NCBI GenBank assembly: GCA_021779915.1
Contig: JAJXZR010000015.1
Coordinates: 4,521-68,520 of the forward strand
DNA length: 64,000 nucleotides
Source: a bacterium
GTDB taxonomy: Bacteria; Patescibacteriota; Minisyncoccia; CAIUEV01
Direction of reading: 5' to 3'
Shown: piece after piece, positions 1 through 64,000 of the stretch
Layout: every line of letters starts with the position of its first letter
Position numbering within the stretch: position 1 is the stretch's first letter
Translations under genes and position numbers: made by a program
The notes under the pieces: generated by a model
What the model was told of the DNA's origin: nothing
Databases searched by the model: none
Seen by the model: only the letters and a program-made list of their open reading frames with translations

Positions 1-1141
1 AGATTATCGGAGTGTTCCTCAAATGGTTTCGCGGATTTGTGGAACTTGTTCTATAGCCCATCTCACAGCTTGCATCGAAGCAGTAGAGAAAACTCTGGGA
101 ATCAAACCGAGTGAACAAACCATGCTCCTGCGAAAGCTCACCATGTACAGTCTGATGATTCGCGACCACGCTCTACATCTTTATTTTTTCGTTCTGCCGG
201 ATATACTCGGAATAGACTCGATTTTAGACGTTCCGGAAGACAAAAAATACCTCATTCACGAAGCGCTTCGCGTCAAAGAAGCGGGGAACAACCTTTCTAA
301 TTTGATCGCTGGACGAGCTGTTCATGCCCCTTTTGAACAAGTGGGAGGATTTTCCAAAGAAGTAGACACGACCAAAATATCTGCCATGATTGAAGAATTG
401 AAAAGCGTTCGCACTTATGTTCTCAACTTGATTGAGCTTATGGGTAATTGCATTTGGGAACTCAAAAGAAAAACCAATTTTGTAGCCATTGTCACTCCTG
501 ATTTTTCTTTCCTCGAAGGAAAAATTAAATCAGCAACCGGTGCTGAAATTGAAGAAAAAGATTATTGGAATCATCTTCACAATGTCGTCCTTCCTTATTC
601 GCAGGCTAGTGGTTTTGAATTTGAAGGGAAAGAATACATGGTTGGTGCTCTTGCAAGGCTCAATCTCAACAAAGAAAATCTCCACCCCAACACCAAAAGA
701 GATACGGAAAAATATCTAGCCCTTTTTCCATCCGAAAACGTCTACCGCAACAATCTCGCTCAAGCCATTGAAATCCTGCATTCTATCGATCACGCCATCG
801 AAATTCTTGAGACTAAAGAATTTAAAAAAGAGGAACCGGCAAAGCCAGAAAGACTGACTGGGGAAGGTGTAGGGGCAATCGAAGCTCCACGAGGAACCCT
901 TTATTATTGGCTAGGGATCAAAGAGGGAAAGATACAATACGCCAACCTCGTCATCCCTACTGCCCAAAATCTCATCAACATGAAAGAAGATATCAAAAAA
1001 ATCGTAGTGGACGCCTGCGCTCTCGAAATGAAAGAGGAAGAACTATCAGAGAAAATTCGACACGAGGTGGAAAAGCTCATTCGAGCCTATGATCCATGTA
1101 TGTCATGCGCGTCACACTTTCTCCGAGTTAATTGGAGATAG
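1..1141 (+). CDS. [NiFe]-hydrogenase large subunit, 5'-truncated by the window edge (likely cytoplasmic group 3-type)
   Basis: N-proximal RICGTCSIAH (RxCGxCxxxH Ni-binding motif) sits about 5 residues into the window ORF; it is normally about 60 aa from the N-terminus, so the gene starts upstream. The C-terminus ends in DPCMSCASHFLRV (DPCxxCxxH motif, the site of C-terminal processing). Confidence 0.85.
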   Translation, partial: DYRSVPQMVSRICGTCSIAHLTACIEAVEKTLGIKPSEQTMLLRKLTMYSLMIRDHALHLYFFVLPDILGIDSILDVPEDKKYLIHEALRVKEAGNNLSNLIAGRAVHAPFEQVGGFSKEVDTTKISAMIEELKSVRTYVLNLIELMGNCIWELKRKTNFVAIVTPDFSFLEGKIKSATGAEIEEKDYWNHLHNVVLPYSQASGFEFEGKEYMVGALARLNLNKENLHPNTKRDTEKYLALFPSENVYRNNLAQAIEILHSIDHAIEILETKEFKKEEPAKPERLTGEGVGAIEAPRGTLYYWLGIKEGKIQYANLVIPTAQNLINMKEDIKKIVVDACALEMKEEELSEKIRHEVEKLIRAYDPCMSCASHFLRVNWR

Positions 1142-1151
1142 AAAATAATCT

Positions 1152-1375
1152 GCATCATCCTCAGCGTGTCGAGCGGGTATCTAGTTAGATTCACTAATTA
1201 TTCTAATTGTACTAATTAACCTAGTTACTCTAAACAAAATCCCAAAAACCAATTCCCAAGATTTATTTTTTATTATTTGGTGCTTGGTGCTTTTTTAGGT
1301 TAATTAGTATAATTAGGTCAATTAGAATAATTTTCTATCCTCCTGGATCCCCGGTCGACACGCCGAGGATGACAC
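1152..1375. mobile_element. MITE-like nested palindromic element, subtype A (copy 1; left terminus degenerate)
   Basis: Termini catcctcagcgtgtcgagcggg ... cctggatccccggtcgacacgccgaggatgacac. The internal AT-rich inverted repeat (ctaattaacctagttactctaa ... ttaggtcaattagaataatt) is shared with the copies at 10632, 35662 and 46711. Confidence 0.6.
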
Positions 1376-1470
1376 ACTACCAATCTTACTTTGTTTAAGA
1401 AATTATGAAATTTTGTAATTGAAAATTGTTTGTCGCCTAGTCGACCCGCCTCTGGAGGGAAAATTGAAAA

Positions 1471-1860
1471 TTAGAAATTGAAAATTTTATTTATTCCCTC
1501 CACTACCTCCTCAAACACCCTCTCTTCATCCCTCACTTCCATCGGAACTCCCACAATCACCACTTCCTCCAACTCTCCAATTTTGTGGAGTAATTTCAAA
1601 TTGAATCCCAAATCAAAATCATGAAGTGAGTGAATTCTATCAGTTTTAATCTGTAAAATATCTTTAATTAAGGTCACTTTTTCAATTCCTTCGACGGTAT
1701 CAATTATAAAAAGTTTTTTGTTTTCTGGTTTTAGATTCTCACTTGGATCGAAAATTTTAAATTCGATTTTTGGAAAAATCTTTTGAAGCCTCGGGACAAA
1801 TTTGATTGGCAGACTATCAAAAGGGAGGAGGGGATTGCCAAAAATATGGATGATGGACAT
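1471..1860 (-). CDS. Hydrogenase maturation endopeptidase (HycI/HoxW, peptidase A31-like)
   Basis: 129 aa. IIDTVEG (catalytic Asp region), HSLHDFDLGFNLKLL (conserved His) and VVIVGVPMEV match the HycI pattern IVDA..MG / HN..L / VIFLGIQP. It lies next to the [NiFe] large subunit. Confidence 0.55.
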   Translation of the reverse strand: MSIIHIFGNPLLPFDSLPIKFVPRLQKIFPKIEFKIFDPSENLKPENKKLFIIDTVEGIEKVTLIKDILQIKTDRIHSLHDFDLGFNLKLLHKIGELEEVVIVGVPMEVRDEERVFEEVVEGINKIFNF

Positions 1861-1938
1861 AATTTTTAATTTTATAATTTTGTAATTTTAAATAAATCTT
1901 AATTTTTAATTTAATTTTATAAACATTAAGACCACCTC

Positions 1939-2088
1939 GTGTCATCCCGGGCTTGACCCGGGATCCAGGAGGATAATACTAGTTTAACAAAACGTTATTT
2001 TATCTAGTTTTAACAATACACATTAAAAGAACATTCTTTCAGTCTAACACTGTTTTCCTGGATCCCGGCTCAGGGGCCGGGATGACAC
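1939..2088. mobile_element. MITE-like nested palindromic element, subtype B
   Basis: gtgtcatcccgggcttgacccgggatccaggaggataatactag ... cctggatcccggctcaggggccgggatgacac. It is related to the copies at 29373, 32001 and 50377. Confidence 0.6.
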
Positions 2089-2154
2089 AAAATCACACTT
2101 TTCTTTTCTTAAAAAATTATCATAAAAGGGTGCTTTTTTGCACCCTTTCGGAAT

Positions 2155-2451
2155 TTATGCCATTTTTTGGCATTTTTTGCTTTTCGGACAAGAAAAACCA
2201 GCTTCTTTGTTAAGTCTTCCGACTTCCCTTATAATAAAATTAATACTTCCTCTTATCCTTTGCGGTTGTTGAAGAATAGGATTTTCGTGTTTAACAATTT
2301 TTTTCATGATAACCATTAGCAATTGTTTCTCTAATTGAGCCAACTCTTCCGGTGTGTCGCTGAAATTTAAAAAGAATTTATAGCCATCCTCTTCTCTGGC
2401 TATAAAACCTTCGAAAATTTTTTCTTCCAACGGTTTTTTCAAAGAACCCAT
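2155..2451 (-). CDS. Hypothetical small protein
   Basis: 98-aa ORF followed by a hairpin (aagggtgcttttttgcaccctt) at 2130-2160. No recognisable motif. Confidence 0.4.
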   Translation of the reverse strand: MGSLKKPLEEKIFEGFIAREEDGYKFFLNFSDTPEELAQLEKQLLMVIMKKIVKHENPILQQPQRIRGSINFIIREVGRLNKEAGFSCPKSKKCQKMA

Positions 2452-2474
2452 TTATATTCTCCTTTTTTAAAGTA

Positions 2475-2693
2475 CTAGGCTTCGATAATTTTTGTTCTCG
2501 ATTTAATACCCGAAATAATTTTTAACTCAGATTTGGGTTTTTGTAAATATTTAGAAACAAGTTCCAATACTTCGGCGTTGGCTTTTCCATCAACCGGCAA
2601 ACTATGCACAGAAACAATCAAGTTGCCTTCACCGAATTTCTCCACTCTTTGCCGACTCTGTTTAACTTTAACTTTAACAAAATATTTCATCAT
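2475..2693 (-). CDS. DUF167/YggU (UPF0235) family protein
   Basis: 72 aa. VSVHSLPVDGKANAEVLELVSKYLQKPKSELKIISGIKSRTKII matches the DUF167 signature (P..GKAN..L...L...L.V.KS.V.I..G..SR.K.I). Confidence 0.7.
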   Translation of the reverse strand: MMKYFVKVKVKQSRQRVEKFGEGNLIVSVHSLPVDGKANAEVLELVSKYLQKPKSELKIISGIKSRTKIIEA

Positions 2694-2698
2694 AACTT

Positions 2699-3355
2699 TT
2701 AGTTCTGAACAGGGAAATCAGGCTTAGGCATCACCTCTGCGTCTGAAGGAATATTATTACCGCGATCAGTTGAATTGCTGTTAAAATTAGGTTTATTCAT
2801 CACTCCCTCTACGGGCTGGCCAGTCACTCCTTTGTCGGTCGCCCCGATAATTGAAACAGTTGTTTGACTGGGATTATCACCGCTTTTGTCTGTTCCGATA
2901 GTTATCATTAAATTCCTTTTTTCTTTGGAAAACTTCAGGATTTTACCTGCATCTCCCAAATCCATTTCTTCGTCTTTTTTCCAGCCTTGACTAACCATAC
3001 CTTCTTTATATTTCGTCAAGGTTTCATCTATATTTTTACCAGTTCCATAAATAACCGAGAAATCGTTCTCACCCGAAGAAGCCACAAAAATCACTTTAGC
3101 ATCATCGAAAACAATAATGTCTTTGGGAAAATTGTCTGGGATCTTAGAATTTCCCATCGACAAAGAATTGCCATTTTCGTCTTTGATTGTCATTGCTTTA
3201 TTGTCAGTGTCAATTTTAACTTTCCCACCCGTTTGCGATTCAATGGTTTTTTCTATAATTTTCCCTCCCAACTGGTCTGTTAAAGAGCATCCTGATAGAA
3301 ACAACATTACACCCAAAACTCCTGCACTCAAAAACACTTTTTTTGTTTTATCCAT
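2699..3355 (-). CDS. Lipoprotein, hypothetical
   Basis: Signal peptide with lipobox MLFLSGCSL. Gly/Ser/Thr-rich mature protein. Confidence 0.6.
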   Translation of the reverse strand: MDKTKKVFLSAGVLGVMLFLSGCSLTDQLGGKIIEKTIESQTGGKVKIDTDNKAMTIKDENGNSLSMGNSKIPDNFPKDIIVFDDAKVIFVASSGENDFSVIYGTGKNIDETLTKYKEGMVSQGWKKDEEMDLGDAGKILKFSKEKRNLMITIGTDKSGDNPSQTTVSIIGATDKGVTGQPVEGVMNKPNFNSNSTDRGNNIPSDAEVMPKPDFPVQN

Positions 3356-3506
3356 TGGTTGTTGTTAATTATAAATCTGCCATTATTTTACTATCCTGAA
3401 ATAAATAAGCATAATTAGCACGACAAAAAATAAAAGCTGAATACAAAAGCAATCAATGGACGTAAAGAATACATAGACAATCATTCTTTAGGAAAATAAA
3501 ATTTAA

Positions 3507-4295
3507 ATGAATCACATTATAAAAAAATTATTCCTCATCATTCTGGCTTTCTTCGCTTTTTACACGATTCCCCATTGTTTTGCCGAAACTTCTTTCGCTT
3601 TGATCAGTGACATCCATGCTGGAAGAGAAAAAGCATACGTAACGCCTAGAAACAAAGTTAAAATCTATCCTTCAAAAGCTTTTGGCAAATTTCGGTCTGC
3701 CCTCAAAGAAATAGAGAGCCGAGGAATTAAAAACGTCATAATTTTAGGAGACTTGATCGAGAAGAAGAAAAGAGATGTAGCTTTTGCCTTAAAACTTAAG
3801 TCTGAGGTCAGTAAACATAATTTGGAGATGATTTGGGTCACTGGTAATCACGATTTAAACATTCCCTCAAACGGGAGCCCAAAATATTTCTACCAAGACA
3901 TAGATAACTACAGGGTTATAGTTCTTAATAATAATGAATTGGGCAATCCCAACGTAACGGGAGGCATTAGTGATGAGCAATACAACTGGCTTCTCGAAAC
4001 AATCAAAACAGACAAAAAAATTATTCTGGCGGGGCATCATCCGATTTTCGATTATAAAACGAGAATGTTGCTTCCTAATTATGAAAGACTTAAACAAATT
4101 ATTGACAGCAATCTTAATATTGTCGCCTATCTTTCCGGTCACTGGCATGAATCATACATCACTTGGGATAATGGAAAAGAATATCACGTTGTACCGCCTC
4201 TTACCAGTAAAGGCTACGAACTTTGGAGTCCAGAAGGAACACAACCCGCACCCACTAACCCCATTTTTTCCACTACTTCTGTTTCTGTCTTTTAA
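3507..4295 (+). CDS. Secreted metallophosphoesterase (calcineurin-like)
   Basis: Signal peptide, then SDIHAG, ILGDLIE, GNHD, AGHHP and GHWHE metallophosphatase motifs. Confidence 0.8.
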   Translation: MNHIIKKLFLIILAFFAFYTIPHCFAETSFALISDIHAGREKAYVTPRNKVKIYPSKAFGKFRSALKEIESRGIKNVIILGDLIEKKKRDVAFALKLKSEVSKHNLEMIWVTGNHDLNIPSNGSPKYFYQDIDNYRVIVLNNNELGNPNVTGGISDEQYNWLLETIKTDKKIILAGHHPIFDYKTRMLLPNYERLKQIIDSNLNIVAYLSGHWHESYITWDNGKEYHVVPPLTSKGYELWSPEGTQPAPTNPIFSTTSVSVF

Positions 4296-4390
4296 ATGAG
4301 TTATTTTCCCTCTCTGGATAATTTTGATTTATTCTTTAAACCGCCTTAGACTAAAGAAACAAAGGAAATAAAAAATAAATACCATTTTTA

Positions 4391-4639
4391 ATGGAAGATA
4401 ATAAGGAAGTTGACGTAACTCCCGAACCTTCTCAAATAAGTCTTGCTGAGGAAGCTTGTAAACTTGTTTATTTGAATTTTGGGAGGGAGGCCTCTCAACT
4501 GTATCAGGGGGGGTTTAAAGAAAAGGCCGAAAAAGAAATGCTTCAATCTTTGGAAGATTCTTTGAAAGAGCTGGTTGGACCGGAGCATACCGAGGAACAA
4601 ATGAAACATTTATGGGGAAAATACGAGAAAGACAACTAA
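4391..4639 (+). CDS. Hypothetical small acidic protein
   Basis: 82-aa ORF in an intergenic position. No motif recognised. Confidence 0.35.
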   Translation: MEDNKEVDVTPEPSQISLAEEACKLVYLNFGREASQLYQGGFKEKAEKEMLQSLEDSLKELVGPEHTEEQMKHLWGKYEKDN

Positions 4640-4710
4640 AACAAGTGAACAACGAGAATTACCTTTTAGATATAAGTTTAGGTATAATTTAGTAGTTATA
4701 ATACAAAAAA

Positions 4711-5502
4711 ATGAAAAAAAAATTACCCTTAATATTACTACTAATATTCCTGGGTGCGGTTTATGCCACTTATTTGATTTATCAAGATTACGGAAGCCTT
4801 GTGGTGCACCTATGGAATCTTGTGCCCCCCCTTATAGCTTCGTTATCAGCATTTTATGCCATCCGCATCTATGGTAGGGGCAACCCTCACGCAAAAGCCT
4901 TGTCTCTTCTTTCTTTGGGAATCTTTTTTTGGTTTCTAGGAGAATTTATCTGGTTTATCTTAGAATTCTTTTTCCATTCCTATCCTTTTCCTTCGATTGC
5001 AGACTTTTTTTATCTCCTTGCTTATCCAGTTTTACTCGCAGGATTAATTGTAGAATTTAAAAACAACAAAATAAAGTGGACTCCTCTGCGATTAACTGTT
5101 TGCGTTTCTAAATGTATCGTTTTTGCCTTACTTGTTATATATTTTGGCATCATAAAGACCTATGATCCCGGAGAAGCTTTGACAAGCAATCTCATCGCTA
5201 TGTCTTATGGGGTAGGGGATTTAGTTCTAATCATACTTTCTTCATTAATTCTGATGATCGCCCTCAACTATCAAAAGGGGAGGCTTTTTGTCCCTTGGGC
5301 CTTAGTTTTCAGCGGTTTTGTTCTCATCCTTATTTCTGACATCCTCTTTGCCATGTATCAAGAAGCCTACGAAAATCTTCTCAGCTATGCCAGAAATATA
5401 GACCTAGGTTGGATTACTGGATTTTCACTATTAGCTCTGGGTTTTTATAAAATTGGGGAATCAATTGAAGACACTAAGAAAAAACTACTGGGAATAAAAT
5501 AA
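4711..5502 (+). CDS. Integral membrane protein, hypothetical
   Basis: 263 aa with at least 7 hydrophobic segments. Confidence 0.55.
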   Translation: MKKKLPLILLLIFLGAVYATYLIYQDYGSLVVHLWNLVPPLIASLSAFYAIRIYGRGNPHAKALSLLSLGIFFWFLGEFIWFILEFFFHSYPFPSIADFFYLLAYPVLLAGLIVEFKNNKIKWTPLRLTVCVSKCIVFALLVIYFGIIKTYDPGEALTSNLIAMSYGVGDLVLIILSSLILMIALNYQKGRLFVPWALVFSGFVLILISDILFAMYQEAYENLLSYARNIDLGWITGFSLLALGFYKIGESIEDTKKKLLGIK

Positions 5503-5666
5503 GACGAGAAAATAGAATAATTAAGATTATTAATTAAATATAGACTTGGACTAGATACCTGGGTTTTTTGACTAACTTTAAAGTCTTTTTTGTTTGTTTT
5601 TTTGTTTGAGTTAATAAAAAGATCTGTTTACATAAATTGTATTTATTATTTGTAATAGAATGAACA

Positions 5667-6839
5667 ATGAATAAGAGGAAAAAAAGAAAATGGCACAAAA
5701 ATTTTTTGAAATATATGCACCTTATAATCGAACACCCCAATTATTCCAATATGCCTGAAATTTATAAAAAAAACGGGGATATAAGATGGATTACTCCTGG
5801 GAAAAGTGCAATCGGTCAAAAAAGACTTTCTTGGTGGGATGAAAAACGCAAAGAATTAAAAATAAAAAAAGAGGAGGCTTGGATATCAAAAGTTGCCAGA
5901 GCTATTCACCCAACGGGTAAAAAACCTTGTCAGATTTGCGGTAAAGAAATGAGTTTGGATTATATTTACCCAAATAAAAGGAACGGGTTCAGCCCAGGAG
6001 CGATGAGTAATGCACCGGATCGGTTTGACGGTTACCACAGTTACAATTTATGTTGCAGAAGTGCTCATGATACTGGAAGACACAAAGCTAACCTAAACCG
6101 CTATGGAGAAGACAGGCGCGCATATGAAAATTGGTCAGACGGAGATTGGAAAGCTGCAAGTTGGCTTATGAAGGTCTTTAACAAACATGGCTTAAGTCCT
6201 GATCATATTGGGCCCATATCTTTGGGTTTTTCTCATAATCCAAACTTTAATCCACTAACTCCAGCAAAAAATTCTGCAAAAAACAATAGAATGACACTTT
6301 CTGACGTGAAAATGCTTATTTCTTTAGAAAAGGAGGGGAAAAGTGTAGTTTCCTGGCATTCAAAGTATATTTGGGACATCTTAAAAAATAAAATTAAAAC
6401 CAATGCTGACGCACTAAAGCTCAGTAAAATAATGCGTAAAAATATGCATCAAGTTTTACTGGTCTTATCCGAAATTTCAAGGCAAAGGTATAATAAATTT
6501 TTAGTAAATAATTTTTTACATCCTGAATATGCTTTTTATTCTATAGAATTTAAAAAATTTAATCCCAAAACCGGTTCTTATGGGGAAATGATAAAAACAC
6601 CTGGAAAAAAGAAACAGTACGAAAATAATGCAAAGAGGTATATCAAAATTTCCCTTGAATCATTGAAGGCATACAGAAAAGTGAAAAATCGCAACACGCA
6701 AATTATTAAATCAAAAAAAATTCAAGATATGTTAGATAAAACGATATTGTTGTTGAAAGACAAAAAAACCGATAAAGCCAAATCAAGCCTTAATAAAATT
6801 TGTTCGGAGCTAGCTAATTCATTAGCTAGGGATTTTTAA
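5667..6839 (+). CDS. Putative restriction endonuclease, HNH/beta-beta-alpha-Me type with Zn ribbon
   Basis: 390 aa. Cys pairs CQICG and CCRSAH are followed by SPDHIGPISLGFSHNPN (DH..P...G/N, HNH-like). Its 3' end is convergent with, and overlaps by 14 nt, the adjacent m5C methyltransferase gene. Confidence 0.5.
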   Translation: MNKRKKRKWHKNFLKYMHLIIEHPNYSNMPEIYKKNGDIRWITPGKSAIGQKRLSWWDEKRKELKIKKEEAWISKVARAIHPTGKKPCQICGKEMSLDYIYPNKRNGFSPGAMSNAPDRFDGYHSYNLCCRSAHDTGRHKANLNRYGEDRRAYENWSDGDWKAASWLMKVFNKHGLSPDHIGPISLGFSHNPNFNPLTPAKNSAKNNRMTLSDVKMLISLEKEGKSVVSWHSKYIWDILKNKIKTNADALKLSKIMRKNMHQVLLVLSEISRQRYNKFLVNNFLHPEYAFYSIEFKKFNPKTGSYGEMIKTPGKKKQYENNAKRYIKISLESLKAYRKVKNRNTQIIKSKKIQDMLDKTILLLKDKKTDKAKSSLNKICSELANSLARDF

Positions 6840-7956
6840 ATAAAATTGTTTCATATTTTTTTGGTGAAATTTTTCCAGCAATAAATTCTTGGTATAGGCT
6901 TTTTGATTTTATCTCTTTTTTTAGTGTGTTTTCACCCCCATTGACTTTTATGGATGGGAGATTTTCTATTGCATCTTTAACTGAAATATATTTATTTTCG
7001 TTGATAATTACTTCCTGCGGATAGCATGCTCTGGGATCTCCTCTTAAGACTCCTATTATAACAACTCTCTTCCTTTTTTGAGGAACCCCAAACTTGACTG
7101 CAAACATTTTTTTTCCCTCTATTTTATATCCGAGGTTTGAAAAACTTTCTTTTACACTATTAAAAGTTTTTCCATTATTACTTGTTAAAATACCTTCGAC
7201 ATTTTCAACTAAAATTACCTTCGGCTTTATTTTCCTTACTATTTCAACAAATTCTTTAAACAAAAAATTCCTAGGATCATCCACCAACCGCTTTCCAGCA
7301 TAGGAAAATCCCTGGCAGGGAGGACCTCCAACTATAATATCTATTTTTTTGTTTTTTATACTTTCATAAAGCTTTTCTTTGATGTCTTTTTTTGTAATAT
7401 CTCCTTCGATAAGCACTGTATTTTTGTGGTTGTTTTTATACGTTTCACATGCTGATTTAAAATTATCATTAGCAACAATAATTTTGTAACCAGCCCACTC
7501 AAAGCCCTTGCTTAAACCACCTGAACCACAAAAAAGATCGAGAACATTTTTCGTGTTAGTATATTTCTTAATTTGTTTCGCAATAAAATAAGCAAGCAAG
7601 GGTGGAACGGCGTTTCCAATTTGTTTACAAAGTGAGGTTTTTGAGCCATAGAAAATATAATCATCTGGGAATGACTGTAATCTGGCCGCCTCTCGAGCAC
7701 TTATAACCCTGTCGTCTTTTGGATGAATATACGCCCCATTTCCAGGTCTATTAAAATAGGTTGTTATTGTATAACTTGGTTTATTCCAACTTAATCGTCC
7801 ATACAGAGTTGTTCTTCCACCAGTTCTTCTTATTTGTTCAAGTCTTTTTGATGGAACATTTAAGGGAATGTTTTTCCAGTTTCCACCTTCTGGAATTGCT
7901 ACAACCATCTTTAAGTCATTTTCACTGAGTGGATAAGTTACATGATTATAAAGCAT
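6826..7956 (-). CDS. DNA (cytosine-5)-methyltransferase, circularly permuted motif order
   Basis: Motif IX (RLQSFPDDY) and X (QIGNAVPP) come near the N-terminus. They are followed by motif I (LDLFCGSGG), IV (GGPPCQGFS) and VI (LVENVEG). Confidence 0.85.
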   Translation of the reverse strand: MLYNHVTYPLSENDLKMVVAIPEGGNWKNIPLNVPSKRLEQIRRTGGRTTLYGRLSWNKPSYTITTYFNRPGNGAYIHPKDDRVISAREAARLQSFPDDYIFYGSKTSLCKQIGNAVPPLLAYFIAKQIKKYTNTKNVLDLFCGSGGLSKGFEWAGYKIIVANDNFKSACETYKNNHKNTVLIEGDITKKDIKEKLYESIKNKKIDIIVGGPPCQGFSYAGKRLVDDPRNFLFKEFVEIVRKIKPKVILVENVEGILTSNNGKTFNSVKESFSNLGYKIEGKKMFAVKFGVPQKRKRVVIIGVLRGDPRACYPQEVIINENKYISVKDAIENLPSIKVNGGENTLKKEIKSKSLYQEFIAGKISPKKYETILFKNP

Positions 7957-9811
7957 AATTCAAACTTTTATTTATAGTGCTTATCAAATTTTCCTCCTTA
8001 TATCTGCTTAGAATAAACCTTATTTCGTCTTTCTTTAAGCGATATAATTTAAAAATTTCAAGATTTAGTCTGGCGACATCATTATCGTTTTTACTTTTTC
8101 TGATTTTATCAACCAGATTTTCAATTTTAATTTTTTGATTTTCATTTGGAATAGCAATTGGTAACTCAGCGATTTCGTAATTGCTTATGTGATTGTTTGA
8201 GTTAGTTATTTTGAATCTCCAATCTAAAAGCAACGAGTTTAAAACTCCCAACATATAATCAAGGGAAATATTTTTGTTCTTAAAAAGGCTTTCTCTTTTG
8301 CAAATATAATTACAAGAATTTCCAAGTATTACATTTGCAGGAATTATCGCAAATTTTAGCCTTTTATTCCCATGAATGTTTGAAACTTGTTGACATACCA
8401 ACCGATCTTTAAACAAATGTTCTTTTTTGCCATTTAGCTTAAAAAGAAAATTTTCATCTACATACAGCCTTCCAAATTCAAAATTAAATTCAGCTATATT
8501 GATTCCTCTTAGTAAAGGATAATTAGTTTTTTGTTCAGTGATGAATGACTTGTCTAAAGTTAAGTCTAATTCCCCACGAAGATTATGAATATCTGTAAAA
8601 GATTTTACTTTTGGACAGCTATTTATCTTTTCAAGCACACTCACTCCTTTTTCATTTTCAATAATTATGGGTACTGACTCAGAAATTGCTTTTATTGTCT
8701 TTATTTTTATTTTTACACTTGTTTTCTCAAAATCCATAGCATTTATAACCTCCGGATTTATTTCTAAAATCGTACCTTTATGATTTTTATTTAAAGAGAA
8801 AAAACAAAAGGCTTGGGAAATATCTGGAAAAAATTCATTTTTTTCCGGAATTATATAAATTTTTGAAAAAGAATAATTTTCTATTATTCTTTTTCTTAAT
8901 TTTTCACCTTGACGATCGTTTAATAGCGTTATTGGTATAATTAGACCTATTTTACTATTTTTGTTTGTATAGTTTTCAATTATTTCTTCTACAAATATTT
9001 TATAGTAATTTAAAGTTCCTTCGTTATACTTATAAATATTATTTCGTTTAATAAAATCTATGAGATCTTTAATATTAATTAAACTATTTTCTTTGTTTTT
9101 TAGATATTTATTTGAATTTTCCTTTAACAATTTATAAGGTGGATTTGTTAAAACCATATCAAATCCATCTTCTACATTGAATATTTTTTTTGGATCATTT
9201 TTGTTTATTTTACCATTACTAAAACCAAAAAGAATATCGCCTGAATAAAAATTTTTTTCACTGTTCGTTACTTTAATTCTATATTTGGAGCTTACATATA
9301 GCGGAATAATTTTTTTTAACAAGATTATGGCATCATGGTCTATATCGGCACAAAAAATATTATTGACAACTTTTTGTGCTTTATCTCTATTCAAATCAGA
9401 TAAATTGTTGAAAATATAATCAATAAAAGATAGAACAAATATCCCTATTCCAACGCAAGGTTCTAAAAATTTTATATCTAAAAGATTTTTTTCTTTAATA
9501 AATTTAAAAGCTTCTTTTGTGATCTGTTTAGCGATTTCATAATCAGTGTAGTATATGCCAAAATGCTTTCTTTCGTCTGTTTTAAACATTTTTTTATTTT
9601 CTTTTTCTTTTTGATGAATCAACCCGATAAGCTGAACAACAGAAATTAAATCAATTTCATTTTTATTTATCAAATTTTTATACAAAAAGTCATCAATAAC
9701 ACTTTTGATTTGGGGCTCATCGCTCATAAAACTCAAAAGTTTGTAGGTAAGATCCTCTTTGTTTCTATATTTAACACATATAGTATTGTATATTTGAAAA
9801 ATTTTTTTCAT
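7946..9811 (-). CDS. N6-adenine DNA methyltransferase, gamma class, with C-terminal target-recognition region
   Basis: Motif X (HFGIYYTDYEIAKQI), motif I (LEPCVGIGIF) and motif IV (TNPPY). 621 aa. It overlaps the m5C methyltransferase gene by 11 nt, consistent with an operon. Confidence 0.8.
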   Translation of the reverse strand: MKKIFQIYNTICVKYRNKEDLTYKLLSFMSDEPQIKSVIDDFLYKNLINKNEIDLISVVQLIGLIHQKEKENKKMFKTDERKHFGIYYTDYEIAKQITKEAFKFIKEKNLLDIKFLEPCVGIGIFVLSFIDYIFNNLSDLNRDKAQKVVNNIFCADIDHDAIILLKKIIPLYVSSKYRIKVTNSEKNFYSGDILFGFSNGKINKNDPKKIFNVEDGFDMVLTNPPYKLLKENSNKYLKNKENSLINIKDLIDFIKRNNIYKYNEGTLNYYKIFVEEIIENYTNKNSKIGLIIPITLLNDRQGEKLRKRIIENYSFSKIYIIPEKNEFFPDISQAFCFFSLNKNHKGTILEINPEVINAMDFEKTSVKIKIKTIKAISESVPIIIENEKGVSVLEKINSCPKVKSFTDIHNLRGELDLTLDKSFITEQKTNYPLLRGINIAEFNFEFGRLYVDENFLFKLNGKKEHLFKDRLVCQQVSNIHGNKRLKFAIIPANVILGNSCNYICKRESLFKNKNISLDYMLGVLNSLLLDWRFKITNSNNHISNYEIAELPIAIPNENQKIKIENLVDKIRKSKNDNDVARLNLEIFKLYRLKKDEIRFILSRYKEENLISTINKSLNYAL

Positions 9812-9895
9812 AGTATTTTAGATTATACCCTAATACTTTAATATTACCTGATACTATAGACACTCAAAGTATTCATTGTTTACTACTTCGTTTGA

Positions 9896-10576
9896 TCAAG
9901 CATAAGAAAACTTCAATGTTGCCGGCGTTTTGAGAACATCAATTACTTTACCGTTTACAATAAAGTTGTCTTCTGGGGTGAGATAAATTGGTTTGTGGTT
10001 CGAGTCAGTTGATTCAGGGAAAAGACCAATAGTGTTGGCGTCTATTCGAATAAATGTTTTAATAGCTACCAATCCGTCGACCGTCGCTAGCACCTTGTCA
10101 CCGTTTCTGAAATCTTTATATTCTGAGTCTATGAGGACAAAATCTCCGCTTTCAATATTTTTCCCGCGAACAATTGCTTTGTCCATTGAAGTCCCTGAAA
10201 CTTCTATTGCAAAAATTCCATCAGAAATTCTTTTAGTAAAAAGCCTTTTGGAAATTTTGAGAAATCCTTCAATGTTCTCCTGAGCAAAAAAAGACGGGCT
10301 CCCGGCGCTAGCCGTTCCCAGAATTGGAATATTAGTAAATTGTTTTTTTGACTCCTTACAAAATTTTATTTCCTTGTTTTCCGGGTCTCTCTCGATAAAT
10401 CCTTTTTCTTTCAAATTTTTGAGATATAAGAAAATACTTCCCAAACTTTTAACTTTTAACCCTTTTTTCACCGCTTCTTTCTGAATTTCCCTCACTGTTG
10501 GCATTTTGCCATTTTTCTGAAACAGTTCCTTAACCGCCCCCAGCACAATTTCTTCTTTTTTGGTTAGTAGGTTCAT
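9896..10576 (-). CDS. lexA: LexA-like repressor (S24 peptidase)
   Basis: N-terminal winged HTH. C-terminal S24 domain with SGTSM (Ser nucleophile) and the downstream Lys region (GDKVLATV...AIKTF). Confidence 0.8.
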   Translation of the reverse strand: MNLLTKKEEIVLGAVKELFQKNGKMPTVREIQKEAVKKGLKVKSLGSIFLYLKNLKEKGFIERDPENKEIKFCKESKKQFTNIPILGTASAGSPSFFAQENIEGFLKISKRLFTKRISDGIFAIEVSGTSMDKAIVRGKNIESGDFVLIDSEYKDFRNGDKVLATVDGLVAIKTFIRIDANTIGLFPESTDSNHKPIYLTPEDNFIVNGKVIDVLKTPATLKFSYA

Positions 10577-10631
10577 TTTGGTATTTTATTGATTAAAATT
10601 CATATTTTTCCTCATTAATATTGTTTCCCTC

Positions 10632-10844
10632 TGTCATCCCGGGCTTGACCCGGGATCCAGTTAGTCTTATTAATTATTCTAATTGTTCTAATTAACCTAA
10701 TTGTTCTAAACAAAATCACAAGAACCAATTTTTTAAAAAATTTATTTATTGATACTTGGTGCTTTTTTAGAATAATTAGTATAATTAGGTCAATTAGAGT
10801 AATTTTACGTTCTCCTGGATCCCGGGTCAAGCCCGGGATGACAC
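10632..10844. mobile_element. MITE-like nested palindromic element, subtype A (copy 2)
   Basis: tgtcatcccgggcttgacccgggatccag ... cctggatcccgggtcaagcccgggatgacac. About 85% identical to copy 1, including the internal inverted repeat. Confidence 0.65.
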
Positions 10845-11038
10845 GTAATTGTTAATTTTCTCTGTTTAAAACATTATAAAATTTGTGAATTGAAAATTGT
10901 TTGTCGCCTAGTCGACCCGCCTCTGGAGGGAAAATTGGAAATTAGAAATTGAAAATTTTGTCCTGTTCAGTTGTTCAATAATTCTTACACTTTCATTAAA
11001 ATATGATAAATAAAACTCGTCAAATTTTTAAATTCCAT

Positions 11039-11156
11039 CCAAAAATTACTTTTAGAATTCCGTTTTTTATTAGTTTTCCTGTGAGGACTTGTCTGAGCGA
11101 AGCGAGTTCCGGAACAGGAAAATAATAAAAAACGGAATTCTAAAAGTAATTTTTGG
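11039..11156. repeat. Perfect 42-bp-arm palindrome enclosing the conserved core GTGAGGACTTGTCTGAGCGAAGCGAGTT
   Basis: Arms ccaaaaattacttttagaattccgttttttat..gttttcctg and its reverse complement. The same core recurs at 55656-55780 inside different arms. Confidence 0.6.
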
Positions 11157-11229
11157 AGGAACAATTAATCAATTGTTTTTCAAAAATAAAAGTCCATTTT
11201 AATTTTAAAATGGACTTTTTGAATTGAAT

Positions 11230-12873
11230 TTAATATTTTTTGGCCCAATAGTTTTTGAGACCTAGTTTGTTAAAACTTTTTCTCCAGGAAATAATTATCA
11301 GATGGCCCCCCAAAGATAATTTTGCTTTTCTGTAAGACCTTTTTGCTTCTTGCCAGGCCAAAATGCAGGTTTTTTTGAGCGGAAAATTCAATAGATGTCG
11401 AATTTTAAGATTCAAAAGCCAAAGAAATGGCATAGCAATCGTTACCATTCCAAACCGAATGAAGTGGAGTGCCAAAGAAATCCGACCAAATCTCCAGAAA
11501 AAATTGAAGGAATAGAACTTCCTCATCAATTTAATCGATTCTTCCTGAAGTTTTACTGGATCGACTCCTTTGTCGGGCTCAAAAACCAGATGGGTGCCAT
11601 CATAAAGCTCCCAACCCAATTCTTTGCAAAGTCGCCCTTCTTTTTCTAAAAAACGATAGTCAGGAGTTCCGACGATCGGGGTGTAAAGAAGGATTTGGAG
11701 GGTATCTGGCTTGGCTTTTTTAATAAACTGCCAAAATCTTTCGGATCGATCTTTAACCGTTACTTTTTCCACTTGTTTCATAATTTCTGGGTCTTGGCAA
11801 GTGGAAAGGGGATAACCGAAGATCATCATAGCATGGACATAAAGACCATTATCTTTAAAAATTCTAGTCCACTTGACCATTTTATTCGGATCAATCGGCT
11901 TTCTCATTGCTTTGATTTCCTCCGGAATGGGAGATTCAAAGCCGATAGCCACTGTTCTTACTCCTGCTTCACGCATAAGGACAAGTATTTCCGATTTTTC
12001 CGCCAAAGAAAGTCTATTTTGAGTGGTAAATTCAAAACGATAATGTTTTCGAAGAGCGACTAGACCCTCTAGACTCTTACGAAACCCTTCTAAGTCTTCC
12101 TCGCTACGATCATCTACAAAGAAAAATCTCTTAGCGCCCTTGCTAGCCACGGTTGCTACATTTTCCAAAAACTTTTCTGGAGAAATGGAACGTGGTTTGC
12201 TTCTGACTCTACAAAAACGACATCTTCCACTACAACCTCTGGTTCTACTGATTGGATAAAGTTTAATTTTAGAAAACCGCACCAAACCGAAATCGGGGCA
12301 GGGAAGAGTTTCCAAGTCTTCTTCCGATAAAGAAATGAAGTCTGATCCATTGCGCACCATTTGACCATTTTTCAAATAGGAGATACCAGAAACGTCTGAC
12401 AATGGCTCCTGGCAATAATATTTTCTAATAATATCCGAAATCACAAACTCACCTTCTCCATGAACTACGATATCCGCTTTTACGGATAAAAATTCCTCAG
12501 GACTGTCTCCTGCATGCCAACCACCAACAATAATTGCTCTAGGTCTAAGCTTATCTGGCATCGAACAATATTCCTGGATGATTTCTTTTGCTCTGGGAAC
12601 GGCATTGGTCATACTGGCGGAAATTCCGATAAATTCGGCTTTTTTTTCTCTTTGAAGATCAAGGTGTGAGGGGATTCCTTCTTTATTAAAAATAGCTCCT
12701 CGATTTTTACGATAGTTATTTTCATTGATAATTTCCACTTCTAGGTTAGGAAGATTTTTGTTAACAACCGTACCAACCATCACTGGTCCAAGTGAAACCG
12801 TCCTTTTGGCTTGCATCTTATAGATGTTGTTCTTGCCAAAAAGCGGGTCGATAATCCGAAAAAGTTCCGTCAT
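11230..12873 (-). CDS. B12-binding domain / radical SAM domain protein
   Basis: CSGRCRFC (Cx3Cx2C) radical SAM cluster motif. N-terminal B12-binding-like domain. 547 aa. Confidence 0.8.
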   Translation of the reverse strand: MTELFRIIDPLFGKNNIYKMQAKRTVSLGPVMVGTVVNKNLPNLEVEIINENNYRKNRGAIFNKEGIPSHLDLQREKKAEFIGISASMTNAVPRAKEIIQEYCSMPDKLRPRAIIVGGWHAGDSPEEFLSVKADIVVHGEGEFVISDIIRKYYCQEPLSDVSGISYLKNGQMVRNGSDFISLSEEDLETLPCPDFGLVRFSKIKLYPISRTRGCSGRCRFCRVRSKPRSISPEKFLENVATVASKGAKRFFFVDDRSEEDLEGFRKSLEGLVALRKHYRFEFTTQNRLSLAEKSEILVLMREAGVRTVAIGFESPIPEEIKAMRKPIDPNKMVKWTRIFKDNGLYVHAMMIFGYPLSTCQDPEIMKQVEKVTVKDRSERFWQFIKKAKPDTLQILLYTPIVGTPDYRFLEKEGRLCKELGWELYDGTHLVFEPDKGVDPVKLQEESIKLMRKFYSFNFFWRFGRISLALHFIRFGMVTIAMPFLWLLNLKIRHLLNFPLKKTCILAWQEAKRSYRKAKLSLGGHLIIISWRKSFNKLGLKNYWAKKY

Positions 12874-12987
12874 TTTCTTCTCCTTTTCTTTTTCTTGATA
12901 TTTTATTGAGGTTTAAAAACAAATTTTTAAAGAGCTTTCAAGCTGGCTTTCATTGTGATATAGAAATAATATAAAAGCTAACTTTTA

Positions 12988-13103
12988 ATCTAAAAATAGA
13001 ATAAAAAACCGAAGGCATTGCTTTTTAAAACTGTTGTTTTCTGATAGAAAATACCTCAGTTTTAAAAAGCAATGCCTTCGGTTTTTTATTCTATTTTTAG
13101 ATT
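12988..13103. terminator. Long perfect inverted repeat (~47-bp arms); probable bidirectional rho-independent terminator
   Basis: aatctaaaaatagaataaaaaaccgaaggcattgctttttaaaactg and its reverse complement, separated by about 24 nt. A-rich upstream and T-run downstream. Sits at the 3' end of the 13120..13878 gene. Confidence 0.5.
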
Positions 13104-13119
13104 ATTTATCAATTCAATT

Positions 13120-13878
13120 CTAATCAGCCTTTTCGTCACCTCCGGGATCTTTGTTGATTTTCACGGTTTCGATTTTATAACCGGGAGTGCTTAGCACAAG
13201 ATCAAAAACTTTAGCTGCACTGGTTGTATGATAAATGCTATTTGGATTGTCACGAAAATGATTAACAGCCTTTACATCATCAAAATGAATACTTTTTGTT
13301 TCACCGCTTTTTAAAGTAAAGCCGGTTAATTTTTTGTAATACCCCTCGGTTTTATTAGTCGCCGGATCAGTTACCGTGTAATAAAATTCGAAATCAGAAA
13401 GATCCTTGGAAACAATATTTTTAATCGTCACTTCTAAATGATCGTTGGTTGCCTTGTTAGTGATTGGATCGAGATTGTTTTCTACCAGCGCGTCTGTGAT
13501 TTTGAAACCTTCCGTTGTGGAATCATTTTTAATGGGATTTTCCGCAAAAACTGGTTTTTGATCTTGTAAATCATTCATTCCGTCTCCGTCGGTGTCGGGA
13601 TTATTTGGATCGGTGCCCAAAGTTTTTTCCGCTACATCAGGAACACCATCGCTATCAGTGTCCGTCCCACCAGACCCGCCGGTCACCGAATTAGTTGCCG
13701 GGGAAGAAGCGGAAGGATCAGGGGTGGAAACCGCATTTTGAGATTCAATTTTTTGACTGGGATTTGAGGGAACAGCGGTTTGCAAAGTTTCCACTTTACG
13801 ACCTCTGTAAAACATCAAAAAACCCACCACTACCACAATCCCCCCGATCAAAGGAATTGCCCATTTTTTGTTCTGCAT
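13120..13878 (-). CDS. Membrane-anchored secreted protein with Ca-binding (thrombospondin type-3-like) Asp-rich repeats
   Basis: N-terminal TM, Ser/Thr-rich linker, then DTDSDGVPDV...DPNNPDTDGDGMNDLQD. Confidence 0.5.
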   Translation of the reverse strand: MQNKKWAIPLIGGIVVVVGFLMFYRGRKVETLQTAVPSNPSQKIESQNAVSTPDPSASSPATNSVTGGSGGTDTDSDGVPDVAEKTLGTDPNNPDTDGDGMNDLQDQKPVFAENPIKNDSTTEGFKITDALVENNLDPITNKATNDHLEVTIKNIVSKDLSDFEFYYTVTDPATNKTEGYYKKLTGFTLKSGETKSIHFDDVKAVNHFRDNPNSIYHTTSAAKVFDLVLSTPGYKIETVKINKDPGGDEKAD

Positions 13879-13916
13879 AAAAGTTATATTTAAGAATTAT
13901 TTAAAAAATGCTTAAT

Positions 13917-14891
13917 TTAATCAGCCTTATTCAAAAAGCTTCGTTTTTTAAAAGAAAAATACTCCAGAAACAAGGCTACTGTAAAGAAAGCCATAACCCA
14001 AATCCAATCATTCCATCTGTCTTTTAAGACATACCCTACGCTTTTTCCGTTATATTCATCCTTGATTCCCAGAAGCGCAAAACTCAGTCTTTCATAATGT
14101 TTGGTTACAGAGCTTTCTTCCACCGCATTACGGACATTTTCATAGGTTTTAAACCGAGCCATAATTTCCTTTTCCTGCGGTTTGGCAATGCTCATGCTTT
14201 TGAAAAATCCGCCAGGAATTTGGTTATCTGGATCCATTGTGTCACCAATTTGGGGGATGATCAGGACAAAAATCAGCCAAACAACGAAACTGATAATCAG
14301 AGCGTTGGGAAGTGAGCGAAATTTCAGAACAAGAACCGAAGTAAAACAGAAAAAAAACATAATATAAAAGTAAGAAGCAAAAAGAACAAAACCCAATTTC
14401 ACAATCTCAACCAACGAAAGTTGGGCTCCTCCTACCGACCACATAATAAAATAAGTGGTAAAGGCCTCAACCGCTAAAACCGAAAGAACAAGCAAACTGT
14501 TACCCAAAAACTTCCCTGAAGCAATATCGAATTTTCGAAGTGGCCGGCTAAGGAGAAGTTGCAAGGTGTTTTTACCTTTCTCCTTGGCAATGCTCAGATA
14601 GCCAAGAATTATCCCAATAATGGCTCCTATTATTTCCAAATAGTCCATCACTCCTCGAAGCATTTTGAGCGGAAAAAACTGAGGAGCGGAAATTGTTTCG
14701 CCACTTTTCCCAAGGCTAAACAAAATTTGCACGGATTTATTATATTCCACCACCTTGCTTTGAAAATCCGAGGAAGCCACCGCAATGGAAGTAACAGTCA
14801 AAACAAACAGGAAGGCAAGCAAAATCAAAAAAAGCTTGTTTCGTAAGGAATCTCGATATTCTTTTTTTGCAATAGTAATCACATTTTGCAT
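13917..14891 (-). CDS. ABC-2 family transporter permease
   Basis: Six TM segments. Lies in an operon downstream of the ABC ATPase gene. Confidence 0.6.
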   Translation of the reverse strand: MQNVITIAKKEYRDSLRNKLFLILLAFLFVLTVTSIAVASSDFQSKVVEYNKSVQILFSLGKSGETISAPQFFPLKMLRGVMDYLEIIGAIIGIILGYLSIAKEKGKNTLQLLLSRPLRKFDIASGKFLGNSLLVLSVLAVEAFTTYFIMWSVGGAQLSLVEIVKLGFVLFASYFYIMFFFCFTSVLVLKFRSLPNALIISFVVWLIFVLIIPQIGDTMDPDNQIPGGFFKSMSIAKPQEKEIMARFKTYENVRNAVEESSVTKHYERLSFALLGIKDEYNGKSVGYVLKDRWNDWIWVMAFFTVALFLEYFSFKKRSFLNKAD

Positions 14892-14906
14892 AATTTTATT
14901 AAAATT

Positions 14907-15824
14907 TTATTGATCAATTTCCGCTTCACAAATATTGAATTTTCCCATACCATAAAAACAGCTCCCCGTAACAACAATCAAATAAGCTATTAAAGGGAGA
15001 AAAGGGTAGGAATTAGAATCTCCCTGCAACAAGGAACGGCCAATCGATTTATAGCTTTCGGAAACAGAGAAAGGATGAATGATCGATTGGGCGTTCTGAA
15101 AAAAATTATTTTGCGGAGCGGGAGTTTGAATGCTGGTCGGATTGAGAAGAGCCGTAGGATCAAGCGCGGAAGTCAATTGAGGCATAACAAAGCTAATAAA
15201 AATCCAGATGACAACCGGAATAAGAAGCGATAAAGATTCACTCCTTGAAACAATTGCGAAAAAAAGTCCGATGAAAGCAAAAATAAGCATATATAACAAG
15301 GAAGTTCCATAAAAAGCCAGGAGTTTCAACGTTTCTGGCATCGAAAGCAAGTGGGAAAAAATAATCGTTATCGAAAAAAAACTCAAAGCAAAAGATATTG
15401 CGTTAATAATCGTCAAAGCCAAAAAAATACCGCTCATCTTTCCTAAAACAAATTCCCATTTTCCCATTGATTTGGAAAAAATAATTTTAGAAACTCCCGC
15501 CCTTCGCTCTCGAATAAAAGAACTATGTCCAACAATAATTGCCATCAACGATCCGATGAGAAAGACATAAACAACCATATTTTTAAGGATCGAAAGCGGG
15601 GGAGTGCTAAGAAAGGGATTATTCGGTATTTCTTTAATTCCCTGAGCTGTCATTTCTTTAACCGTTTGGGCATAGACACTCAGAATGGTATTTTTAGTAG
15701 ACCAACCAATATAAGCGGAAAAGGAGGCCATAAAAAGAAAAATGGCAAGCATCAGAGCAAATGTTTTTTGCCTTATTAAAGACTGGGTTTCATTTTTGGC
15801 AACAGTTTCGATTTTAAAAAACAT
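14907..15824 (-). CDS. ABC-2 family transporter permease
   Basis: Multi-TM protein immediately downstream of the ATPase (gene boundaries 15824/15825). Confidence 0.6.
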   Translation of the reverse strand: MFFKIETVAKNETQSLIRQKTFALMLAIFLFMASFSAYIGWSTKNTILSVYAQTVKEMTAQGIKEIPNNPFLSTPPLSILKNMVVYVFLIGSLMAIIVGHSSFIRERRAGVSKIIFSKSMGKWEFVLGKMSGIFLALTIINAISFALSFFSITIIFSHLLSMPETLKLLAFYGTSLLYMLIFAFIGLFFAIVSRSESLSLLIPVVIWIFISFVMPQLTSALDPTALLNPTSIQTPAPQNNFFQNAQSIIHPFSVSESYKSIGRSLLQGDSNSYPFLPLIAYLIVVTGSCFYGMGKFNICEAEIDQ

Positions 15825-16562
15825 TTATTTGGATTCAATATTAAGATAAATTTCTTCCAAGGACACCTCGTCCCTGAATCTCTTTAACGTGTTGGAAAGA
15901 GAATCTTTATAAATCAGTTTACCATGATTTAAAACTCCAATACTGGTACACGTTTTTGCCACTTCCGACAAGAGGTGCGTATTCATAAAAATAGTTATTC
16001 CTTTTTTCTTGTTTAACTCGATAATCACCTCTCTCAAATTTTTTATTCCCATTGGATCCAACCCTGAAGTTGGTTCGTCCAAAAATAACACTTCCGGATC
16101 ATGAATGATAGCTTGGGCGATACCGATTCTTTGACGCATCCCTTTGGAAAATTCCCCCAATTTTTTGTTTTCAAAACCTTTAAAATCGAGAAAATCCAGT
16201 ACTTCTGCTATTTTATCTTTCGGTTTTTGAATTCCGGATAATTTAGCAAAAAATTCCAAATTTTCAAAGGCTGTAAGATCCTCATAAAATTTCACATTTT
16301 CCGGCAAATAGCCAATTCTTTTTCTCACTTCCAAACTATCTTTTTGGGAATCAAATCCGCAAACCGCAGCGCTTCCAGAAGTCGGCTCCAAGAGAGTGGT
16401 AAGAATGTTTACCGTAGTGGTCTTGCCCGCTCCGTTGTGGCCAAGAAAACCAAATATTTCTCCTTTTTTCACTTCCAAGTTCAAATCCGTAAGAGCTGTA
16501 AAATCCTTGTATTTCTTGGTTAGAGAGTGTACCTCGATAACAATTTTGTCACTTTTTGGCAT
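15825..16562 (-). CDS. ABC transporter ATP-binding protein
   Basis: Walker A GHNGAGKTT, signature FSKGMRQR, Walker B LFLDEPTSGLD. Confidence 0.9.
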   Translation of the reverse strand: MPKSDKIVIEVHSLTKKYKDFTALTDLNLEVKKGEIFGFLGHNGAGKTTTVNILTTLLEPTSGSAAVCGFDSQKDSLEVRKRIGYLPENVKFYEDLTAFENLEFFAKLSGIQKPKDKIAEVLDFLDFKGFENKKLGEFSKGMRQRIGIAQAIIHDPEVLFLDEPTSGLDPMGIKNLREVIIELNKKKGITIFMNTHLLSEVAKTCTSIGVLNHGKLIYKDSLSNTLKRFRDEVSLEEIYLNIESK

Positions 16563-16586
16563 GGGTAAAATTATTTATTTAAAAAT

Positions 16587-17591
16587 TTATTGAGTGTTCG
16601 TCGCATTAAAATCAAACGAATTAACCAAATTTCCTTTGAGATCATAAAGCTCCACCGTAATTTTGTTTTTATCTACTTTTATAAGAGCGAACGTGTGATC
16701 CATGTTAAAATATTCCGCCATTCCTTTTTGAGGAGGGGTATCAATCGGAGCATCGGTATTTCCCACAATAAACTGATAAATTTTGTTTTTTGCTCCCGAA
16801 AAAACCGAATTGTCAATCAATCTGCGACTGAAAAGATGCTCGTGACCGGAAAAAACAGCCGTGACATTGTGCGAGTCTAAAATCGACCAAAGCGCGTCCC
16901 TATTTGCCGAATGGATATCAATTGAACTTCCAATTTTAGAACCTACTGGAAAAGCCGGTTCATGAAAAAAGACAAAAGTTAGCGGTTGTTTGTTTTGATC
17001 CAGATCTTTTTTTAGCCAGTCAAGCTGATCGGAACTGATATCATGCTCTTTGGGTTTTTCCGTATCTAAAACAACAAAATGGGCGTTTGCATGATCGAAA
17101 GAATAGACCATTTTAGAAAAGCCAGTCGGTCCATTTGTGGGAAGATCGAAAACCGCTTGCCAGGCTTGATCCGCCACTTTACCACCTGTTCGGTCATGGT
17201 TTCCCACTATCTCATAAGTTTTTGGCAAAATCGGTTCCATAACCTGCTTCCATTGATTATAAAGATTTTCGCACTGGTTCAAATCACTACATTTTTGGAT
17301 TAAATCTCCCACTACAAAAGTTAAATCCGGATTTTTTCCGTTTATGAGTGAAACTGCTTGTTTAAGACCATTTTGAGGATCATTATCAAAAGATTTTGTG
17401 TCTCCAATAACAGCAAAAGAAAAAACCTCCGACCCAACTTTTTGATCATTTATCCGGTTATAAACAACTGGATCAATTTTTTTATTGTAAAGAGAACTAA
17501 AAATCGTTTTTCGTAGCAAAAAAACTCCTGAAATAACCAAAATCACTGCGACTAGAGACAATACTATGATTCTTTTGTAATTCTTTGTCAT
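16587..17591 (-). CDS. Secreted metallophosphoesterase (purple-acid-phosphatase-like)
   Basis: N-terminal TM/signal. GDTK, GDLI, GNHD and GHEH motifs. Confidence 0.8.
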   Translation of the reverse strand: MTKNYKRIIVLSLVAVILVISGVFLLRKTIFSSLYNKKIDPVVYNRINDQKVGSEVFSFAVIGDTKSFDNDPQNGLKQAVSLINGKNPDLTFVVGDLIQKCSDLNQCENLYNQWKQVMEPILPKTYEIVGNHDRTGGKVADQAWQAVFDLPTNGPTGFSKMVYSFDHANAHFVVLDTEKPKEHDISSDQLDWLKKDLDQNKQPLTFVFFHEPAFPVGSKIGSSIDIHSANRDALWSILDSHNVTAVFSGHEHLFSRRLIDNSVFSGAKNKIYQFIVGNTDAPIDTPPQKGMAEYFNMDHTFALIKVDKNKITVELYDLKGNLVNSFDFNATNTQ

Positions 17592-17731
17592 TGTTTAACT
17601 TTGAAAAATAATCCAAAAGCACTTTAAAAAAGAAATCTGCCTAACCTAACTAACGTATAATCCCTTTTTAAAAACGCTTTTTAAAAACGGGGTCCCCGCC
17701 ACTTGCATAAGCAGTGGCGGGGAAAGGAAGA

Positions 17732-18133
17732 CTATTCCACCCCTTCAAACTGATGGTCTGCCCCAGTAGAATCCTGATGCCCGCCTCCCGGAAGATTTTC
17801 ATCTTTTTCCGTTTGGTCGGAAGACTCTTTTCCGTTATCATTCTCGGACGCCGTTTCATTTTGATCGGTACCGCTCTCATCTTGGATGTTGTCCGTATCC
17901 GGTCCACTCGCGTTCTCATTTCCTCCGGAAACCGAAGAATCTGTTTGATCCGCTACGTTGCTCGACGGCGTTTCCGTCGCCTGAGCTGACGTTTGTTGCT
18001 GAACCGATTGTCCCTGTGAATTCGGCACTGTAGCAGGAGTGTTGCTGTCCGCCATAACTTTATAGGCACCAGCAGCCCCCCCTCCAAGAACGAGCCCCAT
18101 CGCTAGAGCAAATAATGTTTTAGAAGTGTTCAT
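17732..18133 (-). CDS. Secreted low-complexity (Q/S/T/D/E-rich) protein
   Basis: Signal peptide MNTSKTLFALAMGLVLGGGAAGA, then a low-complexity acidic region. Confidence 0.45.
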   Translation of the reverse strand: MNTSKTLFALAMGLVLGGGAAGAYKVMADSNTPATVPNSQGQSVQQQTSAQATETPSSNVADQTDSSVSGGNENASGPDTDNIQDESGTDQNETASENDNGKESSDQTEKDENLPGGGHQDSTGADHQFEGVE

Positions 18134-18252
18134 GATTTTTAATTTAATAATTATAATTGCTTAGAAAGCAGAACAATTCAAATTCGACCTTTTGAAACCA
18201 TTCTGCTTGCTATCAATCTATCACAACAAGATGAACAAATAATGAAAAATTT

Positions 18253-19278
18253 TTAGGAAAAAATAATTTTAATTTCCGTCCCTTCTCCCAATTTGCTTTT
18301 CGCATTGATTCTAGCCCCACACCGATTGGCAATTTCTTTCACAATAGAAAGGCCGATCCCGGCTCCGCTTTTGTTTTTAGAACGAGCATCATCCGCCTTG
18401 AAGAAACGATCAAATATACGGGACAAATTTTCTTTGGAAATGCCTATACCGGTATCGGCGACCTTCAAAACTACATTCTTTTTCCTTTTTTCGAGAGAAA
18501 CAATTACTTTCCCACCCTGTTTGTTATAATCAATAGCGTTTTTGATCAAATTAGCAACCAATCTTCTGGCGTACTCTTCTTTACCTTTTACAAAAATTTC
18601 CGGCCGAACCTCTTTGACAAAAATTATGTCTTTTTCTTTGGCATAAATATTCATTGAATCCAATTGCTTTTCTACTATCTTGCTGAGGTTTATCTCGGCT
18701 AGTTCCTCATTGCTAAAATTTTCCGAACGTGCCAGAAACAAAAGATCGTTGGTTAAATTACTGAGAAAATTGATTTCCTCCAAGGAATCATGGGCAAATT
18801 TTATGTATTCTTTACTGTTTGAACCGGTAAGAAGAAAAGCTTCTACACCGGTTTTTAAGACAGTTAGAGGCGTTCTGAGTTCGTGAGCGGCGTCAGTGAC
18901 AAATTTTTTCTGTTTTTCAAAAACCGTTTCAATCGGTTTTAATGTTCTGCCGGCCAAATAATAACTAATTCCGACCACTAAGATGACAATTACCCCGTCT
19001 GTCATTAAAAGAACGGCTTGCAACTGATTTTTAGCCTTTTGGATAACTTGCAACTCAATATTTTGATTTTCTTCTTGGTCAGAACCTTCATATTCCAAAT
19101 TATTTGAAATATTCGCAGCAAAAAGACTGTAAATTATCAAATTAAAAATCAGCAAAATAAAAAAGACTCCGAAAGTGTAATAAACCGTCAGCTTCAAACG
19201 TGCCTTAAGAAACTGATTATTCCTCCATTTGGTAACCGATCCCGCGAACCGTCTTGATATATTTTTCATTTTTATCAT
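18253..19278 (-). CDS. Sensor histidine kinase
   Basis: Two TM segments. H-box HELRTPLT. N, G1 (DTGIGI) and G2 (GAGIGLSIV) boxes. Confidence 0.85.
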   Translation of the reverse strand: MIKMKNISRRFAGSVTKWRNNQFLKARLKLTVYYTFGVFFILLIFNLIIYSLFAANISNNLEYEGSDQEENQNIELQVIQKAKNQLQAVLLMTDGVIVILVVGISYYLAGRTLKPIETVFEKQKKFVTDAAHELRTPLTVLKTGVEAFLLTGSNSKEYIKFAHDSLEEINFLSNLTNDLLFLARSENFSNEELAEINLSKIVEKQLDSMNIYAKEKDIIFVKEVRPEIFVKGKEEYARRLVANLIKNAIDYNKQGGKVIVSLEKRKKNVVLKVADTGIGISKENLSRIFDRFFKADDARSKNKSGAGIGLSIVKEIANRCGARINAKSKLGEGTEIKIIFS

Positions 19279-19882
19279 CTAATTTTCTGCGTAATTGTTT
19301 AATATAAACGTCTACGATGTTGGAAAAAGAATCAAAGGCAAAGTCCCAGCAATGTTCCAAAATTTGTTCCCGACCAAGAACTTGCCCCTTATTCCTAACC
19401 AAATATTCCAAGACGGCATATTCTTTAAGAGTAAGTTGCAACTCCGTTTTGCCTTTTTTAATTGTGTGTTTGGAATTATCGACAGCTACATCCTGAGCCT
19501 GTAAAATTTCCGTCGTTTTATCTTTTGGTCGGCGAAGAAGAGCTCTCACCCTAGCTGAAAGTTCGGCAAGCTCAAATGGCTTTGTTAGATAATCATCCGC
19601 CCCGCTGTCCAAACCTTTCACCTTGTCATCCGTTTCTTCTCTGGCAGTTAGCAGAATAATTGGCATATTGACATTGCGTTTTCTTAGATTTTTGCAAACC
19701 GCAAAACCATCTTTTTTGGGCAACATTATGTCAAGAATAACCAAATCATACTCTCCAAAAGACGCTCGCTTTTCGCCCATTTCACCATCATAAACGCAAT
19801 CAACGCAGTAGCTCTCTTGCTTTAGGGCTTTCTTAATATAACCAGCCAACTTTTGATTATCTTCAACAATGAGTATTCTCAT
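19217..19882 (-). CDS. OmpR-family response regulator
   Basis: Receiver domain (MRILIVEDN, DLVILDIMLP) plus winged-helix domain (TVRGIGYQ). Overlaps the kinase gene. Confidence 0.9.
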   Translation of the reverse strand: MRILIVEDNQKLAGYIKKALKQESYCVDCVYDGEMGEKRASFGEYDLVILDIMLPKKDGFAVCKNLRKRNVNMPIILLTAREETDDKVKGLDSGADDYLTKPFELAELSARVRALLRRPKDKTTEILQAQDVAVDNSKHTIKKGKTELQLTLKEYAVLEYLVRNKGQVLGREQILEHCWDFAFDSFSNIVDVYIKQLRRKLDDKNEKYIKTVRGIGYQMEE

Positions 19883-19977
19883 AACACATTCATTTTAAAC
19901 CAAATTTATGAATATTGTATGAAAAAAATTGTTTATAAAAAAACACCGATTGTTTTACAATCGGTGTTATATTTGAA

Positions 19978-20931
19978 CTAAAAATATCGAGAAAGAGATA
20001 CGTTGATCTTGGTTCCATTTGGAAAGTCTGGCTCAAACCAAGCATCTCCTCCGTGAAGCTCTGCAATCTCTTTGACCGTGGCAAGTCCGATGCCCGACCC
20101 AGCAATTCCTTCCGAATTATTACATCTTTCGAAAATCAAAAACATTTTGTCAGGATCATCAGAATTAACTCCAACTCCATTGTCGGAAACCGAAAAAATG
20201 TGATGATCGATCGCTTTCTTGTAATCAATTCTTATTTCGCTAAGACTATCTCCACCATATTTCAGTGCGTTATCGACTAGATTACGGAACAGCCTGACAA
20301 GGGACATCCTGTCAGTTTTTCTGATTATAATGGGATCTTTAGGCAGTATCAATCTCACTTTTCCGGCGTTCATTTTAGAGGAAAATTCATCCCGAATTAT
20401 TCGGAAAACTTCTCCCACATCTACTCTTTCAATCTTGAGAGGGATCTCTTTGGCTTCCATGTACTCATTAACCATTCTTATCAGATCAGCACTGGTTTCC
20501 GCCGACCTTATTATGGCATCGCAGACAGCGCTTCCTTCTTCATCCAACTCAGATCCGTACTTTCTCTTGAGACGTTTCGCCAATCCTGCTTGAGCAACCG
20601 CCGGACTTTTTAAATCATGCACGATAGAATGAGCAAACCGCCTGAAATTTTCCGCGTTTTTGCTGATTATTTCCTCTCTTTTTATAATTTGTTCAACTAA
20701 CCATCGAACAAAGAAGGCTGTGGAAAAAAATGCGGAAATAATGACAAGTCTCATCCAGGTTTCGTCAGGAGTTATGTAAACAAAGTTTTTTATAAAACCC
20801 CCTCCATCAAAAACATAAGCATCCATAAAGGTTTCCAAAAACCAATAAAATAAAGTTGCTCCCAAGGCAAGCAAATATATTCTCTTGGTGGAAAACCAGG
20901 CTTCAACCATTTTCATCATTTCTTTATCCAT
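19978..20931 (-). CDS. Sensor histidine kinase (orphan)
   Basis: HisKA HDLKSPAV. HATPase DNGVGV / GSGIGLATV. N-terminal TMs. Confidence 0.8.
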   Translation of the reverse strand: MDKEMMKMVEAWFSTKRIYLLALGATLFYWFLETFMDAYVFDGGGFIKNFVYITPDETWMRLVIISAFFSTAFFVRWLVEQIIKREEIISKNAENFRRFAHSIVHDLKSPAVAQAGLAKRLKRKYGSELDEEGSAVCDAIIRSAETSADLIRMVNEYMEAKEIPLKIERVDVGEVFRIIRDEFSSKMNAGKVRLILPKDPIIIRKTDRMSLVRLFRNLVDNALKYGGDSLSEIRIDYKKAIDHHIFSVSDNGVGVNSDDPDKMFLIFERCNNSEGIAGSGIGLATVKEIAELHGGDAWFEPDFPNGTKINVSLSRYF

Positions 20932-21053
20932 AAAAACTCCTGCCTCCTTTGTCGTTTTTTGAAAAAAGAAAACCCCAAAAAGTTCGCCTTTTTGTTAAAG
21001 TTCTTTTAAGTTTAGTACGTAATTACGCCCAATTTTATGCCTTTTTTGAAATC

Positions 21054-22322
21054 TCAAGTAAAAATTGTGGCTAAGATGAGAGCCATTGCGCAAAATCCCA
21101 TAAAAACAGTTATCGCCCAACCAAAAATATTGGAAAGGGAAGAGTTTGAGTATTCTCCCATAATTTTTTTATTATTGGAAACAAACATGATGATTACCAT
21201 CAAAGCGGGGGCACAGACACCGTTGAAAACAGCGGTATAGTAAAGAAGTTTGAAAGGTGGGATCGGTGTTAAATTGATAAGAAGACCGATTAAAGTGGCA
21301 AAGATAATAATTCCATAGAATCCATGAGCTTTCTTAAAAGGACGATAAAGTCCCTCTTTCCATCCTAAAATTTCTGAAAGCGCATAAGAAGCCGAACCGG
21401 CTAGAACTGGCACTGCAAGGAGCCCAATTCCTACAATTCCCATAGTAAAAAGAAGGTAAGCGAAATTACCGGCAAGCGGACGAAGAGCCTCAGCTGCCTG
21501 ATCGGCTGTTTGAATATCTTTTATTCCGTGCATTCCTAAGGTAGAAGCGGTTGCCACAATAATAAAAAACATCGCCATATTGGAAAAAAACATTCCAAAA
21601 AAAGTATCAACTCGAAGGTCATGAATATTCTTTTTATTAATTTTTGGTGTCGCACACCCCATACTGCTCAACTTGTGGCATTCAATCTCTTCCTCCACTT
21701 CTTCACTAGCTTGCCAAAAAAACAAATAGGGAGAAATAGTTGTCCCGAGAATGGCTACAATATTCAAAAGGTATTCTTTTTTAAAAGAAAAGGTGGGAAT
21801 AAAAGTATCGTGTAAAATATGTTTCCAGTTCTCATTGACAATAAAAGCTACTATCACATAAGTTAGAAGAGATAAGCCAAAATATTTTAAAATTCTAGAA
21901 TATATTCTGTAAGGAATAAAAACTTGTAAAATAAGAGTTAGCGCCGTTATCGAGAACAACCAAAAAATAAAATTAACGCCCGCCAACATTTTCATTGAAG
22001 CCGCCATCGCTCCTAAGTCCGCCCCTATATTGAAAGTGTTAGCTAGAAGAACAAGAATGACGGCAAAATACAGCACTTTTTTGGAATAGTGCTCTTTGAT
22101 CACTTTAGACAAGCCTTTTCCTGTAACCAAACCGATTCTTCCGCATATTTCCTGAATAACCAGCATAAAAGGGAAAGAAAAAAAGGCCGTCCACAACTGG
22201 GAAAACCCAAACTGAGCCCCCGTCTGGGAATAGGTTCCAATCCCCGAAGGATCATCATCTGAAGCTCCCGTAACGAATCCCGGACCGATAGACTTTAGAA
22301 TTTTTTTTATTTTTTTCATCAT
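21054..22322 (-). CDS. mntH: NRAMP-family divalent metal (Mn2+/Fe2+) transporter
   Basis: GPGFVTGASDDDPSGIGTYSQTGAQFGF (NRAMP consensus transport motif) and about 11 TMs. Confidence 0.85.
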   Translation of the reverse strand: MMKKIKKILKSIGPGFVTGASDDDPSGIGTYSQTGAQFGFSQLWTAFFSFPFMLVIQEICGRIGLVTGKGLSKVIKEHYSKKVLYFAVILVLLANTFNIGADLGAMAASMKMLAGVNFIFWLFSITALTLILQVFIPYRIYSRILKYFGLSLLTYVIVAFIVNENWKHILHDTFIPTFSFKKEYLLNIVAILGTTISPYLFFWQASEEVEEEIECHKLSSMGCATPKINKKNIHDLRVDTFFGMFFSNMAMFFIIVATASTLGMHGIKDIQTADQAAEALRPLAGNFAYLLFTMGIVGIGLLAVPVLAGSASYALSEILGWKEGLYRPFKKAHGFYGIIIFATLIGLLINLTPIPPFKLLYYTAVFNGVCAPALMVIIMFVSNNKKIMGEYSNSSLSNIFGWAITVFMGFCAMALILATIFT

Positions 22323-22378
22323 TTTTATTTTGTATTGAAAGTGAGTGGGTAGATTAATTTAACATGATTTTTAAAGAC

Positions 22379-22409
22379 GTGTCATCCCGGGTCAAGCCCG
22401 GGATGACAC
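22379..22409. repeat. Solo palindromic hairpin unit of the MITE family (gtgtcatcccgggtcaagcccgggatgacac)
   Basis: A 31-bp perfect palindrome identical to the fused termini of the long elements. Confidence 0.6.
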
Positions 22410-22444
22410 ATTAACTGAAAGGTCTGCAACCACAATATTTCACC

Positions 22445-23560
22445 TTATTTAAACTCAATCTCTACAATCTCTGGGTCAGCCCCCAGCCTCATTGGAGGAC
22501 CCCAAGTGCCAGTACCGGTTGAAGTGTAAACCAACAGATTTCCCAGTTTATGCAATCCCGATTCATATCCGTAAAAAATCAATTTAGAAATGTAATTCAT
22601 CGGGAACATCTGTCCTCCATGGGAATGACCGGAAATTTGGAAGGAGATTCCCGCTTTTTCCGCTTCTTCTACATAAAAGGGCGAGTGCTTTAAGAGAATC
22701 GAAGGTTTATTCGGGTCTATTTTTAGACTCTCCAACACTTTTTTATATTGTTCCCGGCTTGAGGTATCCCGATAGTCCACTCCGATTAGTTGTAGTCCAG
22801 AAATATCAACCATTTCGTTATTTAAAATTTTCATATTAACTTTTCTGGCCGCATCCAAGTATTTTTGGTTGCCATCGAATTCTTCATGATTTCCTGTAAC
22901 ATAATAGACACCAAGCGAAGCCTTAAGCCCCAGAAATGGGGCTGAAACTTTATCAAGATTAGTGTCTGCTCCATCATAAAGATCTCCGCCAACGAAAACT
23001 ATATCCGGATTTATTTCGTTGATTTTTTGGGTAACTTCCTTGGCAAATTTTTCGCCTCGAACCTGCCCCAGATGAACGTCACTGATCCAAACTGCTTTTT
23101 TCCCTTGCCAAGACTGGGGAAGATTCAGAAGCGTAATATCCAGATTTTTAGTTCTTATGTCATTGGCGTTAACAGTCGAATAGGCCGCCAAGACCACTGC
23201 GAACGAAAACAAGGTCCCGATAATAATTTTTGGATTAAACCCCAAGGAAAATTTCTCGCCCAGCAAATTTACCCCCCAAGCGACAGCACAAGCAAAAAAC
23301 AGAAAAAATAACAACCCTACCCAATAAAAAGTCAGGTTATAAAACACTTTCACTGCCGTGCTTTGATACCGAGAAGAGAGTAGGGAAGCAATGATAAAGG
23401 TAGTACTTAAAAAGCCAAAAACTATTTTCAAATAAAAAACCGTTTCTTTGCTTTCGATACTAAAAAACTTAACAATCGTCTTAAAAACAAAAAAATGGCA
23501 AAGATACAATATCGCCTGGATAACAATGAGAATAACAATGAATAGGAGGTAAAGCATCAA
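22445..23560 (-). CDS. Membrane-anchored metallophosphoesterase (YkuE-like)
   Basis: N-terminal multi-TM region, then ISDVHLG, GGDLYDG, GNHE and GHSHGGQ motifs. Confidence 0.8.
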   Translation of the reverse strand: MMLYLLFIVILIVIQAILYLCHFFVFKTIVKFFSIESKETVFYLKIVFGFLSTTFIIASLLSSRYQSTAVKVFYNLTFYWVGLLFFLFFACAVAWGVNLLGEKFSLGFNPKIIIGTLFSFAVVLAAYSTVNANDIRTKNLDITLLNLPQSWQGKKAVWISDVHLGQVRGEKFAKEVTQKINEINPDIVFVGGDLYDGADTNLDKVSAPFLGLKASLGVYYVTGNHEEFDGNQKYLDAARKVNMKILNNEMVDISGLQLIGVDYRDTSSREQYKKVLESLKIDPNKPSILLKHSPFYVEEAEKAGISFQISGHSHGGQMFPMNYISKLIFYGYESGLHKLGNLLVYTSTGTGTWGPPMRLGADPEIVEIEFK

Positions 23561-23678
23561 ATTCTAATTAATTGTCTGAGTATGATTTCAAAACGATATT
23601 TTTTAGTCTACTGGAAAAAATTAAAAAAAGGAATTTTTTGCTAAAAAAATAATCTTTCGTTAGTGTTGAAAAGTTGTT

Positions 23679-24203
23679 TTGAAGTATTTCATAATATTTC
23701 TCAGAACAATACTTCTAAAAGGAGGAGAAATGCCGGCTTTTAAAAATTCGACTTTCAGAATTGATTCTTTCTGCTCGCATACTTGCGACCATCTTATCGT
23801 TCTTTGTAGCGATTTCCGCTTTGGAAAAGCTAATTTAAAATTTCTCAAGGAGGAGGGGATCGATGTTTATGACGAAATCAGGATTCCCGGAGGAATCAAG
23901 AGCTTGGTAGACTCAATCGGCAGTTTTATAGATGAAGAGTCTTTTGTTTTTAATTGGATAAAATTTTTCCATTTCAAACACAAAGTCCGATTAGTCCACC
24001 TTGTTTCTCACGCGAACTGTGGCAAATACATTGCAGATGGAATTGTTTTTGATGACGACGAAGCAGAAGAGCTCTTCCACAGAAGACAACTTTTCGTCGC
24101 CGGAGGATTTCTGGAGCAATCTTTTCCAAAAATCAGGACTTTTCTGCATTACGCCAAAATGTCAAAAAACCGAAAAAAAGTCGAGTATGTCAAAGTCGAA
24201 TAA
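23679..24203 (+). CDS. Beta-class carbonic-anhydrase-like protein
   Basis: LCSDFRF (CxDxR), IRIPGG and VSHANCGKY (HxxCG) follow the beta-carbonic-anhydrase zinc-ligand pattern. An alternative start is MPAFKN at 23727, preceded by aggaggag. Confidence 0.45.
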   Translation: MKYFIIFLRTILLKGGEMPAFKNSTFRIDSFCSHTCDHLIVLCSDFRFGKANLKFLKEEGIDVYDEIRIPGGIKSLVDSIGSFIDEESFVFNWIKFFHFKHKVRLVHLVSHANCGKYIADGIVFDDDEAEELFHRRQLFVAGGFLEQSFPKIRTFLHYAKMSKNRKKVEYVKVE

Positions 24204-24211
24204 ATCAAAGC

Positions 24212-24236
24212 AAAAAGAGCGGGAACCCGCTCTTTT
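24212..24236. terminator. Bidirectional rho-independent terminator
   Basis: aaaaagagcgggaacccgctctttt hairpin between convergent genes. Confidence 0.55.
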
Positions 24237-24480
24237 AAAATTTCTTGTAAGTTTTTTCTGATCTGCGTTCGATTGCTAGAACAAATATTTTTTTATTTTG
24301 GTCTTTCTTAAAAATAATTCGAATATTTCCTTTTCTTATTCTAAAAATATCTTGATTGCCTCTCAATCTTTTTATATCAAGACCGAAGTAAGCATTATTT
24401 TTTATCAAGACCAGGATTTTTCTTACTTGGATTTTTTCCTTCGAATTCAATTTCTGCAGAGCTTTAGTTATTTTATCCAT
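24235..24480 (-). CDS. RelE/ParE-family type II toxin
   Basis: 81 aa. ...DIFRIRKGNIRIIFKKDQNKKIFVLAIERRSEKTY matches the RelE pattern (YRLVY.ID...V.V..I..R....Y). Confidence 0.6.
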   Translation of the reverse strand: MDKITKALQKLNSKEKIQVRKILVLIKNNAYFGLDIKRLRGNQDIFRIRKGNIRIIFKKDQNKKIFVLAIERRSEKTYKKF

Positions 24481-24482
24481 AA

Positions 24483-24713
24483 TTAAAGTCGGGATAAAAG
24501 ATCATCTATTTCCACTCCGCCTTTCTGAATTTTGGTAAAATCCAAAACTTCTTCCCACTGCTCCTCGGAAGGGGGACTGATTTTAAAAATAGGTTTTAAG
24601 TGTCTGAGCACAAGAAAAGATTCTCCTTTTGAAACCCTTTTTACATATTTTTCAGTATTCTCACGAAGATCTCTAAGTCCAACAACATTGTTCATTCTTT
24701 TTATGTTAATCAT
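24483..24713 (-). CDS. Phd/YefM-like antitoxin
   Basis: 76 aa. VGLRDLRENTEKYVKRVSKGESFLVLRHLKPIFKI. Separated from the toxin by a 2-nt gap. Confidence 0.55.
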   Translation of the reverse strand: MINIKRMNNVVGLRDLRENTEKYVKRVSKGESFLVLRHLKPIFKISPPSEEQWEEVLDFTKIQKGGVEIDDLLSRL

Positions 24714-24717
24714 TAGT

Positions 24718-25932
24718 TTAACAAAAGATTAACATATTTTTGTAAGCTGTCAAAAAAACGAGGAGTTTAGTGGCAAGTAAAAAGTTGCAAATTACAAAAA
24801 TTTTTCTTTCCACTTTTAGCTTGCTACTTGCAACTAATTTCCCCACTATCTTCCTTCTCAATCTAAACGTATTCGCCTGTTCAAACATTCCATAATAAGA
24901 ACAAAAACCGCAGAAAGCCTTTCTTTTTTGTTGTGCTGAAATTTCTCCAAGTCTTGAAATCTTTATCCATTCTTCCAGCTTTTTATAAGCGTTTCCCTTG
25001 GTTCGATTTTTTATATACACCCTGTAAGGCAAAATGATTCGACCAAGAAACATCACTCCCTTGCTGTAGTGTTGAAGATAAAATTTTTTTCGATGGAGGT
25101 GAAGGAATAGATTGTTGCTGAGATATTCATCCAGAACAGGGAAAAATAGTTTTAGAAAATCCTTGTCTTCGTGAACAAACAGAAGATCGTCGACATATCG
25201 ACCGTAATATTTACATCCCAGAATATTTTTAATGAAATGATCAAAATCATTGAGATAAATGTTGGCAAAAAGTTGGGAGGTCAGGTTTCCGATTGGCAAG
25301 CCTCTGTCTTTTTCTGAAAAAAACAAGCTTTTTGATTTGGGAAGGCCAACCCAGTTTTCCTTTCTTCCTTTAACGACACAGTTTTTGGTTGGGTCGTTGA
25401 AAAGGACTTTTCGTGTAAGCCAGAGGACCAGTTCTTTGTCAAAACCAATCCTGAATTCAAATTTTTTAAGAATTTTCTCAATTTTTTCAAAAAGAATGTT
25501 CTTGTCGATTGACATAAAATAGCCTGAGATGTCGAGTTTCAGAATGTAGCAGTTCTGTTGATAATTTTTTGAGCAGGAACGGATAAAATGCTCCGCTCTT
25601 TTTCCACCACAAGAAGTCCCTCTACCGAAACGGCAACTGTAACTGTCGTTTATAAAAATCCTTTCACAAAGGGGATTGAGATAGTTGAAAATCAAATGGT
25701 GGACAATTCGGTCACGGAAATCACCGGCAAAAATTTCTCTTTTGACCGGAGAGAAAGAAACAAAACAAATGCTTCGGGAAATCTCATATTTCCGACTAAC
25801 AATTTCCTTGTAAAGTCGAAAAAGTTCCTTTTCATAATTAAGTTCAAACCTTATGGCGCTTGCAGTTTTTCTCTTGTGCTTCCGCGCATCGAAGTAAGCT
25901 TGGAAAAGATCGAGGAGGAGTTGGGGAGGCAT
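24718..25932 (-). CDS. Diversity-generating retroelement (DGR) reverse transcriptase
   Basis: RT motif 3 KLDISGYFMSID, motif 4 GLPIGNLTSQLFANIYL (DGR-specific IGxxxSQ in place of QGxxxSP), motif 5 GRYVDDLLFV, motif 2 SCRFGRGT. The likely true start is MPPQ at 25932; the ORF-track start at 25971 lies inside an octamer repeat. Confidence 0.85.
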   Translation of the reverse strand: MPPQLLLDLFQAYFDARKHKRKTASAIRFELNYEKELFRLYKEIVSRKYEISRSICFVSFSPVKREIFAGDFRDRIVHHLIFNYLNPLCERIFINDSYSCRFGRGTSCGGKRAEHFIRSCSKNYQQNCYILKLDISGYFMSIDKNILFEKIEKILKKFEFRIGFDKELVLWLTRKVLFNDPTKNCVVKGRKENWVGLPKSKSLFFSEKDRGLPIGNLTSQLFANIYLNDFDHFIKNILGCKYYGRYVDDLLFVHEDKDFLKLFFPVLDEYLSNNLFLHLHRKKFYLQHYSKGVMFLGRIILPYRVYIKNRTKGNAYKKLEEWIKISRLGEISAQQKRKAFCGFCSYYGMFEQANTFRLRRKIVGKLVASSKLKVERKIFVICNFLLATKLLVFLTAYKNMLIFC

Positions 25933-26105
25933 AGATAGATGAGTAGCAAGTAGGAAAGTAGCAAGTAGCAAGAATTATGAGAGTTGCAAGTTGCAAGTTG
26001 CAAGTTGCAAGTTGCAAGAAAAAATTCTTGTTACTTATTACTTGTTACTTTTTCTCTTGCTACTTGTTACTTGTTACTTGCCACTTGTCATACTTGCTAC
26101 TAATT
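25933..26105. repeat. Octamer tandem-repeat array (GTAGCAAG/GTTGCAAG x ~9 followed by CTTGTTAC/CTTGCTAC x ~8) forming an imperfect long hairpin
   Basis: agtagcaagtaggaaagtagcaagtagcaag...gttgcaag x5 ... cttgttacttattacttgttac...cttgctacttgttacttgttacttgccacttg. Lies between the RT start and the TR. Confidence 0.6.
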
Positions 26106-26143
26106 TCCGGGCTCCTCCCCTTACGGTGAGGAAGCATTTTTGT

Positions 26144-26326
26144 CAGTGCTTGAGGCAACGAACCGAAAAGCCGTTCGCCTTCGAATTCAGGTTCCGATTG
26201 ACCGTGGCGTTACTCGAATTCAGATTGCGATTCCATGCGGACGTACCACTGGGGGAAGACGACCAAAAGTTGGCGTTCGTCCCGAGATTGGCAAAGGAGC
26301 CATCGGTATTGCGGTTGCCGGCTAGC
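26144..26326 (-). other. DGR template repeat (TR)
   Basis: 183 bp, about 88% identical to 27047-27229. In coding sense every non-synonymous mismatch lies at an A of an AAC/AAT (Asn) codon in this copy. Confidence 0.85.
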
Positions 26327-26581
26327 GCTATAATAATCATTAAACTATTTACCCTTTGCCAAAGGCAAAAAATAAACGAGACCTTGCTGGGAAAGACCTC
26401 CATACCTCGCTTAAAGTTCGTCTAAACGAGAAGATTATTGGACTGACGAAATGGCACTCTTACCTGCGCCGTAGCAACAAGCAACTCCGGCCCGAACGAG
26501 TAACAAGTAAAGAAAGTTGCAAGTTACAAGAAGAAAGTAGTAAGTTGCAAGAATTATGAGAGTTGCAAGAAAAAATTCTTG

Positions 26582-26926
26582 TCACTTGCTACTCGTTCTC
26601 CATCCTGTCAACTGTTTGCTCACTCTCTCCAACTTCAAATTCAACGTGACGAACTTGTCTATATCGATCAGTTTGAGATCATTGGATAATCGCAGGAATA
26701 ATCTGATTGTTTCGACGTTTTCCCGCGCCTTTTGAATGTTTTCTTTTCTTTTTTCAAAAGAGCTGTTGGCTCGATAGATGTTCACGATCATCTCAATCAT
26801 TTCTTTCTTCATACTCTCTCCCAGGGTGAATTTGTATTCCCGAGAGAAGTTTCTGATGAATTTGAACAAATCCAGCAGAAGCTCATAACTGTCGTGGTAA
26901 ACTGGAAGATCGCTGGAAAGGGACAT
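26582..26926 (-). CDS. avd: DGR accessory variability determinant (Avd-like four-helix-bundle protein)
   Basis: 114 aa, basic, predicted all-helical. Sits between the target/VR and the TR/RT, as in canonical DGR cassettes. Confidence 0.65.
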   Translation of the reverse strand: MSLSSDLPVYHDSYELLLDLFKFIRNFSREYKFTLGESMKKEMIEMIVNIYRANSSFEKRKENIQKARENVETIRLFLRLSNDLKLIDIDKFVTLNLKLERVSKQLTGWRTSSK

Positions 26927-27007
26927 GGGGGGGAGTTACAAGTTGTAAGTAAAAAGTGGCAAGATTTTTTTCTTGCAACTTACTACTTGTAACTTGTAAC
27001 TCCCCCC
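26927..27007. repeat. GC-clamped hairpin (ggggggagttacaagttgtaag...cttgtaacttgtaactcccccc) immediately 3' of the VR
   Basis: Arms of about 35 nt built from GYWRCAAG octamers and closed by a G7/C7 clamp. Lies between the target stop (27046) and the avd start. Confidence 0.55.
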
Positions 27008-27045
27008 TCATTTTTAAAGAGTCAAAGAGTCAAAGAGTCAAAGAG

Positions 27046-29250
27046 TCAGTCCTTGAGGCAACGGACAGAAAAGCCGTACGCCTTCGAATTCAGGGTCCGA
27101 TAGACCGTGGCGTTGCTCGAATTCAGATCGCGATGCCATGCAGACGTACCACTGGGAGAGGAAGACCAAAAGTAGGCGTTCGTCCCGAGAAGGGCAAACG
27201 AGCCATCGGTATTGCGGTAGCCGGCTAGCAGGCCAGTAAAGTTAGAAGTTCCTCCTGACTTCAATTTGGTGCCGGCAGTGGAACAATCCCAAGTTCCGCT
27301 TCGGTTGGCATCGCAGGTTTGACCGGTGTCTTTCAAATAATTTTCCAGTTCGTACTGCTGGGCGTCGGTCGGAATATGCCAGCTCGTGGGACAGATGCCT
27401 TGAGCTCCGGGGGTTGTGGAATAGGCCATGGCTTCATCCCACTGGTAAAGGCCGCCATAGGTGTTGCAATTGTTGGTATCGTTGCTATAGCACCATTTCT
27501 CGACAGTGCCGTTGTTGGTTGGCATCGTAGAACCACTGGCAAGCATCGTGCCGAGTTTAAGGTTTTGTTTCATCCAGCATTGGTTGCCGATAAGGACAGT
27601 GTCATAGACATTGTTTTCGGCGTCCAACACCTGACTGACACCGCAAACAAAATCAGAGACCACGCAGTTGCCTGATCCATCGCATCGTTTGTTGAAACCG
27701 CAAGTTTGGGAATTGTTGATGTTGGTCCAGTCGCCCACTTGACCGGAAGACGAGACGGTTTTTTGCTGGCAATAATAGTCGCCCACTCGGCCATCGCCAT
27801 TTCTGAAGTTGGTAAAGTTGCTGGCATTGACCAATGTCGCACTAATATTGGTAGCGTTGACCGTAGTCGCACCAACGTTTCCGGTCGTCGTGATATTGCC
27901 GCTTCCCAAACTGAAATTGCCCGATCCGTCCGTGACGGGAATGATTGAATTTCCGCCAGTAGCAGAAGTCTCTTTATCATCCAATTTATCGGCATTGAGG
28001 TTGGTAACTTTGGTGGTGGAAGCGACGGTGAGCGGGGAAGTACCGGTTGCCACAGTTGAAGTCAGGGTGGAAGCGGAAACAGAACTGGCAGCGATGGAAC
28101 CGGTGGTGGAAATGGAAATGTCAGATTTTAAGTCTGATCCGGTGATGGTTCCGTCCGCAATGGAAGCGGAATTGACGCTGGCAGTTTCAATGATGCCAGA
28201 AGTGTTGACGGAAAAAACTGAATTGTCACTGTTATTGGTAATTTTGAGTGGTGAAGCCGATTGGGAAGAAGCCATCTTGAGAATGGTTACCACGGTTGGA
28301 GCCTGGTAGGCAACGGTTTGACTGGAAGCTGGATCGGTGTGGATGGTTTCATTGGTGAGTTCTGAGATAGCCGTTTGGGTGTTAGTAGAAGCAATTTGAG
28401 TGGTCGGCGTGAAAGAAATGGCAGTAGCGGGATGAGAGGAAGCTGCATCTCGGTTTTGGAGATCATTATGATTGACGGTTGCTACATTAGCCACTTTATG
28501 CCAGGTGTTGTCAGAGTTGTCACAGCGGTAAATCCAGTTTTCATCTTTCACAAGCCGGGATTGCCCGTCAGATCCACTGTTACAATCCGGCAAATCGGAA
28601 TGGGAAGTGACCGGATCTTTCCATTTGAGATTGTTGATGTTGGTGGAAAGCTGGTTGTCCACATAGGCTTTGTTAGCGGCGTCAGTGTCGCTGGTGGGAG
28701 TTGCGATGTTGGTGATTTTGTTGGTTTCCAGGGATAAGGGTTTGGAGAGTTTAAAATTCTCACTGCCTTTGTCATAGGTAAGGGAACGGGCAGAGGAACC
28801 GAAAAGAAGGTTGATGTCACTTCCTGTTTGCCCAATAGTGAAGGTGTTTTGGTTGGTACCGGAATCAGTGTTCTGGTCATGAATTTGGGAGATGTTTTTG
28901 TTGCCTAAAGCGATGTTTGAATCGTTATTGTCTACTAGTTCTCCCAGTTTGTTTTTTTCGGTGTTGGTGGGATAATCGGGAATGTTAAGTTTACTTCTAT
29001 CAATACTGGCATCTGAGGCAATATCTTCGTTTTTAATCGTTCCGTTTTTGATTTTGTCTCCGGTGATAAGATCGTCCGCAATCACCCTGAGGTTTGCGAT
29101 GGCTCCGTCCTTGAGTTGCGCATCCCCAATGGACTGAGTAACAATCCTAATTTTCTGTTTAACAGCCTTTCTAAGGGAAGCATTGGAAAAAGAAGTGACG
29201 GCTAGAACGGTGAGGAGGGAAATGAGGAAGGTGGTTTTTGGTTTGGACAT
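27046..29250 (-). CDS. DGR target protein: secreted Ser/Thr-rich protein with C-terminal FISUMP-like (C-type-lectin fold) variable domain
   Basis: Signal peptide MSKPKTTFLISLLTVLAVTSFSNASL. C-terminal NQCWMKQNL...YGGLYQWDEA...CPTSWHIPT...LLAGYRNTDGSF..FWSSS...GFSVRCLKD, with the VR covering the last ~60 codons. GC-richer than flanking DNA. Overlapping ORFs in other frames are rejected. Confidence 0.85.
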   Translation of the reverse strand: MSKPKTTFLISLLTVLAVTSFSNASLRKAVKQKIRIVTQSIGDAQLKDGAIANLRVIADDLITGDKIKNGTIKNEDIASDASIDRSKLNIPDYPTNTEKNKLGELVDNNDSNIALGNKNISQIHDQNTDSGTNQNTFTIGQTGSDINLLFGSSARSLTYDKGSENFKLSKPLSLETNKITNIATPTSDTDAANKAYVDNQLSTNINNLKWKDPVTSHSDLPDCNSGSDGQSRLVKDENWIYRCDNSDNTWHKVANVATVNHNDLQNRDAASSHPATAISFTPTTQIASTNTQTAISELTNETIHTDPASSQTVAYQAPTVVTILKMASSQSASPLKITNNSDNSVFSVNTSGIIETASVNSASIADGTITGSDLKSDISISTTGSIAASSVSASTLTSTVATGTSPLTVASTTKVTNLNADKLDDKETSATGGNSIIPVTDGSGNFSLGSGNITTTGNVGATTVNATNISATLVNASNFTNFRNGDGRVGDYYCQQKTVSSSGQVGDWTNINNSQTCGFNKRCDGSGNCVVSDFVCGVSQVLDAENNVYDTVLIGNQCWMKQNLKLGTMLASGSTMPTNNGTVEKWCYSNDTNNCNTYGGLYQWDEAMAYSTTPGAQGICPTSWHIPTDAQQYELENYLKDTGQTCDANRSGTWDCSTAGTKLKSGGTSNFTGLLAGYRNTDGSFALLGTNAYFWSSSPSGTSAWHRDLNSSNATVYRTLNSKAYGFSVRCLKD
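27047..27229 (-). other. DGR variable repeat (VR) at the 3' end of the target gene
   Basis: The TR-encoded Asn positions are replaced by Tyr, Thr, Tyr, Asp, His, Tyr, Leu and Tyr. Non-A differences are all synonymous, except in the extreme 3' (IMH-like) end. Confidence 0.85.
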
Positions 29251-29372
29251 GGGTTAGTTTAAAATTTCCAATTTCTAATTTTCAATTTTTTCGCCCGAGG
29301 CGAGTCGCCTATGGAGACAAACAATTTTCAATGACAGAATAATTCAATACTTCAAGTAATATCCGACTTATG

Positions 29373-29537
29373 TGTCATCCTCGGCGTGTCGACCGGGGAT
29401 CCAGGAGGATAATATTAGTCTAATAAAATGTCGGCTTGTTTAGTTTTCTGTAAATGCACATAGAAATAACACTCTATTAGTCTAACCTGGATTCCCGCCG
29501 GAGTTTATCCTCGTGAAAACGGGGACAGGAATGACAC
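29373..29537. mobile_element. MITE-like element, subtype B (right terminus degenerate)
   Basis: gtgtcatcctcggcgtgtcgaccggggatccaggaggataatattag ... cctggattcccgccgg...aatgacac. Preceded by a CAATTTTC block (29263-29340). Confidence 0.55.
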
Positions 29538-29616
29538 GTTTTTTTCCTTTGGGCGGGCACAAGACCCGCCCCTACGTTCTTCTTTTCCCTTTTCCCCTTA
29601 TTCTTTCCCTTAATTC

Positions 29617-30234
29617 CTATCTACTCCACATAATAAGACTTCTTGTCCCATACATCTTCATCGTGTTGCTATTGAAATATCCAAGAGCCTCCGCTTTGGT
29701 GAGGGGATTGTTTTGTTGTTTTATTGGTTTGTGTATCGTGTCGGTGTTGTCTTCGAGGTTGACAGTGACCGCTCCTTTTTTGGTTTGAATGATGAAGGTA
29801 TCTCCATCGTCAGAGACATCTCCCATGGAACCTTGAATTTTGGTATAACAAATGGAAAGGTCGGTGAGTTTTTTGGCGAAATACACGCCTTCCGGCGAGA
29901 CGTTCTTGTCCGACACCACCGTCTTGATTGAGTCCCCGATTTGAACTTCGTTTTCAGTGAGCCTTCCGCCCGAACTGCGGAGGAAATTGGAGGAATAATA
30001 ATTGATAATGTACGTTGACCCAAAAACATTACCGCCCTTTTTATTTTTTTTATCCAAACTTTTAATCGTAACAAGGCTATTATCCGTATCAATAGCCAAA
30101 ACCGTCCCAATTATGGTGTGGGCGTGCGATTTGGCGAGGACAGAGGAGGTATTAGTGAAAAGTAACAAGTAACAAGTTGCAAGAAAAAAAGTAGCAAGAA
30201 TTTTCTTGTTACCCATCATTTTTCCTCTTGCCAC
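29617..30234 (-). CDS. Secreted hypothetical protein
   Basis: Signal peptide partly encoded by the octamer repeat (LATFFLATCYLLLF). The likely ATG start is MMGNKK at 30219. Confidence 0.5.
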   Translation of the reverse strand: MARGKMMGNKKILATFFLATCYLLLFTNTSSVLAKSHAHTIIGTVLAIDTDNSLVTIKSLDKKNKKGGNVFGSTYIINYYSSNFLRSSGGRLTENEVQIGDSIKTVVSDKNVSPEGVYFAKKLTDLSICYTKIQGSMGDVSDDGDTFIIQTKKGAVTVNLEDNTDTIHKPIKQQNNPLTKAEALGYFNSNTMKMYGTRSLIMWSR

Positions 30235-30313
30235 TCGAGAGAGAGAGAGAGAGAGTAGTGCATGTTTTTGTAAGAATATTTTTTAAATTATGGTTCATGG
30301 GGATTTGTATTAA

Positions 30314-30585
30314 TTACAAGTTACAAGCTACAAGCCACAAGCTACAAGCTACAAGCTACAAGCTACAAGCTGCAAGAAGACCCTTGCTACTTGCTACTTG
30401 CTACTTGCTACTTGCTACTTGCTACTTGCTACTTGCTACTATTTTAAATTAAAAATTGGGGTTGTCAAAAAAACGATAAGTTTAGTATCAAGTAAAAAGT
30501 TACAAGAAGAAAGTAGCAAGTTACAGGTAACAAGTTACAAGAAAATTCTTACCACTTGCAACTTGCCACTTTTTACTTGCTACTT
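30314..30585. repeat. Large octamer tandem-repeat arrays (GCTACAAG x ~8; CTTGCTAC x ~9; then mixed GTWRCAAG units)
   Basis: ttacaagttacaagctacaag...ctacaagctgcaag / cttgctacttgctac... Same family as 25933-26105 and 26927-27007. Confidence 0.6.
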
Positions 30586-31845
30586 ATAACCCGCCGCTTC
30601 TCCCGCCGCGTACCCCGTACTCCAACAAATTTGGAGATTAAAGCCTCCGGTTGGACCGTCAAGATCTAGAATTTCTCCGGCAAAAAATAAATTGGAAATA
30701 ATTTTTGATCTCATTGTCCTAGGATCCACTTCCTTCAAATCCACTCCGCCACTGGTTATCACCGCGATTTCATATCCCATCGGCTCTGAAACAGTGACAG
30801 TCAACTCTTTGAGGAAATGAAGCAATTTTTTTCTCTCTTCTCTGGAAATAGTTCCCAGTTTCTTGTGCGGGTCGATACCTGACATTTGAACAGCTAAATC
30901 AATCATTTTGCGAGGTAAAAGGTCGGGAAGATAGTTGATGAAATCTTTGTTAACATTTGTTTCGAAATCTTTTTGAAGCCTTTTGTCGAGAGTTGGATAA
31001 TCCAGTGCCGGTTTGAGATCGATTTGAATCGTCACTTCTCCTTTTTTGAGAAGCTCCACCACTTTCTTACTCAGATCGAGAATGATTGGTCCGCTCACAC
31101 CAAAATGGGTAAACAACATTTCTCCAAACCTAGAATCTTGTTTTTTTCCTCCAACAAAAACAGTAGCTCTTGCGTTTTTAAGGCTCAATCCCTGAAGCCC
31201 TTTTGTCCAAGATTCTCGTGTTTTAAGAGGTACTAGGGCAGGGAAGGTATTAACCAATTTGTGCCCCATTTTTTGTGCAAAATTATATCCGTCTCCAGTA
31301 GAACCCGTGGCAGGATATGATTTGCCTCCCGTTGAAAAAATAAAAGAATCGGCATAAATTTTACGATTTTTGAGCTCAACATATTCGATTTTTTTGTTTT
31401 TTACTTTAAAATCCACAATTTTCTCTCCCAAAATTATACTGGCATTGTTTTGTTTTAAATAGTCTACAAGGGTATCCAAGACATCTTTTGATCTATCGGA
31501 AACAGGAAAGACTCTTTTTCCTCTTTCAATCTTAGTTTTTACTCCCTTTTTCTCGAAAAAATCAATGATTTCACTGGGTCCAAATTCCGATAAAGAAGAG
31601 AAAAGAAACTTTCCCTTTTTACCTAGTTTATCGATAAATTCTTTCATATCAAAAGTGGCGTTCGTCAGATTGCAACGCCCCTTGCCAGTAATTAAAAGTT
31701 TTTTTCCAAGGACTTTATTTTTTTCAATCAAAACCACTTTTTTTCCTAGTTCCGCCACTCTTCCAGCCGCCATCATACCAGCAGGTCCACCCCCTACAAC
31801 GGCTACGTCGAAATAGTCATGAGTTTCTTTATTGATAGACATCAA
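30580..31845 (-). CDS. HI0933/BaiN-family FAD-dependent oxidoreductase
   Basis: N-terminal dinucleotide fold DVAVVGGGPAGMMAA. 421 aa with family-typical length and GKGRCNLTN segment. Confidence 0.8.
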   Translation of the reverse strand: MMSINKETHDYFDVAVVGGGPAGMMAAGRVAELGKKVVLIEKNKVLGKKLLITGKGRCNLTNATFDMKEFIDKLGKKGKFLFSSLSEFGPSEIIDFFEKKGVKTKIERGKRVFPVSDRSKDVLDTLVDYLKQNNASIILGEKIVDFKVKNKKIEYVELKNRKIYADSFIFSTGGKSYPATGSTGDGYNFAQKMGHKLVNTFPALVPLKTRESWTKGLQGLSLKNARATVFVGGKKQDSRFGEMLFTHFGVSGPIILDLSKKVVELLKKGEVTIQIDLKPALDYPTLDKRLQKDFETNVNKDFINYLPDLLPRKMIDLAVQMSGIDPHKKLGTISREERKKLLHFLKELTVTVSEPMGYEIAVITSGGVDLKEVDPRTMRSKIISNLFFAGEILDLDGPTGGFNLQICWSTGYAAGEAAGYK

Positions 31846-32000
31846 TTAAGTTTAATTTGAAATTCTGATTACGTAGAATTAGATTACCTTTTTTTGGTTT
31901 TGACTAGGAAAATTAAGAAAATTTTCAATTTCTAATTTTCAATTTTCAAACAATTTTCAATTTATTAATTTCCTAATTTTATAAACAATACTATTCCAGT

Positions 32001-32152
32001 GTGTCATCCCGGGCTTGACCCGGGATCCAGGAGGATAATCTTAGCTTAATAAAATCTTAATTTGTCTAGTTTTTTAGCAATACGCATTAAAATAACATTC
32101 TGTTAGTCTAATTTTGTTTCCTGGATCCCGGCTCGGGGGCCGGGATGACACA
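32001..32152. mobile_element. MITE-like element, subtype B
   Basis: gtgtcatcccgggcttgacccgggatccaggaggataatcttagc ... cctggatcccggctcgggggccgggatgacac. Flanked on both sides by CAATTTTC/GAAAATTG blocks. Confidence 0.65.
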
Positions 32153-32233
32153 CAAGACGGATATTGTTTGAAACATTGAATCATTCCATCATTGAAAATT
32201 GTTTGAAAATTGTGAATTGAAAATTGAAAATTT

Positions 32234-35200
32234 CTATCCCACTGTTCCTTTCCTCTCTAAATTTCCCCAACGGACAAATTTTCCTTTCATTACGCTGACA
32301 AAAACTTTGATCGCAACATAGTACATCAGTTGGCGGTAGAAGAAGCGTTGCAAGAACATCCACAAGAGCAAACTCCAGTCTTCCTTGCGTTCTAAAACAA
32401 AAGCAATGGCACAAGTAATGAAATCGACAACCAAAAAGAATAAATAAAAAAAGAATAATTTTTTAAAGGCAAAAGTGGCTGAATAATCTATTGGGTGCTG
32501 ATATTTCTGGATAGCCACCCAAATCAGGGAAAAAACAATTGTTAGATCCATCAGAGGTGAGATAAGAGGAAAAAGTACCTGGAAAATCAAAATGTTTGGC
32601 AAAGCGATCCACCCAAGAGTACGACATCCCGGACACGACAAAGAATCTTTATGCATCCAAGTGGCCTGTAAAGTCCCATACATCCAGCGAAAACGCTGTT
32701 TTATAAAACCTTTGACCGTATCTGGAGCTTCAGTGTAAGCGAAAGCCTTGTCCTCATAAGCCACTTTATAGCCGGATCTAATGATATGGAAAGTCAAGTC
32801 TGCATCTTCTGCTAAGGTTCGATTGGAAAATCCTCCTGTTTTTAAAATAGCCTCCCGCCTCCAAGCTCCAACTGAACCGGGAACTACTGTAATACAATTC
32901 AAGACTTCAAAAGCCCGACGATCTAAATTTTGACTGGTAATATATTCCAGTGCTTGCCAATAAGTAAGGATATTCAATCGGTTTCCCACTTTAGCATTGC
33001 CCGCCACAGCGCCCACTTTGGGATCGGCAAATCGACGTACTAGCTTGGAAATAGTGTTGGAAAGAAAAACGGTATCAGCATCAAGTGTAACAACTATTTC
33101 CGCTTCGGTTTTGGAAATGCCAAAGTTCAAGGCCTCCGGTTTCCCACCGTTAGATTTTGTAAATATCTCGACATTTTGATTGTCCTTAAAATTTTCTAAT
33201 GCGCTTTGATAGGTTCCATCAGTACTCCCGTCGTCAATAACAATTACTTTCAGGTCGGGATAGTCAGATTTAAGGATGGACTCGACGGTTTTGACAATCA
33301 CTTTTTCTTCATTGTAGGCCGGAATAACCACACTTACACTTGGATGAAATTTCTTGATAGAAGGATACTTTCTAAATTTACTTTTAATTTTTTGAAAGAG
33401 GGCAAGTACTCCAACAAAAATAAATCTCGCAAGTCCCAAGAAGATGCCAATCGTAAAGGCAAAAGATAAGAAAATGAATATCCAATTGACAAATGAGAAG
33501 GCCACATAGCTGAAATCTGACAAAATTAATTCCGCTCCAGAAACTTTGGGCATAATTTTGTCCGGTAAGACTCCAACCAGATCGGACACTTTAACCAGCT
33601 GAAAACCTCTGCTTTGAAGCCCCTCGATAATTCTAGGGAGGGCAGCAATTGTTTGGGTTCGATCTCCTCCTCCGTCATGCAAAAGGACGATATTACCGTC
33701 CCCATTTTCCGCACCCGTTATCACCGAATTGACGATATTATCAATTCCTGGAGAACTCCAGTCTTTGGGATCAATTTTCATTCCAACTGTATAATAACCT
33801 AGTTGATTAACCAACATTAGTGGTTTCACTTGATCAGGATTTTCTGGCTCTACGTCTTCCGCATAAGGAGGACGAAAAAGAAGAGTATGTCTACCCAAAG
33901 CGCTTGCTAATAAACTCTCCGTGGTGTTCAGCTCAAACTTGACCTGCGAATCTGAAATATTGGCAATGTTGGGATGAGTAAAAGTGTGGTTCCCGATTTC
34001 ATTTCCTTTGTCAAAAACCTGTTTAAGCAACTGCTGGTTTTGAGTGGCGTTCATTCCGATAACAAAGAAAGTTCCTTTTACATTGTATTGGTCGAATATT
34101 TTAAGAATTTGCGGAGTATAAACCGGGTCGGGACCATCGTCAAAAGTCAGGGCTATTTTCTTTTTGTCCTCTCCCCCCCAGCGATTTATAATATAAGGAA
34201 AGGGGAAATCCTTAACTTCAGAATTAGTTATTAATCCGGTTTTATCATCGTAAGTAACGGTTCTAGAGCCAGTTTTTGGCGTTGTTGCAACTCTCAAAAT
34301 CTCTCCTGTCCCTTCGTAGTCGATGTCGTAACCATAATCCAAGTTTTGAAGGCTCATTGCAACATCTTTGCTCAGAGTTTGCCTCGATTTAAACACTTGC
34401 CAAATAGAAGGATCTTCTGAACCCATTCTCCAAAGAGCATAACCCCCCACTTTATATTTTCCGGCATCCACAATTTCATTGAAAGCTGTTACTGCGTCTA
34501 ATAAAAAAACTTTATGGATAATATTATTATCATCATAGTATTCATAAATTTCGTTCAAATTGTTCGGATCGAGAACTATTTTGCCTTGCGATTCTCTGGC
34601 TACTCTGATTGCGTCTTGGAAAGTGTAAGTAACTGCTGTTTTTTGTTTGTCTTCCCAGTCATATCCATAGTTTCCCAAGGCTACGACATATTTTTCACTG
34701 GGAACCTCAGAAAAACGCTTAGCAATGGAATCTAAAAACCATTTTTCCGAAGCAACTGGACCGGGCGAATCTCCATCCGAATGCTCATCATAAGCCATCA
34801 GAATTAAAAAATCGCTAACTTCTGCAAGACTTTTTGTGTTAAAATTATTATCGTCTACTGGAATGTTCATTGAAACCTCCAGTCCTAATGGATGAAATTT
34901 GGAGTAAAGCTCCTTCATAAAAAGCAACAAATCGGGTTGGGCATTTTTGGGAACACTCTCATAATCTATCGATATTCCACTAAATTTATTGCTTTGAACA
35001 AACTCAAGAATTTTATTTATATTGTTCGTGCGATTGCCTGGATCCCCCAACATTTTTCCGAGCTTATCTCCGTTCCAAGACTGAGTGTTGGAATCATAGT
35101 TGTTAATAAGGGGAGTAATGGGCAAGTCCGGTCGATTGGATTTGATAAAATCCATTGCTAAATTTTGTCTGTCCTGATCGTCCACCGCAATATTTCCTTG

Positions 35201-35617
35201 CTCATCGGAAAGGTGGATCCATTCAGGAACCAGCTCGTCAATATTGCCGATATTGGTTTTTAGGGAAGTGAGGCTGGTATCGTCCCAATTCACATAAAAA
35301 ACCATTAGCTTGGGTTTGTAGTTAGATGGGACGATATTGGAGCTATTTGAATTTTTATTATTAACAGGGGAATTCGCATTGAGTTGAGTTTTCACTTTAT
35401 TCCCAGTGGATTTGAAAGTAATCGGTCTTTCCCGATAAACAGAAACCGGATTTGAGAGAGGCAGAGAAGGAAGTTCCCCAATCTTAGCTACGCTAAAAAC
35501 AGTCGCGATGAAAGCAACCGTCAAAATAAAACTGACGGTTGCTACCGTCCATTTATAATATTTCCACCTTTTTCTGTCAGGATCATAAAAGACGGGGGAT
35601 TCTGTTTGAGTAGACAT
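32234..35617 (-). CDS. Tri-domain exopolysaccharide synthase: GH18-like domain, CE4 polysaccharide deacetylase and processive family-2 glycosyltransferase (PgaC/IcaA-like) in one polypeptide
   Basis: N-terminal TM. GH18-like GISIDYE. NodB TFDDGP ... HTFTHPN. GT2 VVIPAYNEE...VIDDGSTDGT...DADT...QRFRWMYG (Q..RW), followed by C-terminal TMs. Confidence 0.75.
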   Translation of the reverse strand: MSTQTESPVFYDPDRKRWKYYKWTVATVSFILTVAFIATVFSVAKIGELPSLPLSNPVSVYRERPITFKSTGNKVKTQLNANSPVNNKNSNSSNIVPSNYKPKLMVFYVNWDDTSLTSLKTNIGNIDELVPEWIHLSDEQGNIAVDDQDRQNLAMDFIKSNRPDLPITPLINNYDSNTQSWNGDKLGKMLGDPGNRTNNINKILEFVQSNKFSGISIDYESVPKNAQPDLLLFMKELYSKFHPLGLEVSMNIPVDDNNFNTKSLAEVSDFLILMAYDEHSDGDSPGPVASEKWFLDSIAKRFSEVPSEKYVVALGNYGYDWEDKQKTAVTYTFQDAIRVARESQGKIVLDPNNLNEIYEYYDDNNIIHKVFLLDAVTAFNEIVDAGKYKVGGYALWRMGSEDPSIWQVFKSRQTLSKDVAMSLQNLDYGYDIDYEGTGEILRVATTPKTGSRTVTYDDKTGLITNSEVKDFPFPYIINRWGGEDKKKIALTFDDGPDPVYTPQILKIFDQYNVKGTFFVIGMNATQNQQLLKQVFDKGNEIGNHTFTHPNIANISDSQVKFELNTTESLLASALGRHTLLFRPPYAEDVEPENPDQVKPLMLVNQLGYYTVGMKIDPKDWSSPGIDNIVNSVITGAENGDGNIVLLHDGGGDRTQTIAALPRIIEGLQSRGFQLVKVSDLVGVLPDKIMPKVSGAELILSDFSYVAFSFVNWIFIFLSFAFTIGIFLGLARFIFVGVLALFQKIKSKFRKYPSIKKFHPSVSVVIPAYNEEKVIVKTVESILKSDYPDLKVIVIDDGSTDGTYQSALENFKDNQNVEIFTKSNGGKPEALNFGISKTEAEIVVTLDADTVFLSNTISKLVRRFADPKVGAVAGNAKVGNRLNILTYWQALEYITSQNLDRRAFEVLNCITVVPGSVGAWRREAILKTGGFSNRTLAEDADLTFHIIRSGYKVAYEDKAFAYTEAPDTVKGFIKQRFRWMYGTLQATWMHKDSLSCPGCRTLGWIALPNILIFQVLFPLISPLMDLTIVFSLIWVAIQKYQHPIDYSATFAFKKLFFFYLFFLVVDFITCAIAFVLERKEDWSLLLWMFLQRFFYRQLMYYVAIKVFVSVMKGKFVRWGNLERKGTVG

Positions 35618-35661
35618 AGGATTAGCATAGCACGAAAAAACAAGAAATGTTCATACCACAA

Positions 35662-35883
35662 TATCATCCCGGGTTTGACCCGGGATCCAGAAGGATATAA
35701 AATTGCTCTAATTAACCTAATTATACTAATTAACCTAAAAAAGCACCAAATACCAAACAATAAAAAAATAAATCTTAGAAATTAGTTTTTGGGATTTTGT
35801 TTAGAATAATTAGGTCAATTAGAGTAATTAGAATAATTAATGAGTCTAACCTGGATCCCCGGTCGACACGCCGGGGATGACAC
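35662..35883. mobile_element. MITE-like element, subtype A (copy 3)
   Basis: atcatcccgggtttgacccgggatccag ... cctggatccccggtcgacacgccggggatgacac. The internal inverted repeat is identical in design to the copies at 1152, 10632 and 46711. Confidence 0.65.
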
Positions 35884-35944
35884 GAGAGAAGCGAATTTTA
35901 ATCTTTTTTTATTTGAAAATTGGAAATTGGAAATTCTATCTACT

Positions 35945-36877
35945 CTATTCCCAACAAACCCCGGACGTTGTCACGATGTTTTTCCAAGGACCATTTGGCA
36001 CATCCTTTTGGTCTACAAACTGCCAACTCGTGGTGTCGATGTCTTTAAGGCCGAGATAGTCGTTAACGGCTGGAGAAACGTCTAGACCGGCATCTTTATT
36101 AGTTTTGCTTTGGGGGCTGGCGCCTCCAAAAACATAATTGCTGTCATTTTCCCCGAATGGCCCAACATCTTCCCACTGGGCATAAGCCACTTTGTTTCCC
36201 TTGATAATCTTTATCCAACGATTTTTGCAAATAGATTCGCCATCACCCCAATTTTTTTCTCCAAACCAAGGGATAAGAGTTGCAATATCTTTTTTTCTGT
36301 TGCCATTTTCGTCAAAATCATTGTAGGGAAGGGCGAAATAGAACGGATTTTCCTTGGGGGTGAACTTTGAAGGCAAAAAACCATTTCTTTTTGCGGGATC
36401 ATCCACTCCACCATAATGACTAACCCACTTGTCGTCCCAAGCGCTCGGAGAATTTGAAATATTCTTATTATCTTCTCCTGCTTCTTCTCCTATCCAGAAA
36501 TAAGTGGTAGAAATATTGCTATGAAGAGGATACTGGCTACTGCTCACAACGCTATCCGGAGTCAAGTTTGTTGCCAAAGGATTGACCGACCGGCTGATTG
36601 CCTTTGTAACTTTTTTATACTCTTTATGAGTAATGTTGGGTAGGTATTTTTTCCATAAAGAAACGTCCACATTGTTTCTTTCAAGCATCCTTTGCCATTT
36701 TGATTTTGTTTTGGCTTCAATATTTTTCGGTCCGTTCTCGCCCCTAGACAAATGATCATAGACAAAAAACAGTACAGGCACCAAAAAAAGCATTGATAAG
36801 AATAGTAATAAGGTTTTATTTTTAGGCATTTTCGATATTTTTAGGTGTAATCTATTTAAAGACATAAACCAAAACAA
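35945..36877 (-). CDS. Secreted/membrane-anchored hypothetical protein
   Basis: N-terminal hydrophobic anchor. No recognised catalytic motif. Confidence 0.5.
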   Translation of the reverse strand: MFWFMSLNRLHLKISKMPKNKTLLLFLSMLFLVPVLFFVYDHLSRGENGPKNIEAKTKSKWQRMLERNNVDVSLWKKYLPNITHKEYKKVTKAISRSVNPLATNLTPDSVVSSSQYPLHSNISTTYFWIGEEAGEDNKNISNSPSAWDDKWVSHYGGVDDPAKRNGFLPSKFTPKENPFYFALPYNDFDENGNRKKDIATLIPWFGEKNWGDGESICKNRWIKIIKGNKVAYAQWEDVGPFGENDSNYVFGGASPQSKTNKDAGLDVSPAVNDYLGLKDIDTTSWQFVDQKDVPNGPWKNIVTTSGVCWE

Positions 36878-37082
36878 GAAGTGTTTAATTATAAACTCTT
36901 ACGTCTTAAAACGCAAACGGTTATGAATAGATTGCAACTAAACTGTGCGAAAGCTTTTTTGTTCTAGTTGATAATTTGGTTTTGTTCAAAGATCCACTCG
37001 TTTATCCTAGTATCTTTTGAATTTGTTTTTTATAATAGAATTAATATCGCTCTAGTTTAAAAATAATAAATATAAACAGACA

Positions 37083-39656
37083 ATGAATAGTTCTACCGAA
37101 CAGTCCGCCATGATAGGCTGTAATGGTCTTAATTGCTCTTTTTGCTCTTTTCTGGAGACCATCCAGAATATATTTAATTGGCTATTGGGGATATCTTTTG
37201 CGATGGCAGTCCTTTTTATTGTCTTGGCAGGACTGGCATATTTATCAAGTTCGGGAGATAAAAAGCTCTTAGAAAGAGCAAGAAAGATTTTTATTTACAC
37301 AATTTATGGGTTTGCCTTTGTACTCGGTTCTTTTCTTTTTATCAATGTTTCCTTTTTGATTATTGGAGCAACTAACAAAAACACTTGGTTTCAAATTGAT
37401 TGCTCGGAAGGCTCTACTTTCCAGAAAACATCAAGTCCAGAGGCAGAAACGGCAGTGGCGGTTCCCAATTTGAATTTTGTTGATGCCGGCAACCTTTTCT
37501 TTTCAGCTCAAAACCCAAAGACAGTGACGGATTTAAATGTTGCGACTTTAACCCCCCAAACTTTACTCCAAGATGCTTTAGCCCTTTCAAATGGACAAAA
37601 AATTAGTTTTATAGGCGCAGAAAAAACCCTCAATGAAGACGAGATAAAAAAATATATAAACAAAGAGAAGGGTTTTTCTGTTTCATCTAGCGGAGACAGG
37701 GCGGAAGGGTCTATAATTGGAAATATTATAACTTTAAGAAGAGATGAAGACGGCATAAGTGTAATCCTGGAAGGGGAAGAACCACAAATACTAGGTGAAA
37801 TCAATCAAAACAGCTCCGCCAGCGATTCTGAAAAAATACTAAAAAACTTGATGGGTATCCTTTCCGAGAAAAGTAGCCAGGGAAATAAAATTTATGCTTT
37901 GAATGACAGAAATCAGGAAGAATCTTTTTCGATAGACGAAAAATCGTGTCTGGAAAGTGGTGGGGAAGTGACAGTTTTCCAAAACGAATGTATGGCAAGA
38001 AAATACACTTGTGGAGAAGAAAAAATCCTATGTTCCAGCAGTGAAAAAGAGGTTATGGGTTGCCAGTGTCCTCTTGGAAGCTGTCTTAAAGATCAAAAAT
38101 GCGTAAAAGTAGAAACAACAGCAGACCCTTCTTTGCAAAAAGATCAAGACAACGACAAAGTTCCAGATGATCTGGATCGTTGTCCCAACACCCCCAAGGG
38201 AGAAAAAATTAACGAAGACAGATCCAGCGCTGATTATGGTTGCGCCTGTTCTCAACTATCTTTAAACCAAAGAACTTGTCCTCAAAGCAGATGCGAAGGA
38301 CCTAATTTATTAACCTATCCTTCCTCGGGAAAAGATTCTTGCGTCGATGGCAAGAGGATTATTTTTTACTGCGAACCTAAAACTCAATATAACCCAACGT
38401 GCCAACAAAGTTTTGTTCCCAATATCCCTTCCACTAGTCAAAACAAAGGAAGTGGTGGAAGCAACCCTCCGATTGATTTATCTAGCCTTTTGGGCAAAGG
38501 AGGGTCAGGAAGTGGCAGTTCTGGTGGAGGATCAGGCAGTGGCGGTGGCAACGGTGGCGGTGGCGGAGGCACCAATCCTACTGGCGGAAACGGCAATACC
38601 AGCTCTCCATCCTCTCCGCTGCCTCCTTCTCAAAACACTTCTTTGACTCCTCAGGAAGCTTTTGAGGGAGGGAATGGTTCAGAAAAAGACCCTTTTGCAA
38701 TGAGCGACAGAGCTATACAAGAAGTTTTTTCTTACAATGAAGATACCGGAAAAATCGATTTGAACGAAAAATGGCAATCAAAATTGGGAGTTTGTGGCAA
38801 AGAAGCGTATCTTAAAATTCCTGAAAAGAAAAAAATTATTGATGCCCTAAATAAAAAAAAGGATGACAAAAATTCTTCCGACAACAAATCAAAAGATAGC
38901 TCCACTGATAATACTTCAAAAGATAAACCATCAGATAGTTCAGATAGTTCCTCAAGTAGTTCAGATAACAATTCCCCAACGGATAAATCTTCGGACAATT
39001 CAAACAAAGAAAAAATTTCAAAAGAAAATGCTGACCGTTTAGAAAAAGACAAGGACGCTATCAAGGCTCCCAACGGGACTGATGTCGTTGATAAAAAAAG
39101 CAACAAAACAACTACGGTTGATAAAAATAGTGATGGAAACGATCCAAGCAAGACCAAGGATGATTCTCTCAATCCCGACGATCAGCTTCTTAAAAGTTCT
39201 TCTAAAGGGTGTGGAATAAACTCTGATTATGTACCAAAAAATAGCAAAGAAAGTAAGGCACTTGAAAAAGGTCTAGTTAAGGCTGCCGATGACACTTTCA
39301 CAACAAAAAACAATGGTGCTTCAGACTTTTTTACTCCTGAAATCGCTGAAAAACTTGCCAAAGCATCTCAAATTGCTAGAGATGAATATGGTCTGGGACT
39401 AAATCTCACCAGTGGATACCGCTCTTATGAGGAACAAGCTTGGCTTTGGGCCAATCGAAGCGGTGTTCCCGTAGCTCCCCCAGGGTCATCCCGCCACGAG
39501 ACCGGCGAAGCAGTCGATGTCAGTCTAGTAAATTTGGATGGTAGTAGAATATCAATGAATGGAGAATGTAGAGCAGCTTTAAGAGATATAATGGTTAAAG
39601 GAGGATTGAGACCTCTCAACAGTGAGTGGTGGCATTTTTCTAGAGATGGTCACTAA
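37083..39656 (+). CDS. Large membrane-anchored surface protein with C-terminal peptidase-M15 (VanY-like D,D-carboxypeptidase) domain
   Basis: N-terminal two-TM hairpin reminiscent of VirB2/TrbC pilins. Cys-rich and TSP3-like DQDNDKVPDDLDRCP segment. Gly-rich and S/D/K-rich low-complexity regions. C-terminal SGYRSYEEQ...SSRHETGEAVDV...WWHF (M15 SxHxxGxAxD). Confidence 0.6.
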   Translation: MNSSTEQSAMIGCNGLNCSFCSFLETIQNIFNWLLGISFAMAVLFIVLAGLAYLSSSGDKKLLERARKIFIYTIYGFAFVLGSFLFINVSFLIIGATNKNTWFQIDCSEGSTFQKTSSPEAETAVAVPNLNFVDAGNLFFSAQNPKTVTDLNVATLTPQTLLQDALALSNGQKISFIGAEKTLNEDEIKKYINKEKGFSVSSSGDRAEGSIIGNIITLRRDEDGISVILEGEEPQILGEINQNSSASDSEKILKNLMGILSEKSSQGNKIYALNDRNQEESFSIDEKSCLESGGEVTVFQNECMARKYTCGEEKILCSSSEKEVMGCQCPLGSCLKDQKCVKVETTADPSLQKDQDNDKVPDDLDRCPNTPKGEKINEDRSSADYGCACSQLSLNQRTCPQSRCEGPNLLTYPSSGKDSCVDGKRIIFYCEPKTQYNPTCQQSFVPNIPSTSQNKGSGGSNPPIDLSSLLGKGGSGSGSSGGGSGSGGGNGGGGGGTNPTGGNGNTSSPSSPLPPSQNTSLTPQEAFEGGNGSEKDPFAMSDRAIQEVFSYNEDTGKIDLNEKWQSKLGVCGKEAYLKIPEKKKIIDALNKKKDDKNSSDNKSKDSSTDNTSKDKPSDSSDSSSSSSDNNSPTDKSSDNSNKEKISKENADRLEKDKDAIKAPNGTDVVDKKSNKTTTVDKNSDGNDPSKTKDDSLNPDDQLLKSSSKGCGINSDYVPKNSKESKALEKGLVKAADDTFTTKNNGASDFFTPEIAEKLAKASQIARDEYGLGLNLTSGYRSYEEQAWLWANRSGVPVAPPGSSRHETGEAVDVSLVNLDGSRISMNGECRAALRDIMVKGGLRPLNSEWWHFSRDGH

Positions 39657-39679
39657 ACTGGATTGAAGATGTTTACTAA

Positions 39680-40327
39680 TCAAACTGCCAGATTAGAATT
39701 TTGATAGTCTTTTTTGAAGAATTTTTTTGCGATTCGAAAGATTGAATCGGTGATGAAAAAAGCGCTAAAAACATCGATTGAATAGTGTAAATGACCCAGA
39801 ATGACGATTGTGGCAAAAAAGATCGACGCTATCAGGAAAAAAAATCGCAGATTCTTAATTTTCCAATAGACAAGCGCCATCAGAAAGGGAAGCCCCGTAT
39901 GGGCGGAAAAGAATAAGTCCCCTCCAAAAGTAAATAGACTGGAAATTAAGCCGTCCGAACTAACTGGCGCTCTAAGCGGAAATTCTGCAATGTGCGTAAG
40001 AGTAATAAAAACCGACCTGACCAAAATAAACAGGGCGATACTTTTTACAACAAAAGGTATAGTCTTGGGCCTATAAAGTATAATTGCCGTAACTACCACC
40101 CAAAAAAGAAAAAATCCATCTAGAAATATGGCGTCAACATCAAAAACCGGCAAGTTATCAAGGAGAATGTCACTTACCGAATTGCTTTGCCTCATATTTG
40201 CATAAGTCCCAGCGAAATAGTTGGCAAAAAAACTCAAAAACAAGAGAAATAAACTGACAGCCACCGAATATAAAAAATCTTTGCTTCTCCAAACACTATT
40301 TTTACTAAGGCTGAAAGTTTGTTTCAT
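39680..40327 (-). CDS. PAP2-like membrane phosphatase (weak)
   Basis: Six TMs. YRPK, SAHTG and GHLHYSIDV resemble PAP2 motifs KxxxxxxRP / PSGH / SRxxxxxHxxxD. Confidence 0.4.
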   Translation of the reverse strand: MKQTFSLSKNSVWRSKDFLYSVAVSLFLLFLSFFANYFAGTYANMRQSNSVSDILLDNLPVFDVDAIFLDGFFLFWVVVTAIILYRPKTIPFVVKSIALFILVRSVFITLTHIAEFPLRAPVSSDGLISSLFTFGGDLFFSAHTGLPFLMALVYWKIKNLRFFFLIASIFFATIVILGHLHYSIDVFSAFFITDSIFRIAKKFFKKDYQNSNLAV

Positions 40328-40388
40328 TTTATGCCGTTGAGTAAATCGTGGATTTCAACTGCTGATTCTGAAGTTCTCACGAAAAAAA

Positions 40389-40886
40389 TTATTTATTTTG
40401 ATTCTGATTGGCAGGGTTACCAGGATTTCCCAATCCAGTCCCATTTGCCGGTCTGATTTGAATGTTATCGGCTGAAACGCTTCCATCGGTGTTGGCTTTT
40501 CCACTCACCATAACTGCCTCTCCTGTATTTAAATCAGCGGTTGTGCCTTGAACCGCCTTTCCAACCGCGGTAGAGTCGGAAAAATAGACAATTTTTGAAC
40601 CTCCATCCCTGGTTTTAATTGTTATACTCTTTTCATCTTTTGAAAGAATATCACCAGAAACAAACCCCCCGCCATTTGGACCTCCTCCTGGTCTTCCTTG
40701 ACCATTTGAACCTCCTTGTCCCGGTTGAAAATTTCCCCTGTTTCCTCCGCCATTAGCTCCTCCTCGTCCTTGCATCTGAGATCCCGTTTGACCCTTTTGA
40801 TAAACCGTCCCCCCATAAAACGACCCTCCGGAAATTAAGATCAGGAGGACAATCCCTCCTAGGATAAATTGGTTCTTTTTTGTCAT
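40389..40886 (-). CDS. Secreted Gly-rich protein, paralogue of 44963..45538
   Basis: Signal peptide, GGxNGG low-complexity region. The C-terminal domain [25 protein letters not shown]...IQIRP is similar to the C-terminus of 44963..45538. Confidence 0.5.
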
Positions 40887-40940
40887 TTGGTTATGGTTAA
40901 TTGATTAATTTTCAATTTCCAATTTTTAAACAAAAAATAC

Positions 40941-41038
40941 GTGTCATCCTCGGCGTGTCGACCGGGGATCCAGAAAAGTAATATTTTATTAGTCTAATAT
41001 AATTCTCCTGGATCCTCGCTTTCGCAAAGATGACACAC
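40941..41038. mobile_element. MITE-like element, subtype C (short, ~98 bp)
   Basis: gtgtcatcctcggcgtgtcgaccggggatccagaaaagtaatattttattagtctaatataattctcctggatcctcgctttcgcaaagatgacacac. Confidence 0.65.
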
Positions 41039-41108
41039 TAGAAGATATTGTTTATCTAATTTTTAAATTAAGAAATTGAAAATTTATTGAAAATTGAAAA
41101 TTGGTCAT

Positions 41109-42326
41109 TTATTCATATCTTAACGCCTCGATCGGGCTTAGGTTTGCAGCACGTCTAGCTGGATAGAAGCCGAAAATAATTCCCACTCCCGCTGAAACTC
41201 CAAAAGCAAGAAGAACTGATGACAAGGAAACCTCTGTATTAAGACTGAAAAAGTCTTTTGCCCCTATGGAAGCCAGCCATCCCAAAACCACCCCCACTCC
41301 TCCTCCTAAAAAAGTGAGTACCACCGCCTCGGAAAGAAATTGCAAATTGATATAGATTTTTTTAATCCCAACTGCTTTTCGAAGGCCTATCTCTCGGGTT
41401 CTCTCCGTAACAGTCGTAAGCATCATATTCATAATCCCAATCCCTCCCACTAAAAGAGAAATTCCGGCAATAGAGGATAATAGTATTGTGAAAGTTCCCG
41501 TGATGCTGGAAGCGGTCGCTATAATATCCGTTTGGTTCATCAAATTAAAATCCGCCTGAGTAGGGTCGCTTATTTTGTGGCGCTTTAGAAGCAAGTCGGT
41601 AATATCCTGTTGCACTTGACCCATTGAAGATTGACTTTGAGCTGAAACACTGATAGTCGTAACAAAGTTATCCCCCGAGAGGAAGTGTTGAGCAGAGGTA
41701 ATGGGTACATAGATAGAATTATCCGGGTTAGTAAACCCTGAGCCACCCTTGGACTGCGCAACTCCAATCACTTGAAAATCAATGCCCTTAATCCGAATGT
41801 TTGATCCGATAGGGTTGGCATCCGTACCAAAAAGATCATCTCTAGCCGATGGACCAAGCACCGCCACCTTTGCCGAACTTTTTATTTGTTGATCCGTCAC
41901 AAAAGTACCGCTATCCATTTTAATGTTACGCACATCCAGATAGGCGGGGGTCGTCCCAATTACCTGGGTGTTAGTGTTGTTTCCTTTAGCTGTAATTTGA
42001 TAGCGCCTGGAAACTTCTGGAGCCACATTGGAAACACCATCCACTTGACTGGCTATGGCATCAGCGTCTTCTATAGTCAAAGTTTGAGCACTTCCTCTCC
42101 CGCTGCTTACCGGTCCGGCACCTCGCTGAGCCCCTGGAGAAATAATAATAAGATTTGATCCTATTGACTGGATACTGCTTTGAATAGTAGCTTGGGCTCC
42201 CTGCCCAATGGAAACCATAGTAATCACCGAAGCAATCCCGATCACAATACCCAAAATTGTCAAGCTGGATCGAGCAATATTCCCCGCAAGCGACCAAATT
42301 GTTTCTCTAAAAAGATCGAGGAACAT
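41109..42326 (-). CDS. MacB/FtsX-family ABC transporter permease
   Basis: N-terminal TM, MacB-like periplasmic domain and C-terminal FtsX 3-TM bundle. In an operon with the ATPase and adaptor genes. Confidence 0.85.
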   Translation of the reverse strand: MFLDLFRETIWSLAGNIARSSLTILGIVIGIASVITMVSIGQGAQATIQSSIQSIGSNLIIISPGAQRGAGPVSSGRGSAQTLTIEDADAIASQVDGVSNVAPEVSRRYQITAKGNNTNTQVIGTTPAYLDVRNIKMDSGTFVTDQQIKSSAKVAVLGPSARDDLFGTDANPIGSNIRIKGIDFQVIGVAQSKGGSGFTNPDNSIYVPITSAQHFLSGDNFVTTISVSAQSQSSMGQVQQDITDLLLKRHKISDPTQADFNLMNQTDIIATASSITGTFTILLSSIAGISLLVGGIGIMNMMLTTVTERTREIGLRKAVGIKKIYINLQFLSEAVVLTFLGGGVGVVLGWLASIGAKDFFSLNTEVSLSSVLLAFGVSAGVGIIFGFYPARRAANLSPIEALRYE

Positions 42327-42395
42327 AAATTAATTTAATTTTCAAACAATTTTTAATTGATTAATTTTACAATTAGATAAACAATATCTTCTAGT

Positions 42396-42491
42396 GTGTC
42401 ATCCTTGCGAAAGCGAGGATCCAGGAGAATTATATTAGACTAATAAAATATTACTTTCCTGGATCCCCGGTCGACACGCCGAGGATGACAC
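42396..42491. mobile_element. MITE-like element, subtype C, inverted copy
   Basis: Exact reverse complement (few mismatches) of 40941-41038. The adjacent about 80 bp (aattagataaacaatatcttctag / ctagaagatattgtttatctaatt) is also mirrored. Confidence 0.65.
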
Positions 42492-42558
42492 ATATTTTTT
42501 GTTTAAAACATTTGAAAATTAATCAATTAAAAATTGTTTGAAAATTGGAAATTGGAAA

Positions 42559-43245
42559 TTATTTTTTCTTATTTTTCCTATCGCTCTCAATTTTCCCGTC
42601 TCTAATTGAAATTATTCTTTCGGCGTAGTCAGCCACTTCGTCTTCGTGAGTGATGATTACTATGGTATGACCTCTATCATGCAATTCTTGAAAATATTCC
42701 ATAACAAGCTTGCTGGTTTTTGAATCGAGATTTCCCGTAGGTTCGTCTGCCAGTAATATTGAAGGGTTGTTGATGAGAGCTCTGGCAATTGCCACTCTTT
42801 GCATCTGACCTCCAGAAAGTTGATTGGAAAGATTGTAAAATTTACTTTCTTCCATTCCCGCGTATTTAAGGGCTTCTCGTGCCCGAGTTTCCCGCTCTTT
42901 TATCGGAACGCCTGAGTAAAGTAGTGGTAACATAACATTTCGAAGAACCGTCGTTCTTTTTAGCAAATTGAAAGACTGAAAAACAAAACCGATTTTATCT
43001 TTGCGAAGCTCAGACAATTCATTTTCCTTAAGCTTTGAAACTTCCTTTCCATCCAAAAAATACTCTCCACTAGTGGGATTGTCCAAAGCTCCTATAATGT
43101 GCATCAATGTTGACTTTCCAGAACCACTGGGACCAATAATCGAAACAAATTCTCCTTTTTCAACAAAAAAAGTCACATTATTAAGCGCCACTGTCTCAAC
43201 ATCTCCATTTTTGTAAATTTTAGTCAGATTTCGGCAATCGATCAT
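42559..43245 (-). CDS. ABC transporter ATP-binding protein (MacB-type ATPase)
   Basis: GPSGSGKST, LSGGQMQRVAIARAL, LLADEPTGNLD. Confidence 0.9.
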   Translation of the reverse strand: MIDCRNLTKIYKNGDVETVALNNVTFFVEKGEFVSIIGPSGSGKSTLMHIIGALDNPTSGEYFLDGKEVSKLKENELSELRKDKIGFVFQSFNLLKRTTVLRNVMLPLLYSGVPIKERETRAREALKYAGMEESKFYNLSNQLSGGQMQRVAIARALINNPSILLADEPTGNLDSKTSKLVMEYFQELHDRGHTIVIITHEDEVADYAERIISIRDGKIESDRKNKKK

Positions 43246-43252
43246 TAAATCA

Positions 43253-43361
43253 GTTTATCAAGTTTATAAAGTTATAAAGTTCATAAAGTAAAGATTCAGA
43301 TAAACATTAATTAGAAAAATCAAATCCGATCAACTTTATAAACTTTATGAACTTGATAAAC
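43253..43361. repeat. Inverted repeat built from TTTATAAAG units in the macA-macB intergenic region
   Basis: gtttatcaagtttataaagttataaagttcataaagtaaag ... ctttataaactttatgaacttgataaac. A related motif lies at 44740-44790. Confidence 0.5.
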
Positions 43362-43375
43362 TTTTTAACTAATTG

Positions 43376-44587
43376 TTAGTCCCTCGGTCCACCTCCGAAT
43401 CCGGGAAGATGAAGCCCGCCTCCTCCGCCACCTGGTCTCGAGGCGGAATTAGTGTTCTTGTTGGTATTACTGCTATTACTGTTTCCATTAATAGTTTTAG
43501 TCACTATTTTATCCCCCTCGCTCACTCCACTGGTTATTTCTGTTTCCGTGTTGTTGGAAATACCCACTTCCACATTGACTTCTTGCGGAGTTTGACCCCT
43601 CAGAATTTCAACCGTGTTAACTCCGTTTTGTGTTTTCAGAGCTCCGCTTTGAATAATGATTGCATCTTGTTTCACGGCTGTTATAATCGAAGCAGAAACA
43701 CTCATCTGAGGTTTTATACGTTCGTCCAGCGTGTCCAAGCCGATTGTTACGTTGTAAGTTACAACTCCTTGCGATAAGGTTCCTAGGGAATCGATTTTTT
43801 CCACTTTACCTGAAACCGAAAGTCCATTCAGAGAGTCAAAAGTAAGCATCGCTTTCTGTCCCACGCTGACATTGGCAATATCTACCTCGCTCACTGCAAC
43901 TTGAGCCTTTAAGGTGCTGAGATCTCCAATTACTATCGGAGAACTAGTTGTTGAATTGGAAGATGACTTCCCCAAATCGTCTCCATTTTTTACATTTATC
44001 TCGTTGACAATTCCACTAATTGGAGCGGTAACGCTTCTTTCATCTGCAATCGATTGTTGATTTGCAAGATCGGCATTTGAAGAATCCAAACTTTTTTGAG
44101 CAGCTTCAATACCGTTTTCTGCGACATCTATTTTTTTCTTAAGAACATCCAATTGTCTCTTAGTAAAACTTCCTGGGGTTGTTTTGTTTTTTTTGATGGC
44201 GGCATAATAGTCAGCTTCGGCCGATTTTTTGGTTACCTTAGCCGAATCAACAGCATTACCTGACTGTTCTTGAGAAGCTATTGATTTTGATACATTTACA
44301 CTCAATTGATCGTTTACTATTTCAAAAAGCAACTGCCCTTTTTCCACTTTATCCCCCACATTAACCGATAAATTAGCGACTGTGCCGGAAATGGTCGGAT
44401 CTACTGTAGCCAGCTGATCGACAATCACATTTCCACTGCCTGAAACCGACGAAGTGATCGTGCCTTTTGTAGCGTCCTCCGTCACATATTGGGTTTGAGT
44501 TTGACTGGTAGTTGAACTTTTATACCAATAATACCCTCCCACCGCTATCAGGACTATAACGATCACTATGTACGTTTTTTTCATCAT
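43376..44587 (-). CDS. HlyD/MacA-family periplasmic adaptor subunit
   Basis: N-terminal TM, biotin-lipoyl-like and coiled-coil regions, C-terminal Gly-rich tail. First gene of the macA-ATPase-permease operon. Confidence 0.8.
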   Translation of the reverse strand: MMKKTYIVIVIVLIAVGGYYWYKSSTTSQTQTQYVTEDATKGTITSSVSGSGNVIVDQLATVDPTISGTVANLSVNVGDKVEKGQLLFEIVNDQLSVNVSKSIASQEQSGNAVDSAKVTKKSAEADYYAAIKKNKTTPGSFTKRQLDVLKKKIDVAENGIEAAQKSLDSSNADLANQQSIADERSVTAPISGIVNEINVKNGDDLGKSSSNSTTSSPIVIGDLSTLKAQVAVSEVDIANVSVGQKAMLTFDSLNGLSVSGKVEKIDSLGTLSQGVVTYNVTIGLDTLDERIKPQMSVSASIITAVKQDAIIIQSGALKTQNGVNTVEILRGQTPQEVNVEVGISNNTETEITSGVSEGDKIVTKTINGNSNSSNTNKNTNSASRPGGGGGGLHLPGFGGGPRD

Positions 44588-44962
44588 TTATGGTTAATAT
44601 TTTTAGATTAAACGACACAAACACAAAGTTATGGTAACAGAAAAATAACCATTCTTCCAAGTCCCCTCAAGTGGTTTCTTGCGGGAACTGTTCGAGCAAA
44701 AAAACAAATTCCACTGCAAGAAACCAATTGAAAGGACTTCACTAGTCCATAAAGTTAGAAAGTTTATAAAGTTTATAAAGTAAATGTTTTCCAACACACT
44801 ACTATATTGAGCTTCTTGCATCCCGAGCCTTTCTTGTCATCCCGAGCTTGTCGAGGGATCCCTCGGCTTCGCTCGGGATGACAACTTCACTCAAAGCAAA
44901 AGTAACAATTATAATGCTCGACTTGACTCAGGACACATACTAAATTAACTAATCTACTAACC

Positions 44963-45538
44963 CTAGTTCCTCGCATTATCAAAAACTCTGATCAAATCCG
45001 CGTTCACTGTTCCGTTATCTCCGGGACTTCCGATAACTACTATCTGATCGCCAGCTTTTAAGTCAGTTATTTTCAGATCGTCTTGATGGTATTTAATAAA
45101 GGTTTTGTCGGTAACTGTGACTGTGTTTTCTTTTCCGTCTTGATCCACAACAACTATGTTATTATCCGATACGGAAACAATTTTACCAGAAACTCCATGG
45201 GCATTGCGAAAACCTCGACCTTCAAAATCACCGGATTCCCCTCCTTGCCCAGGAAAAAAATCAGATCCCGGAAAATTGGAAGAAAAAGGATGCCTGTCTC
45301 TACCCATAAAATTTTTCTCATAATTATCGGAAAATTTTCCAGAAAACCTGGCTTTGTGGATGCCAACCTCAATTCCACCGGCAAAACTAACCAGAGCAAT
45401 CAAAACAGCTCCCAAGACATAAACACCTATTTTAAACTTGTTTGCCTGCCGGCCAGCAATCAGGGATTTTATCGTTTCCATTTTGGATTTGATAGGATAT
45501 TCTTTAGCCGAACCCTCTTTTATTGAATCTTGTTTCAT
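44963..45538 (-). CDS. Membrane-anchored protein co-transcribed with the sigma/anti-sigma pair
   Basis: Single TM. C-terminal domain GKIVSVSDNNIVVVDQDGKENTVTVTDKTFIK...GDQIVVIGSPGDNGTVNADLIRV, paralogous to 40389..40886. Start overlaps the anti-sigma stop (ATGA). Confidence 0.5.
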   Translation of the reverse strand: MKQDSIKEGSAKEYPIKSKMETIKSLIAGRQANKFKIGVYVLGAVLIALVSFAGGIEVGIHKARFSGKFSDNYEKNFMGRDRHPFSSNFPGSDFFPGQGGESGDFEGRGFRNAHGVSGKIVSVSDNNIVVVDQDGKENTVTVTDKTFIKYHQDDLKITDLKAGDQIVVIGSPGDNGTVNADLIRVFDNARN

Positions 45539-45939
45539 ACGTATTTATGGTTATGTTTGTTATTATGCTCTTTATAATAGCTAAGTGAAAGGAAAAAAAT
45601 AAAAACCGGAAGTAAAATAGCAATCGCACTTGCAGTAGGGAAGTTCTCTAAGAGAGATATAAAAAATTCATTGTAATATTGTGCGACAACATTAAAGTCT
45701 GAAAACAAAAGCTTTAACATACTCCAAAAATCCGAAGAAAAAAAGGCTTGAGAAAAAGTCGAATAGGAAAACAAAAAAAGCAACCCAGAAAAAGCCAGGC
45801 TTGATCGAAGTAATAACAATCCAAATCTCGCTTTTTTCTCTTTCTCGATTTCAATCTCCTTCAAAATAGCCTTCTTAAGTGAAGGGGGGGGATTAATCTC
45901 AGCCAAATTTTGAAACATTTTTTTTAGTTCTTTACTCAT
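45535..45939 (-). CDS. Putative anti-sigma factor (membrane)
   Basis: 134 aa with a single TM, immediately downstream of the ECF sigma gene. Confidence 0.4.
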   Translation of the reverse strand: MSKELKKMFQNLAEINPPPSLKKAILKEIEIEKEKKARFGLLLLRSSLAFSGLLFLFSYSTFSQAFFSSDFWSMLKLLFSDFNVVAQYYNEFFISLLENFPTASAIAILLPVFIFFLSLSYYKEHNNKHNHKYV

Positions 45940-45985
45940 GCTTTGTAGTACGAAAGGGCTTAGAAATAAGGTGCAAGGTTATTCT

Positions 45986-46118
45986 AAATGACGAATTACT
46001 AATGACGAATGTCGAATCAATGACGAAATTCAAAAATCAAAATATTTTAATCTTCGGATCCTAGATTTGATTCGACATTCGTCATTAGTAATTCGTCATT
46101 TATTCGTCATTCATCATT
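45986..46118. repeat. AATGACGAA-unit inverted repeat between the sigma and anti-sigma genes
   Basis: aatgacgaattactaatgacgaatgtcgaatcaatgacgaa ... ttgattcgacattcgtcattagtaattcgtcatttattcgtcatt. Same family as 51979-52124. Confidence 0.55.
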
Positions 46119-46128
46119 TCTTGCTTAT

Positions 46129-46692
46129 CTACTCCTCATAAAATTTTCTTAAATACTCCACTCCTCTCTTATATCGGCTTTTTACAGTATTGTAGGGTTT
46201 GCCGATGATTTCGGAAATTTCTTTCAGGGAAAATCCTTCTTTGTAATGCATAAATAAAATAGCTCTATAAATTACAGGTAATTTATTAATCGCCTTTTCC
46301 ATTTTACTTTTTAACTGTTTTTGCTCGACTGATTCCATTAAATCTGTTTTTTCTTCCAGGGTTTCTTCGAGATAGTTTCGACCATTTTTATCAACAAAAA
46401 AGGCAAAAGGAATGGATTTTTTCTTTCGAAGGTGGTCAAAAGCGGTATTTTTAGCAATCGTAAAAAGCCAAGTTTTGAACTTTTTGTTTTGCTCAAAACG
46501 GCCTAAGTTTTTCCAGGCTTTGAAAAAAGTTTCCTGAGTCAGATCCTCAGCAACACTATAGTTTCCCACCATTTGATTAATAAAATTAAGTATCGGTTTC
46601 AAATATCTGTCCAAAAGTATTGGAAAGGCAGATTCGTCCCCGAGAAAAAAATTCCGAACTATTTCTTCGTCACTAATGATGCTCATTATCAA
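46129..46692 (-). CDS. ECF-subfamily RNA polymerase sigma-70 factor
   Basis: Region 2 (DLTQETFFKAWKN) and region 4 HTH (LKEISEIIGKPYNTVKSRYKRG). Confidence 0.85.
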   Translation of the reverse strand: MIMSIISDEEIVRNFFLGDESAFPILLDRYLKPILNFINQMVGNYSVAEDLTQETFFKAWKNLGRFEQNKKFKTWLFTIAKNTAFDHLRKKKSIPFAFFVDKNGRNYLEETLEEKTDLMESVEQKQLKSKMEKAINKLPVIYRAILFMHYKEGFSLKEISEIIGKPYNTVKSRYKRGVEYLRKFYEE

Positions 46693-46710
46693 GAAAAGTT
46701 TTATTAATAT

Positions 46711-46929
46711 GTGTCATCCCCGGCGTGTCGACCGGGGATCCAGGAGAGTGGAAAATTACTCTAATTAACCTAATTATACTAATTGACCTAAAAAAGCACC
46801 AAATACCAATAAATAAATTTTTTTAAATTGGTTCTTGGGATTTTGTTTAGAATAATTAGGTTAATTAGAGTAATTAGAATAATTGGTGAGACTAACCTGG
46901 ATCCCCTGTCGACACGCCGGGGATGACAC
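46711..46929. mobile_element. MITE-like element, subtype A (copy 4)
   Basis: gtgtcatccccggcgtgtcgaccggggatccaggagagtg ... cctggatcccctgtcgacacgccggggatgacac. Confidence 0.65.
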
Positions 46930-46946
46930 AAAGAAAACCCATCAAT

Positions 46947-48482
46947 TTACTCAATCACAATATCTTCCTTTAACTTCCTCTCTGGAATATCAATCCACAA
47001 GGCGGCGACAGCACCAACAAAAAGTACGATGGATGCCACAACAAACACCGTGCCATAAGCCTCTACCTGACCTTTAAGAATCATCAACGCAGTCGCAGTT
47101 TTATAAACGATTGGATCGAAAGAGTGAATTGAAGAATATTTTGCAATGTTTAGAACGTTAGCTTCTTCCGATTTTTGCAAAATCGTACCAAAAACTGCAA
47201 TTCCAAAGGCCCCAGCGATATTTCTAGCTAAAGCTAAAATCGAAGAGGCAATTCCTATTTCATTCTGCGGTACGATAGAGGCAATAGCATTAGTTCTCTG
47301 CGCCATTCCAAACCCTATCCCAAAAGCCATAACGGCCAGAGGTAAAATTATAGCCAAGGCTCCGGAACGAGGGTCTAGGTAAGAAAATAAAAATAATCCT
47401 ATTCCCGCTACAAAAGTGCTGGAGGCAATCACATACTTGGGTCTCACTCTCCCAGTTAAGTTACCTCCTATTGGAGCAGCAATCATCAAGGCTGCCGCCA
47501 TTGGCATAAATAGATACCCCGTTTGAGTTGCATCATAACCAAGAAAAGTCTGAGCAAAAATCGGAATCAAAAAGATCCCACCCATCATCCCCATAAAGAC
47601 GACAAAATTGTTTCCTAGGGTATTTACAAAAGCACTGATTTTGAAAAATTTTAAATCCACTATCGGTTCAGGGCTGTTGTTTTCAATTCTAATAAAGATA
47701 AAGGTAAAGATGATCGTCACTAGATAAGCAAGAAAGCTGTTTAAGGAGAACCAACCCCAACTCAGTCCTTTGTCCAAGACTAAAACCAAAGAAGAAAGAG
47801 CTATTCCCAATGCTATCGCTCCCCACCAATCAAAAACAACTGTTTTTTTCTCAGAAACAGATTCTTTGACATAAGCTATAGCCATCAAAAGACCGATTAT
47901 TCCGATTGGCAAATTAATAAGAAAGACTGATCGCCAGCCAAAATTATCAATGAGAGGTCCTCCTATAAGGGGACCAAAAACCGCTGCTGCCGCAAAAGAA
48001 GACGACCAGATCCCGAGTGCCTGGGCTCTTTCTCTCCCTTCCTTAAAAGTAATCGCGATAATCGCCATAGCAGTGGGGTAATCGGCCGAACCAGCAATAG
48101 CCTGAATCACCCGAAAAACAATCATCGAAGACAAGTTCCAAGCAAATCCCGCCAAAATTGATCCGAAAATAAAAAGTCCAAACCCCAGCATATAAATCTT
48201 TTTTCGCCCCAAAGTATCTCCCAGCTTGCCCCAAATCGGTACAAAAACAGCATTGGCAAGAATATAAGCCGTTGCAATCCAACCAGCTGAAGAAACAGTA
48301 ATCCCAAAGTCATTGATAATTTTTGGAAGCGCCAAACTAACGATCGTCTGATCTAACCTACCCAAAAACGTCCCAATAATCACGGTAAAAAGAATCAACC
48401 AACGAGCTTTGTCAATTTTAGTTTTCTTTGGAGTAGACATTAAAACTGTATTTAATAGTGGAAGAACTTTCAGTTTGTTCAA
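46947..48482 (-). CDS. MFS transporter, DHA2 (EmrB/QacA) drug:H+ antiporter family, 14 TM
   Basis: 511 aa with 14 hydrophobic segments. Motif A-like GRLGDTLGRKK. Confidence 0.85.
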   Translation of the reverse strand: MNKLKVLPLLNTVLMSTPKKTKIDKARWLILFTVIIGTFLGRLDQTIVSLALPKIINDFGITVSSAGWIATAYILANAVFVPIWGKLGDTLGRKKIYMLGFGLFIFGSILAGFAWNLSSMIVFRVIQAIAGSADYPTAMAIIAITFKEGRERAQALGIWSSSFAAAAVFGPLIGGPLIDNFGWRSVFLINLPIGIIGLLMAIAYVKESVSEKKTVVFDWWGAIALGIALSSLVLVLDKGLSWGWFSLNSFLAYLVTIIFTFIFIRIENNSPEPIVDLKFFKISAFVNTLGNNFVVFMGMMGGIFLIPIFAQTFLGYDATQTGYLFMPMAAALMIAAPIGGNLTGRVRPKYVIASSTFVAGIGLFLFSYLDPRSGALAIILPLAVMAFGIGFGMAQRTNAIASIVPQNEIGIASSILALARNIAGAFGIAVFGTILQKSEEANVLNIAKYSSIHSFDPIVYKTATALMILKGQVEAYGTVFVVASIVLFVGAVAALWIDIPERKLKEDIVIE

Positions 48483-48511
48483 GTGTCATCCCGGGCTTGA
48501 CCCGGGATGAC
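48481..48511. repeat. Solo palindromic hairpin unit of the MITE family (gtgtcatcccgggcttgacccgggatgacac)
   Basis: Perfect 31-bp palindrome between the MFS and HlyD genes. Confidence 0.6.
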
Positions 48512-48535
48512 ACAGGACGCAGGCGTTGCTCAAAA

Positions 48536-49213
48536 TTAGTCCTTATACACCCAATTCTTGGTCGACATTCCATTCTTAAGCTCTGGATAAGACAAAGTGT
48601 CGAAGCGGATTTTGACGTCAAATTGGTTCTCTTGGCGTTGATCGGAAATGTTGAACACTACGTCAGATTGTCTCGATGTAGCCCCGACTTCATCTACAAT
48701 TCCAACGTACTGTTTTCCTGGGAAAGCATCTACCGTAAAAAAAGCTTTCTGCCCAACCTTAATCTCGTTGAGACCTTTGTCTTCTTCTATTTGCGCATCA
48801 ACTCTTAAATCTTTTGGGTCAATACAAGTTATTACCGTTTCTCCGGGAGCAAAAATCTTCCCAACGCTATTATCCACTTTAACCACAATTCCAGCTTTTT
48901 TCGCTTTAACTAGCCCGTTTCCCACCTGCGCTACTGTTTCATTTTCCGTGACAGAGTCCCCCTCTTTCACAAAAACCTTTTCCAACTTGCCGGAATCAGT
49001 GGAAGACAAATCAATCATTGTAGCCATCACCACTCCTTTATCAATATAAACCTGGTTAGAAGTGGCATATAAATACACCAAGGCGACTATCCCGGCAACA
49101 GCAAACAAGACTATAGCGAGTCTCATCAACAAATTACGATTTTTTGGTTTTTCTAAATCTTCTATAATCTCTTCCTCCTGTTTGGAAGTATGTTTTGAAG
49201 GATTTTTTGCCAT
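48536..49213 (-). CDS. HlyD-family secretion/adaptor protein (EmrA-like, short)
   Basis: N-terminal TM, then biotin-lipoyl-like beta-sandwich segments. Confidence 0.65.
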   Translation of the reverse strand: MAKNPSKHTSKQEEEIIEDLEKPKNRNLLMRLAIVLFAVAGIVALVYLYATSNQVYIDKGVVMATMIDLSSTDSGKLEKVFVKEGDSVTENETVAQVGNGLVKAKKAGIVVKVDNSVGKIFAPGETVITCIDPKDLRVDAQIEEDKGLNEIKVGQKAFFTVDAFPGKQYVGIVDEVGATSRQSDVVFNISDQRQENQFDVKIRFDTLSYPELKNGMSTKNWVYKD

Positions 49214-49226
49214 AATAATTCAAAAA

Positions 49227-50303
49227 TTAAAATTTATTTGCTAAGACAAGTATGTTTTCGCCTTGAGACAATCCCGATATTACTTCAACCATTTGGTGAT
49301 CACCATAAATCCCAAGATTTACCTCCGTCTTTTCGAACTTTCCACTATTGTCTTTGTAAACATAATTTTTATCATTTTCTCTAAAAACAGCACTTACTGG
49401 AATCAACAAAACATTGTTCTTGTTATCGCCAGAAGCTTTTATATTTACATCCATCCCCGAACGAAGATCCAAATTCTTATTATCAAACTCCAAAGTGACT
49501 TTGTATTCTGAGACACTGTTTCCTGTTTTTTCCGCCGGATCAATAGAATTAACTTTTGCTTCAATTTGATTTGATCCTAGAGCATCAAAAGAAATTTTGG
49601 CTATTTCTCCCACTGAAATTTTTTCTAGATCTAATTGAGAAACCTCCGCCTCAATTTTGAAGTCATTGTCACTGATTAAAGTGATGATAGGAGTTCCCAC
49701 CGATGCCACCTCGCCAACTTTACTGTCCTGCCACGATATCACGCCAGAGAAGGGAGCTCTGATTATCGTTTGGTCGATTTGGTTCTGGATGTTTTCCAAG
49801 TTAGTTTCGGCTGCTTTAATCTGATACTCCTGGGCATCGATCGCCTCTTTACTTAGCTTAATTTGCTGGTCTTGAATTTTTTTGTCAGTCGATTTGACCG
49901 TGGCATCATTTTTCATTCCTTTCCTCTTTAATTCTGCCTGCTTTTGAGTTTTTTCCAGCTGATCAAGATACTCTTTGGCACTGAAAACTCCAAACTCAGC
50001 CTGTTTGTACTGGTATGCTAAATCAGAATTATCGACTTGCGCCAGTTCATCGCCTTTTTGTACCTTATCACCCGTTTGATAATTCAACTTTATAATCTGC
50101 CCCCCCACCTGAAAACCAAGATTGGCCGTATCTTTGGGAACGATTTTCCCAGAAAAACTGAGGGATCCATTTATATTTCCTCTCTCCACTGCCATACTGG
50201 AGAAAACCGGTCGCAAGGAAAGTCTTTGGTAGGTAACATAGGAAGTTACTGCACCAGCCAAAACAATCAAAACAACGATGGTCCAAAAAGTTTTTTTATT
50301 CAT
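49227..50303 (-). CDS. HlyD-family efflux adaptor subunit
   Basis: N-terminal TM, coiled-coil segment, beta-barrel C-terminus. Confidence 0.7.
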   Translation of the reverse strand: MNKKTFWTIVVLIVLAGAVTSYVTYQRLSLRPVFSSMAVERGNINGSLSFSGKIVPKDTANLGFQVGGQIIKLNYQTGDKVQKGDELAQVDNSDLAYQYKQAEFGVFSAKEYLDQLEKTQKQAELKRKGMKNDATVKSTDKKIQDQQIKLSKEAIDAQEYQIKAAETNLENIQNQIDQTIIRAPFSGVISWQDSKVGEVASVGTPIITLISDNDFKIEAEVSQLDLEKISVGEIAKISFDALGSNQIEAKVNSIDPAEKTGNSVSEYKVTLEFDNKNLDLRSGMDVNIKASGDNKNNVLLIPVSAVFRENDKNYVYKDNSGKFEKTEVNLGIYGDHQMVEVISGLSQGENILVLANKF

Positions 50304-50376
50304 TGTGATTAAGTTAAAAAGGTTGAAAGAAAATTAGACTTGTATTCTTCACGTCTCTTGCGTTCCGCTTTTTCCT

Positions 50377-50530
50377 GTGCCATCCTCGGCGTGTCGACCG
50401 GGGATCCAGGAGGGTAGTATTAATCTAATAGAATGTTATTATGTTTAGTTTATTAACGATACGCACTAGGCGATAATTCTATCAGTCTAATCCTATTTCC
50501 TGGATCCCCGCTCGGGGGTGGGGATGACAC
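50377..50530. mobile_element. MITE-like element, subtype B
   Basis: gtgccatcctcggcgtgtcgaccggggatccaggagggtagtattaatc ... cctggatccccgctcgggggtggggatgacac. Confidence 0.6.
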
Positions 50531-50609
50531 GTGGAATTGCTCTATTTCTCATTTATATTTAGTTTTGGAAATTTTATTAGATAAATTAGAAATTAGATGA
50601 ATCAGATTT

Positions 50610-51062
50610 TTATAGCTCGCTCTTCGTCATCTTCTCTAAGATCCTAATTAAGTCTTCCTGCTCGCTCACAGAGAGATTTTCCAGCCCTTTTTTCATTTTT
50701 TGAAGCGATTCTGTTATGGTTTTTTCCAAATATCTTTCTCCTTTTTTTGTAATCGCAATACAAACAACTCTTCTGTCTTCTTCACTAATTTCTCTCTTAA
50801 CCATCCCTAGCCAAATCAAATGGTCTACAAGTGCTGTTACGGATGGGGGAGTAACGGAAAGAAACCCGGCAATATCCTTCATTTGAGGGGATTTTTCCTT
50901 AATAAATCGAAGCAACACAAACTGTACAAAGGACAGGCTTTTTTTAGACTTCCCGACGCCATCCAGTCCCGAAAACATTCTTTTAGCCGTAAAAATCAAA
51001 GAAATAATTTCGCCTATCCGATCCTTTTCCCTCATTTCTCTTGGTTTAATCATTATTTTCAA
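50610..51062 (-). CDS. MarR-family transcriptional regulator
   Basis: 150 aa winged-HTH. It is the first gene (highest coordinate) of the minus-strand MarR-HlyD-HlyD-MFS arrangement. Confidence 0.8.
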   Translation of the reverse strand: MKIMIKPREMREKDRIGEIISLIFTAKRMFSGLDGVGKSKKSLSFVQFVLLRFIKEKSPQMKDIAGFLSVTPPSVTALVDHLIWLGMVKREISEEDRRVVCIAITKKGERYLEKTITESLQKMKKGLENLSVSEQEDLIRILEKMTKSEL

Positions 51063-51118
51063 ATTAGTTAGTCTATCTAACTATTAGTTTTTCTAATTTG
51101 TCTTTTTTGGTTTGTCAA

Positions 51119-51146
51119 GTAGGGGCGAATAATTATTCGCCCCTAC
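51119..51146. promoter_or_regulatory. Perfect 28-bp palindrome gtaggggcgaataattattcgcccctac upstream of marR; candidate operator
   Basis: Lies in the divergent promoter region. A second palindrome tagttagtctatctaacta is at 51066-51086. Confidence 0.4.
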
Positions 51147-51169
51147 AATATTGACAAAAACCTGTTCCC

Positions 51170-51517
51170 ATGGTTATCTGTCCGAAGAAAAGTTCTTTAA
51201 ATGTTTGGTCAAGGAGGATAGCAATGAGTAGCGATAGCGATATTGAAATAAACGCACGCTTCTTAGATCTGTATAGCAGAACCTACAACGAAGCGGTTTT
51301 TCCGGGAGAAAAGTTGAGGAAAGAAAATCAAAAGATTCGAGCTGAGTTGATTCAGCTACTGCGTAGGCTTGGGGAAGAAAAAAGATTTAGTGAAGAAAAA
51401 TACCTAGCCGCAGGAATCATTGACCACGTGTCGCCAGAAACCCTGAAAAAGGAATCTGAAGACGAGGAATCCACTAACTTTTTAGTGGCCAGCTATTTCT
51501 TAAAAAGAAAATATTAA
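51170..51517 (+). CDS. Hypothetical protein
   Basis: 115-aa ORF with RBS aaggagga. No motif recognised. Confidence 0.4.
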   Translation: MVICPKKSSLNVWSRRIAMSSDSDIEINARFLDLYSRTYNEAVFPGEKLRKENQKIRAELIQLLRRLGEEKRFSEEKYLAAGIIDHVSPETLKKESEDEESTNFLVASYFLKRKY

Positions 51518-51601
51518 ACCAAAAAAGCCTTGGAGAAAAATCACCAAGGCTTTTTAAATTAAAAATTCTGTTATACTCATAACATTAAAACCAAACATTC
51601 C

Positions 51602-51973
51602 ATGTTCTCCATTTCTCAAGAACAATTCGAATCAATCGCCCAAGAATCTTTCCTGGAGATTCCCAAGAAGTTTAGAAATGAAATGAAAAATGTTGCCATC
51701 GTTATCCAAGATTTTCCCACTCCTAAGCAGTTGGAGAAACTTAAAATACGCAACAATTCCTTGCTCCTAGGACTTTATGAAGGAGTTCCTCAAACAAAGC
51801 GGTGGGGAAGGGGGCAAACGTTTCCTGATAAAATAACTATTTTCAAAAACTCTATTGAACTTCTTTCTAATTCGGAAGAAGATTTAAAGAAACTGGTAAA
51901 AAATACCATTGAACACGAAATCGCCCACCATTTTGGAATGAACGAAGAAGAGGTGAGAAGAGCAAAGAGATGA
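51602..51973 (+). CDS. Small HExxH-motif protein (possible zinc metallopeptidase-like)
   Basis: TIEHEIAHHFGMNEEE near the C-terminus. Confidence 0.4.
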   Translation: MFSISQEQFESIAQESFLEIPKKFRNEMKNVAIVIQDFPTPKQLEKLKIRNNSLLLGLYEGVPQTKRWGRGQTFPDKITIFKNSIELLSNSEEDLKKLVKNTIEHEIAHHFGMNEEEVRRAKR

Positions 51974-51978
51974 GGGAG

Positions 51979-52124
51979 GGAATGACGAAATCCGAATGAC
52001 GAATGACAAATGACAAATCAATCACAAATATCGAATATCAAAAAAATTTTGAGATTTGCCTGCCTGCCGGTAGGCAGGGATTTTAGATTTGATTTGTCAT
52101 TCGTCATTTGAAATTTGTCATTTA
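51979..52124. repeat. AATGACGAA/AATGACAAA-unit inverted repeat with central gcctgcctgccggtaggcaggga
   Basis: Same design as 45986-46118. Confidence 0.55.
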
Positions 52125-52146
52125 AATTATATCTGAGCGGATAATA

Positions 52147-52179
52147 TAAAAAGAGCCGGGAAAATCCCGGCTCTTTTTT
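52147..52179. terminator. Bidirectional rho-independent terminator
   Basis: aaaaagagccgggaaaatcccggctctttttt between convergent genes. Confidence 0.65.
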
Positions 52180-52206
52180 ATTTTACGCAATTCTTAAATG
52201 CCAGTC

Positions 52207-53442
52207 TTAATCTACAAAAGTCACGGCTTGACCCTTGTTGTTAGCTCGACCGGTTCGTCCGATTCTGTGGATATAGTCGTCATAGGTATCCGGAAGATCA
52301 AAATTGATGACATGCGTCACGTCAGCAATATCGAGACCTCTAGCTGCTACATCAGTAGCTACTAAGATGTCCACTCGATCCATTTTGAAAAGATTAAGTG
52401 CTTGTTGTCTTTTATGCTGATTCTTGTCTCCGTGAATGGACTGAACTCGAAACCCTTTAGTATAAAGAGTTTGGGAAAGTTTTTCCACTCCAATTTTGGT
52501 CTTTCCAAAAATCAATACTTTCTTGTATTCTTCCTTAATAAGAAGGTTATGCAACATTTCGATTTTTTCTGTATAGCCATTTACCTTGACTACTTCTTGT
52601 TTCACATTAGCCGCTGTTTCTCCCGTCTTGACTGAAACAGTCACTGGATTTCGTAGAAATTCCTTAATTACACTTTCCACTTTCCCTTCAATTGTTGCCG
52701 AAAAGAAAAGTGACTGCCTTTCCTTAGGAAGAAAGCTGAGAAGATGTTTGATATCTTTGAAAAATCCGATATCGAACATTCTGTCCACTTCGTCCAGCAC
52801 AACATTCTGAAAACCTGAAAGATCCAGAATTCTTCTTTCGATCAAATCTTTGAGCCTTCCCGGTGTTCCAATAACAAAATTGTGGTTCCGTTTTAGGTTC
52901 CAGATTTGCCTTCCGATATTAGCTCCGCCAAAACAAGCCACCGACCAAATTCCCAGCCCATAGGCAAAACCTTTGAATTCATCCTCAATTTGAAGGGCTA
53001 ATTCTCTGGTCGGAGTAATAATAATCACTTTTTGCGTTTTATCCTTCAACACTTTGTTAATAAGAGGAATAAGGAAAGCAGCTGTTTTGCCAGTTCCCGT
53101 ATTAGCGACTCCCACTAAATCTTTCCCTTCCAATATCTTCGGAATTGATTGGTCTTGAATCGGAGTCGGATCAATATACCCCTTTTTTGCAATGTTGTTG
53201 TGTAACTTTGCATCTACTCTAAAATCCGCAAATTTATTTCTGGTAACATAAGGTTTTTCTTCTACTTGCTTTTGTGAAGCTCGATTGATAAACTGCGAGA
53301 TATCAATCTTGGCTCGCTGAGGCTTTCTTCGTCCATAAAAACGTGCCCCACCAAAAGTGGCTCTGGGTGCGCCAAAATTTCTTCGGCTTCCGAAACCGCC
53401 TCTGTTAGATCCATAAGATCTGCCTGTTGATTTTCCATACAT
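52207..53442 (-). CDS. DEAD-box ATP-dependent RNA helicase with C-terminal RG-rich tail
   Basis: Q-motif region, GTGKTAAF, PTRELALQ, DEVD, SAT, HRIGRTGR. Confidence 0.9.
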   Translation of the reverse strand: MYGKSTGRSYGSNRGGFGSRRNFGAPRATFGGARFYGRRKPQRAKIDISQFINRASQKQVEEKPYVTRNKFADFRVDAKLHNNIAKKGYIDPTPIQDQSIPKILEGKDLVGVANTGTGKTAAFLIPLINKVLKDKTQKVIIITPTRELALQIEDEFKGFAYGLGIWSVACFGGANIGRQIWNLKRNHNFVIGTPGRLKDLIERRILDLSGFQNVVLDEVDRMFDIGFFKDIKHLLSFLPKERQSLFFSATIEGKVESVIKEFLRNPVTVSVKTGETAANVKQEVVKVNGYTEKIEMLHNLLIKEEYKKVLIFGKTKIGVEKLSQTLYTKGFRVQSIHGDKNQHKRQQALNLFKMDRVDILVATDVAARGLDIADVTHVINFDLPDTYDDYIHRIGRTGRANNKGQAVTFVD

Positions 53443-53807
53443 ACTTGGTAATTTAAAATTAAATTTAAATTGCCCAAATTAATACGCGAAATAATTTCTC
53501 AAAAAATAACTAGATTCCACTAAGGTTTTATGAGAATACAGTATAAAACCAGTCTAGGGAAAATATTTTTGAGATATTTTAGAAAAAAATTAGAAATTCC
53601 TAAATCAGTTTATATACTTTTCTTTTCGTATCAAAAAGAAACAATTTTTACTCGCGTACAGTAACACGCTTTTAAAAAAAATCAAGTTATTTAACATCTC
53701 CCCAGCATTTCTACATTGACATTCTGGCAAAATTGTTCTAAATCTAGAAGAGAATTGATCAATTTTCAATTAAGTTCCTTGAAAAATCTTTTATAGGAGT
53801 GTTTCGT

Positions 53808-54014
53808 ATGGGTAAAGATTTGGCAAAAAAATGGCAAAGGTTTACTAAACAAAAAGATCATTACTTGGATGACAAAACCAGGGAAATTTTGGCGGATACC
53901 CTGGAGGGTTTTGTTTTGCATATGAAAGATTGGTTCAGTCAGAACTACCACTACAACTGGACAGAATTTTTCAAATTGCCCAAAGAGAAACGACTAAGCC
54001 TTTTTTCCGCATGA
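53808..54014 (+). CDS. Hypothetical small protein
   Basis: ORF with RBS taggagtg. Start taken as MGKDLAKKW. Confidence 0.3.
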   Translation: MGKDLAKKWQRFTKQKDHYLDDKTREILADTLEGFVLHMKDWFSQNYHYNWTEFFKLPKEKRLSLFSA

Positions 54015-54130
54015 AAAATGCTGAAAAAGAAGCATATCAATACCGCTGTTTTAACAAAGTATACCAACAAACAGAAGATTAGTCTCAAAAATTCAAAAAG
54101 CCTGCAATTATTAATCGCAGGCTTTTATTT

Positions 54131-54625
54131 TTATCGGAGTTCGCTCTTTGTTAGCTTCAGGAGTTTCTTGAAATTCAAACAATCAATGTACTCTGTTAAA
54201 GTTTTTAGTTTCTCTTCAGGAACATCGGCAAGTCTGGCAAGCGCCAGCACATCATAAACATCTTCTTCTGCCAATAGTTTACTAAAGAAACCATTTTTAA
54301 TTTGCAATACCACTCTAACTACAACCTTTTCCATTGCTCGTTTATCATTTTTCCCCTTAATAAGCAATCTTAGGAGCCCTATCTTGGTAAAAAACCATTC
54401 GTACAAAAACTGTCCCATTAAACAGAAGGGGCTCACTATCAAAATTTTTGTCCACCAAGAACCTTCAAATTTTAGGGGTTTCATCCACCAGTCTGTTTCT
54501 GCCGACAAACTAGACGCCAAATACAGAGTTAACAACCAAAATACAAGAGCAATGCAAGCCACGCAGAGTATTCTCAAATACAACACGATACCTTCTTGTA
54601 TAGACTTTCGATAACATTCTTTCAT
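54131..54625 (-). CDS. Hypothetical membrane protein
   Basis: 164 aa with 2-3 TM segments. Confidence 0.4.
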   Translation of the reverse strand: MKECYRKSIQEGIVLYLRILCVACIALVFWLLTLYLASSLSAETDWWMKPLKFEGSWWTKILIVSPFCLMGQFLYEWFFTKIGLLRLLIKGKNDKRAMEKVVVRVVLQIKNGFFSKLLAEEDVYDVLALARLADVPEEKLKTLTEYIDCLNFKKLLKLTKSELR

Positions 54626-54714
54626 CTTTATCTCCTGTTTTCCCAGATTTAAAAAGTACTAAAAAGCACTTCTGCTTTCTTTTGGACTGTTTTTACAGGA
54701 TAAGTTGGGTGCTG

Positions 54715-55344
54715 TCAAGACTCTCTGCTTTCCAGCATGTCTTCCTGTCCTTCAAGAACAGCCTCAAGATATGGTGCAATCACTTTAGGATCCCAGTCGG
54801 CCAGTGGCTTCAACTCCCATTCGCAGTTTTCATGCCCCATTCCCATACATTTCGGTTCTACGCACAAAATAGTATTCCCCCAAAAGGCAGTGCACCACCC
54901 CGCCGCATAACCCATCAAAGACCAACAGACTGGAAGGTTTCCTTTCTCATAATAAAGAAGATGTTGCTGGGCTTCGTAAGAATTTTTCCAGACACCGCTA
55001 AAATAAAATTGTTTGCTCAGATGGTCGATCTTGATTTCTTTCGGCGTTGCCTGAACGATTCCTTCCCAAGTATGGATAGTCGGACCAGACGCGAGGAGAT
55101 CATTCAAAGTATCAAATTTATAGTTGGCTCTTATTTCTAAAAAATCAGTGTATCCATTTTGATACCCGAATTTATAAAGCAACTTGCGGGCATTATCCAC
55201 CCCCACCTGTTTGATAATATTGTGCCGAAGAAGACCCATTGCTTTGGAACTGAGAATGATCAGCCGGCTATTGCCAAAAGAAGTAATTCCGTTGGCAAAA
55301 TCAAACTTGAGATTTTCCGGAAGATTAAAATCAGTGGCTTTCAT
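54715..55344 (-). CDS. Hypothetical Cys-containing protein (V4R-domain-like, weak)
   Basis: C-terminal CVEPKCMGMGHENCEWE cysteine cluster resembling metal-binding V4R-type domains. Confidence 0.3.
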   Translation of the reverse strand: MKATDFNLPENLKFDFANGITSFGNSRLIILSSKAMGLLRHNIIKQVGVDNARKLLYKFGYQNGYTDFLEIRANYKFDTLNDLLASGPTIHTWEGIVQATPKEIKIDHLSKQFYFSGVWKNSYEAQQHLLYYEKGNLPVCWSLMGYAAGWCTAFWGNTILCVEPKCMGMGHENCEWELKPLADWDPKVIAPYLEAVLEGQEDMLESRES

Positions 55345-55369
55345 GAGTTTTATTTTAAAAAAATTAAAA

Positions 55370-55585
55370 TTATTTCAACAGGGAAGAATAAGCGTTGGTA
55401 TAAGTGTCAAAAAGATTGATCAGCGCTGGCACTGCTAGAGCAATTCCGATAAGAGGCAAAACGAAAATAGCAACAGAAAAAATCGTTCTCCAATAAAAAT
55501 ACTTTCGGATTTTTTCCACCGAAAGATGGATCTCATCCAGCTTTTTCTCCTGAGCTTCCATCCTTTTTAAAATTTCTTCATCCAT
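55370..55585 (-). CDS. Small membrane protein
   Basis: 71 aa with one TM. The stop is 26 nt upstream of the 54715..55344 gene start (same strand), consistent with an operon. Confidence 0.3.
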   Translation of the reverse strand: MDEEILKRMEAQEKKLDEIHLSVEKIRKYFYWRTIFSVAIFVLPLIGIALAVPALINLFDTYTNAYSSLLK

Positions 55586-55655
55586 TTTTTTGTTTTTAAA
55601 TTTACTTTTCTAATTTTAACATAAAAATAAATTTCCCCCACTTATAACTAATGGG

Positions 55656-55780
55656 ATCTATTTTAACAAGTTTGAAGATTTTTTGTTAATTTATTGTGAG
55701 GACCTGTCTGAGCGAAGCGAGTTGGGCAACAAGAAATTAACAAAAAATCTTCAAACTTGTTAAAATAGATTCTTAATGAA
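55656..55780. repeat. Perfect 37-bp-arm palindrome enclosing the conserved core GTGAGGACCTGTCTGAGCGAAGCGAGTT
   Basis: Arms atctattttaacaagtttgaagattttttgttaattt and its reverse complement. The same core occurs at 11039-11156 with different arms. Confidence 0.6.
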
Positions 55781-55811
55781 ACTGATGTATTTTAATCAAA
55801 GACACAAAATT

Positions 55812-55845
55812 AAAAACGCCCGCCTGAGGCGGACGTTTTTAATTT
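55812..55845. terminator. Rho-independent terminator downstream of cspA
   Basis: acgcccgcctgaggcggacg hairpin followed by tttttaatttttt. Confidence 0.55.
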
Positions 55846-55864
55846 TTTGCAATAGGTAATTCGC

Positions 55865-56065
55865 TTAGATGCGAGAGACTTTGATTGCATTTGGTCCTTT
55901 CGGGCTTTCGCTTACCTCAAATTCGACTCTGTCGCCTTCTTTGAGATCATCGATTTCAACTCCCACGAGTTCTTTGGCATGGAAAAAGAGATCTTTTTCT
56001 CTGCCCTCAGCGGTAATGAAACCAAAACCACGATCGGTGATTTTTTTGATTGTACCTTGTTCCAT
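55865..56065 (-). CDS. cspA: Cold-shock protein (CspA family)
   Basis: MEQGTIKKITDRGFGFITAEG...FFHAKEL (RNP1-like GFGFI, RNP2-like FFH). The start is taken at the internal Met. Confidence 0.85.
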   Translation of the reverse strand: MEQGTIKKITDRGFGFITAEGREKDLFFHAKELVGVEIDDLKEGDRVEFEVSESPKGPNAIKVSRI

Positions 56066-56571
56066 TGTGATCTGAAAATTAGTTAAATACACACGCCTTT
56101 ATGCAAAAAGTTCGACTAAGCTACTATTGCATATTCGTTGTGGTAGGTTATTTATATCACTTGTATATCAAATGTCAACCTTTTTCGAGAGAAAACTACG
56201 CTTTTTGCTCCAATTCTTCCTTCATCTTTTTAAATTCTTCCTTTGTTATTTCTCCCTTGGCATACCTGACTTTAACGATGTCCAGAGGATTTTCACTCTT
56301 TTCGTTTTCTCTGCTTTTACCACAACAACCATACCCCTTGCCATCAAGGAACATGATCACGAGCCAAGCTAAAACTCCAAAAATTATCAACACAAAAATC
56401 CAACCTAAGCCGAAAAATCCCATACCCATGTGATGAAATCCAAACATAGTTTTAATTTATTGATTAGTGTCTTTAATACGTAAAATATTCGTTTTGTTTC
56501 AAATTTTAAAATATGCTGATATCATAATTTCAATAGATTTTCTCTTAACCCATAAAAAATACAAAAACACA

Positions 56572-56967
56572 ATGAGTAAAAATGACCATCGGGGTTTTAC
56601 CCTTATAGAGCTTCTAGTGGTAGTAGCGATAATTGGAGTTTTGGCCAGTATTGTTATGGTCAGCCTCAATAGCGCCAGAAATAAAGGCAAAAATGCATCC
56701 ATCAAATCTCAAATGGCGGAACTTCGAGCCGCTGCAGAACTCTATAACGACGATATGGCCAGTTATACCGGATGGTGTTCTGATTCGCAAAACACCAGAA
56801 TTTCAGGAGGAGCCGTCAGTGCCGGAGGAACGGCATATGCTTGCAACGATTCCGCCTCAGCCTGGGCCGCCGGAATCACTATGGTGGATGGGACTTTTTG
56901 GTGTGTCGATTCAAACGGAACCTCAAAAGCCGCCCACAAAGTAGCCGGAGCAACCAGTTGCCCATAA
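56572..56967 (+). CDS. Type IV pilin / pseudopilin (class III prepilin signal)
   Basis: MSKNDHRG|FTLIELLVVVAIIGVLASIV (prepilin peptidase site G|FTLIE). Confidence 0.8.
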   Translation: MSKNDHRGFTLIELLVVVAIIGVLASIVMVSLNSARNKGKNASIKSQMAELRAAAELYNDDMASYTGWCSDSQNTRISGGAVSAGGTAYACNDSASAWAAGITMVDGTFWCVDSNGTSKAAHKVAGATSCP

Positions 56968-57158
56968 AAGGTCTTTTTAATTCTCCTCTTACTAATACCA
57001 ACTAGCTTGTGTACCAATAAACAAGAGATGGTTTTGGTAATTAAAAATTATAAGTTATAAATTCAAAAGAACAGTTCAAAATTCAAAGTTATTAAATTTT
57101 GAACTTATAATTTTTCTTTTGAATTTATAACTTATAATTTTTAATTACCCCTTTCTTC

Positions 57159-59333
57159 GTGCTCACTCTCCTAAAAACCTACTTCGGTTTTGATAATTTT
57201 CGTCCACTCCAGGAAGAAATCATTGATAACATTCTAAAACAAAAAGATACATTAGTGCTTATGCCTACTGGGGGAGGGAAGTCGCTTTGTTATCAACTAC
57301 CGGCTCTTAAATTAAATGGCTTGACCTTGGTTATTTCTCCTCTCATTTCTTTGATGAAGGATCAAGTTGACAGTCTTAAGACCAACGGCATAAGTGCCGA
57401 ATTTATAAACAGTTCTCTCGCTCTTCCTGAAATAAGAGATATCGAGAAAAAATCTCTTGAAGGAAAAATTAAAATACTCTACCTGGCACCCGAGCGCCTG
57501 GCTTCGAGCGGTTTTCAAACATTTCTTAAAAAACTGAATGTTGGTCTTATTGCAATTGACGAGGCTCACTGCATCAGTGAATGGGGTCACGACTTCCGTC
57601 CGGACTATCGCAACTTGAAGGCCATTCGCCAAAGCTTTCCTGCAATCCCCGTTGTAGCCTTAACAGCAACAGCCACCCCCAAAGTCAGAGAAGATATCAT
57701 CAATCAGCTCGAACTCCAAAAAGCTAAGGTTTTTATTTCTAGTTTCAATAGACCTAACCTCAACTATTTCGTTCGACCCAAAAGAAGAACTTTCGAAAAT
57801 TTGGTTTCAATTTTGCAAAAATATAAAGACCAACCAGTCATCATTTATTGTTTTTCCCGCAAAGAAACGGAAAATATTGCCAGCGACCTTCGAGAAATCG
57901 GATTTGACGCGAGAGCCTATCATGCCGGCCTTCCAAGCGAAAAACGCCAAAAAGTTCAGGAGAAATTCATCCGCGATAAAATCCAAATCATCGTCGCCAC
58001 TATCGCTTTTGGGATGGGGATTGACAAACCGGATGTACGCTTGGTTGTACATTACAGCCTACCTAAAACCATCGAGGGCTACTATCAAGAAACCGGACGC
58101 GCCGGCAGAGACGGACTTTCAAGCGACTGCATCCTTTTCTATTCCTATGGCGACACCGTCAAACATAATTTTTTTATCAATCAAATCCGAGACCACACCG
58201 AAAAATCCAATATCCAAAAAAAACTTCAGCAGATGGTTGATTATTGCGAACAAAAGACCTGCCGAAGAAATTATTTGCTTTCCTATTTCGGGGAAGGAAG
58301 CTTACTGGAAGAAAAATCCAACTGCCAAGGGTGTGACGTCTGTCTCACTCCTCGAGAAGATTTCGACGCCACCGAAATAGCCCAAAAAATTCTTTCCGCC
58401 ATCCTCAAAACTGATGAACGCTTTGGCCTAACCCACATCATCAACGTCCTCAAGGGTTCCCATAACAAGAGAGTGTTGGAGTGGGGTCATGATAAATTGT
58501 CAGTTTATGGAATTTCAAACAAAGTTTCGAGTGATGAATTGAAATATGTTATCGATCTTTTAGTAGGGGAGGGACTGCTTGGAAGAAGCGCTGATTCCTA
58601 CAAGACGCTCTACGTAGCCTCCAAAGGAAGAATATTTCTCAAACAAAAAGAAAAACTGACTCTCAAAAAGCCTCATTTTGAAGATGAAATCACGACAGAA
58701 GTCAAAAAGAAGGGGGCTCTCGATTATGATGAAGTTTTGTTTGCAAAGCTGCGATCGCTTCGCCGAGAACTGGCCGACGACCTTCGTGTCCCGCCGTTTA
58801 TGGTCTTTGGTGACACCGCTCTCCAGCAAATGTCCTTTTATTTCCCTCAAAGCACAGATTCTTTCCGCAGAATAAGCGGGGTAGGGGAAGGCAAATTGGA
58901 ACGTTTTGGAAAGGTATTTATCGATTTAATTTCAAGTTATGCTAAAGAAAACAATCTAGAAGAAAAAATTATTGCTGCGCCAAGAACTTTTGAAAAGAAA
59001 ATTAAACCTGCCAATGGAAGATCCCTAAAAAGGAGAGGTTCTACTTATTCAATTACTAGGGAATTATTACTTCAGAAAAAAACAATCGAAGAAATAGCTA
59101 ATTTGCGCCAAATTGCTCCTGGAACAGTCATCAACCACATAGAAAAATTCTTCAATAGTGGCGAAACACTCAATCTTTCCCACATCGCGCTCCCTCCCGA
59201 TAGATTGGAAAAAATTCAAGAAGCCTTCCAAAAAACCAATCAATGGAACCTCTGGCCGGTCAAAAACCTTCTGGGAGAAGAATTTTCCTACGACGAAATC
59301 CGCCTGGCCAGGATTTTTCTGACTCAAAAATGA
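57159..59333 (+). CDS. recQ: ATP-dependent DNA helicase RecQ
   Basis: LVLMPTGGGKSLCYQLPA, DEAHCISEWGHDFRPDY, a Zn-binding RecQ-Ct (CRRNYLLSYFGE...CQGCDVC) and a C-terminal HRDC-like domain. Confidence 0.9.
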   Translation: MLTLLKTYFGFDNFRPLQEEIIDNILKQKDTLVLMPTGGGKSLCYQLPALKLNGLTLVISPLISLMKDQVDSLKTNGISAEFINSSLALPEIRDIEKKSLEGKIKILYLAPERLASSGFQTFLKKLNVGLIAIDEAHCISEWGHDFRPDYRNLKAIRQSFPAIPVVALTATATPKVREDIINQLELQKAKVFISSFNRPNLNYFVRPKRRTFENLVSILQKYKDQPVIIYCFSRKETENIASDLREIGFDARAYHAGLPSEKRQKVQEKFIRDKIQIIVATIAFGMGIDKPDVRLVVHYSLPKTIEGYYQETGRAGRDGLSSDCILFYSYGDTVKHNFFINQIRDHTEKSNIQKKLQQMVDYCEQKTCRRNYLLSYFGEGSLLEEKSNCQGCDVCLTPREDFDATEIAQKILSAILKTDERFGLTHIINVLKGSHNKRVLEWGHDKLSVYGISNKVSSDELKYVIDLLVGEGLLGRSADSYKTLYVASKGRIFLKQKEKLTLKKPHFEDEITTEVKKKGALDYDEVLFAKLRSLRRELADDLRVPPFMVFGDTALQQMSFYFPQSTDSFRRISGVGEGKLERFGKVFIDLISSYAKENNLEEKIIAAPRTFEKKIKPANGRSLKRRGSTYSITRELLLQKKTIEEIANLRQIAPGTVINHIEKFFNSGETLNLSHIALPPDRLEKIQEAFQKTNQWNLWPVKNLLGEEFSYDEIRLARIFLTQK

Positions 59334-59488
59334 TATTGTGCGACAACTACATTGCTCATTTCGTAACTTTCTAAAATTTCAAAACTTTCCCACTTTCTAA
59401 ACTCTGTTTATTGACGCCCAACTTATTTGCTATTATAAAATAGTAACTATTTTCTTTTTAAGAACCTTTAAAAATCAGGAGGTGAAAA

Positions 59489-59806
59489 TTGGCGAAACAA
59501 AAAATCTATTGGTTTGTTCAACCACTTGATGTTTGGACAAATCGAGTAATTGCAGATGAAATGGCTCTGGCTTCCTCCATTGTAATCGAACAACACGGGA
59601 TACTCCTGGAAAACAATGGGATTTTATTTAAGGAAAATGCCTGGGAAGTGGAGCATTTGCTTATTACCAAGCTTTATCACAACAAAAGCGCCCTGAACTT
59701 AAATTTTAGGGTTTACAACCGACAAGGAAGAAATGGACCAGCTAGGTTGTGGAAGTTTGAAGATCCTGTTTACAAAAAACCTAGACGCCCCAAGAAGAAA
59801 AAATAA
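59489..59806 (+). CDS. Hypothetical small protein with basic C-terminal tail
   Basis: RBS aggaggtg. Ends KKPRRPKKKK. Confidence 0.35.
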   Translation: MAKQKIYWFVQPLDVWTNRVIADEMALASSIVIEQHGILLENNGILFKENAWEVEHLLITKLYHNKSALNLNFRVYNRQGRNGPARLWKFEDPVYKKPRRPKKKK

Positions 59807-59856
59807 CCCAGTAAAGGTCGGAAAATTCCGGCCTTTTTTTATTTCAAATTTCGTTA

Positions 59857-60204
59857 CTAAAAATATTCCTTGCAGCACTCTGGATCTTTTTCCAAGCAAT
59901 CGCAATCATTCAAATAGAGTTCATAAATTCCATTTTCCAAGTTCGCCACTTTTTTCCCGCCACTAACCAACATCGAAGCCACATACCCACTCCGGCTCCC
60001 GCTCCGACAAACCAAAACCACTTTCTTGCTCCAATCAATTTCATCTATCCGAGACCCAATCTGACTTAGAGGAATCAGTTTGGAATTTTTTATTTTAATA
60101 AGGTCATACTCTGCTTTCTCCCTCACATCCACAATTTCCAGATTATCTTTTTCGTCTTCAATCATCTTCTTAAATTCCTTCCCAGAAATGTTTTTAATAT
60201 CCAT
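59857..60204 (-). CDS. Rhodanese-domain sulfurtransferase
   Basis: Active-site loop VLVCRSGSRSG. Confidence 0.75.
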   Translation of the reverse strand: MDIKNISGKEFKKMIEDEKDNLEIVDVREKAEYDLIKIKNSKLIPLSQIGSRIDEIDWSKKVVLVCRSGSRSGYVASMLVSGGKKVANLENGIYELYLNDCDCLEKDPECCKEYF

Positions 60205-60251
60205 TCTTGATTCTTAAAATTAATTTTCTAACCGTTATAAATATACCCGTT

Positions 60252-60731
60252 TCATAATCCAAACCCAATTTTATAAATAGTAATCTGAATAAACGTAGCC
60301 AATCCTGCAATAGCTAGGAAAAGAATAGGGAACCAAGCAAACAGAGTAGCAAAATAGAAAAAGCTCACAAAAAAAGCCATCCAAACCCCTGTACACCAAG
60401 GGCAATTCAACAAATGAAAAATCGTCTTCTTCGGACCTCTATGATGATTAGCAAAATATTCCCGAATAAAATCAGTTACAACGTCATAAACAAACAATCG
60501 AATCAATCGAAAAGTGGCAAGAGAAAGCAATACAAAATCAAAAGGACTGATTTTGTGAGGCAATTCACCTTTTGATTGGAGATAAGATAAGGCAAGCACA
60601 ACCAAGAAAACGAAGAAAGCCGAAAAAACAAAATGCCAAAAAGGCTGATCGCTCTTCTTTTTTTCTATTGTTTCCATAAATTCTTTTGAATAATTTATCC
60701 TCTTTATCCCGATTCTATCACAAAATTTCAA
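60252..60731 (-). CDS. Membrane protein with CPWC motif (DUF1360-like)
   Basis: HLLNCPWCTGVWMAFFV, four TMs. Confidence 0.45.
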   Translation of the reverse strand: MKFCDRIGIKRINYSKEFMETIEKKKSDQPFWHFVFSAFFVFLVVLALSYLQSKGELPHKISPFDFVLLSLATFRLIRLFVYDVVTDFIREYFANHHRGPKKTIFHLLNCPWCTGVWMAFFVSFFYFATLFAWFPILFLAIAGLATFIQITIYKIGFGL

Positions 60732-60869
60732 ATATTCTCAGAAAAAGACAAAAGCAAGCTATAAAGTTGAATAGTTCCTTAAATTTCTTTACATTTATCA
60801 TTTTTTAATTTATTTTAACTTTGTGCTCAAAACAAGAGCTATTTTATTTTATTGTTTAAAATCTACCAT

Positions 60870-60944
60870 TCCAGCGTAGCTCAGTGGTAGAGCAGGTGGC
60901 TGTTAACCACTTGGTCGTAGGTTCGAATCCTGCCGCTGGAGCCA
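60870..60944 (+). tRNA. tRNA-Asn (anticodon GTT)
   Basis: Acceptor stem TCCAGCG/CGCTGGA, D-arm GCTCAGTGGTAGAGC, anticodon loop CTGTTAA, T-arm GGTTCGAATCC, discriminator G and encoded CCA. Confidence 0.85.
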
Positions 60945-61204
60945 ATTGCCAGTTTTCTGATAATCTGCTATCCCTTGAAAGGGATTTCTCAGCTCATAGA
61001 CTAGATTTTTCCCTTTGAGTTCTAAGTTCTGAAGTATGAACTTCAGTAATTGATTTTTTTCTTCAGGTTCTGAACTTTTGAATAATTCCCAAGCTCTGTT
61101 AGATAGGTCTAACACTCTACTGGCCGTTATATAGAAGTTTGTATCAGCTTTATTGTGGTCTTCGTATTGGATTATCAAATCTTGCTTCTCTGAATCATAT
61201 TCTT

Positions 61205-61429
61205 TTACTTTTTTGTCATACTCTTCCGCAGTAATTCACCTCCAGTAAAATGAACTCGACTGACACCAAGGTCATCTGAAAGAATTTTCATTGCTCCTAT
61301 TAACTGCTTGCCGTCAATATCTTTCGCTTCAGCATCACCTTCTTGATGACAAAATTTACATCTATATTGACAAGCACTATTCAACTTTACTCTTATAGTT
61401 CTAGGAAGAGTAAACTTTATTTTGATCAT
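61205..61429 (-). pseudogene. Radical SAM enzyme N-terminal fragment (about 74 codons only)
   Basis: CQYRCKFCH (Cx3Cx2C) and VHFTGGE, then the reading frame terminates; the rest of the fold is missing. Confidence 0.4.
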
Positions 61430-61433
61430 GATT

Positions 61434-61964
61434 TTAGCTTAATTTGTTCATTAATAAATCTGGATAGCCTAGGCCAGCGACAATATTTTCTTTATTTAAT
61501 CCTAGATTTTTGATAAGCTCATCAAAGAAGAGGCTAATGTCTTCAGCTGATCCTCCAATGTATTCTAACTCAATAAATGCCCCTAGGTTTTCAACTTTAT
61601 CAAGAGTAATTTCAAAAAGATTATTTTTAAAAACCCTTCTATCCTTTTTTACTATACAATCTAAAGTAAAATCTAGTTTGTTTAGGATCTCAACAAAATT
61701 GGTATATCCGCTAATTTTAACTTCTACTTCTTTGGTTTGTAAATCATCTATCACCTCATGATAAGCAAAATTACAATTGTCATCGCTTTGTTTTCTTAAA
61801 CGAAGGTAGTACTTTTTTGTGCCAGCAAATTTTTTATGAGCAGGAGAAAAATAAAGATCTTCTTGATTTATTTCCTTTTCAAAAACGAAATCGATACTCA
61901 GAATCTTACTTTCTAGCTCAGAAACATCTTCCACTTTAAACTTCATTTCACTTTCAATATTCAT
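61434..61964 (-). CDS. CYTH-domain protein (CyaB/thiamine-triphosphatase-like)
   Basis: N-terminal ESEMKFKV (ExExK signature) plus acidic clusters along the beta-barrel. Confidence 0.55.
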   Translation of the reverse strand: MNIESEMKFKVEDVSELESKILSIDFVFEKEINQEDLYFSPAHKKFAGTKKYYLRLRKQSDDNCNFAYHEVIDDLQTKEVEVKISGYTNFVEILNKLDFTLDCIVKKDRRVFKNNLFEITLDKVENLGAFIELEYIGGSAEDISLFFDELIKNLGLNKENIVAGLGYPDLLMNKLS

Positions 61965-62655
61965 GTTTTTTTATTAGCAATTATATAATAGTAAGTCCCT
62001 TTGAAGGTATCGAATTCTTCCCCAAAAACTTTTTTTAGTGATCCATCATGAAACAATTCGAGACTATCTTTCAAAGAATAAAAATTATGCTCTCCCTCAT
62101 TGAAACAAGCTTTATGTAAAAAGTGCCACAAAGAACTAATCATACTTTTATTATTAGAAAAATCCATCAGAAGAATACTGCCATTATTTTTTATTATTCG
62201 CATCATCTCCTTAATAAAAAGCTTTCTTTTAATTCTAACCGAATCCATACTTTCATCATCAATGTGATGCAAAACCCCCTTACTCAAAACTAAGTCGAAA
62301 AGTTCTTCTTTGTAAGGTAGGTTTAGAGCATCAGAACAGGTTGTTTTTATATCTGGATAATTTTTGTTTATAAATAAAATTTTTTCTGGATTAACTTCGC
62401 AAATGTGATATTCTATTTGTTTTTTTGTTCTTTAGGAATGAATTTGTAAATCGGTAATGTTCCACTTCCTATTTCTAAAATTTTTATAGGCTTTTTTTGC
62501 TTTAGATAATCAATTATTATCGGTATTCTGTTGTCAGTATTATTAACGGTTCTTTTATAAAGTTTTTCTATAAACAAGAAAAACTTGTATTTTATCGGTG
62601 AAAAATAACTTCTATATTCCGACTCTTTTTTTGATTCGTAGATACTTTTTGGCAT
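61961..62655 (-). pseudogene. Class I SAM-dependent methyltransferase split into two ORFs (frameshift or internal stop)
   Basis: Upstream ORF carries motif I KILEIGSGT (62413..62655). Downstream ORF carries the post-I to C-terminal region (61961..62287). Confidence 0.35.
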
Positions 62656-62903
62656 AGATTTGGGTTATTCTTTTTATACAATGTTCTCCTATTTATTTTG
62701 AAAAATCAATTTAAATATTTGCATAGACTACTATTAAAAAATTACTAGACTCTGCCTCAAGTTCTTTTAACTCCAAGTTCCTAAACGTATCCACTAGCTG
62801 GAGCCAATACTAAAAACCCTCATTAAAAGAGGGTTTTTAGATTTCTTATGACGTGGACGTTAGAAATTCTTGGATAAATATAAGACAACTATCGCCATAA
62901 TGC

Positions 62904-63680
62904 TTACCTGCAGTTTCCTCCCGGCGCAAAAACATCATCTTCGCATAAGCAACCTTCCCCTGTTGTACCACCTAGATCTACCCATTTGCCTCCTGATTGA
63001 GAACATTTTTCTTTTCTAAAAGGAATTGAATCCCATTTCATTCCGGGAACACATTTAAAAGCAAACCGATCCATACAAGTTCCTTCTGGACAATCACAAA
63101 AGAATTTAGATTCATTAAGACAACGATTACTATCGGTATCATATAATCTAATTTCGTCTTTTTTGTCGCAATAAAACATGTTATATGCTTCGGCTTTGCA
63201 AAATTCCGGTATTGGCTTCCATATACCTCCTCCCGATTGCTCACATTTTGCTTCACTCTCACTTGCTTTACATTTATTCTCTTTATAATCGAAGAATCCA
63301 TTTTTAGCACAATAGCAACCTGTTTTCGGATTCCAAACACCGCCGATTTTTCTGCAAAAATCTCTCGCTGAGTAATCTTCTTTAACACATTTTCCTTCTT
63401 GATTAATACATTGACTTCCAGGGCACTGACAACTGTAAAAATAATCTCTTATTAGGCCTATGCATCCCTTTTTATCACAATTTTCTTGATGGTAAACTGT
63501 TTTCTTTTCAGTCTCGCAGAGATTACTTGAAGGAATTTGTCTCTTCTGGTCTTCCTCATAGGAAAGAGATTGCTTATGCTCAAACCATTGTCCCCCGCTT
63601 GATTTACAGCTGAGTTTTACTGTTTCAAGGCTGAAGCATAAATCATTAGGTAGACCAATCATACTCCCTACATTAATCAA
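62904..63680 (-). CDS. Secreted Cys-rich repeat protein; probably continues beyond 63680 to the window edge, possibly via a frameshift
   Basis: Repeated modules C..SGG(Q/K/I)W....C.C. Confidence 0.45.
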   Translation of the reverse strand: MINVGSMIGLPNDLCFSLETVKLSCKSSGGQWFEHKQSLSYEEDQKRQIPSSNLCETEKKTVYHQENCDKKGCIGLIRDYFYSCQCPGSQCINQEGKCVKEDYSARDFCRKIGGVWNPKTGCYCAKNGFFDYKENKCKASESEAKCEQSGGGIWKPIPEFCKAEAYNMFYCDKKDEIRLYDTDSNRCLNESKFFCDCPEGTCMDRFAFKCVPGMKWDSIPFRKEKCSQSGGKWVDLGGTTGEGCLCEDDVFAPGGNCR

Positions 63681-64000
63681 ACCTTTCTCGCAAGGGACTG
63701 CTTTCCCCGTTGGTGTTGGAGAAAGTGTAGGATAGCAAAATTCTCCCTTATCGGTGTATCCATCTGGGCAGATGCAGTTGCTGTATTGACCATGAGAATC
63801 ACTTTATTTGACTCGATTCCCACCGGATAATTTACAAGTATCTCTATCGCCTTGGTTCGTGTTGTAGCAAATTTTGGGAAAGAAACTTTTCTCATCCAAA
63901 GGCTTATTTATTTCTGAATCATCAGCACATTTACAGAAAGAATACCTATAATCAGACGTATCATTTATCCAATCTCCTCCTGAATTGATGCAGTTGGTGG

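Follow-up and report, generated by a model that had tools for sequence, protein, structure and literature searches.

Tandem heptamer hairpins in the gene junctions of a DGR operon from a member of the Patescibacteria

Genes and conserved features of the DGR unit

The window, i.e., the whole 64-kb stretch of DNA analysed, carries a DGR within a string of minus-strand genes that comprises a promoter, ORF201, the DGR target with its VR, avd, TR and RT. The following features were identified.

24718..25932, minus strand: DGR reverse transcriptase (RT; RVT_1), with relatives in Patescibacteria
26142..26326, minus strand: template repeat (TR), a 185-nt alignment to VR
26326..26491, minus strand: RT-7-like structured RNA, directly upstream of TR (Rfam RF03028, below threshold)
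26582..26926, minus strand: avd (bAvd)
27016..27048, minus strand: (GACTCTTT)4 tract, starting at the VR stop codon
27046..29250, minus strand: DGR target gene with a Fib_succ_major C-terminal domain; VR at 27045-27229
29251..29616, no strand assigned: MITE-like palindromic element and AATTTYC arrays, between ORF201 and target
29617..30219, minus strand: ORF201, conserved secreted protein, upstream operon partner of the DGR target
30237..30255, minus strand: (CT)9.5 tract, following a conserved upstream ATG (30263)
30441..30468, minus strand: sigma-70-like promoter (TTGACA-16-TAAAAT), between hairpins S7 and S6 (see below)

The RF03028 match reached 40.2 bits (E 5e-7 to 3e-8), the family's gathering score being 116.8, and the RT-7-like RNA was also detected in the related loci L135 (50.9 bits) and L129 (43 bits). 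TR and VR differ by 18 mismatches over 185 nt, and only nine of these 18 are at TR adenines, which makes recent DGR activity doubtful. The promoter matches at 11/12 positions, is the best match in 24-32.5 kb, and is identical (29/29) in the orthologous locus L215 and similar in L214. ORF201 is a conserved DGR-associated gene, and in L214 and L216 its orthologue immediately precedes a Fib_succ_major/VR-type gene.

The GYWRCAA hairpins and other repeat families

The initial annotation described arrays of an 8-bp unit, GYWRCAAG, and of its complement at six places around the DGR. Arrays are present at all of these, but their period as determined by TRF is 7 bp, so that the unit is the heptamer GYWRCAA and the octamers overlap by one base. 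GYWRCAAG has 63 matches in the window, as compared with 9.8 +/- 3.4 in shuffles (shuffle maximum, 21), and 52 of these fall within the 5.8 kb at 24.77-30.59 kb, the remaining 11 corresponding to chance level. The 52 clustered matches form seven inverted-array hairpins.

24745..24850, minus strand: S1, short heptamer hairpin plus tail ACTAAACTCCTCGTTTTTTTGACA, within the last ~35 RT ORF codons; fold z -1.7
25933..26105, minus strand: S2, ~170-nt heptamer hairpin with the post-TR small hairpin on one side and the RT start codon on the other; -53.9 kcal/mol over 150 nt, z -7.7
26494..26598, minus strand: S3, heptamer hairpin lying between the avd stop and the RT-7-like RNA, overlapping the last ~6 codons of avd; z -4.5
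26928..27007, minus strand: S4, hairpin with 37-nt arms and a G6/C6 clamp; -51.6 kcal/mol, z -10.0
30150..30235, minus strand: S5, heptamer-built hairpin over the Shine-Dalgarno sequence, ATG 30219 and ORF201 signal-peptide codons; z -2.5 to -3.5
30305..30445, minus strand: S6, very regular leader hairpin, (GUAGCAA)8 with (GCUUGUA)~8; -65.1 kcal/mol, z -7.3
30460..30590, minus strand: S7, heptamer hairpin over the stop codon of an HI0933-like gene; z -5.0

The stretch 30314-30585, previously described as a single array, comprises S6 and S7 with the promoter match between them. As had been proposed, forward and reverse blocks are paired and are predicted to fold into long hairpins, the scores of S1 and S5 being weaker; S2 and S4 have slightly more favourable plus-strand folds, and a strong strand asymmetry was seen only for S6. 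The arrays are not CRISPR, since they lack spacers, and not assembly artefacts, because they were found in three independent assemblies. Sequence alignment revealed two paralogous pairs: 43 nt of S1 share 88% identity with the tail of S7, which carries U7 and the TTGACA -35 box, and S2 and S3 share ~80% identity over ~108 nt.

Several hairpins extend into coding sequence. An N-terminal extension of the RT ORF (TTG 25971 to ATG 25932) is spurious, as suspected, but at its 3' end the RT frame does continue through S1: the part homologous to relatives stops near residue 365, and the repeat encodes the final ~35 residues. The N terminus of the ORF at 29617..30234 had also been considered spurious, but its heptamers are no contamination: they follow ATG 30219, which is preceded by the Shine-Dalgarno sequence AAGAGGA, and encode the signal peptide MMGNKKILATFFLATCYLLLFTNTSSVLA, at the position of which ORF201 orthologues have signal peptides of their own.

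The clustering is sharper than initially claimed. S1 to S7 are confined to the single co-directional unit that includes ORF201, and a scan of the source genome covering ~71 kb of a single contig found GYWRCAAG at background in the other ~65 kb, including 7.3 kb beyond the window. The GYWRCAA family coincides exactly with the DGR operon, an observation that counts against its reading as a general repeat.

At least four other tandem-unit hairpin families were found in the window, some of them inside ordinary operons, and inverted array pairs number 12 in these 64 kb versus six in the 83 related loci (453 kb), where they are confined to three loci. Three examples are as follows.

31920..32232, no strand assigned: AATTTTC/TTGAAAA arrays around a MITE-like palindrome, a nested ~330-nt hairpin of about -120 kcal/mol
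43252..43368, no strand assigned: AGTTTATAA/AACTTTATA inverted array within an operon, separating its HlyD-like and ABC genes
45987..46118, no strand assigned: AATGACG/ATTCGTC inverted array after a sigma-factor gene

Further AATGACG/ATTCGTC copies are located at 51980-52128 and at L131 13649-13790, and the AATGACG hairpins form the better fold when read in the same sense as the upstream gene. A tandem-unit hairpin also separates the NiFe hydrogenase small and large subunit genes of this genome, and some arrays sit in operons that are kept tightly packed in a relative. A pattern scan identified GYWRCAA-type arrays in many phyla, including several cyanobacteria, with no RT within those loci.

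The restriction of families to neighbourhoods, with GYWRCAA here, AAGGGGA units across the leader and ORF201 3' end in L215, and AGTTTATAA units flanking the HlyD-like gene on both sides, may suggest that the arrays serve, like iterons or operators, as targets of a regulator that binds DNA or RNA sequence-specifically and co-regulates the operon. The unit sequence would then be common to all hairpins of the operon because it is the shared regulator site, and the GCTAC core present on one strand in both S6 arms would agree with this idea. Nevertheless, we consider it very improbable, given that the unit encodes no candidate binding protein, the heptamers are degenerate (GYWR), a 7-bp spacing is off the helical repeat, and units of this type also occur in unrelated phyla.

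Comparison with related DGR loci

A structural or regulatory function of the arrays within the retroelement, or a part in its mobility, had also been suggested, together with a check of related genomes for co-occurrence with DGRs. The 83 related DGR loci contain no GYWRCAA arrays, and the motif frequency of 0.14 per kb corresponds to background. The layout, consisting of avd, RT-7-like RNA, TR, small hairpin and RT, is otherwise conserved. In relatives the RT-7-like motif lies close behind avd (6 nt in L129), and the TR-RT spacer has a median length of 47 nt in 33 relatives, as compared with ~199 nt here, of which S2 accounts for 173 nt; S3 and S2 are insertions relative to related DGRs. The closest RT relative (85% identical) has a MITE and GAAAATT arrays at the TR-RT junction instead. 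Unlike the heptamers, the (GACTCTTT)n tract is kept in the related DGRs L135, L127/L136 and L129, and the non-coding DGR parts that are conserved are this post-VR tract, the RT-7-like RNA and the small post-TR hairpin.

A role as DGR cis-elements would assign S4 to a post-VR hairpin or cruciform guiding cDNA integration, S3 and S2 to the delimitation or structuring of the TR template RNA, and S1 and S7 to the ends of a mobile cassette. Several observations agree with such a role. All seven sites are in the DGR operon, the segment with the RT-7-like RNA, TR and small hairpin is bounded precisely by S3 and S2, and S1 and S7 are direct paralogous copies on either side of the whole unit. Furthermore, DGRs generally require inverted repeats downstream of VR (PMC3240598), and S4, located 38 nt downstream of the VR/target stop and directly before the avd start, occupies the position at which related DGRs have unrelated GC-rich palindromes after the (GACTCTTT)n tract. 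Like the characterised DGR target-site hairpin, S4 is an inverted repeat shortly downstream of the end of TR/VR homology. However, in the characterised structure a GC-rich stem of 7-10 bp carries a 4-nt GRNA loop, at a distance of 4-34 bp from VR (Guo et al. 2011), whereas S4 has 37-nt, mostly A/T heptamer arms (86% complementary), a 6-nt loop and a distance of 38 nt, and is one of seven similar hairpins, most of which are far from VR. In L216, a GYWRCAA-type hairpin lies between the ORF201 orthologue and the DGR target, so that a link of the repeats to this operon type is possible.

Set against this are the absence of the arrays from all 83 related loci, the insertional nature of S2 and S3, a unit number in S2 that differs between near-identical genomes, and the doubtful recent activity of the DGR. 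In addition, the ORF201-target junction within the unit (30 nt in L214) is held by a different repeat family, hairpins of other units fill many non-DGR gaps, and similar arrays occur in many phyla without an RT nearby. We therefore regard DGR cis-elements as improbable. Since related DGRs lack the arrays and other families occupy other gaps, the arrays are better viewed as fast-evolving genome repeats than as parts of the retroelement.

The ORF201 leader, copy-number variation and possible roles

In the leader, each S6 unit pairs through 6 bp with one mismatch, and 15 G.U pairs contribute to a sense-RNA fold of -65 kcal/mol, as compared with -34 kcal/mol for the antisense. In the predicted fold of S5 (z -3.5) the Shine-Dalgarno sequence is paired. 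Orthologous leaders with hairpins of other units at the S5 and S6 positions keep the promoter and flanks: the S5 position in L214 and L215 is occupied by hairpins with AAGGGGA/CTTTCCC arms and a conserved centre, and the S6 position by a different-unit hairpin in L215, an equivalent of which was not found at this position in L214.

Comparison of near-identical assemblies over 21 kb yielded one SNP, three gains or losses of 7 nt, located in S2 and S6, and a single +/-CT change, although repeat assembly errors are possible in principle. S2 differs by one GTTGCAA unit in L122, and S6 by one unit, in either arm, in L121 and L122. The arrays of the other repeat families showed no indels over the 15 kb compared, so that hypervariability is demonstrated for the most perfect tracts only.

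This instability may indicate that the arrays are functionless neutral or selfish by-products of slippage and local gene conversion in dispensable spacers under weak purging, their recurrence marking permissive sites. The many unrelated unit families in the genome, the lack of the repeats in most relatives and in the same operons elsewhere, the overwritten gene ends and the missing S6 equivalent in L214 are consistent with this explanation, which we consider a serious if rather unlikely one. It does not readily account for the consistent pairing of forward and reverse arrays, which goes beyond slippage alone, for S6 keeping 6/7 positions paired only in the sense RNA, or for S5-type hairpins over the Shine-Dalgarno sequence in three orthologues despite full replacement of the arm sequences. 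Tolerance of the repeats within operons, with no obvious polarity, also speaks against it.

On balance, it seems somewhat probable that the GYWRCAA arrays are a local family of slippage-prone, STRR-like hairpin repeats that are not DGR machinery and probably form RNA hairpins in the operon transcript. The repeat class would have colonised the non-coding gaps of this patescibacterial genome generally; whole modules would have been copied locally, as the resemblance of S1 to S7 and of S2 to S3 suggests, filling nearly every junction of one transcription unit and overwriting the RT and avd tails, the HI0933-like stop codon and the ORF201 signal peptide. Most likely co-transcribed with the operon, the modules could fold into long RNA hairpins that serve as processing sites for a double-strand-specific (RNase III-type) enzyme or as 3'-end stabilisers, while S5 may sequester the Shine-Dalgarno sequence and S6 may act as a 5'-leader hairpin. 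Gain or loss of units would change stem length and might generate heritable variation, with whatever fitness effect this may have. An operon-level regulatory role is possible, as the S5 and S6 positions are again occupied by hairpins in orthologues.

Hairpins between genes of one transcript are known from enterobacterial REP/BIME elements and from the RNase III sites of the phage T7 early genes, where they either make the upstream mRNA more stable or are cleaved so that cistrons become separate while transcription continues. The layout of the DGR operon, with a hairpin at every junction, is similar, as judged here from sequence alone. REPs, however, are 20-40 bp in length, lack tandem units and occur genome-wide in hundreds of copies, whereas the GYWRCAA hairpins are longer, built of tandem units and locally clustered; the T7 sites are single conserved structures. 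Foldback-type elements such as Drosophila FB have inverted arms of short tandem repeats, and the present modules share with foldback and MITE elements such long arms, module paralogy and insertion into gene ends and gaps. In contrast to these dispersed elements, the copies are clustered within 5.8 kb, and for the GYWRCAA hairpins we identified neither a transposase nor clear terminal inverted repeats, nor any target-site duplications.

Cyanobacterial STRRs are tandem 7-bp intergenic units that can form hairpins, including between the co-transcribed hupS and hupL genes; a role in transcript stability or translational coupling has been proposed but not proven (PMC2670836). The present repeats have the same architecture, including a hairpin in a hydrogenase small/large-subunit gap, but differ in the host phylum, in unit sequence, in the systematic pairing of arrays with their complements into hairpins of 80-170 nt, and in the local restriction of families, some of which are nested around MITE-like palindromes. 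Another parallel is the heptamer repeat (ATCTTTC)n of Haemophilus influenzae hmw1A, a secreted/surface protein gene, which lies between promoter and start codon, varies in number among strains and, once transcribed, forms a long hairpin in the 5'-UTR that RNase III processes (PMC12721329). S6 resembles it, as far as sequence and predicted fold tell, in position, in a sense-RNA hairpin with G.U pairs and in +/-1-unit polymorphism. Both arms of S6 are arrays, whereas in hmw1A this holds for the left arm only, the right arm being a G-rich segment, and six further GYWRCAA hairpins lie outside the 5'-UTR.

The (CT)9.5 tract adds a second simple-sequence repeat to the 5' region of ORF201. It is conserved in L214 and L215, its repeat number decides whether the upstream ATG is in or out of frame, and it differs by one CT in L122.

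Heptamer hairpins along the operon

Tandem arrays are present at all six places where the initial annotation had located them, as judged from reading the sequence of 24.5-31.0 kb and from TRF. However, the octamer unit was not retained: TRF gave a period of 7 at all sites, and the octamers described share one base of overlap. The unit is GYWRCAA, with the variants GTAGCAA, GTTGCAA, GTTACAA, GTAACAA, and GCTACAA. The clustering is real and statistically strong. GYWRCAAG occurs 63 times on both strands of the window, as compared to 9.8 ± 3.4 (maximum, 21) in dinucleotide shuffles, and 52 of the 63 matches fall within 24.77-30.59 kb, the remaining 11 corresponding to the chance level. A further 7.3 kb to the left of the window contained no match, so that about 71 kb of one 146-kb contig was covered for this genome. 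Since the arrays were present in three independent assemblies (NCBI GCA_021833695.1, one from ENA, and one from Logan), they are not artefacts. As previously noted, they are not CRISPR arrays either, because their units are arranged head-to-tail without spacers.

Each site consists of a forward array, a CAAGAAWWWWTTCTTG-like centre, and a reverse array. The last site, formerly described as a single array, comprises two separate hairpins, S6 and S7. Folded as minus-strand RNA, five of the seven hairpins were far stabler than shuffled sequences, and six of the seven are mainly non-coding.

Hairpins S1 to S7, with z-scores of the minus-strand RNA fold against shuffles
S1, 24745-24850, z -1.7
S2, 25933-26105, z -7.7
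S3, 26494-26598, z -4.5
S4, 26928-27007, z -10.0
S5, 30150-30235, z -2.5 to -3.5
S6, 30305-30445, z -7.3
S7, 30460-30590, z -5.0

A reading of the hairpins as intrinsic terminators was rejected. The terminator scan listed only small central sub-stems, in S4 (minus strand) and S5 (plus strand), and never whole hairpins; the U7 tracts that follow S1 and S7 lie more than 10 nt past the stem, as opposed to the GC-rich stem and immediate U tract of such terminators. The sole Rfam matches of the hairpins at a permissive threshold were plant and animal microRNA precursors, far below gathering scores, which reflects hairpin length and nothing more.

Pfam confirmed the diversity-generating retroelement (DGR) cassette on the minus strand. 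The unit reaches farther upstream than had been assumed, extending through ORF201, a gene for a conserved secreted protein. The relatives of the RT are from Patescibacteria, as is the gene content.

Genes and promoter match of the operon
30468-30441, minus strand, sigma-70-like promoter match TTGACA-16-TAAAAT, between S7 and S6, the best in 24-32.5 kb
30219..29617, minus strand, ORF201, conserved secreted protein
29250..27046, minus strand, target gene, Fib_succ_major C-terminal domain (Pfam)
26926..26582, minus strand, avd, bAvd (Pfam)
25932..24718, minus strand, RT, RVT_1 (Pfam)

Read 5' to 3' on the minus strand, the order is S7, promoter, S6, a conserved leader, (CT)9.5, S5, ORF201, a MITE-like element, the target with its variable repeat (VR), (GACTCTTT)4, S4, avd, S3, an RT-7-like RNA, the template repeat (TR), a small hairpin, S2, RT, S1, and a phd/parE-like pair, followed by a canonical bidirectional terminator at 24236-24213. 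The last two genes (24235-24713, minus strand), directly 3' of RT, resemble a Phd/YefM-like antitoxin and a ParE-like toxin, with weak Pfam matches below the curated cut-offs. The promoter, a consensus match only, is identical at 29 of 29 positions in the orthologous locus L215. In two other genomes, L216 and L214, the ORF201 orthologue directly precedes a gene of the Fib_succ_major or VR type; the gap in L214 is 30 nt.

As had been proposed, the RT ORF carries a spurious extension at its N-terminus, but two of the translation claims made for the repeats were wrong. RT reads through S1: its homology to nine relatives stops near residue 365, and its last ~35 residues are repeat-encoded. S5 spans the Shine-Dalgarno sequence, the ATG, and the signal peptide of ORF201, and the heptamers regarded as contamination of this ORF are real codons 3' of the ATG at 30219 (Shine-Dalgarno AAGAGGA), encoding MMGNKKILATFFLATCYLLLFTNTSSVLA. 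Orthologues carry unrelated signal peptides at this position, ahead of the mature protein with its conserved AKS..GTV..IDT start. The hairpins yield false ORF extensions as well as one real repeat-encoded signal peptide, and in annotation they are not to be taken for DGR parts, CRISPR arrays, or genes.

Comparison with related DGR loci

The arrays had been proposed as parts of the DGR or of its mobility, and they were compared with 83 related DGR loci (453 kb, RT identity of 50-85%). No co-occurrence emerged: the density of GYWRCAAG in these loci, 0.14 per kb, matches the 0.155 per kb measured in the window away from the cluster. Only 3 of the 83 loci contained any pair of inverted tandem arrays, and most of these pairs lay kilobases away from the cassette; the 64-kb window contains 12 pairs. 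S2 and S3 are insertions into an otherwise conserved layout. The spacer between TR and RT has a median length of 47 nt in the 33 relatives with a recognisable TR, whereas it measures ~199 nt here, of which S2 accounts for 173. At the same junction, the closest relative (85% RT identity) contains a MITE end and GAAAATT arrays, and another relative contains a different palindromic insertion. The gap between avd and the RT-7-like RNA is filled by S3 here and is 6 nt in the relative L129. No equivalents of S2 and S3 were found in the related DGR loci.

The non-coding elements that these loci do share are different ones. Directly 5' of TR, at 26326-26491 (minus strand), there is a full-length Rfam match to RT-7 (40 bits, E about 5e-7), and corresponding matches precede TR in L135 (51 bits) and L129 (43 bits). 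All three scored below the RT-7 gathering score of 116.8, with E values of 1e-6 to 1e-9. This element looks like the structured RNA that is truly conserved in this family of Patescibacteria DGRs. A small hairpin just 3' of TR is likewise conserved in related DGRs. On the target side, a (GACTCTTT)4 tract (27016-27048, minus strand) begins at the VR stop codon and is absent after TR. Two-unit versions are present at the VR stop in L135, L127/L136, and L129, each with a nearby palindrome that is 3' of the tract in L135 and L127/L136 and 5' of it in L129. We regard this tract as a candidate recognition element on the target side.

S4 occupies the place of the post-VR palindrome of related DGRs, its stem beginning 38 nt past the end of the TR/VR homology. 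The characterised post-VR hairpin/cruciform has a GC-rich stem of 7-10 bp and a 4-nt GRNA loop and is located 4-34 bp from VR (PMC3240598). S4 is unlike it, with 37-nt arms that are 86% complementary and mostly A/T, a G6/C6 clamp, and a 6-nt loop. Given the background density in related loci, the absence of S2 and S3 there, and the different nature of the conserved elements, a role of the arrays as DGR machinery is not supported by the comparative evidence. For DGR biology, the comparison sets the conserved non-coding elements of this family (the RT-7-like RNA 5' of TR, the small post-TR hairpin, and the (GACTCTTT)n tract with its palindrome after VR) apart from later insertions.

TR (26326-26142) and VR (27229-27045) align over 185 nt with 18 mismatches, of which no more than 9 involve TR adenines; the remaining 9 are C/G, G/T, and T/C, and VR is identical across all compared assemblies. 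The non-adenine mismatches suggest drift, and the DGR may not have been active recently. The L214 locus has kept ORF201, target, and avd and lacks an intact RT; an RT N-terminus remnant (MPQLLFDLFQAYFEARKHKRKT...) is located beside avd at 10280-10370, and the locus has the appearance of a DGR in decay.

Species-representative genomes were scanned for arrays of three units with the pattern CTTGYWRCTTGYWRCTTGYWRCTTG, which gave at least 120 matches. Those listed belong to many phyla, including Pseudomonas, cyanobacteria, Omnitrophota, and several Patescibacteria; the genome of the window was not among them, and no RT was present within the fetched 8 kb at the array loci among the matches listed. 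The scan showed only that such arrays are common and, at the loci fetched, not in the vicinity of RT genes. In Omnitrophota, one locus (L030, 4362-4560) has CAAGYWR-type (CAAGCTA-type) and AATGACG-type heptamers side by side, and another (L052, 2410-2490) has a CAGGCTR/CTTGYAG hairpin, indicating that the same unit types recur across phyla. The only other GYWRCAA-type occurrence found adjoining a DGR-type target is a hairpin at 2803-2910 in L216, between an ORF201 orthologue (62% identity) and a target gene with the VR-like ending ..FSVRCLKD*. Scans of viral contigs for the S1/S7 tail and the conserved promoter gave no matches.

Unit-number variation, other hairpin families, and known analogues

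The window was compared over 21.2 kb with two other assemblies of the same population, differences thus being between assemblies and not reads. Only one SNP, three changes by one heptamer, and one change by one CT were detected. The heptamer changes affect S2 and each of the two arms of S6, left and right, and the CT change affects the (CT)n tract; over 15 kb of compared assemblies, no other repeat family changed in unit number. Unit number varied in the tracts with the fewest imperfections, which is what slippage would predict. S1 and S7 have 43 nt in common at 88% identity, including the tail ACTAAACTYMTCGTTTTTTTGACA, and S2 and S3 about 108 nt at about 80%; these common segments are internal only, and the similarity indicates that whole modules were copied locally. 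In L131, a locus that extends to the left of the window, GCA_021833695.1 and GCA_027428295.1 differ by 58 mismatches and several indels in a ~360-bp patch (17467-17830), inside a hypothetical gene adjoining an AbiEii-like gene, and are otherwise identical over 15 kb.

Tandem-array hairpins are a general property of this genome. At least four further inverted tandem-array families with periods of 7-9 occur in the window, namely, CTAATTAWY, GAAAATT, AGTTTATAA, and AATGACG, and such repeats are present in about 16 of the 44 gaps that measure 50 bp or more. Some are located within operons. Two are present at 42327-43375 between HlyD-like, ABC, and MacB-like genes, which are tightly packed in the relative L125. 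Unit families tend to be local, as exemplified by AGTTTATAA on both sides of one gene. Immediately beyond the left edge of the window, at 13532-13913 of L131, a hairpin of nested type with outer GAAAATG/ATTTTCC and inner AATGACG/ATTCGTC arms separates the genes for the small and large subunits of a NiFe hydrogenase.

CTAATTAWY arrays sit within MITE-like palindromes, and GAAAATT arrays flank them. The palindromes have the ends GTGTCATCC(C/T)..GGATCCAGG, often with internal 9-mer and outer heptamer arrays, in which case they form nested hairpins of up to ~330 nt. The family also adjoins RT in L124, the 85%-identical relative.

MITE-like copies in the window
1160-1380
10640-10860
29370-29540
32000-32150
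35660-35880
40935-41040
42380-42490
46710-46930
50385-50530

The GYWRCAA hairpins themselves do not correspond to a dispersed repeat of the MITE/REP type, as all are within 5.8 kb of the ~71 kb examined; this operon-restricted distribution is unusual. They share with STRR sequences the tandem 7-bp units in non-coding DNA and the formation of hairpins between genes, and differ from described STRR in their host, which belongs to the Patescibacteria and not the cyanobacteria, and in their units (GYWRCAA and others). Cyanobacterial STRR hairpins occur between hupS and hupL (PMC2670836), the same position as that of the NiFe-hydrogenase hairpin. In hmw1A, the hairpin of an (ATCTTTC)n repeat in the 5'-UTR is processed by RNase III (PMC12721329). 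S6 resembles this repeat in lying between a promoter (here, a consensus match only) and a signal-peptide gene, ORF201, and the differences in unit number among near-identical assemblies (S6 arms, S2, and (CT)n) are as in contingency loci of the hmw1A type. STRR and hmw1A hairpins are the nearest documented analogues. The arrays are a new Patescibacteria example of known tandem-heptamer hairpin repeats (simple-sequence repeats); a literature search for palindromic intergenic repeats built of tandem units in the Candidate Phyla Radiation turned up nothing relevant. STRR-like tandem-unit hairpins are thereby shown outside cyanobacteria, in a reduced genome, where unit families are locally restricted, unit number is quick to change, and orthologous leader positions are reused despite complete sequence turnover.

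The leader region and possible roles at the RNA level

S6 pairs at 6 of 7 positions per unit only as minus-strand (sense) RNA, with 15 G.U pairs and a folding energy of -65 kcal/mol, versus -34 for the other strand. For two AATGACG hairpins, too, the more stable fold is obtained in the orientation of the upstream gene; S2 and S4 showed no such bias. Conservation in the orthologous leaders covers the promoter, the Shine-Dalgarno region, the (CT)n tract, and a segment of ~45 nt. The S6 position differs: the hairpin here is built of GTAGCAA/AGCTTGT, that of L215 of AAGGGGA/CTTTCCC, and L214 has none. At the S5 position, all three loci have a hairpin in which pyrimidine-rich codons of the signal peptide pair with the purine-rich Shine-Dalgarno region; its centre is conserved and its arms differ. 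These observations, together with the L216 hairpin, are compatible with a possible role of the arrays as RNA at the level of the operon, and do not make them DGR machinery.

A conserved ATG followed by the (CT)n tract (together 30237-30263, minus strand) is located upstream of ORF201. This ATG is in frame with ORF201 in L122, a near-identical assembly with one CT fewer, and in L215, and out of frame in the window, in the near-identical L121, and in L214. In L214 and L215 no other ATG precedes the mature ORF201-orthologue protein. This arrangement resembles a phase switch of the frameshift type acting on the first gene of the DGR operon.

We infer that the arrays are STRR-like, slippage-prone hairpin repeats that would have spread locally by module copying and would be transcribed together with the operon. 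Any effect on phenotype would be exerted as RNA hairpins, namely, as inter-cistron processing or stabilising structures, with S6 as a leader hairpin, S5 as a structure sequestering the Shine-Dalgarno sequence, and changes in unit number altering stem length. Should expression be modulated by the hairpins and the (CT)n tract, the DGR operon would be under simple-sequence-repeat control.

A more far-reaching possibility, which we consider improbable, is a phase-variable DGR operon in which the hairpins would serve as functional modules. A double-strand-specific factor would cut or bind the junction hairpins and split the transcript into ORF201, target, avd, RT-7-like RNA with TR, and RT. Expression of the hypermutation system and of its secreted partner would be switched or adjusted by slippage in S6, in S2, and in the (CT)n tract that follows the conserved upstream ATG. 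Both arms of all hairpins of an operon would be replaced in concert (GYWRCAA here, AAGGGGA in L214 and L215), which would amount to covariation at the scale of whole arrays.

Elsewhere in the window, a restriction-modification cluster at 5667-9811 comprises an Alw26I-type endonuclease, a C-5 cytosine methylase, and an Eco57I-type methylase.

Follow-up and report, generated by a model that had tools for sequence, protein, structure and literature searches.

Whether one membrane protein can carry the polymerising, deacetylating and hydrolytic activities of an exopolysaccharide pathway, and which polymer it would make, is the question raised by a gene on the minus strand of the 64,000-nucleotide stretch of patescibacterial DNA analysed here (the window). 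An ORF check of the window shows that 32234..35617 is a single ORF with an ATG start, encoding 1127 amino acids. The initial annotation described its product as a fusion of a GH18-like domain, a CE4 deacetylase and a GT2 synthase, in that order, and this is confirmed by three Pfam matches that all exceed their gathering cut-offs: Glyco_hydro_18 (PF00704; residues 104-399, E 2.1e-16, 60.9 bits, cut-off 29.6), Polysacc_deac_1 (PF01522; residues 483-587, E 1.1e-32, 113 bits, cut-off 23.1) and Glyco_tranf_2_3 (residues 759-981, E 2.9e-36). The motifs GISIDYE (214-220), TFDDGP (491-496), HTFTHPN (544-550) and QRFRW (974-978) fall within the respective domains. The ORF length of 1127 codons combined with three significant domain matches is far beyond chance, and the ATG start is backed by an N-terminal FYDPxxxRW motif that is conserved in homologues, even in two-domain relatives, such as a Kocuria protein in which it reads FYDPxxKRW. 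An identical protein is already public (contig JAKBET010000001.1, assembly GCA_021833695.1). The protein is divided as follows, with the evidence for each part in brackets:

32234..35617, minus strand: whole ORF, a 1127-aa GH18-like + CE4 + GT2 membrane protein (Pfam, homologues)
35486..35617, minus strand: residues 1-44, predicted K/R-rich cytoplasmic tail with FYDPxxxRW, then TM1 (helix 16-44) (hydropathy, AF2 helix, charge bias over 120 homologues)
35327..35485, minus strand: residues 45-97, S/N-rich linker (AF2)
34382..35326, minus strand: residues 98-412, GH18-like (beta/alpha)8 barrel (Pfam, conservation, Foldseek, alignments)
34172..34345, minus strand: residues 425-482, all-beta region between GH18 and CE4 (AF2 strands 432-481, conserved columns)
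33548..34171, minus strand: residues 483-690, CE4/NodB deacetylase (Pfam, NCBIfam, PDB matches, conservation)
33377..33535, minus strand: residues 695-747, TM2, one continuous long helix predicted to return the chain to the cytoplasm (hydropathy, AF2, charge bias)
32633..33355, minus strand: residues 755-995, predicted cytoplasmic GT2 catalytic domain and interface helices (HMMs, conservation, PgaC identity, fold)
32285..32623, minus strand: residues 999-1111, C-terminal membrane helices 999-1040 and 1045-1075 (hydropathy, AF2, charge bias)

Hydropathy, the AlphaFold (AF2) model (pLDDT 86.2) and the charge bias over the 120 homologues agree on a predicted topology in which the N-terminus is cytoplasmic, TM1 is followed by the GH18 domain, beta-sandwich and CE4 domain on the outside, and a long TM helix leads to the GT2 domain inside and the C-terminal membrane helices. 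Residues 45-700 are bracketed by two hydrophobic segments, and in the model the single helix 695-747, after which a K/R-rich stretch follows, joins CE4 to GT2. Among the homologues, which are the best 120 full-length sequences of 2968 matches (50-67% identity, several phyla), the mean K+R count is 3.5 before and 1.2 after TM1, and 2.2 before and 3.6 after TM2; the C-tail averages 4.5. This agrees with the earlier proposal that the modifying domains lie outside and the synthase inside; neither CE4 nor GH18 is predicted on the GT2 side. Linker residues 60-97 are predicted to be disordered (pLDDT < 50), the five predicted strands within residues 425-482 may be read as a small beta-sandwich, and the conserved, Arg/Gln-rich helix 1081-1111 is probably interfacial.

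The GT2 and CE4 domains retain their catalytic motifs, and the GH18 domain its catalytic D-x-E. The GT2 motifs D796, D846-x-D848, E937-D938 and Q974-R-F-R-W978 are invariant in all 120 homologues. The GT2 domain shares 31% of its residues with PgaC of E. coli (E 3e-35), and its fold resembles that of membrane-integrated hyaluronan synthases (Foldseek). Measured against the consensus TFDD, H[ST]xxH, RxPY, DxxDW and LxH, the five CE4 motifs read TFDD (491-494), HTFTH (544-548), RPPY (582-585), DPKDW (616-620) and LLH (645-647). They are invariant or nearly so, with D493/D494, H544/H548, R582-P-P-Y585, D619 and H647 present in 120 of 120 homologues.

The closest described architecture is that of MatB, the reported PNAG synthase of Streptomyces, with an N-terminal TM, CE4 outside, a TM helix and a PgaC-like GT2 inside (PMC5972031, PMC4391728), a layout that the predicted topology reproduces. 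Residues 474-1126 align with residues 112-741 of a 757-aa Kocuria 'bifunctional polysaccharide deacetylase/GT2' (38% identity, E 3e-127), and for Streptomyces relatives the identity is about 39%, with 97% of the query covered, the comparison being with annotated (plasmid-borne) relatives rather than with SCO2962 or SCO2963 themselves. In contrast to MatB, the protein has an extra module of ~375 residues, the GH18-like barrel plus the beta-sandwich, between TM1 and CE4. Given the 38% identity and the shared architecture, it reads, at the level of sequence, as a MatB-type CE4-GT2 enzyme with this module inserted after TM1. The idea of a synthase-deacetylase fusion was already established by MatB, and the view of the fusion as unusual does not hold: besides MatB, divergent PgaB-like clades have been described in which CE4 and a GT domain share one protein (Bundalovic-Torma et al. 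2020, PMC7112194), and the three-domain form itself is widespread (see below). The operons of those clades lack pgaA and pgaD; the proteins are predicted to sit on the outer side of the inner membrane, and the survey calls their PNAG production 'not experimentally confirmed' (PMC7112194). They are compared here by their description, in which a GH18 module goes unmentioned (0 occurrences of 'GH18').

With the E. coli (PgaC/PgaB/PgaD/PgaA) and staphylococcal (IcaA/IcaD/IcaB/IcaC) systems the protein shares the logic of a synthase, a deacetylase and a glycoside hydrolase, and with PgaC the GT2 motifs (DDG, DxD, ED, QRxRW). However, its hydrolase is GH18 instead of GH153, its CE4 is not PgaB-like, and a single polypeptide in the cytoplasmic membrane carries all the activities. 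BLASTP against E. coli PgaB (CE4 + GH153) gave no significant similarity, the best match (E 0.09) covering just the TFDDG stretch. Furthermore, IgtG of Streptomyces davaonensis is likewise annotated as a membrane protein combining CE4 and GT2; it has a DAD motif and is predicted to span the membrane with four TM helices, lacks a GH18 module, and uses UDP-glucose for the iterative glucosylation of Ser on a mature lasso peptide (PMC11912497). The CE4-GT2 architecture alone thus fixes neither donor nor acceptor. No lasso-peptide genes flank the synthase gene.

The reading favoured here, to which we assign a probability of roughly 0.6, is a MatB/PgaC-type membrane-embedded processive GT2 whose polypeptide also carries two processing domains outside the cytoplasm. 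The cytoplasmic GT2 would polymerise a UDP-activated sugar, most coherently UDP-GlcNAc, and thread the polymer through a channel made of the synthase's own membrane helices. At the outer face, the tethered CE4 would strip some N-acetyl groups, yielding a cationic polymer, and the GH18-like barrel may cleave or trim the chain at acetylated GlcNAc units. Comparable hydrolases are PelA in the Pel system and BcsZ in the cellulose system. In the pga system this role is filled by the GH153 domain of PgaB (PMC5933820).

A hydrolytic role for the GH18 domain depends on its active site, which the initial annotation had marked for inspection. The motif reads S213-G-I-S216-I-D218-Y-E220, that is S-x-x-S-x-D-x-E, half-degenerate with respect to DxxDxDxE: the first two Asp are replaced family-wide (A/S at 213 and S/N at 216 in the 120 homologues), whereas the catalytic D-x-E, D218 and E220, is kept in 120 of 120. 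In a 60-sequence alignment M274, D277 and W396 show no variation, and conservation of Y276 is at least 90%. Together with D218 and E220, we take these to be the positions that matter most for GH18 catalysis. The loss of the two Asp, Foldseek matches to the non-enzymatic chitinase-like proteins SI-CLP, SPC-40 and YKL-39, and the existence of two-domain relatives that function without a GH18 module would all suit a non-catalytic, lectin-like module that binds or guides the chain, leaving a synthase and deacetylase pathway as in MatB. We consider this unlikely, in view of the conserved residues just listed and of the relatives closest in both sequence and fold, 5jh8 and YdhD, which show the same ...GI(N/T)(V/I)DFE pattern and likewise lack the upstream Asp.

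Structurally, the GH18 domain is nearest to 5jh8, a Chromobacterium 'chitinase' (Foldseek E 6.7e-22, TM 0.89, rmsd 2.1 A), with SleL, YaaH (Bacillus) and YdhD (B. subtilis) as further relatives. The fold, the catalytic D-x-E, the MxYD motif and a C-terminal Trp are common to this group and to the domain described here, which differs in being tethered to a synthase, in having no LysM and in standing outside a sporulation context. Since SleL and YaaH act on spore cortex and YdhD is a putative sporulation glycosylase, while PgdA-type enzymes are among the closest solved CE4s beside predicted chitin/xylan deacetylases, the two outer domains might instead remodel peptidoglycan, either the cell's own or that of a host, with the GT2 making an unrelated glycan. 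The neighbouring gene, on the opposite strand, encodes a VanY/M15 peptidase domain, which would suit such a role. We nevertheless regard this as very improbable. The three domains stay fused, with catalytic residues kept, across phyla with very different envelopes, which argues for a coupled function; a Pfam search found no LysM or other peptidoglycan-binding modules in the protein; and for MatB the fused CE4 has been proposed to deacetylate the synthase's own product (PMC5972031).

Within the favoured reading of a synthase with two processing domains, the nature of the polymer is the less secure part. The earlier assignment to PNAG-type systems is not established by the present data. Of the NCBIfam models, PgaC_IcaA (TIGR03937) matches best (residues 737-1106, 183.4 bits, E 6.7e-54), and the alignment is collinear over model positions 21-387 of 407, C-terminal TM region included, although the score lies below the curated equivalog cut-off of 422.3. 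The NodC/chitooligosaccharide synthase model (TIGR04242) matched the catalytic domain only, with 102.3 bits against a cut-off of 550, and the CelA model gave 92 bits. The CE4 domain is of the NodB/PgdA type; its relatives are NodB, PgdA-type peptidoglycan GlcNAc deacetylases and predicted chitin/xylan deacetylases, not PgaB or IcaB (nearest PDB entries 7y51, 7fbw and PgdA 2c1g). GH18 enzymes act on beta-1,4 GlcNAc linkages and are not known to act on beta-1,6 linkages.

The same machine could make a beta-1,4 GlcNAc/GlcN polymer resembling chitin or chitosan, with GH18 as a chitinase-type trimmer and CE4 as a chitin-deacetylase-type enzyme. Apart from the GH18 fold with its conserved D-x-E and the CE4 relatives, weak Pfam Chitin_synth matches in the protein point in this direction, as do several loci elsewhere: Calothrix NIES-4071 has a GH75 (chitosanase family) gene directly upstream and in the same orientation, a GH75 domain is fused into the three-domain polypeptide of Brunnivagina (P0107, with a partial copy in P0115), and the gene for the two-domain relative in Kocuria adjoins one annotated as a chitinase, whose GH18 match is below threshold. 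However, the GH75 association is rare (1 of 85 loci analysed and 2 of the 120 top homologues), the GT2 domain scores higher, and over its full length, with PgaC_IcaA than with NodC or CelA, and the CE4 of MatB is NodB-like as well, yet its product is assigned as PNAG (PMC5972031). A beta-1,4 product is thus a credible but minority possibility. Somewhat more doubtful is its extension to a self-contained bacterial chitosan machine that, in Patescibacteria, would work with a lineage-specific partner to make a cationic host-adhesion glycan. This extension draws on the combination of GH18 and NodB-type CE4, typical of beta-1,4 substrates, and on the adjacent or fused GH75 in some cyanobacteria. We know of no self-contained chitosan system on one membrane protein in bacteria.

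At least 593 species genomes, from many phyla, encode a GH18-CE4-GT2 protein, and metagenomes add thousands. Since hundreds of bacterial species carry the fusion and Streptomyces MatB already has its two-domain core, the gene is, judged by its sequence, an unexceptional representative of a large and little-studied family that has spread horizontally, and of which no biochemically characterised three-domain member was found in the literature searched. As a finding from one genome it matters little, since copies of this automatically annotated protein are very widespread. The listed carriers include cyanobacteria, Acidobacteriota, Sphingomonas, Elizabethkingia meningoseptica and Prevotella nigrescens; most, namely the cyanobacterial, Acidobacteriota and Sphingomonas ones, are presumably free-living, and the host-cell attachment role proposed in the initial annotation is speculation. 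No partner gene is conserved across phyla, and diderm carriers showed no conserved outer-membrane exporter nearby. Cultured Bacillus mycoides, Deinococcus and Sphingomonas carry three-domain relatives on plasmids, and the B. mycoides copy stands alone between IS6 elements. The flanking IS elements and the identity of > 50% across phyla are signs of mobility, and the family appears to be a compact, apparently autonomous, horizontally mobile module from which a recipient cell would gain a partly deacetylated aminosugar polymer. Homologues in cultivable B. mycoides, Deinococcus, Sphingomonas, Prevotella nigrescens and Elizabethkingia make the choice between beta-1,6 and beta-1,4 linkage directly testable.

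In Patescibacteria, the description as a one-protein pathway is not quite true, given a conserved gene that lies directly upstream of the synthase gene in 5 of 5 loci examined. In the window, this gene and the spacer are:

35945..36829, minus strand: upstream partner gene, 294 aa as called (the ORF extends to 36877 from a TTG)
35618..35944, minus strand: spacer between partner and synthase gene, 327 nt, with a TAATTAGNN x4 array and two GC-rich hairpins

The partner protein has an N-terminal TM helix and no Pfam family, is 48% identical to its equivalent at another patescibacterial locus, and has 2882 homologues, every one annotated 'hypothetical'. The synthase may act together with this membrane-anchored protein. 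Patescibacteria retain very few genes, and the strict co-occurrence of the synthase with this uncharacterised protein marks a candidate surface-glycan or adhesion system. In the MatB system a co-transcribed membrane-protein gene, matA, precedes the synthase gene; hhalign of the partner against the ORF preceding the gene of the S. viridifaciens relative (that ORF, not SCO2963 itself) was not significant. Among the called neighbours no PgaA-like porin and no PgaD/IcaD-like gene was seen, the partner being a protein of another kind. A promoter and terminator scan of the 327-nt spacer gave results at chance level. The AF2 model of the partner (pLDDT 78) yields weak Foldseek matches to kiwellin, expansin and barwin, which are double-psi beta-barrels (E 5e-4 to 1e-2, high rmsd). 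With matches this weak, a role in binding or cutting glycan is only a guess.

The synthase is encoded by a single open reading frame (ORF) of 1127 codons with an ATG start, lying on the minus strand at 32234..35617, exactly where the initial annotation had placed it. Pfam assigns the product the claimed order of domains, GH18-like, CE4 and GT2, each scoring well over its gathering threshold, and all peptide motifs quoted in that annotation are found in the protein. The Pfam matches are given below together with the elements of an AlphaFold2 (AF2) model that was calculated from a 60-sequence alignment (mean pLDDT 86.2, pTM 0.69).

Residues 16-44, helix (AF2)
Residues 60-97, disordered linker (AF2)
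Residues 103-410, GH18 barrel (AF2)
Residues 104-399, Glyco_hydro_18 (Pfam, E 2.1e-16, 60.9 bits)
Residues 432-481, all-beta region, read as a small beta-sandwich (AF2)
Residues 483-587, Polysacc_deac_1 (Pfam, E 1.1e-32)
Residues 487-690, CE4 domain (AF2)
Residues 695-747, single continuous helix between CE4 and GT2 (AF2)
Residues 759-981, Glyco_tranf_2_3 / Glycos_transf_2 (Pfam, E 2.9e-36)
Residues 761-965, GT2 domain, followed by interface helices (AF2)
Residues 999-1040, 1045-1075 and 1081-1111, C-terminal helices (AF2)

Kyte-Doolittle analysis places hydrophobic segments at about residues 22-49, 697-744, 1000-1037 and 1046-1077. The distribution of lysine and arginine in 120 homologues obeys the positive-inside rule, with mean K+R counts of 3.5 before and 1.2 after TM1, 2.2 before (net charge near zero) and 3.6 after TM2, 3.8 before helix 999, 0.7 in the loop 1038-1048 and 4.5 in the C-terminal tail. 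As hydropathy, the AF2 model and the charge bias agree, the N-terminus and the GT2 domain are predicted to be cytoplasmic and the GH18 and CE4 domains to be outside, in agreement with the proposed arrangement of external modifying domains and an internal synthase domain. Helix 1081-1111, in which Q1090, R1091, Y1094, R1095 and Q1096 are invariant, is probably interfacial, since it begins and ends on the predicted cytoplasmic side.

The best NCBIfam match of the GT2 part is TIGR03937 (PgaC/IcaA), collinear over residues 737 to 1106, with a score of 183 bits that is far under the equivalog cut-off of 422 and compares with 102 bits for NodC and 92 bits for CelA. The E. coli PgaC is 31% identical to the synthase GT2 domain over 233 residues (E 3e-35), and this part of the protein is PgaC/IcaA-like. 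The CE4 part resembles NodB, PgdA and chitin deacetylases, while its similarity to PgaB is not significant. Two-domain CE4-GT2 relatives are found in Kocuria rosea (38% identity to the synthase, E 3e-127) and Streptomyces (about 39% identity), and the N-terminus of the Kocuria protein, MFYDPSGKRW, corresponds to synthase residues 9-18. From this homology and the common N-terminal motif, the synthase can be read as a protein of the two-domain CE4-GT2 type carrying an inserted module of about 375 residues (GH18 and beta-sandwich) between TM1 and CE4. The architecture of the two-domain relatives is that described for Streptomyces MatB, which consists of an extracellular CE4 domain, a TM helix and an intracellular GT2 domain, reportedly produces PNAG and is required for hyphal aggregation (PMC5972031; PMC4391728). 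Fusions of a PgaB-like deacetylase with a glycosyltransferase, in operons without pgaA and pgaD and with an unconfirmed product, have also been described (Bundalovic-Torma et al., PMC7112194). IgtG, which has the same annotated architecture, glucosylates a lasso peptide iteratively, so the architecture alone fixes neither the sugar nor the acceptor (PMC11912497). A GH18 match on a Streptomyces plasmid (H63) was considered as a MatA-like link and rejected, being a stand-alone GH18 with no MatB-like gene adjoining. Upstream of the S. viridifaciens relative lies an ORF in which Pfam detects no domain and which shows no similarity to the 294-aa product of the gene directly upstream of the synthase gene (the partner).

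The initial annotation had regarded the fusion as unusual, a view that the searches do not support. A word-indexed protein search with the synthase returned 2968 matches at E up to 1e-20. Every one of the best 120 is full-length and has all three domains, and their sources are Patescibacteria, cyanobacteria (Calothrix, Fischerella, Brasilonema, Nodosilinea), Chloroflexota, Acidobacteriota and Bacillota. When a single genome of each species was scanned, at least 593 encoding loci were detected, and among the 80 that were kept are Sphingomonas, Rhodanobacter, Elizabethkingia meningoseptica, Mucilaginibacter, Segatella, Gemmatimonadota, Verrucomicrobiia and Anoxybacillus. Furthermore, tblastn recovers full-length copies on plasmids of cultured Bacillus mycoides, Deinococcus, Sphingomonas, Sphingobium, Novosphingobium, Prevotella nigrescens and Sulfitobacter, where they are annotated merely as 'glycosyltransferase'. 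A B. mycoides plasmid copy has the accession WP_215582752.1. On B. mycoides p322 the homologue stands alone with IS6 transposases on both sides, and on the Deinococcus plasmid a gene for a sensor diguanylate cyclase comes after it. The synthase is an ordinary member of a family that is very large and has been widely transferred, and it has a CE4-GT2 core of a known kind. Family members from Patescibacteria are more than 50% identical to those from cyanobacteria or Acidobacteriota; this, and the occurrence on plasmids and beside IS elements, suggests that the fusion has spread horizontally. The nearest relatives (57-67% identity) are from Moranbacteria and other Patescibacteria MAGs, and an identical protein is already public on contig JAKBET010000001.1 (assembly GCA_021833695.1). 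When the GH18 module was searched against 1.84 billion cluster representatives, 437 clusters matched at E up to 1e-30. Some of the proteins are full-length (about 1100-1170 aa) and others shorter; those of about 480-500 aa may be either stand-alone forms or contig-end fragments. The literature searched contained no characterised GH18-bearing three-domain member.

Motif residues were counted over the aligned best 120 homologues (50-67% identity to the synthase), and catalytic residues are retained rather than absent from two of the domains, in keeping with the proposed structure. The CE4 domain keeps all five NodB motifs intact, with little or no variation (TFDD 491-494; H544-T-F-T-H548; R582-P-P-Y585; D616-P-x-D619-W620; L645-L-H647). 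In the GT2 domain, D796 (DDG), D846-A-D848, E937-D938 and Q974-R-F-R-W978 are invariant. The GH18 signature DxxDxDxE reads S213-G-I-S216-I-D218-Y-E220 in the synthase; its first two Asp positions are A/S and S/N throughout the family, while D218 and E220, the positions that carry out catalysis in GH18 enzymes, are invariant in 120 of 120 homologues. In the 60-sequence alignment M274, D277 and W396 likewise do not vary, and conservation of Y276 is at least 90%. The closest GH18 homologues by sequence and fold, 5jh8 and B. subtilis YdhD, share the pattern of the synthase in the form GI(N/T)(V/I)DFE. Judged from these residues, the motif is half-degenerate, with the structural Asp replaced and the catalytic residues kept.

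A GlcNAc-based polymer would be the coherent product, because a de-N-acetylase and a GH18 domain, both with intact active sites, are fused on one chain, and GH18 enzymes depend on the N-acetyl group for substrate-assisted catalysis. The general mechanism proposed for the synthase is given a probability of about 0.6. Within this mechanism, a beta-1,6-linked polymer (PNAG) is somewhat more likely than a beta-1,4-linked, chitin- or chitosan-like one, as the nearest family of the GT2 domain (PgaC/IcaA) and the precedent of MatB point to the former. The beta-1,4 linkage is favored by the GH18 module, this family being known for beta-1,4 GlcNAc substrates, and by a CE4 domain of the chitin/peptidoglycan deacetylase type. 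It also draws on genomic context: in Calothrix sp. NIES-4071 the homologue has a GH75 (chitosanase-family) gene directly upstream (L004 4811-5644), a GH75 domain is joined in frame to the N-terminus of the Brunnivagina homologue P0107 (1383 aa), and a partial GH75 copy is attached directly to the GH18 barrel in the homologue P0115. In addition, a convergent gene annotated as 'chitinase' abuts the two-domain relative on a Kocuria plasmid (L092 5987-6973), with a sub-threshold GH18 match of 22.9 bits against a cut-off of 29.6. As annotated, the fusion in P0107 would place a signal-like segment before TM1, which poses a topology puzzle for that protein.

Neighbours of the synthase gene in the window include the following.

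35945-36829, minus strand (as the synthase gene), immediately upstream: partner, 294 aa, N-terminal TM helix
37083-39656, plus strand: 857-aa protein with N-terminal T4SS_pilin, thrombospondin type-3 repeat and C-terminal VanY/M15 D-Ala-D-Ala peptidase

The idea of a one-protein pathway does not quite fit here. In all five Patescibacteria loci inspected, the synthase gene has directly upstream a gene of 272-294 aa without a Pfam match, and all remaining neighbours differ. Across phyla, neighbour clustering over 81 loci gave no conserved accessory gene. The only recurrent neighbour among these, present at 25 loci that are almost all titled as Acidobacteriota, is a PMT_2-like gene (GT-C type) for a multi-TM protein of about 478 aa; at 19 of the 25 loci it occupies position -1 and is transcribed divergently (e.g., L042 6365-7801, minus strand). 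The partner product is 48% identical to that of the same-position gene in a Moraniibacteriota MAG, and its 2882 homologues are all unnamed or 'hypothetical', the named sources being Patescibacteria MAGs. For more than 20 of the best 120 partner matches, the longest contig is as long as that of a synthase match. The partner profile matched none of the 80 species-genome-scan loci, a set without any locus titled as Patescibacteria. The partner matched no Pfam family, and a scan over 47 members of its family gave noise only. Foldseek with its AF2 model (pLDDT 78) returned weak matches to double-psi beta-barrel (DPBB) proteins, namely kiwellin (E 5e-4), expansins, barwin-like proteins and a papain inhibitor, at TM-scores of about 0.2-0.6 and rmsd 6-15 A; this is a weak hint of an externally located DPBB-type domain in the partner. 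Because Calothrix has a GH75 gene in the equivalent position, the partner was also tested as a remote GH75 chitosanase and this was rejected: hhalign of the two alignments was not significant (probability 1.3%), and a GH75 viral chitosanase was matched by Foldseek at E 0.09 only. The 857-aa protein is encoded divergently from the partner-synthase pair; T4SS_pilin domains are common in Patescibacteria, and this domain and the nearest synthase relatives together point to a bacterium of that group (CPR) as the source of the window.

A promoter and terminator scan of the partner-synthase pair was uninformative, as matches occurred at chance level. The 327-nt spacer upstream of the synthase gene (35618-35944) is AT-rich apart from two GC-rich hairpins, ccccgg..ccgggg and cccggg-tcaaa-cccggg. 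9-nt-phased TAATTAGNN arrays of about 4 copies lie at 1295-1332, 10671-10709, 35801-35840 (between the partner and synthase genes) and 46847-46886, and the four may represent a shared regulatory or repeat element. Elsewhere in the window, a diversity-generating retroelement (DGR) with minus-strand genes is likely present at 24718-29250.

24718-25971, minus strand: reverse-transcriptase ORF (RVT_1)
25942-26101 and 30315-30440: back-to-back inverted 7-nt arrays (AGTTGCA / CTTGTTA; TACAAGC x8.9 / CTTGCTA x8.3)
26142-26326 (intergenic) and 27045-27229 (3' end of the 734-aa ORF): 185-nt direct repeat, copies 90% identical
27046-29250, minus strand: 734-aa ORF with C-terminal Fib_succ_major domain

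At nine of the 18 mismatches between the repeat copies, the intergenic, template-like copy has an adenine, and the GC content of this region is 45-46%, compared to about 37% elsewhere in the window. The inverted arrays flank the putative cassette and could form long hairpins.
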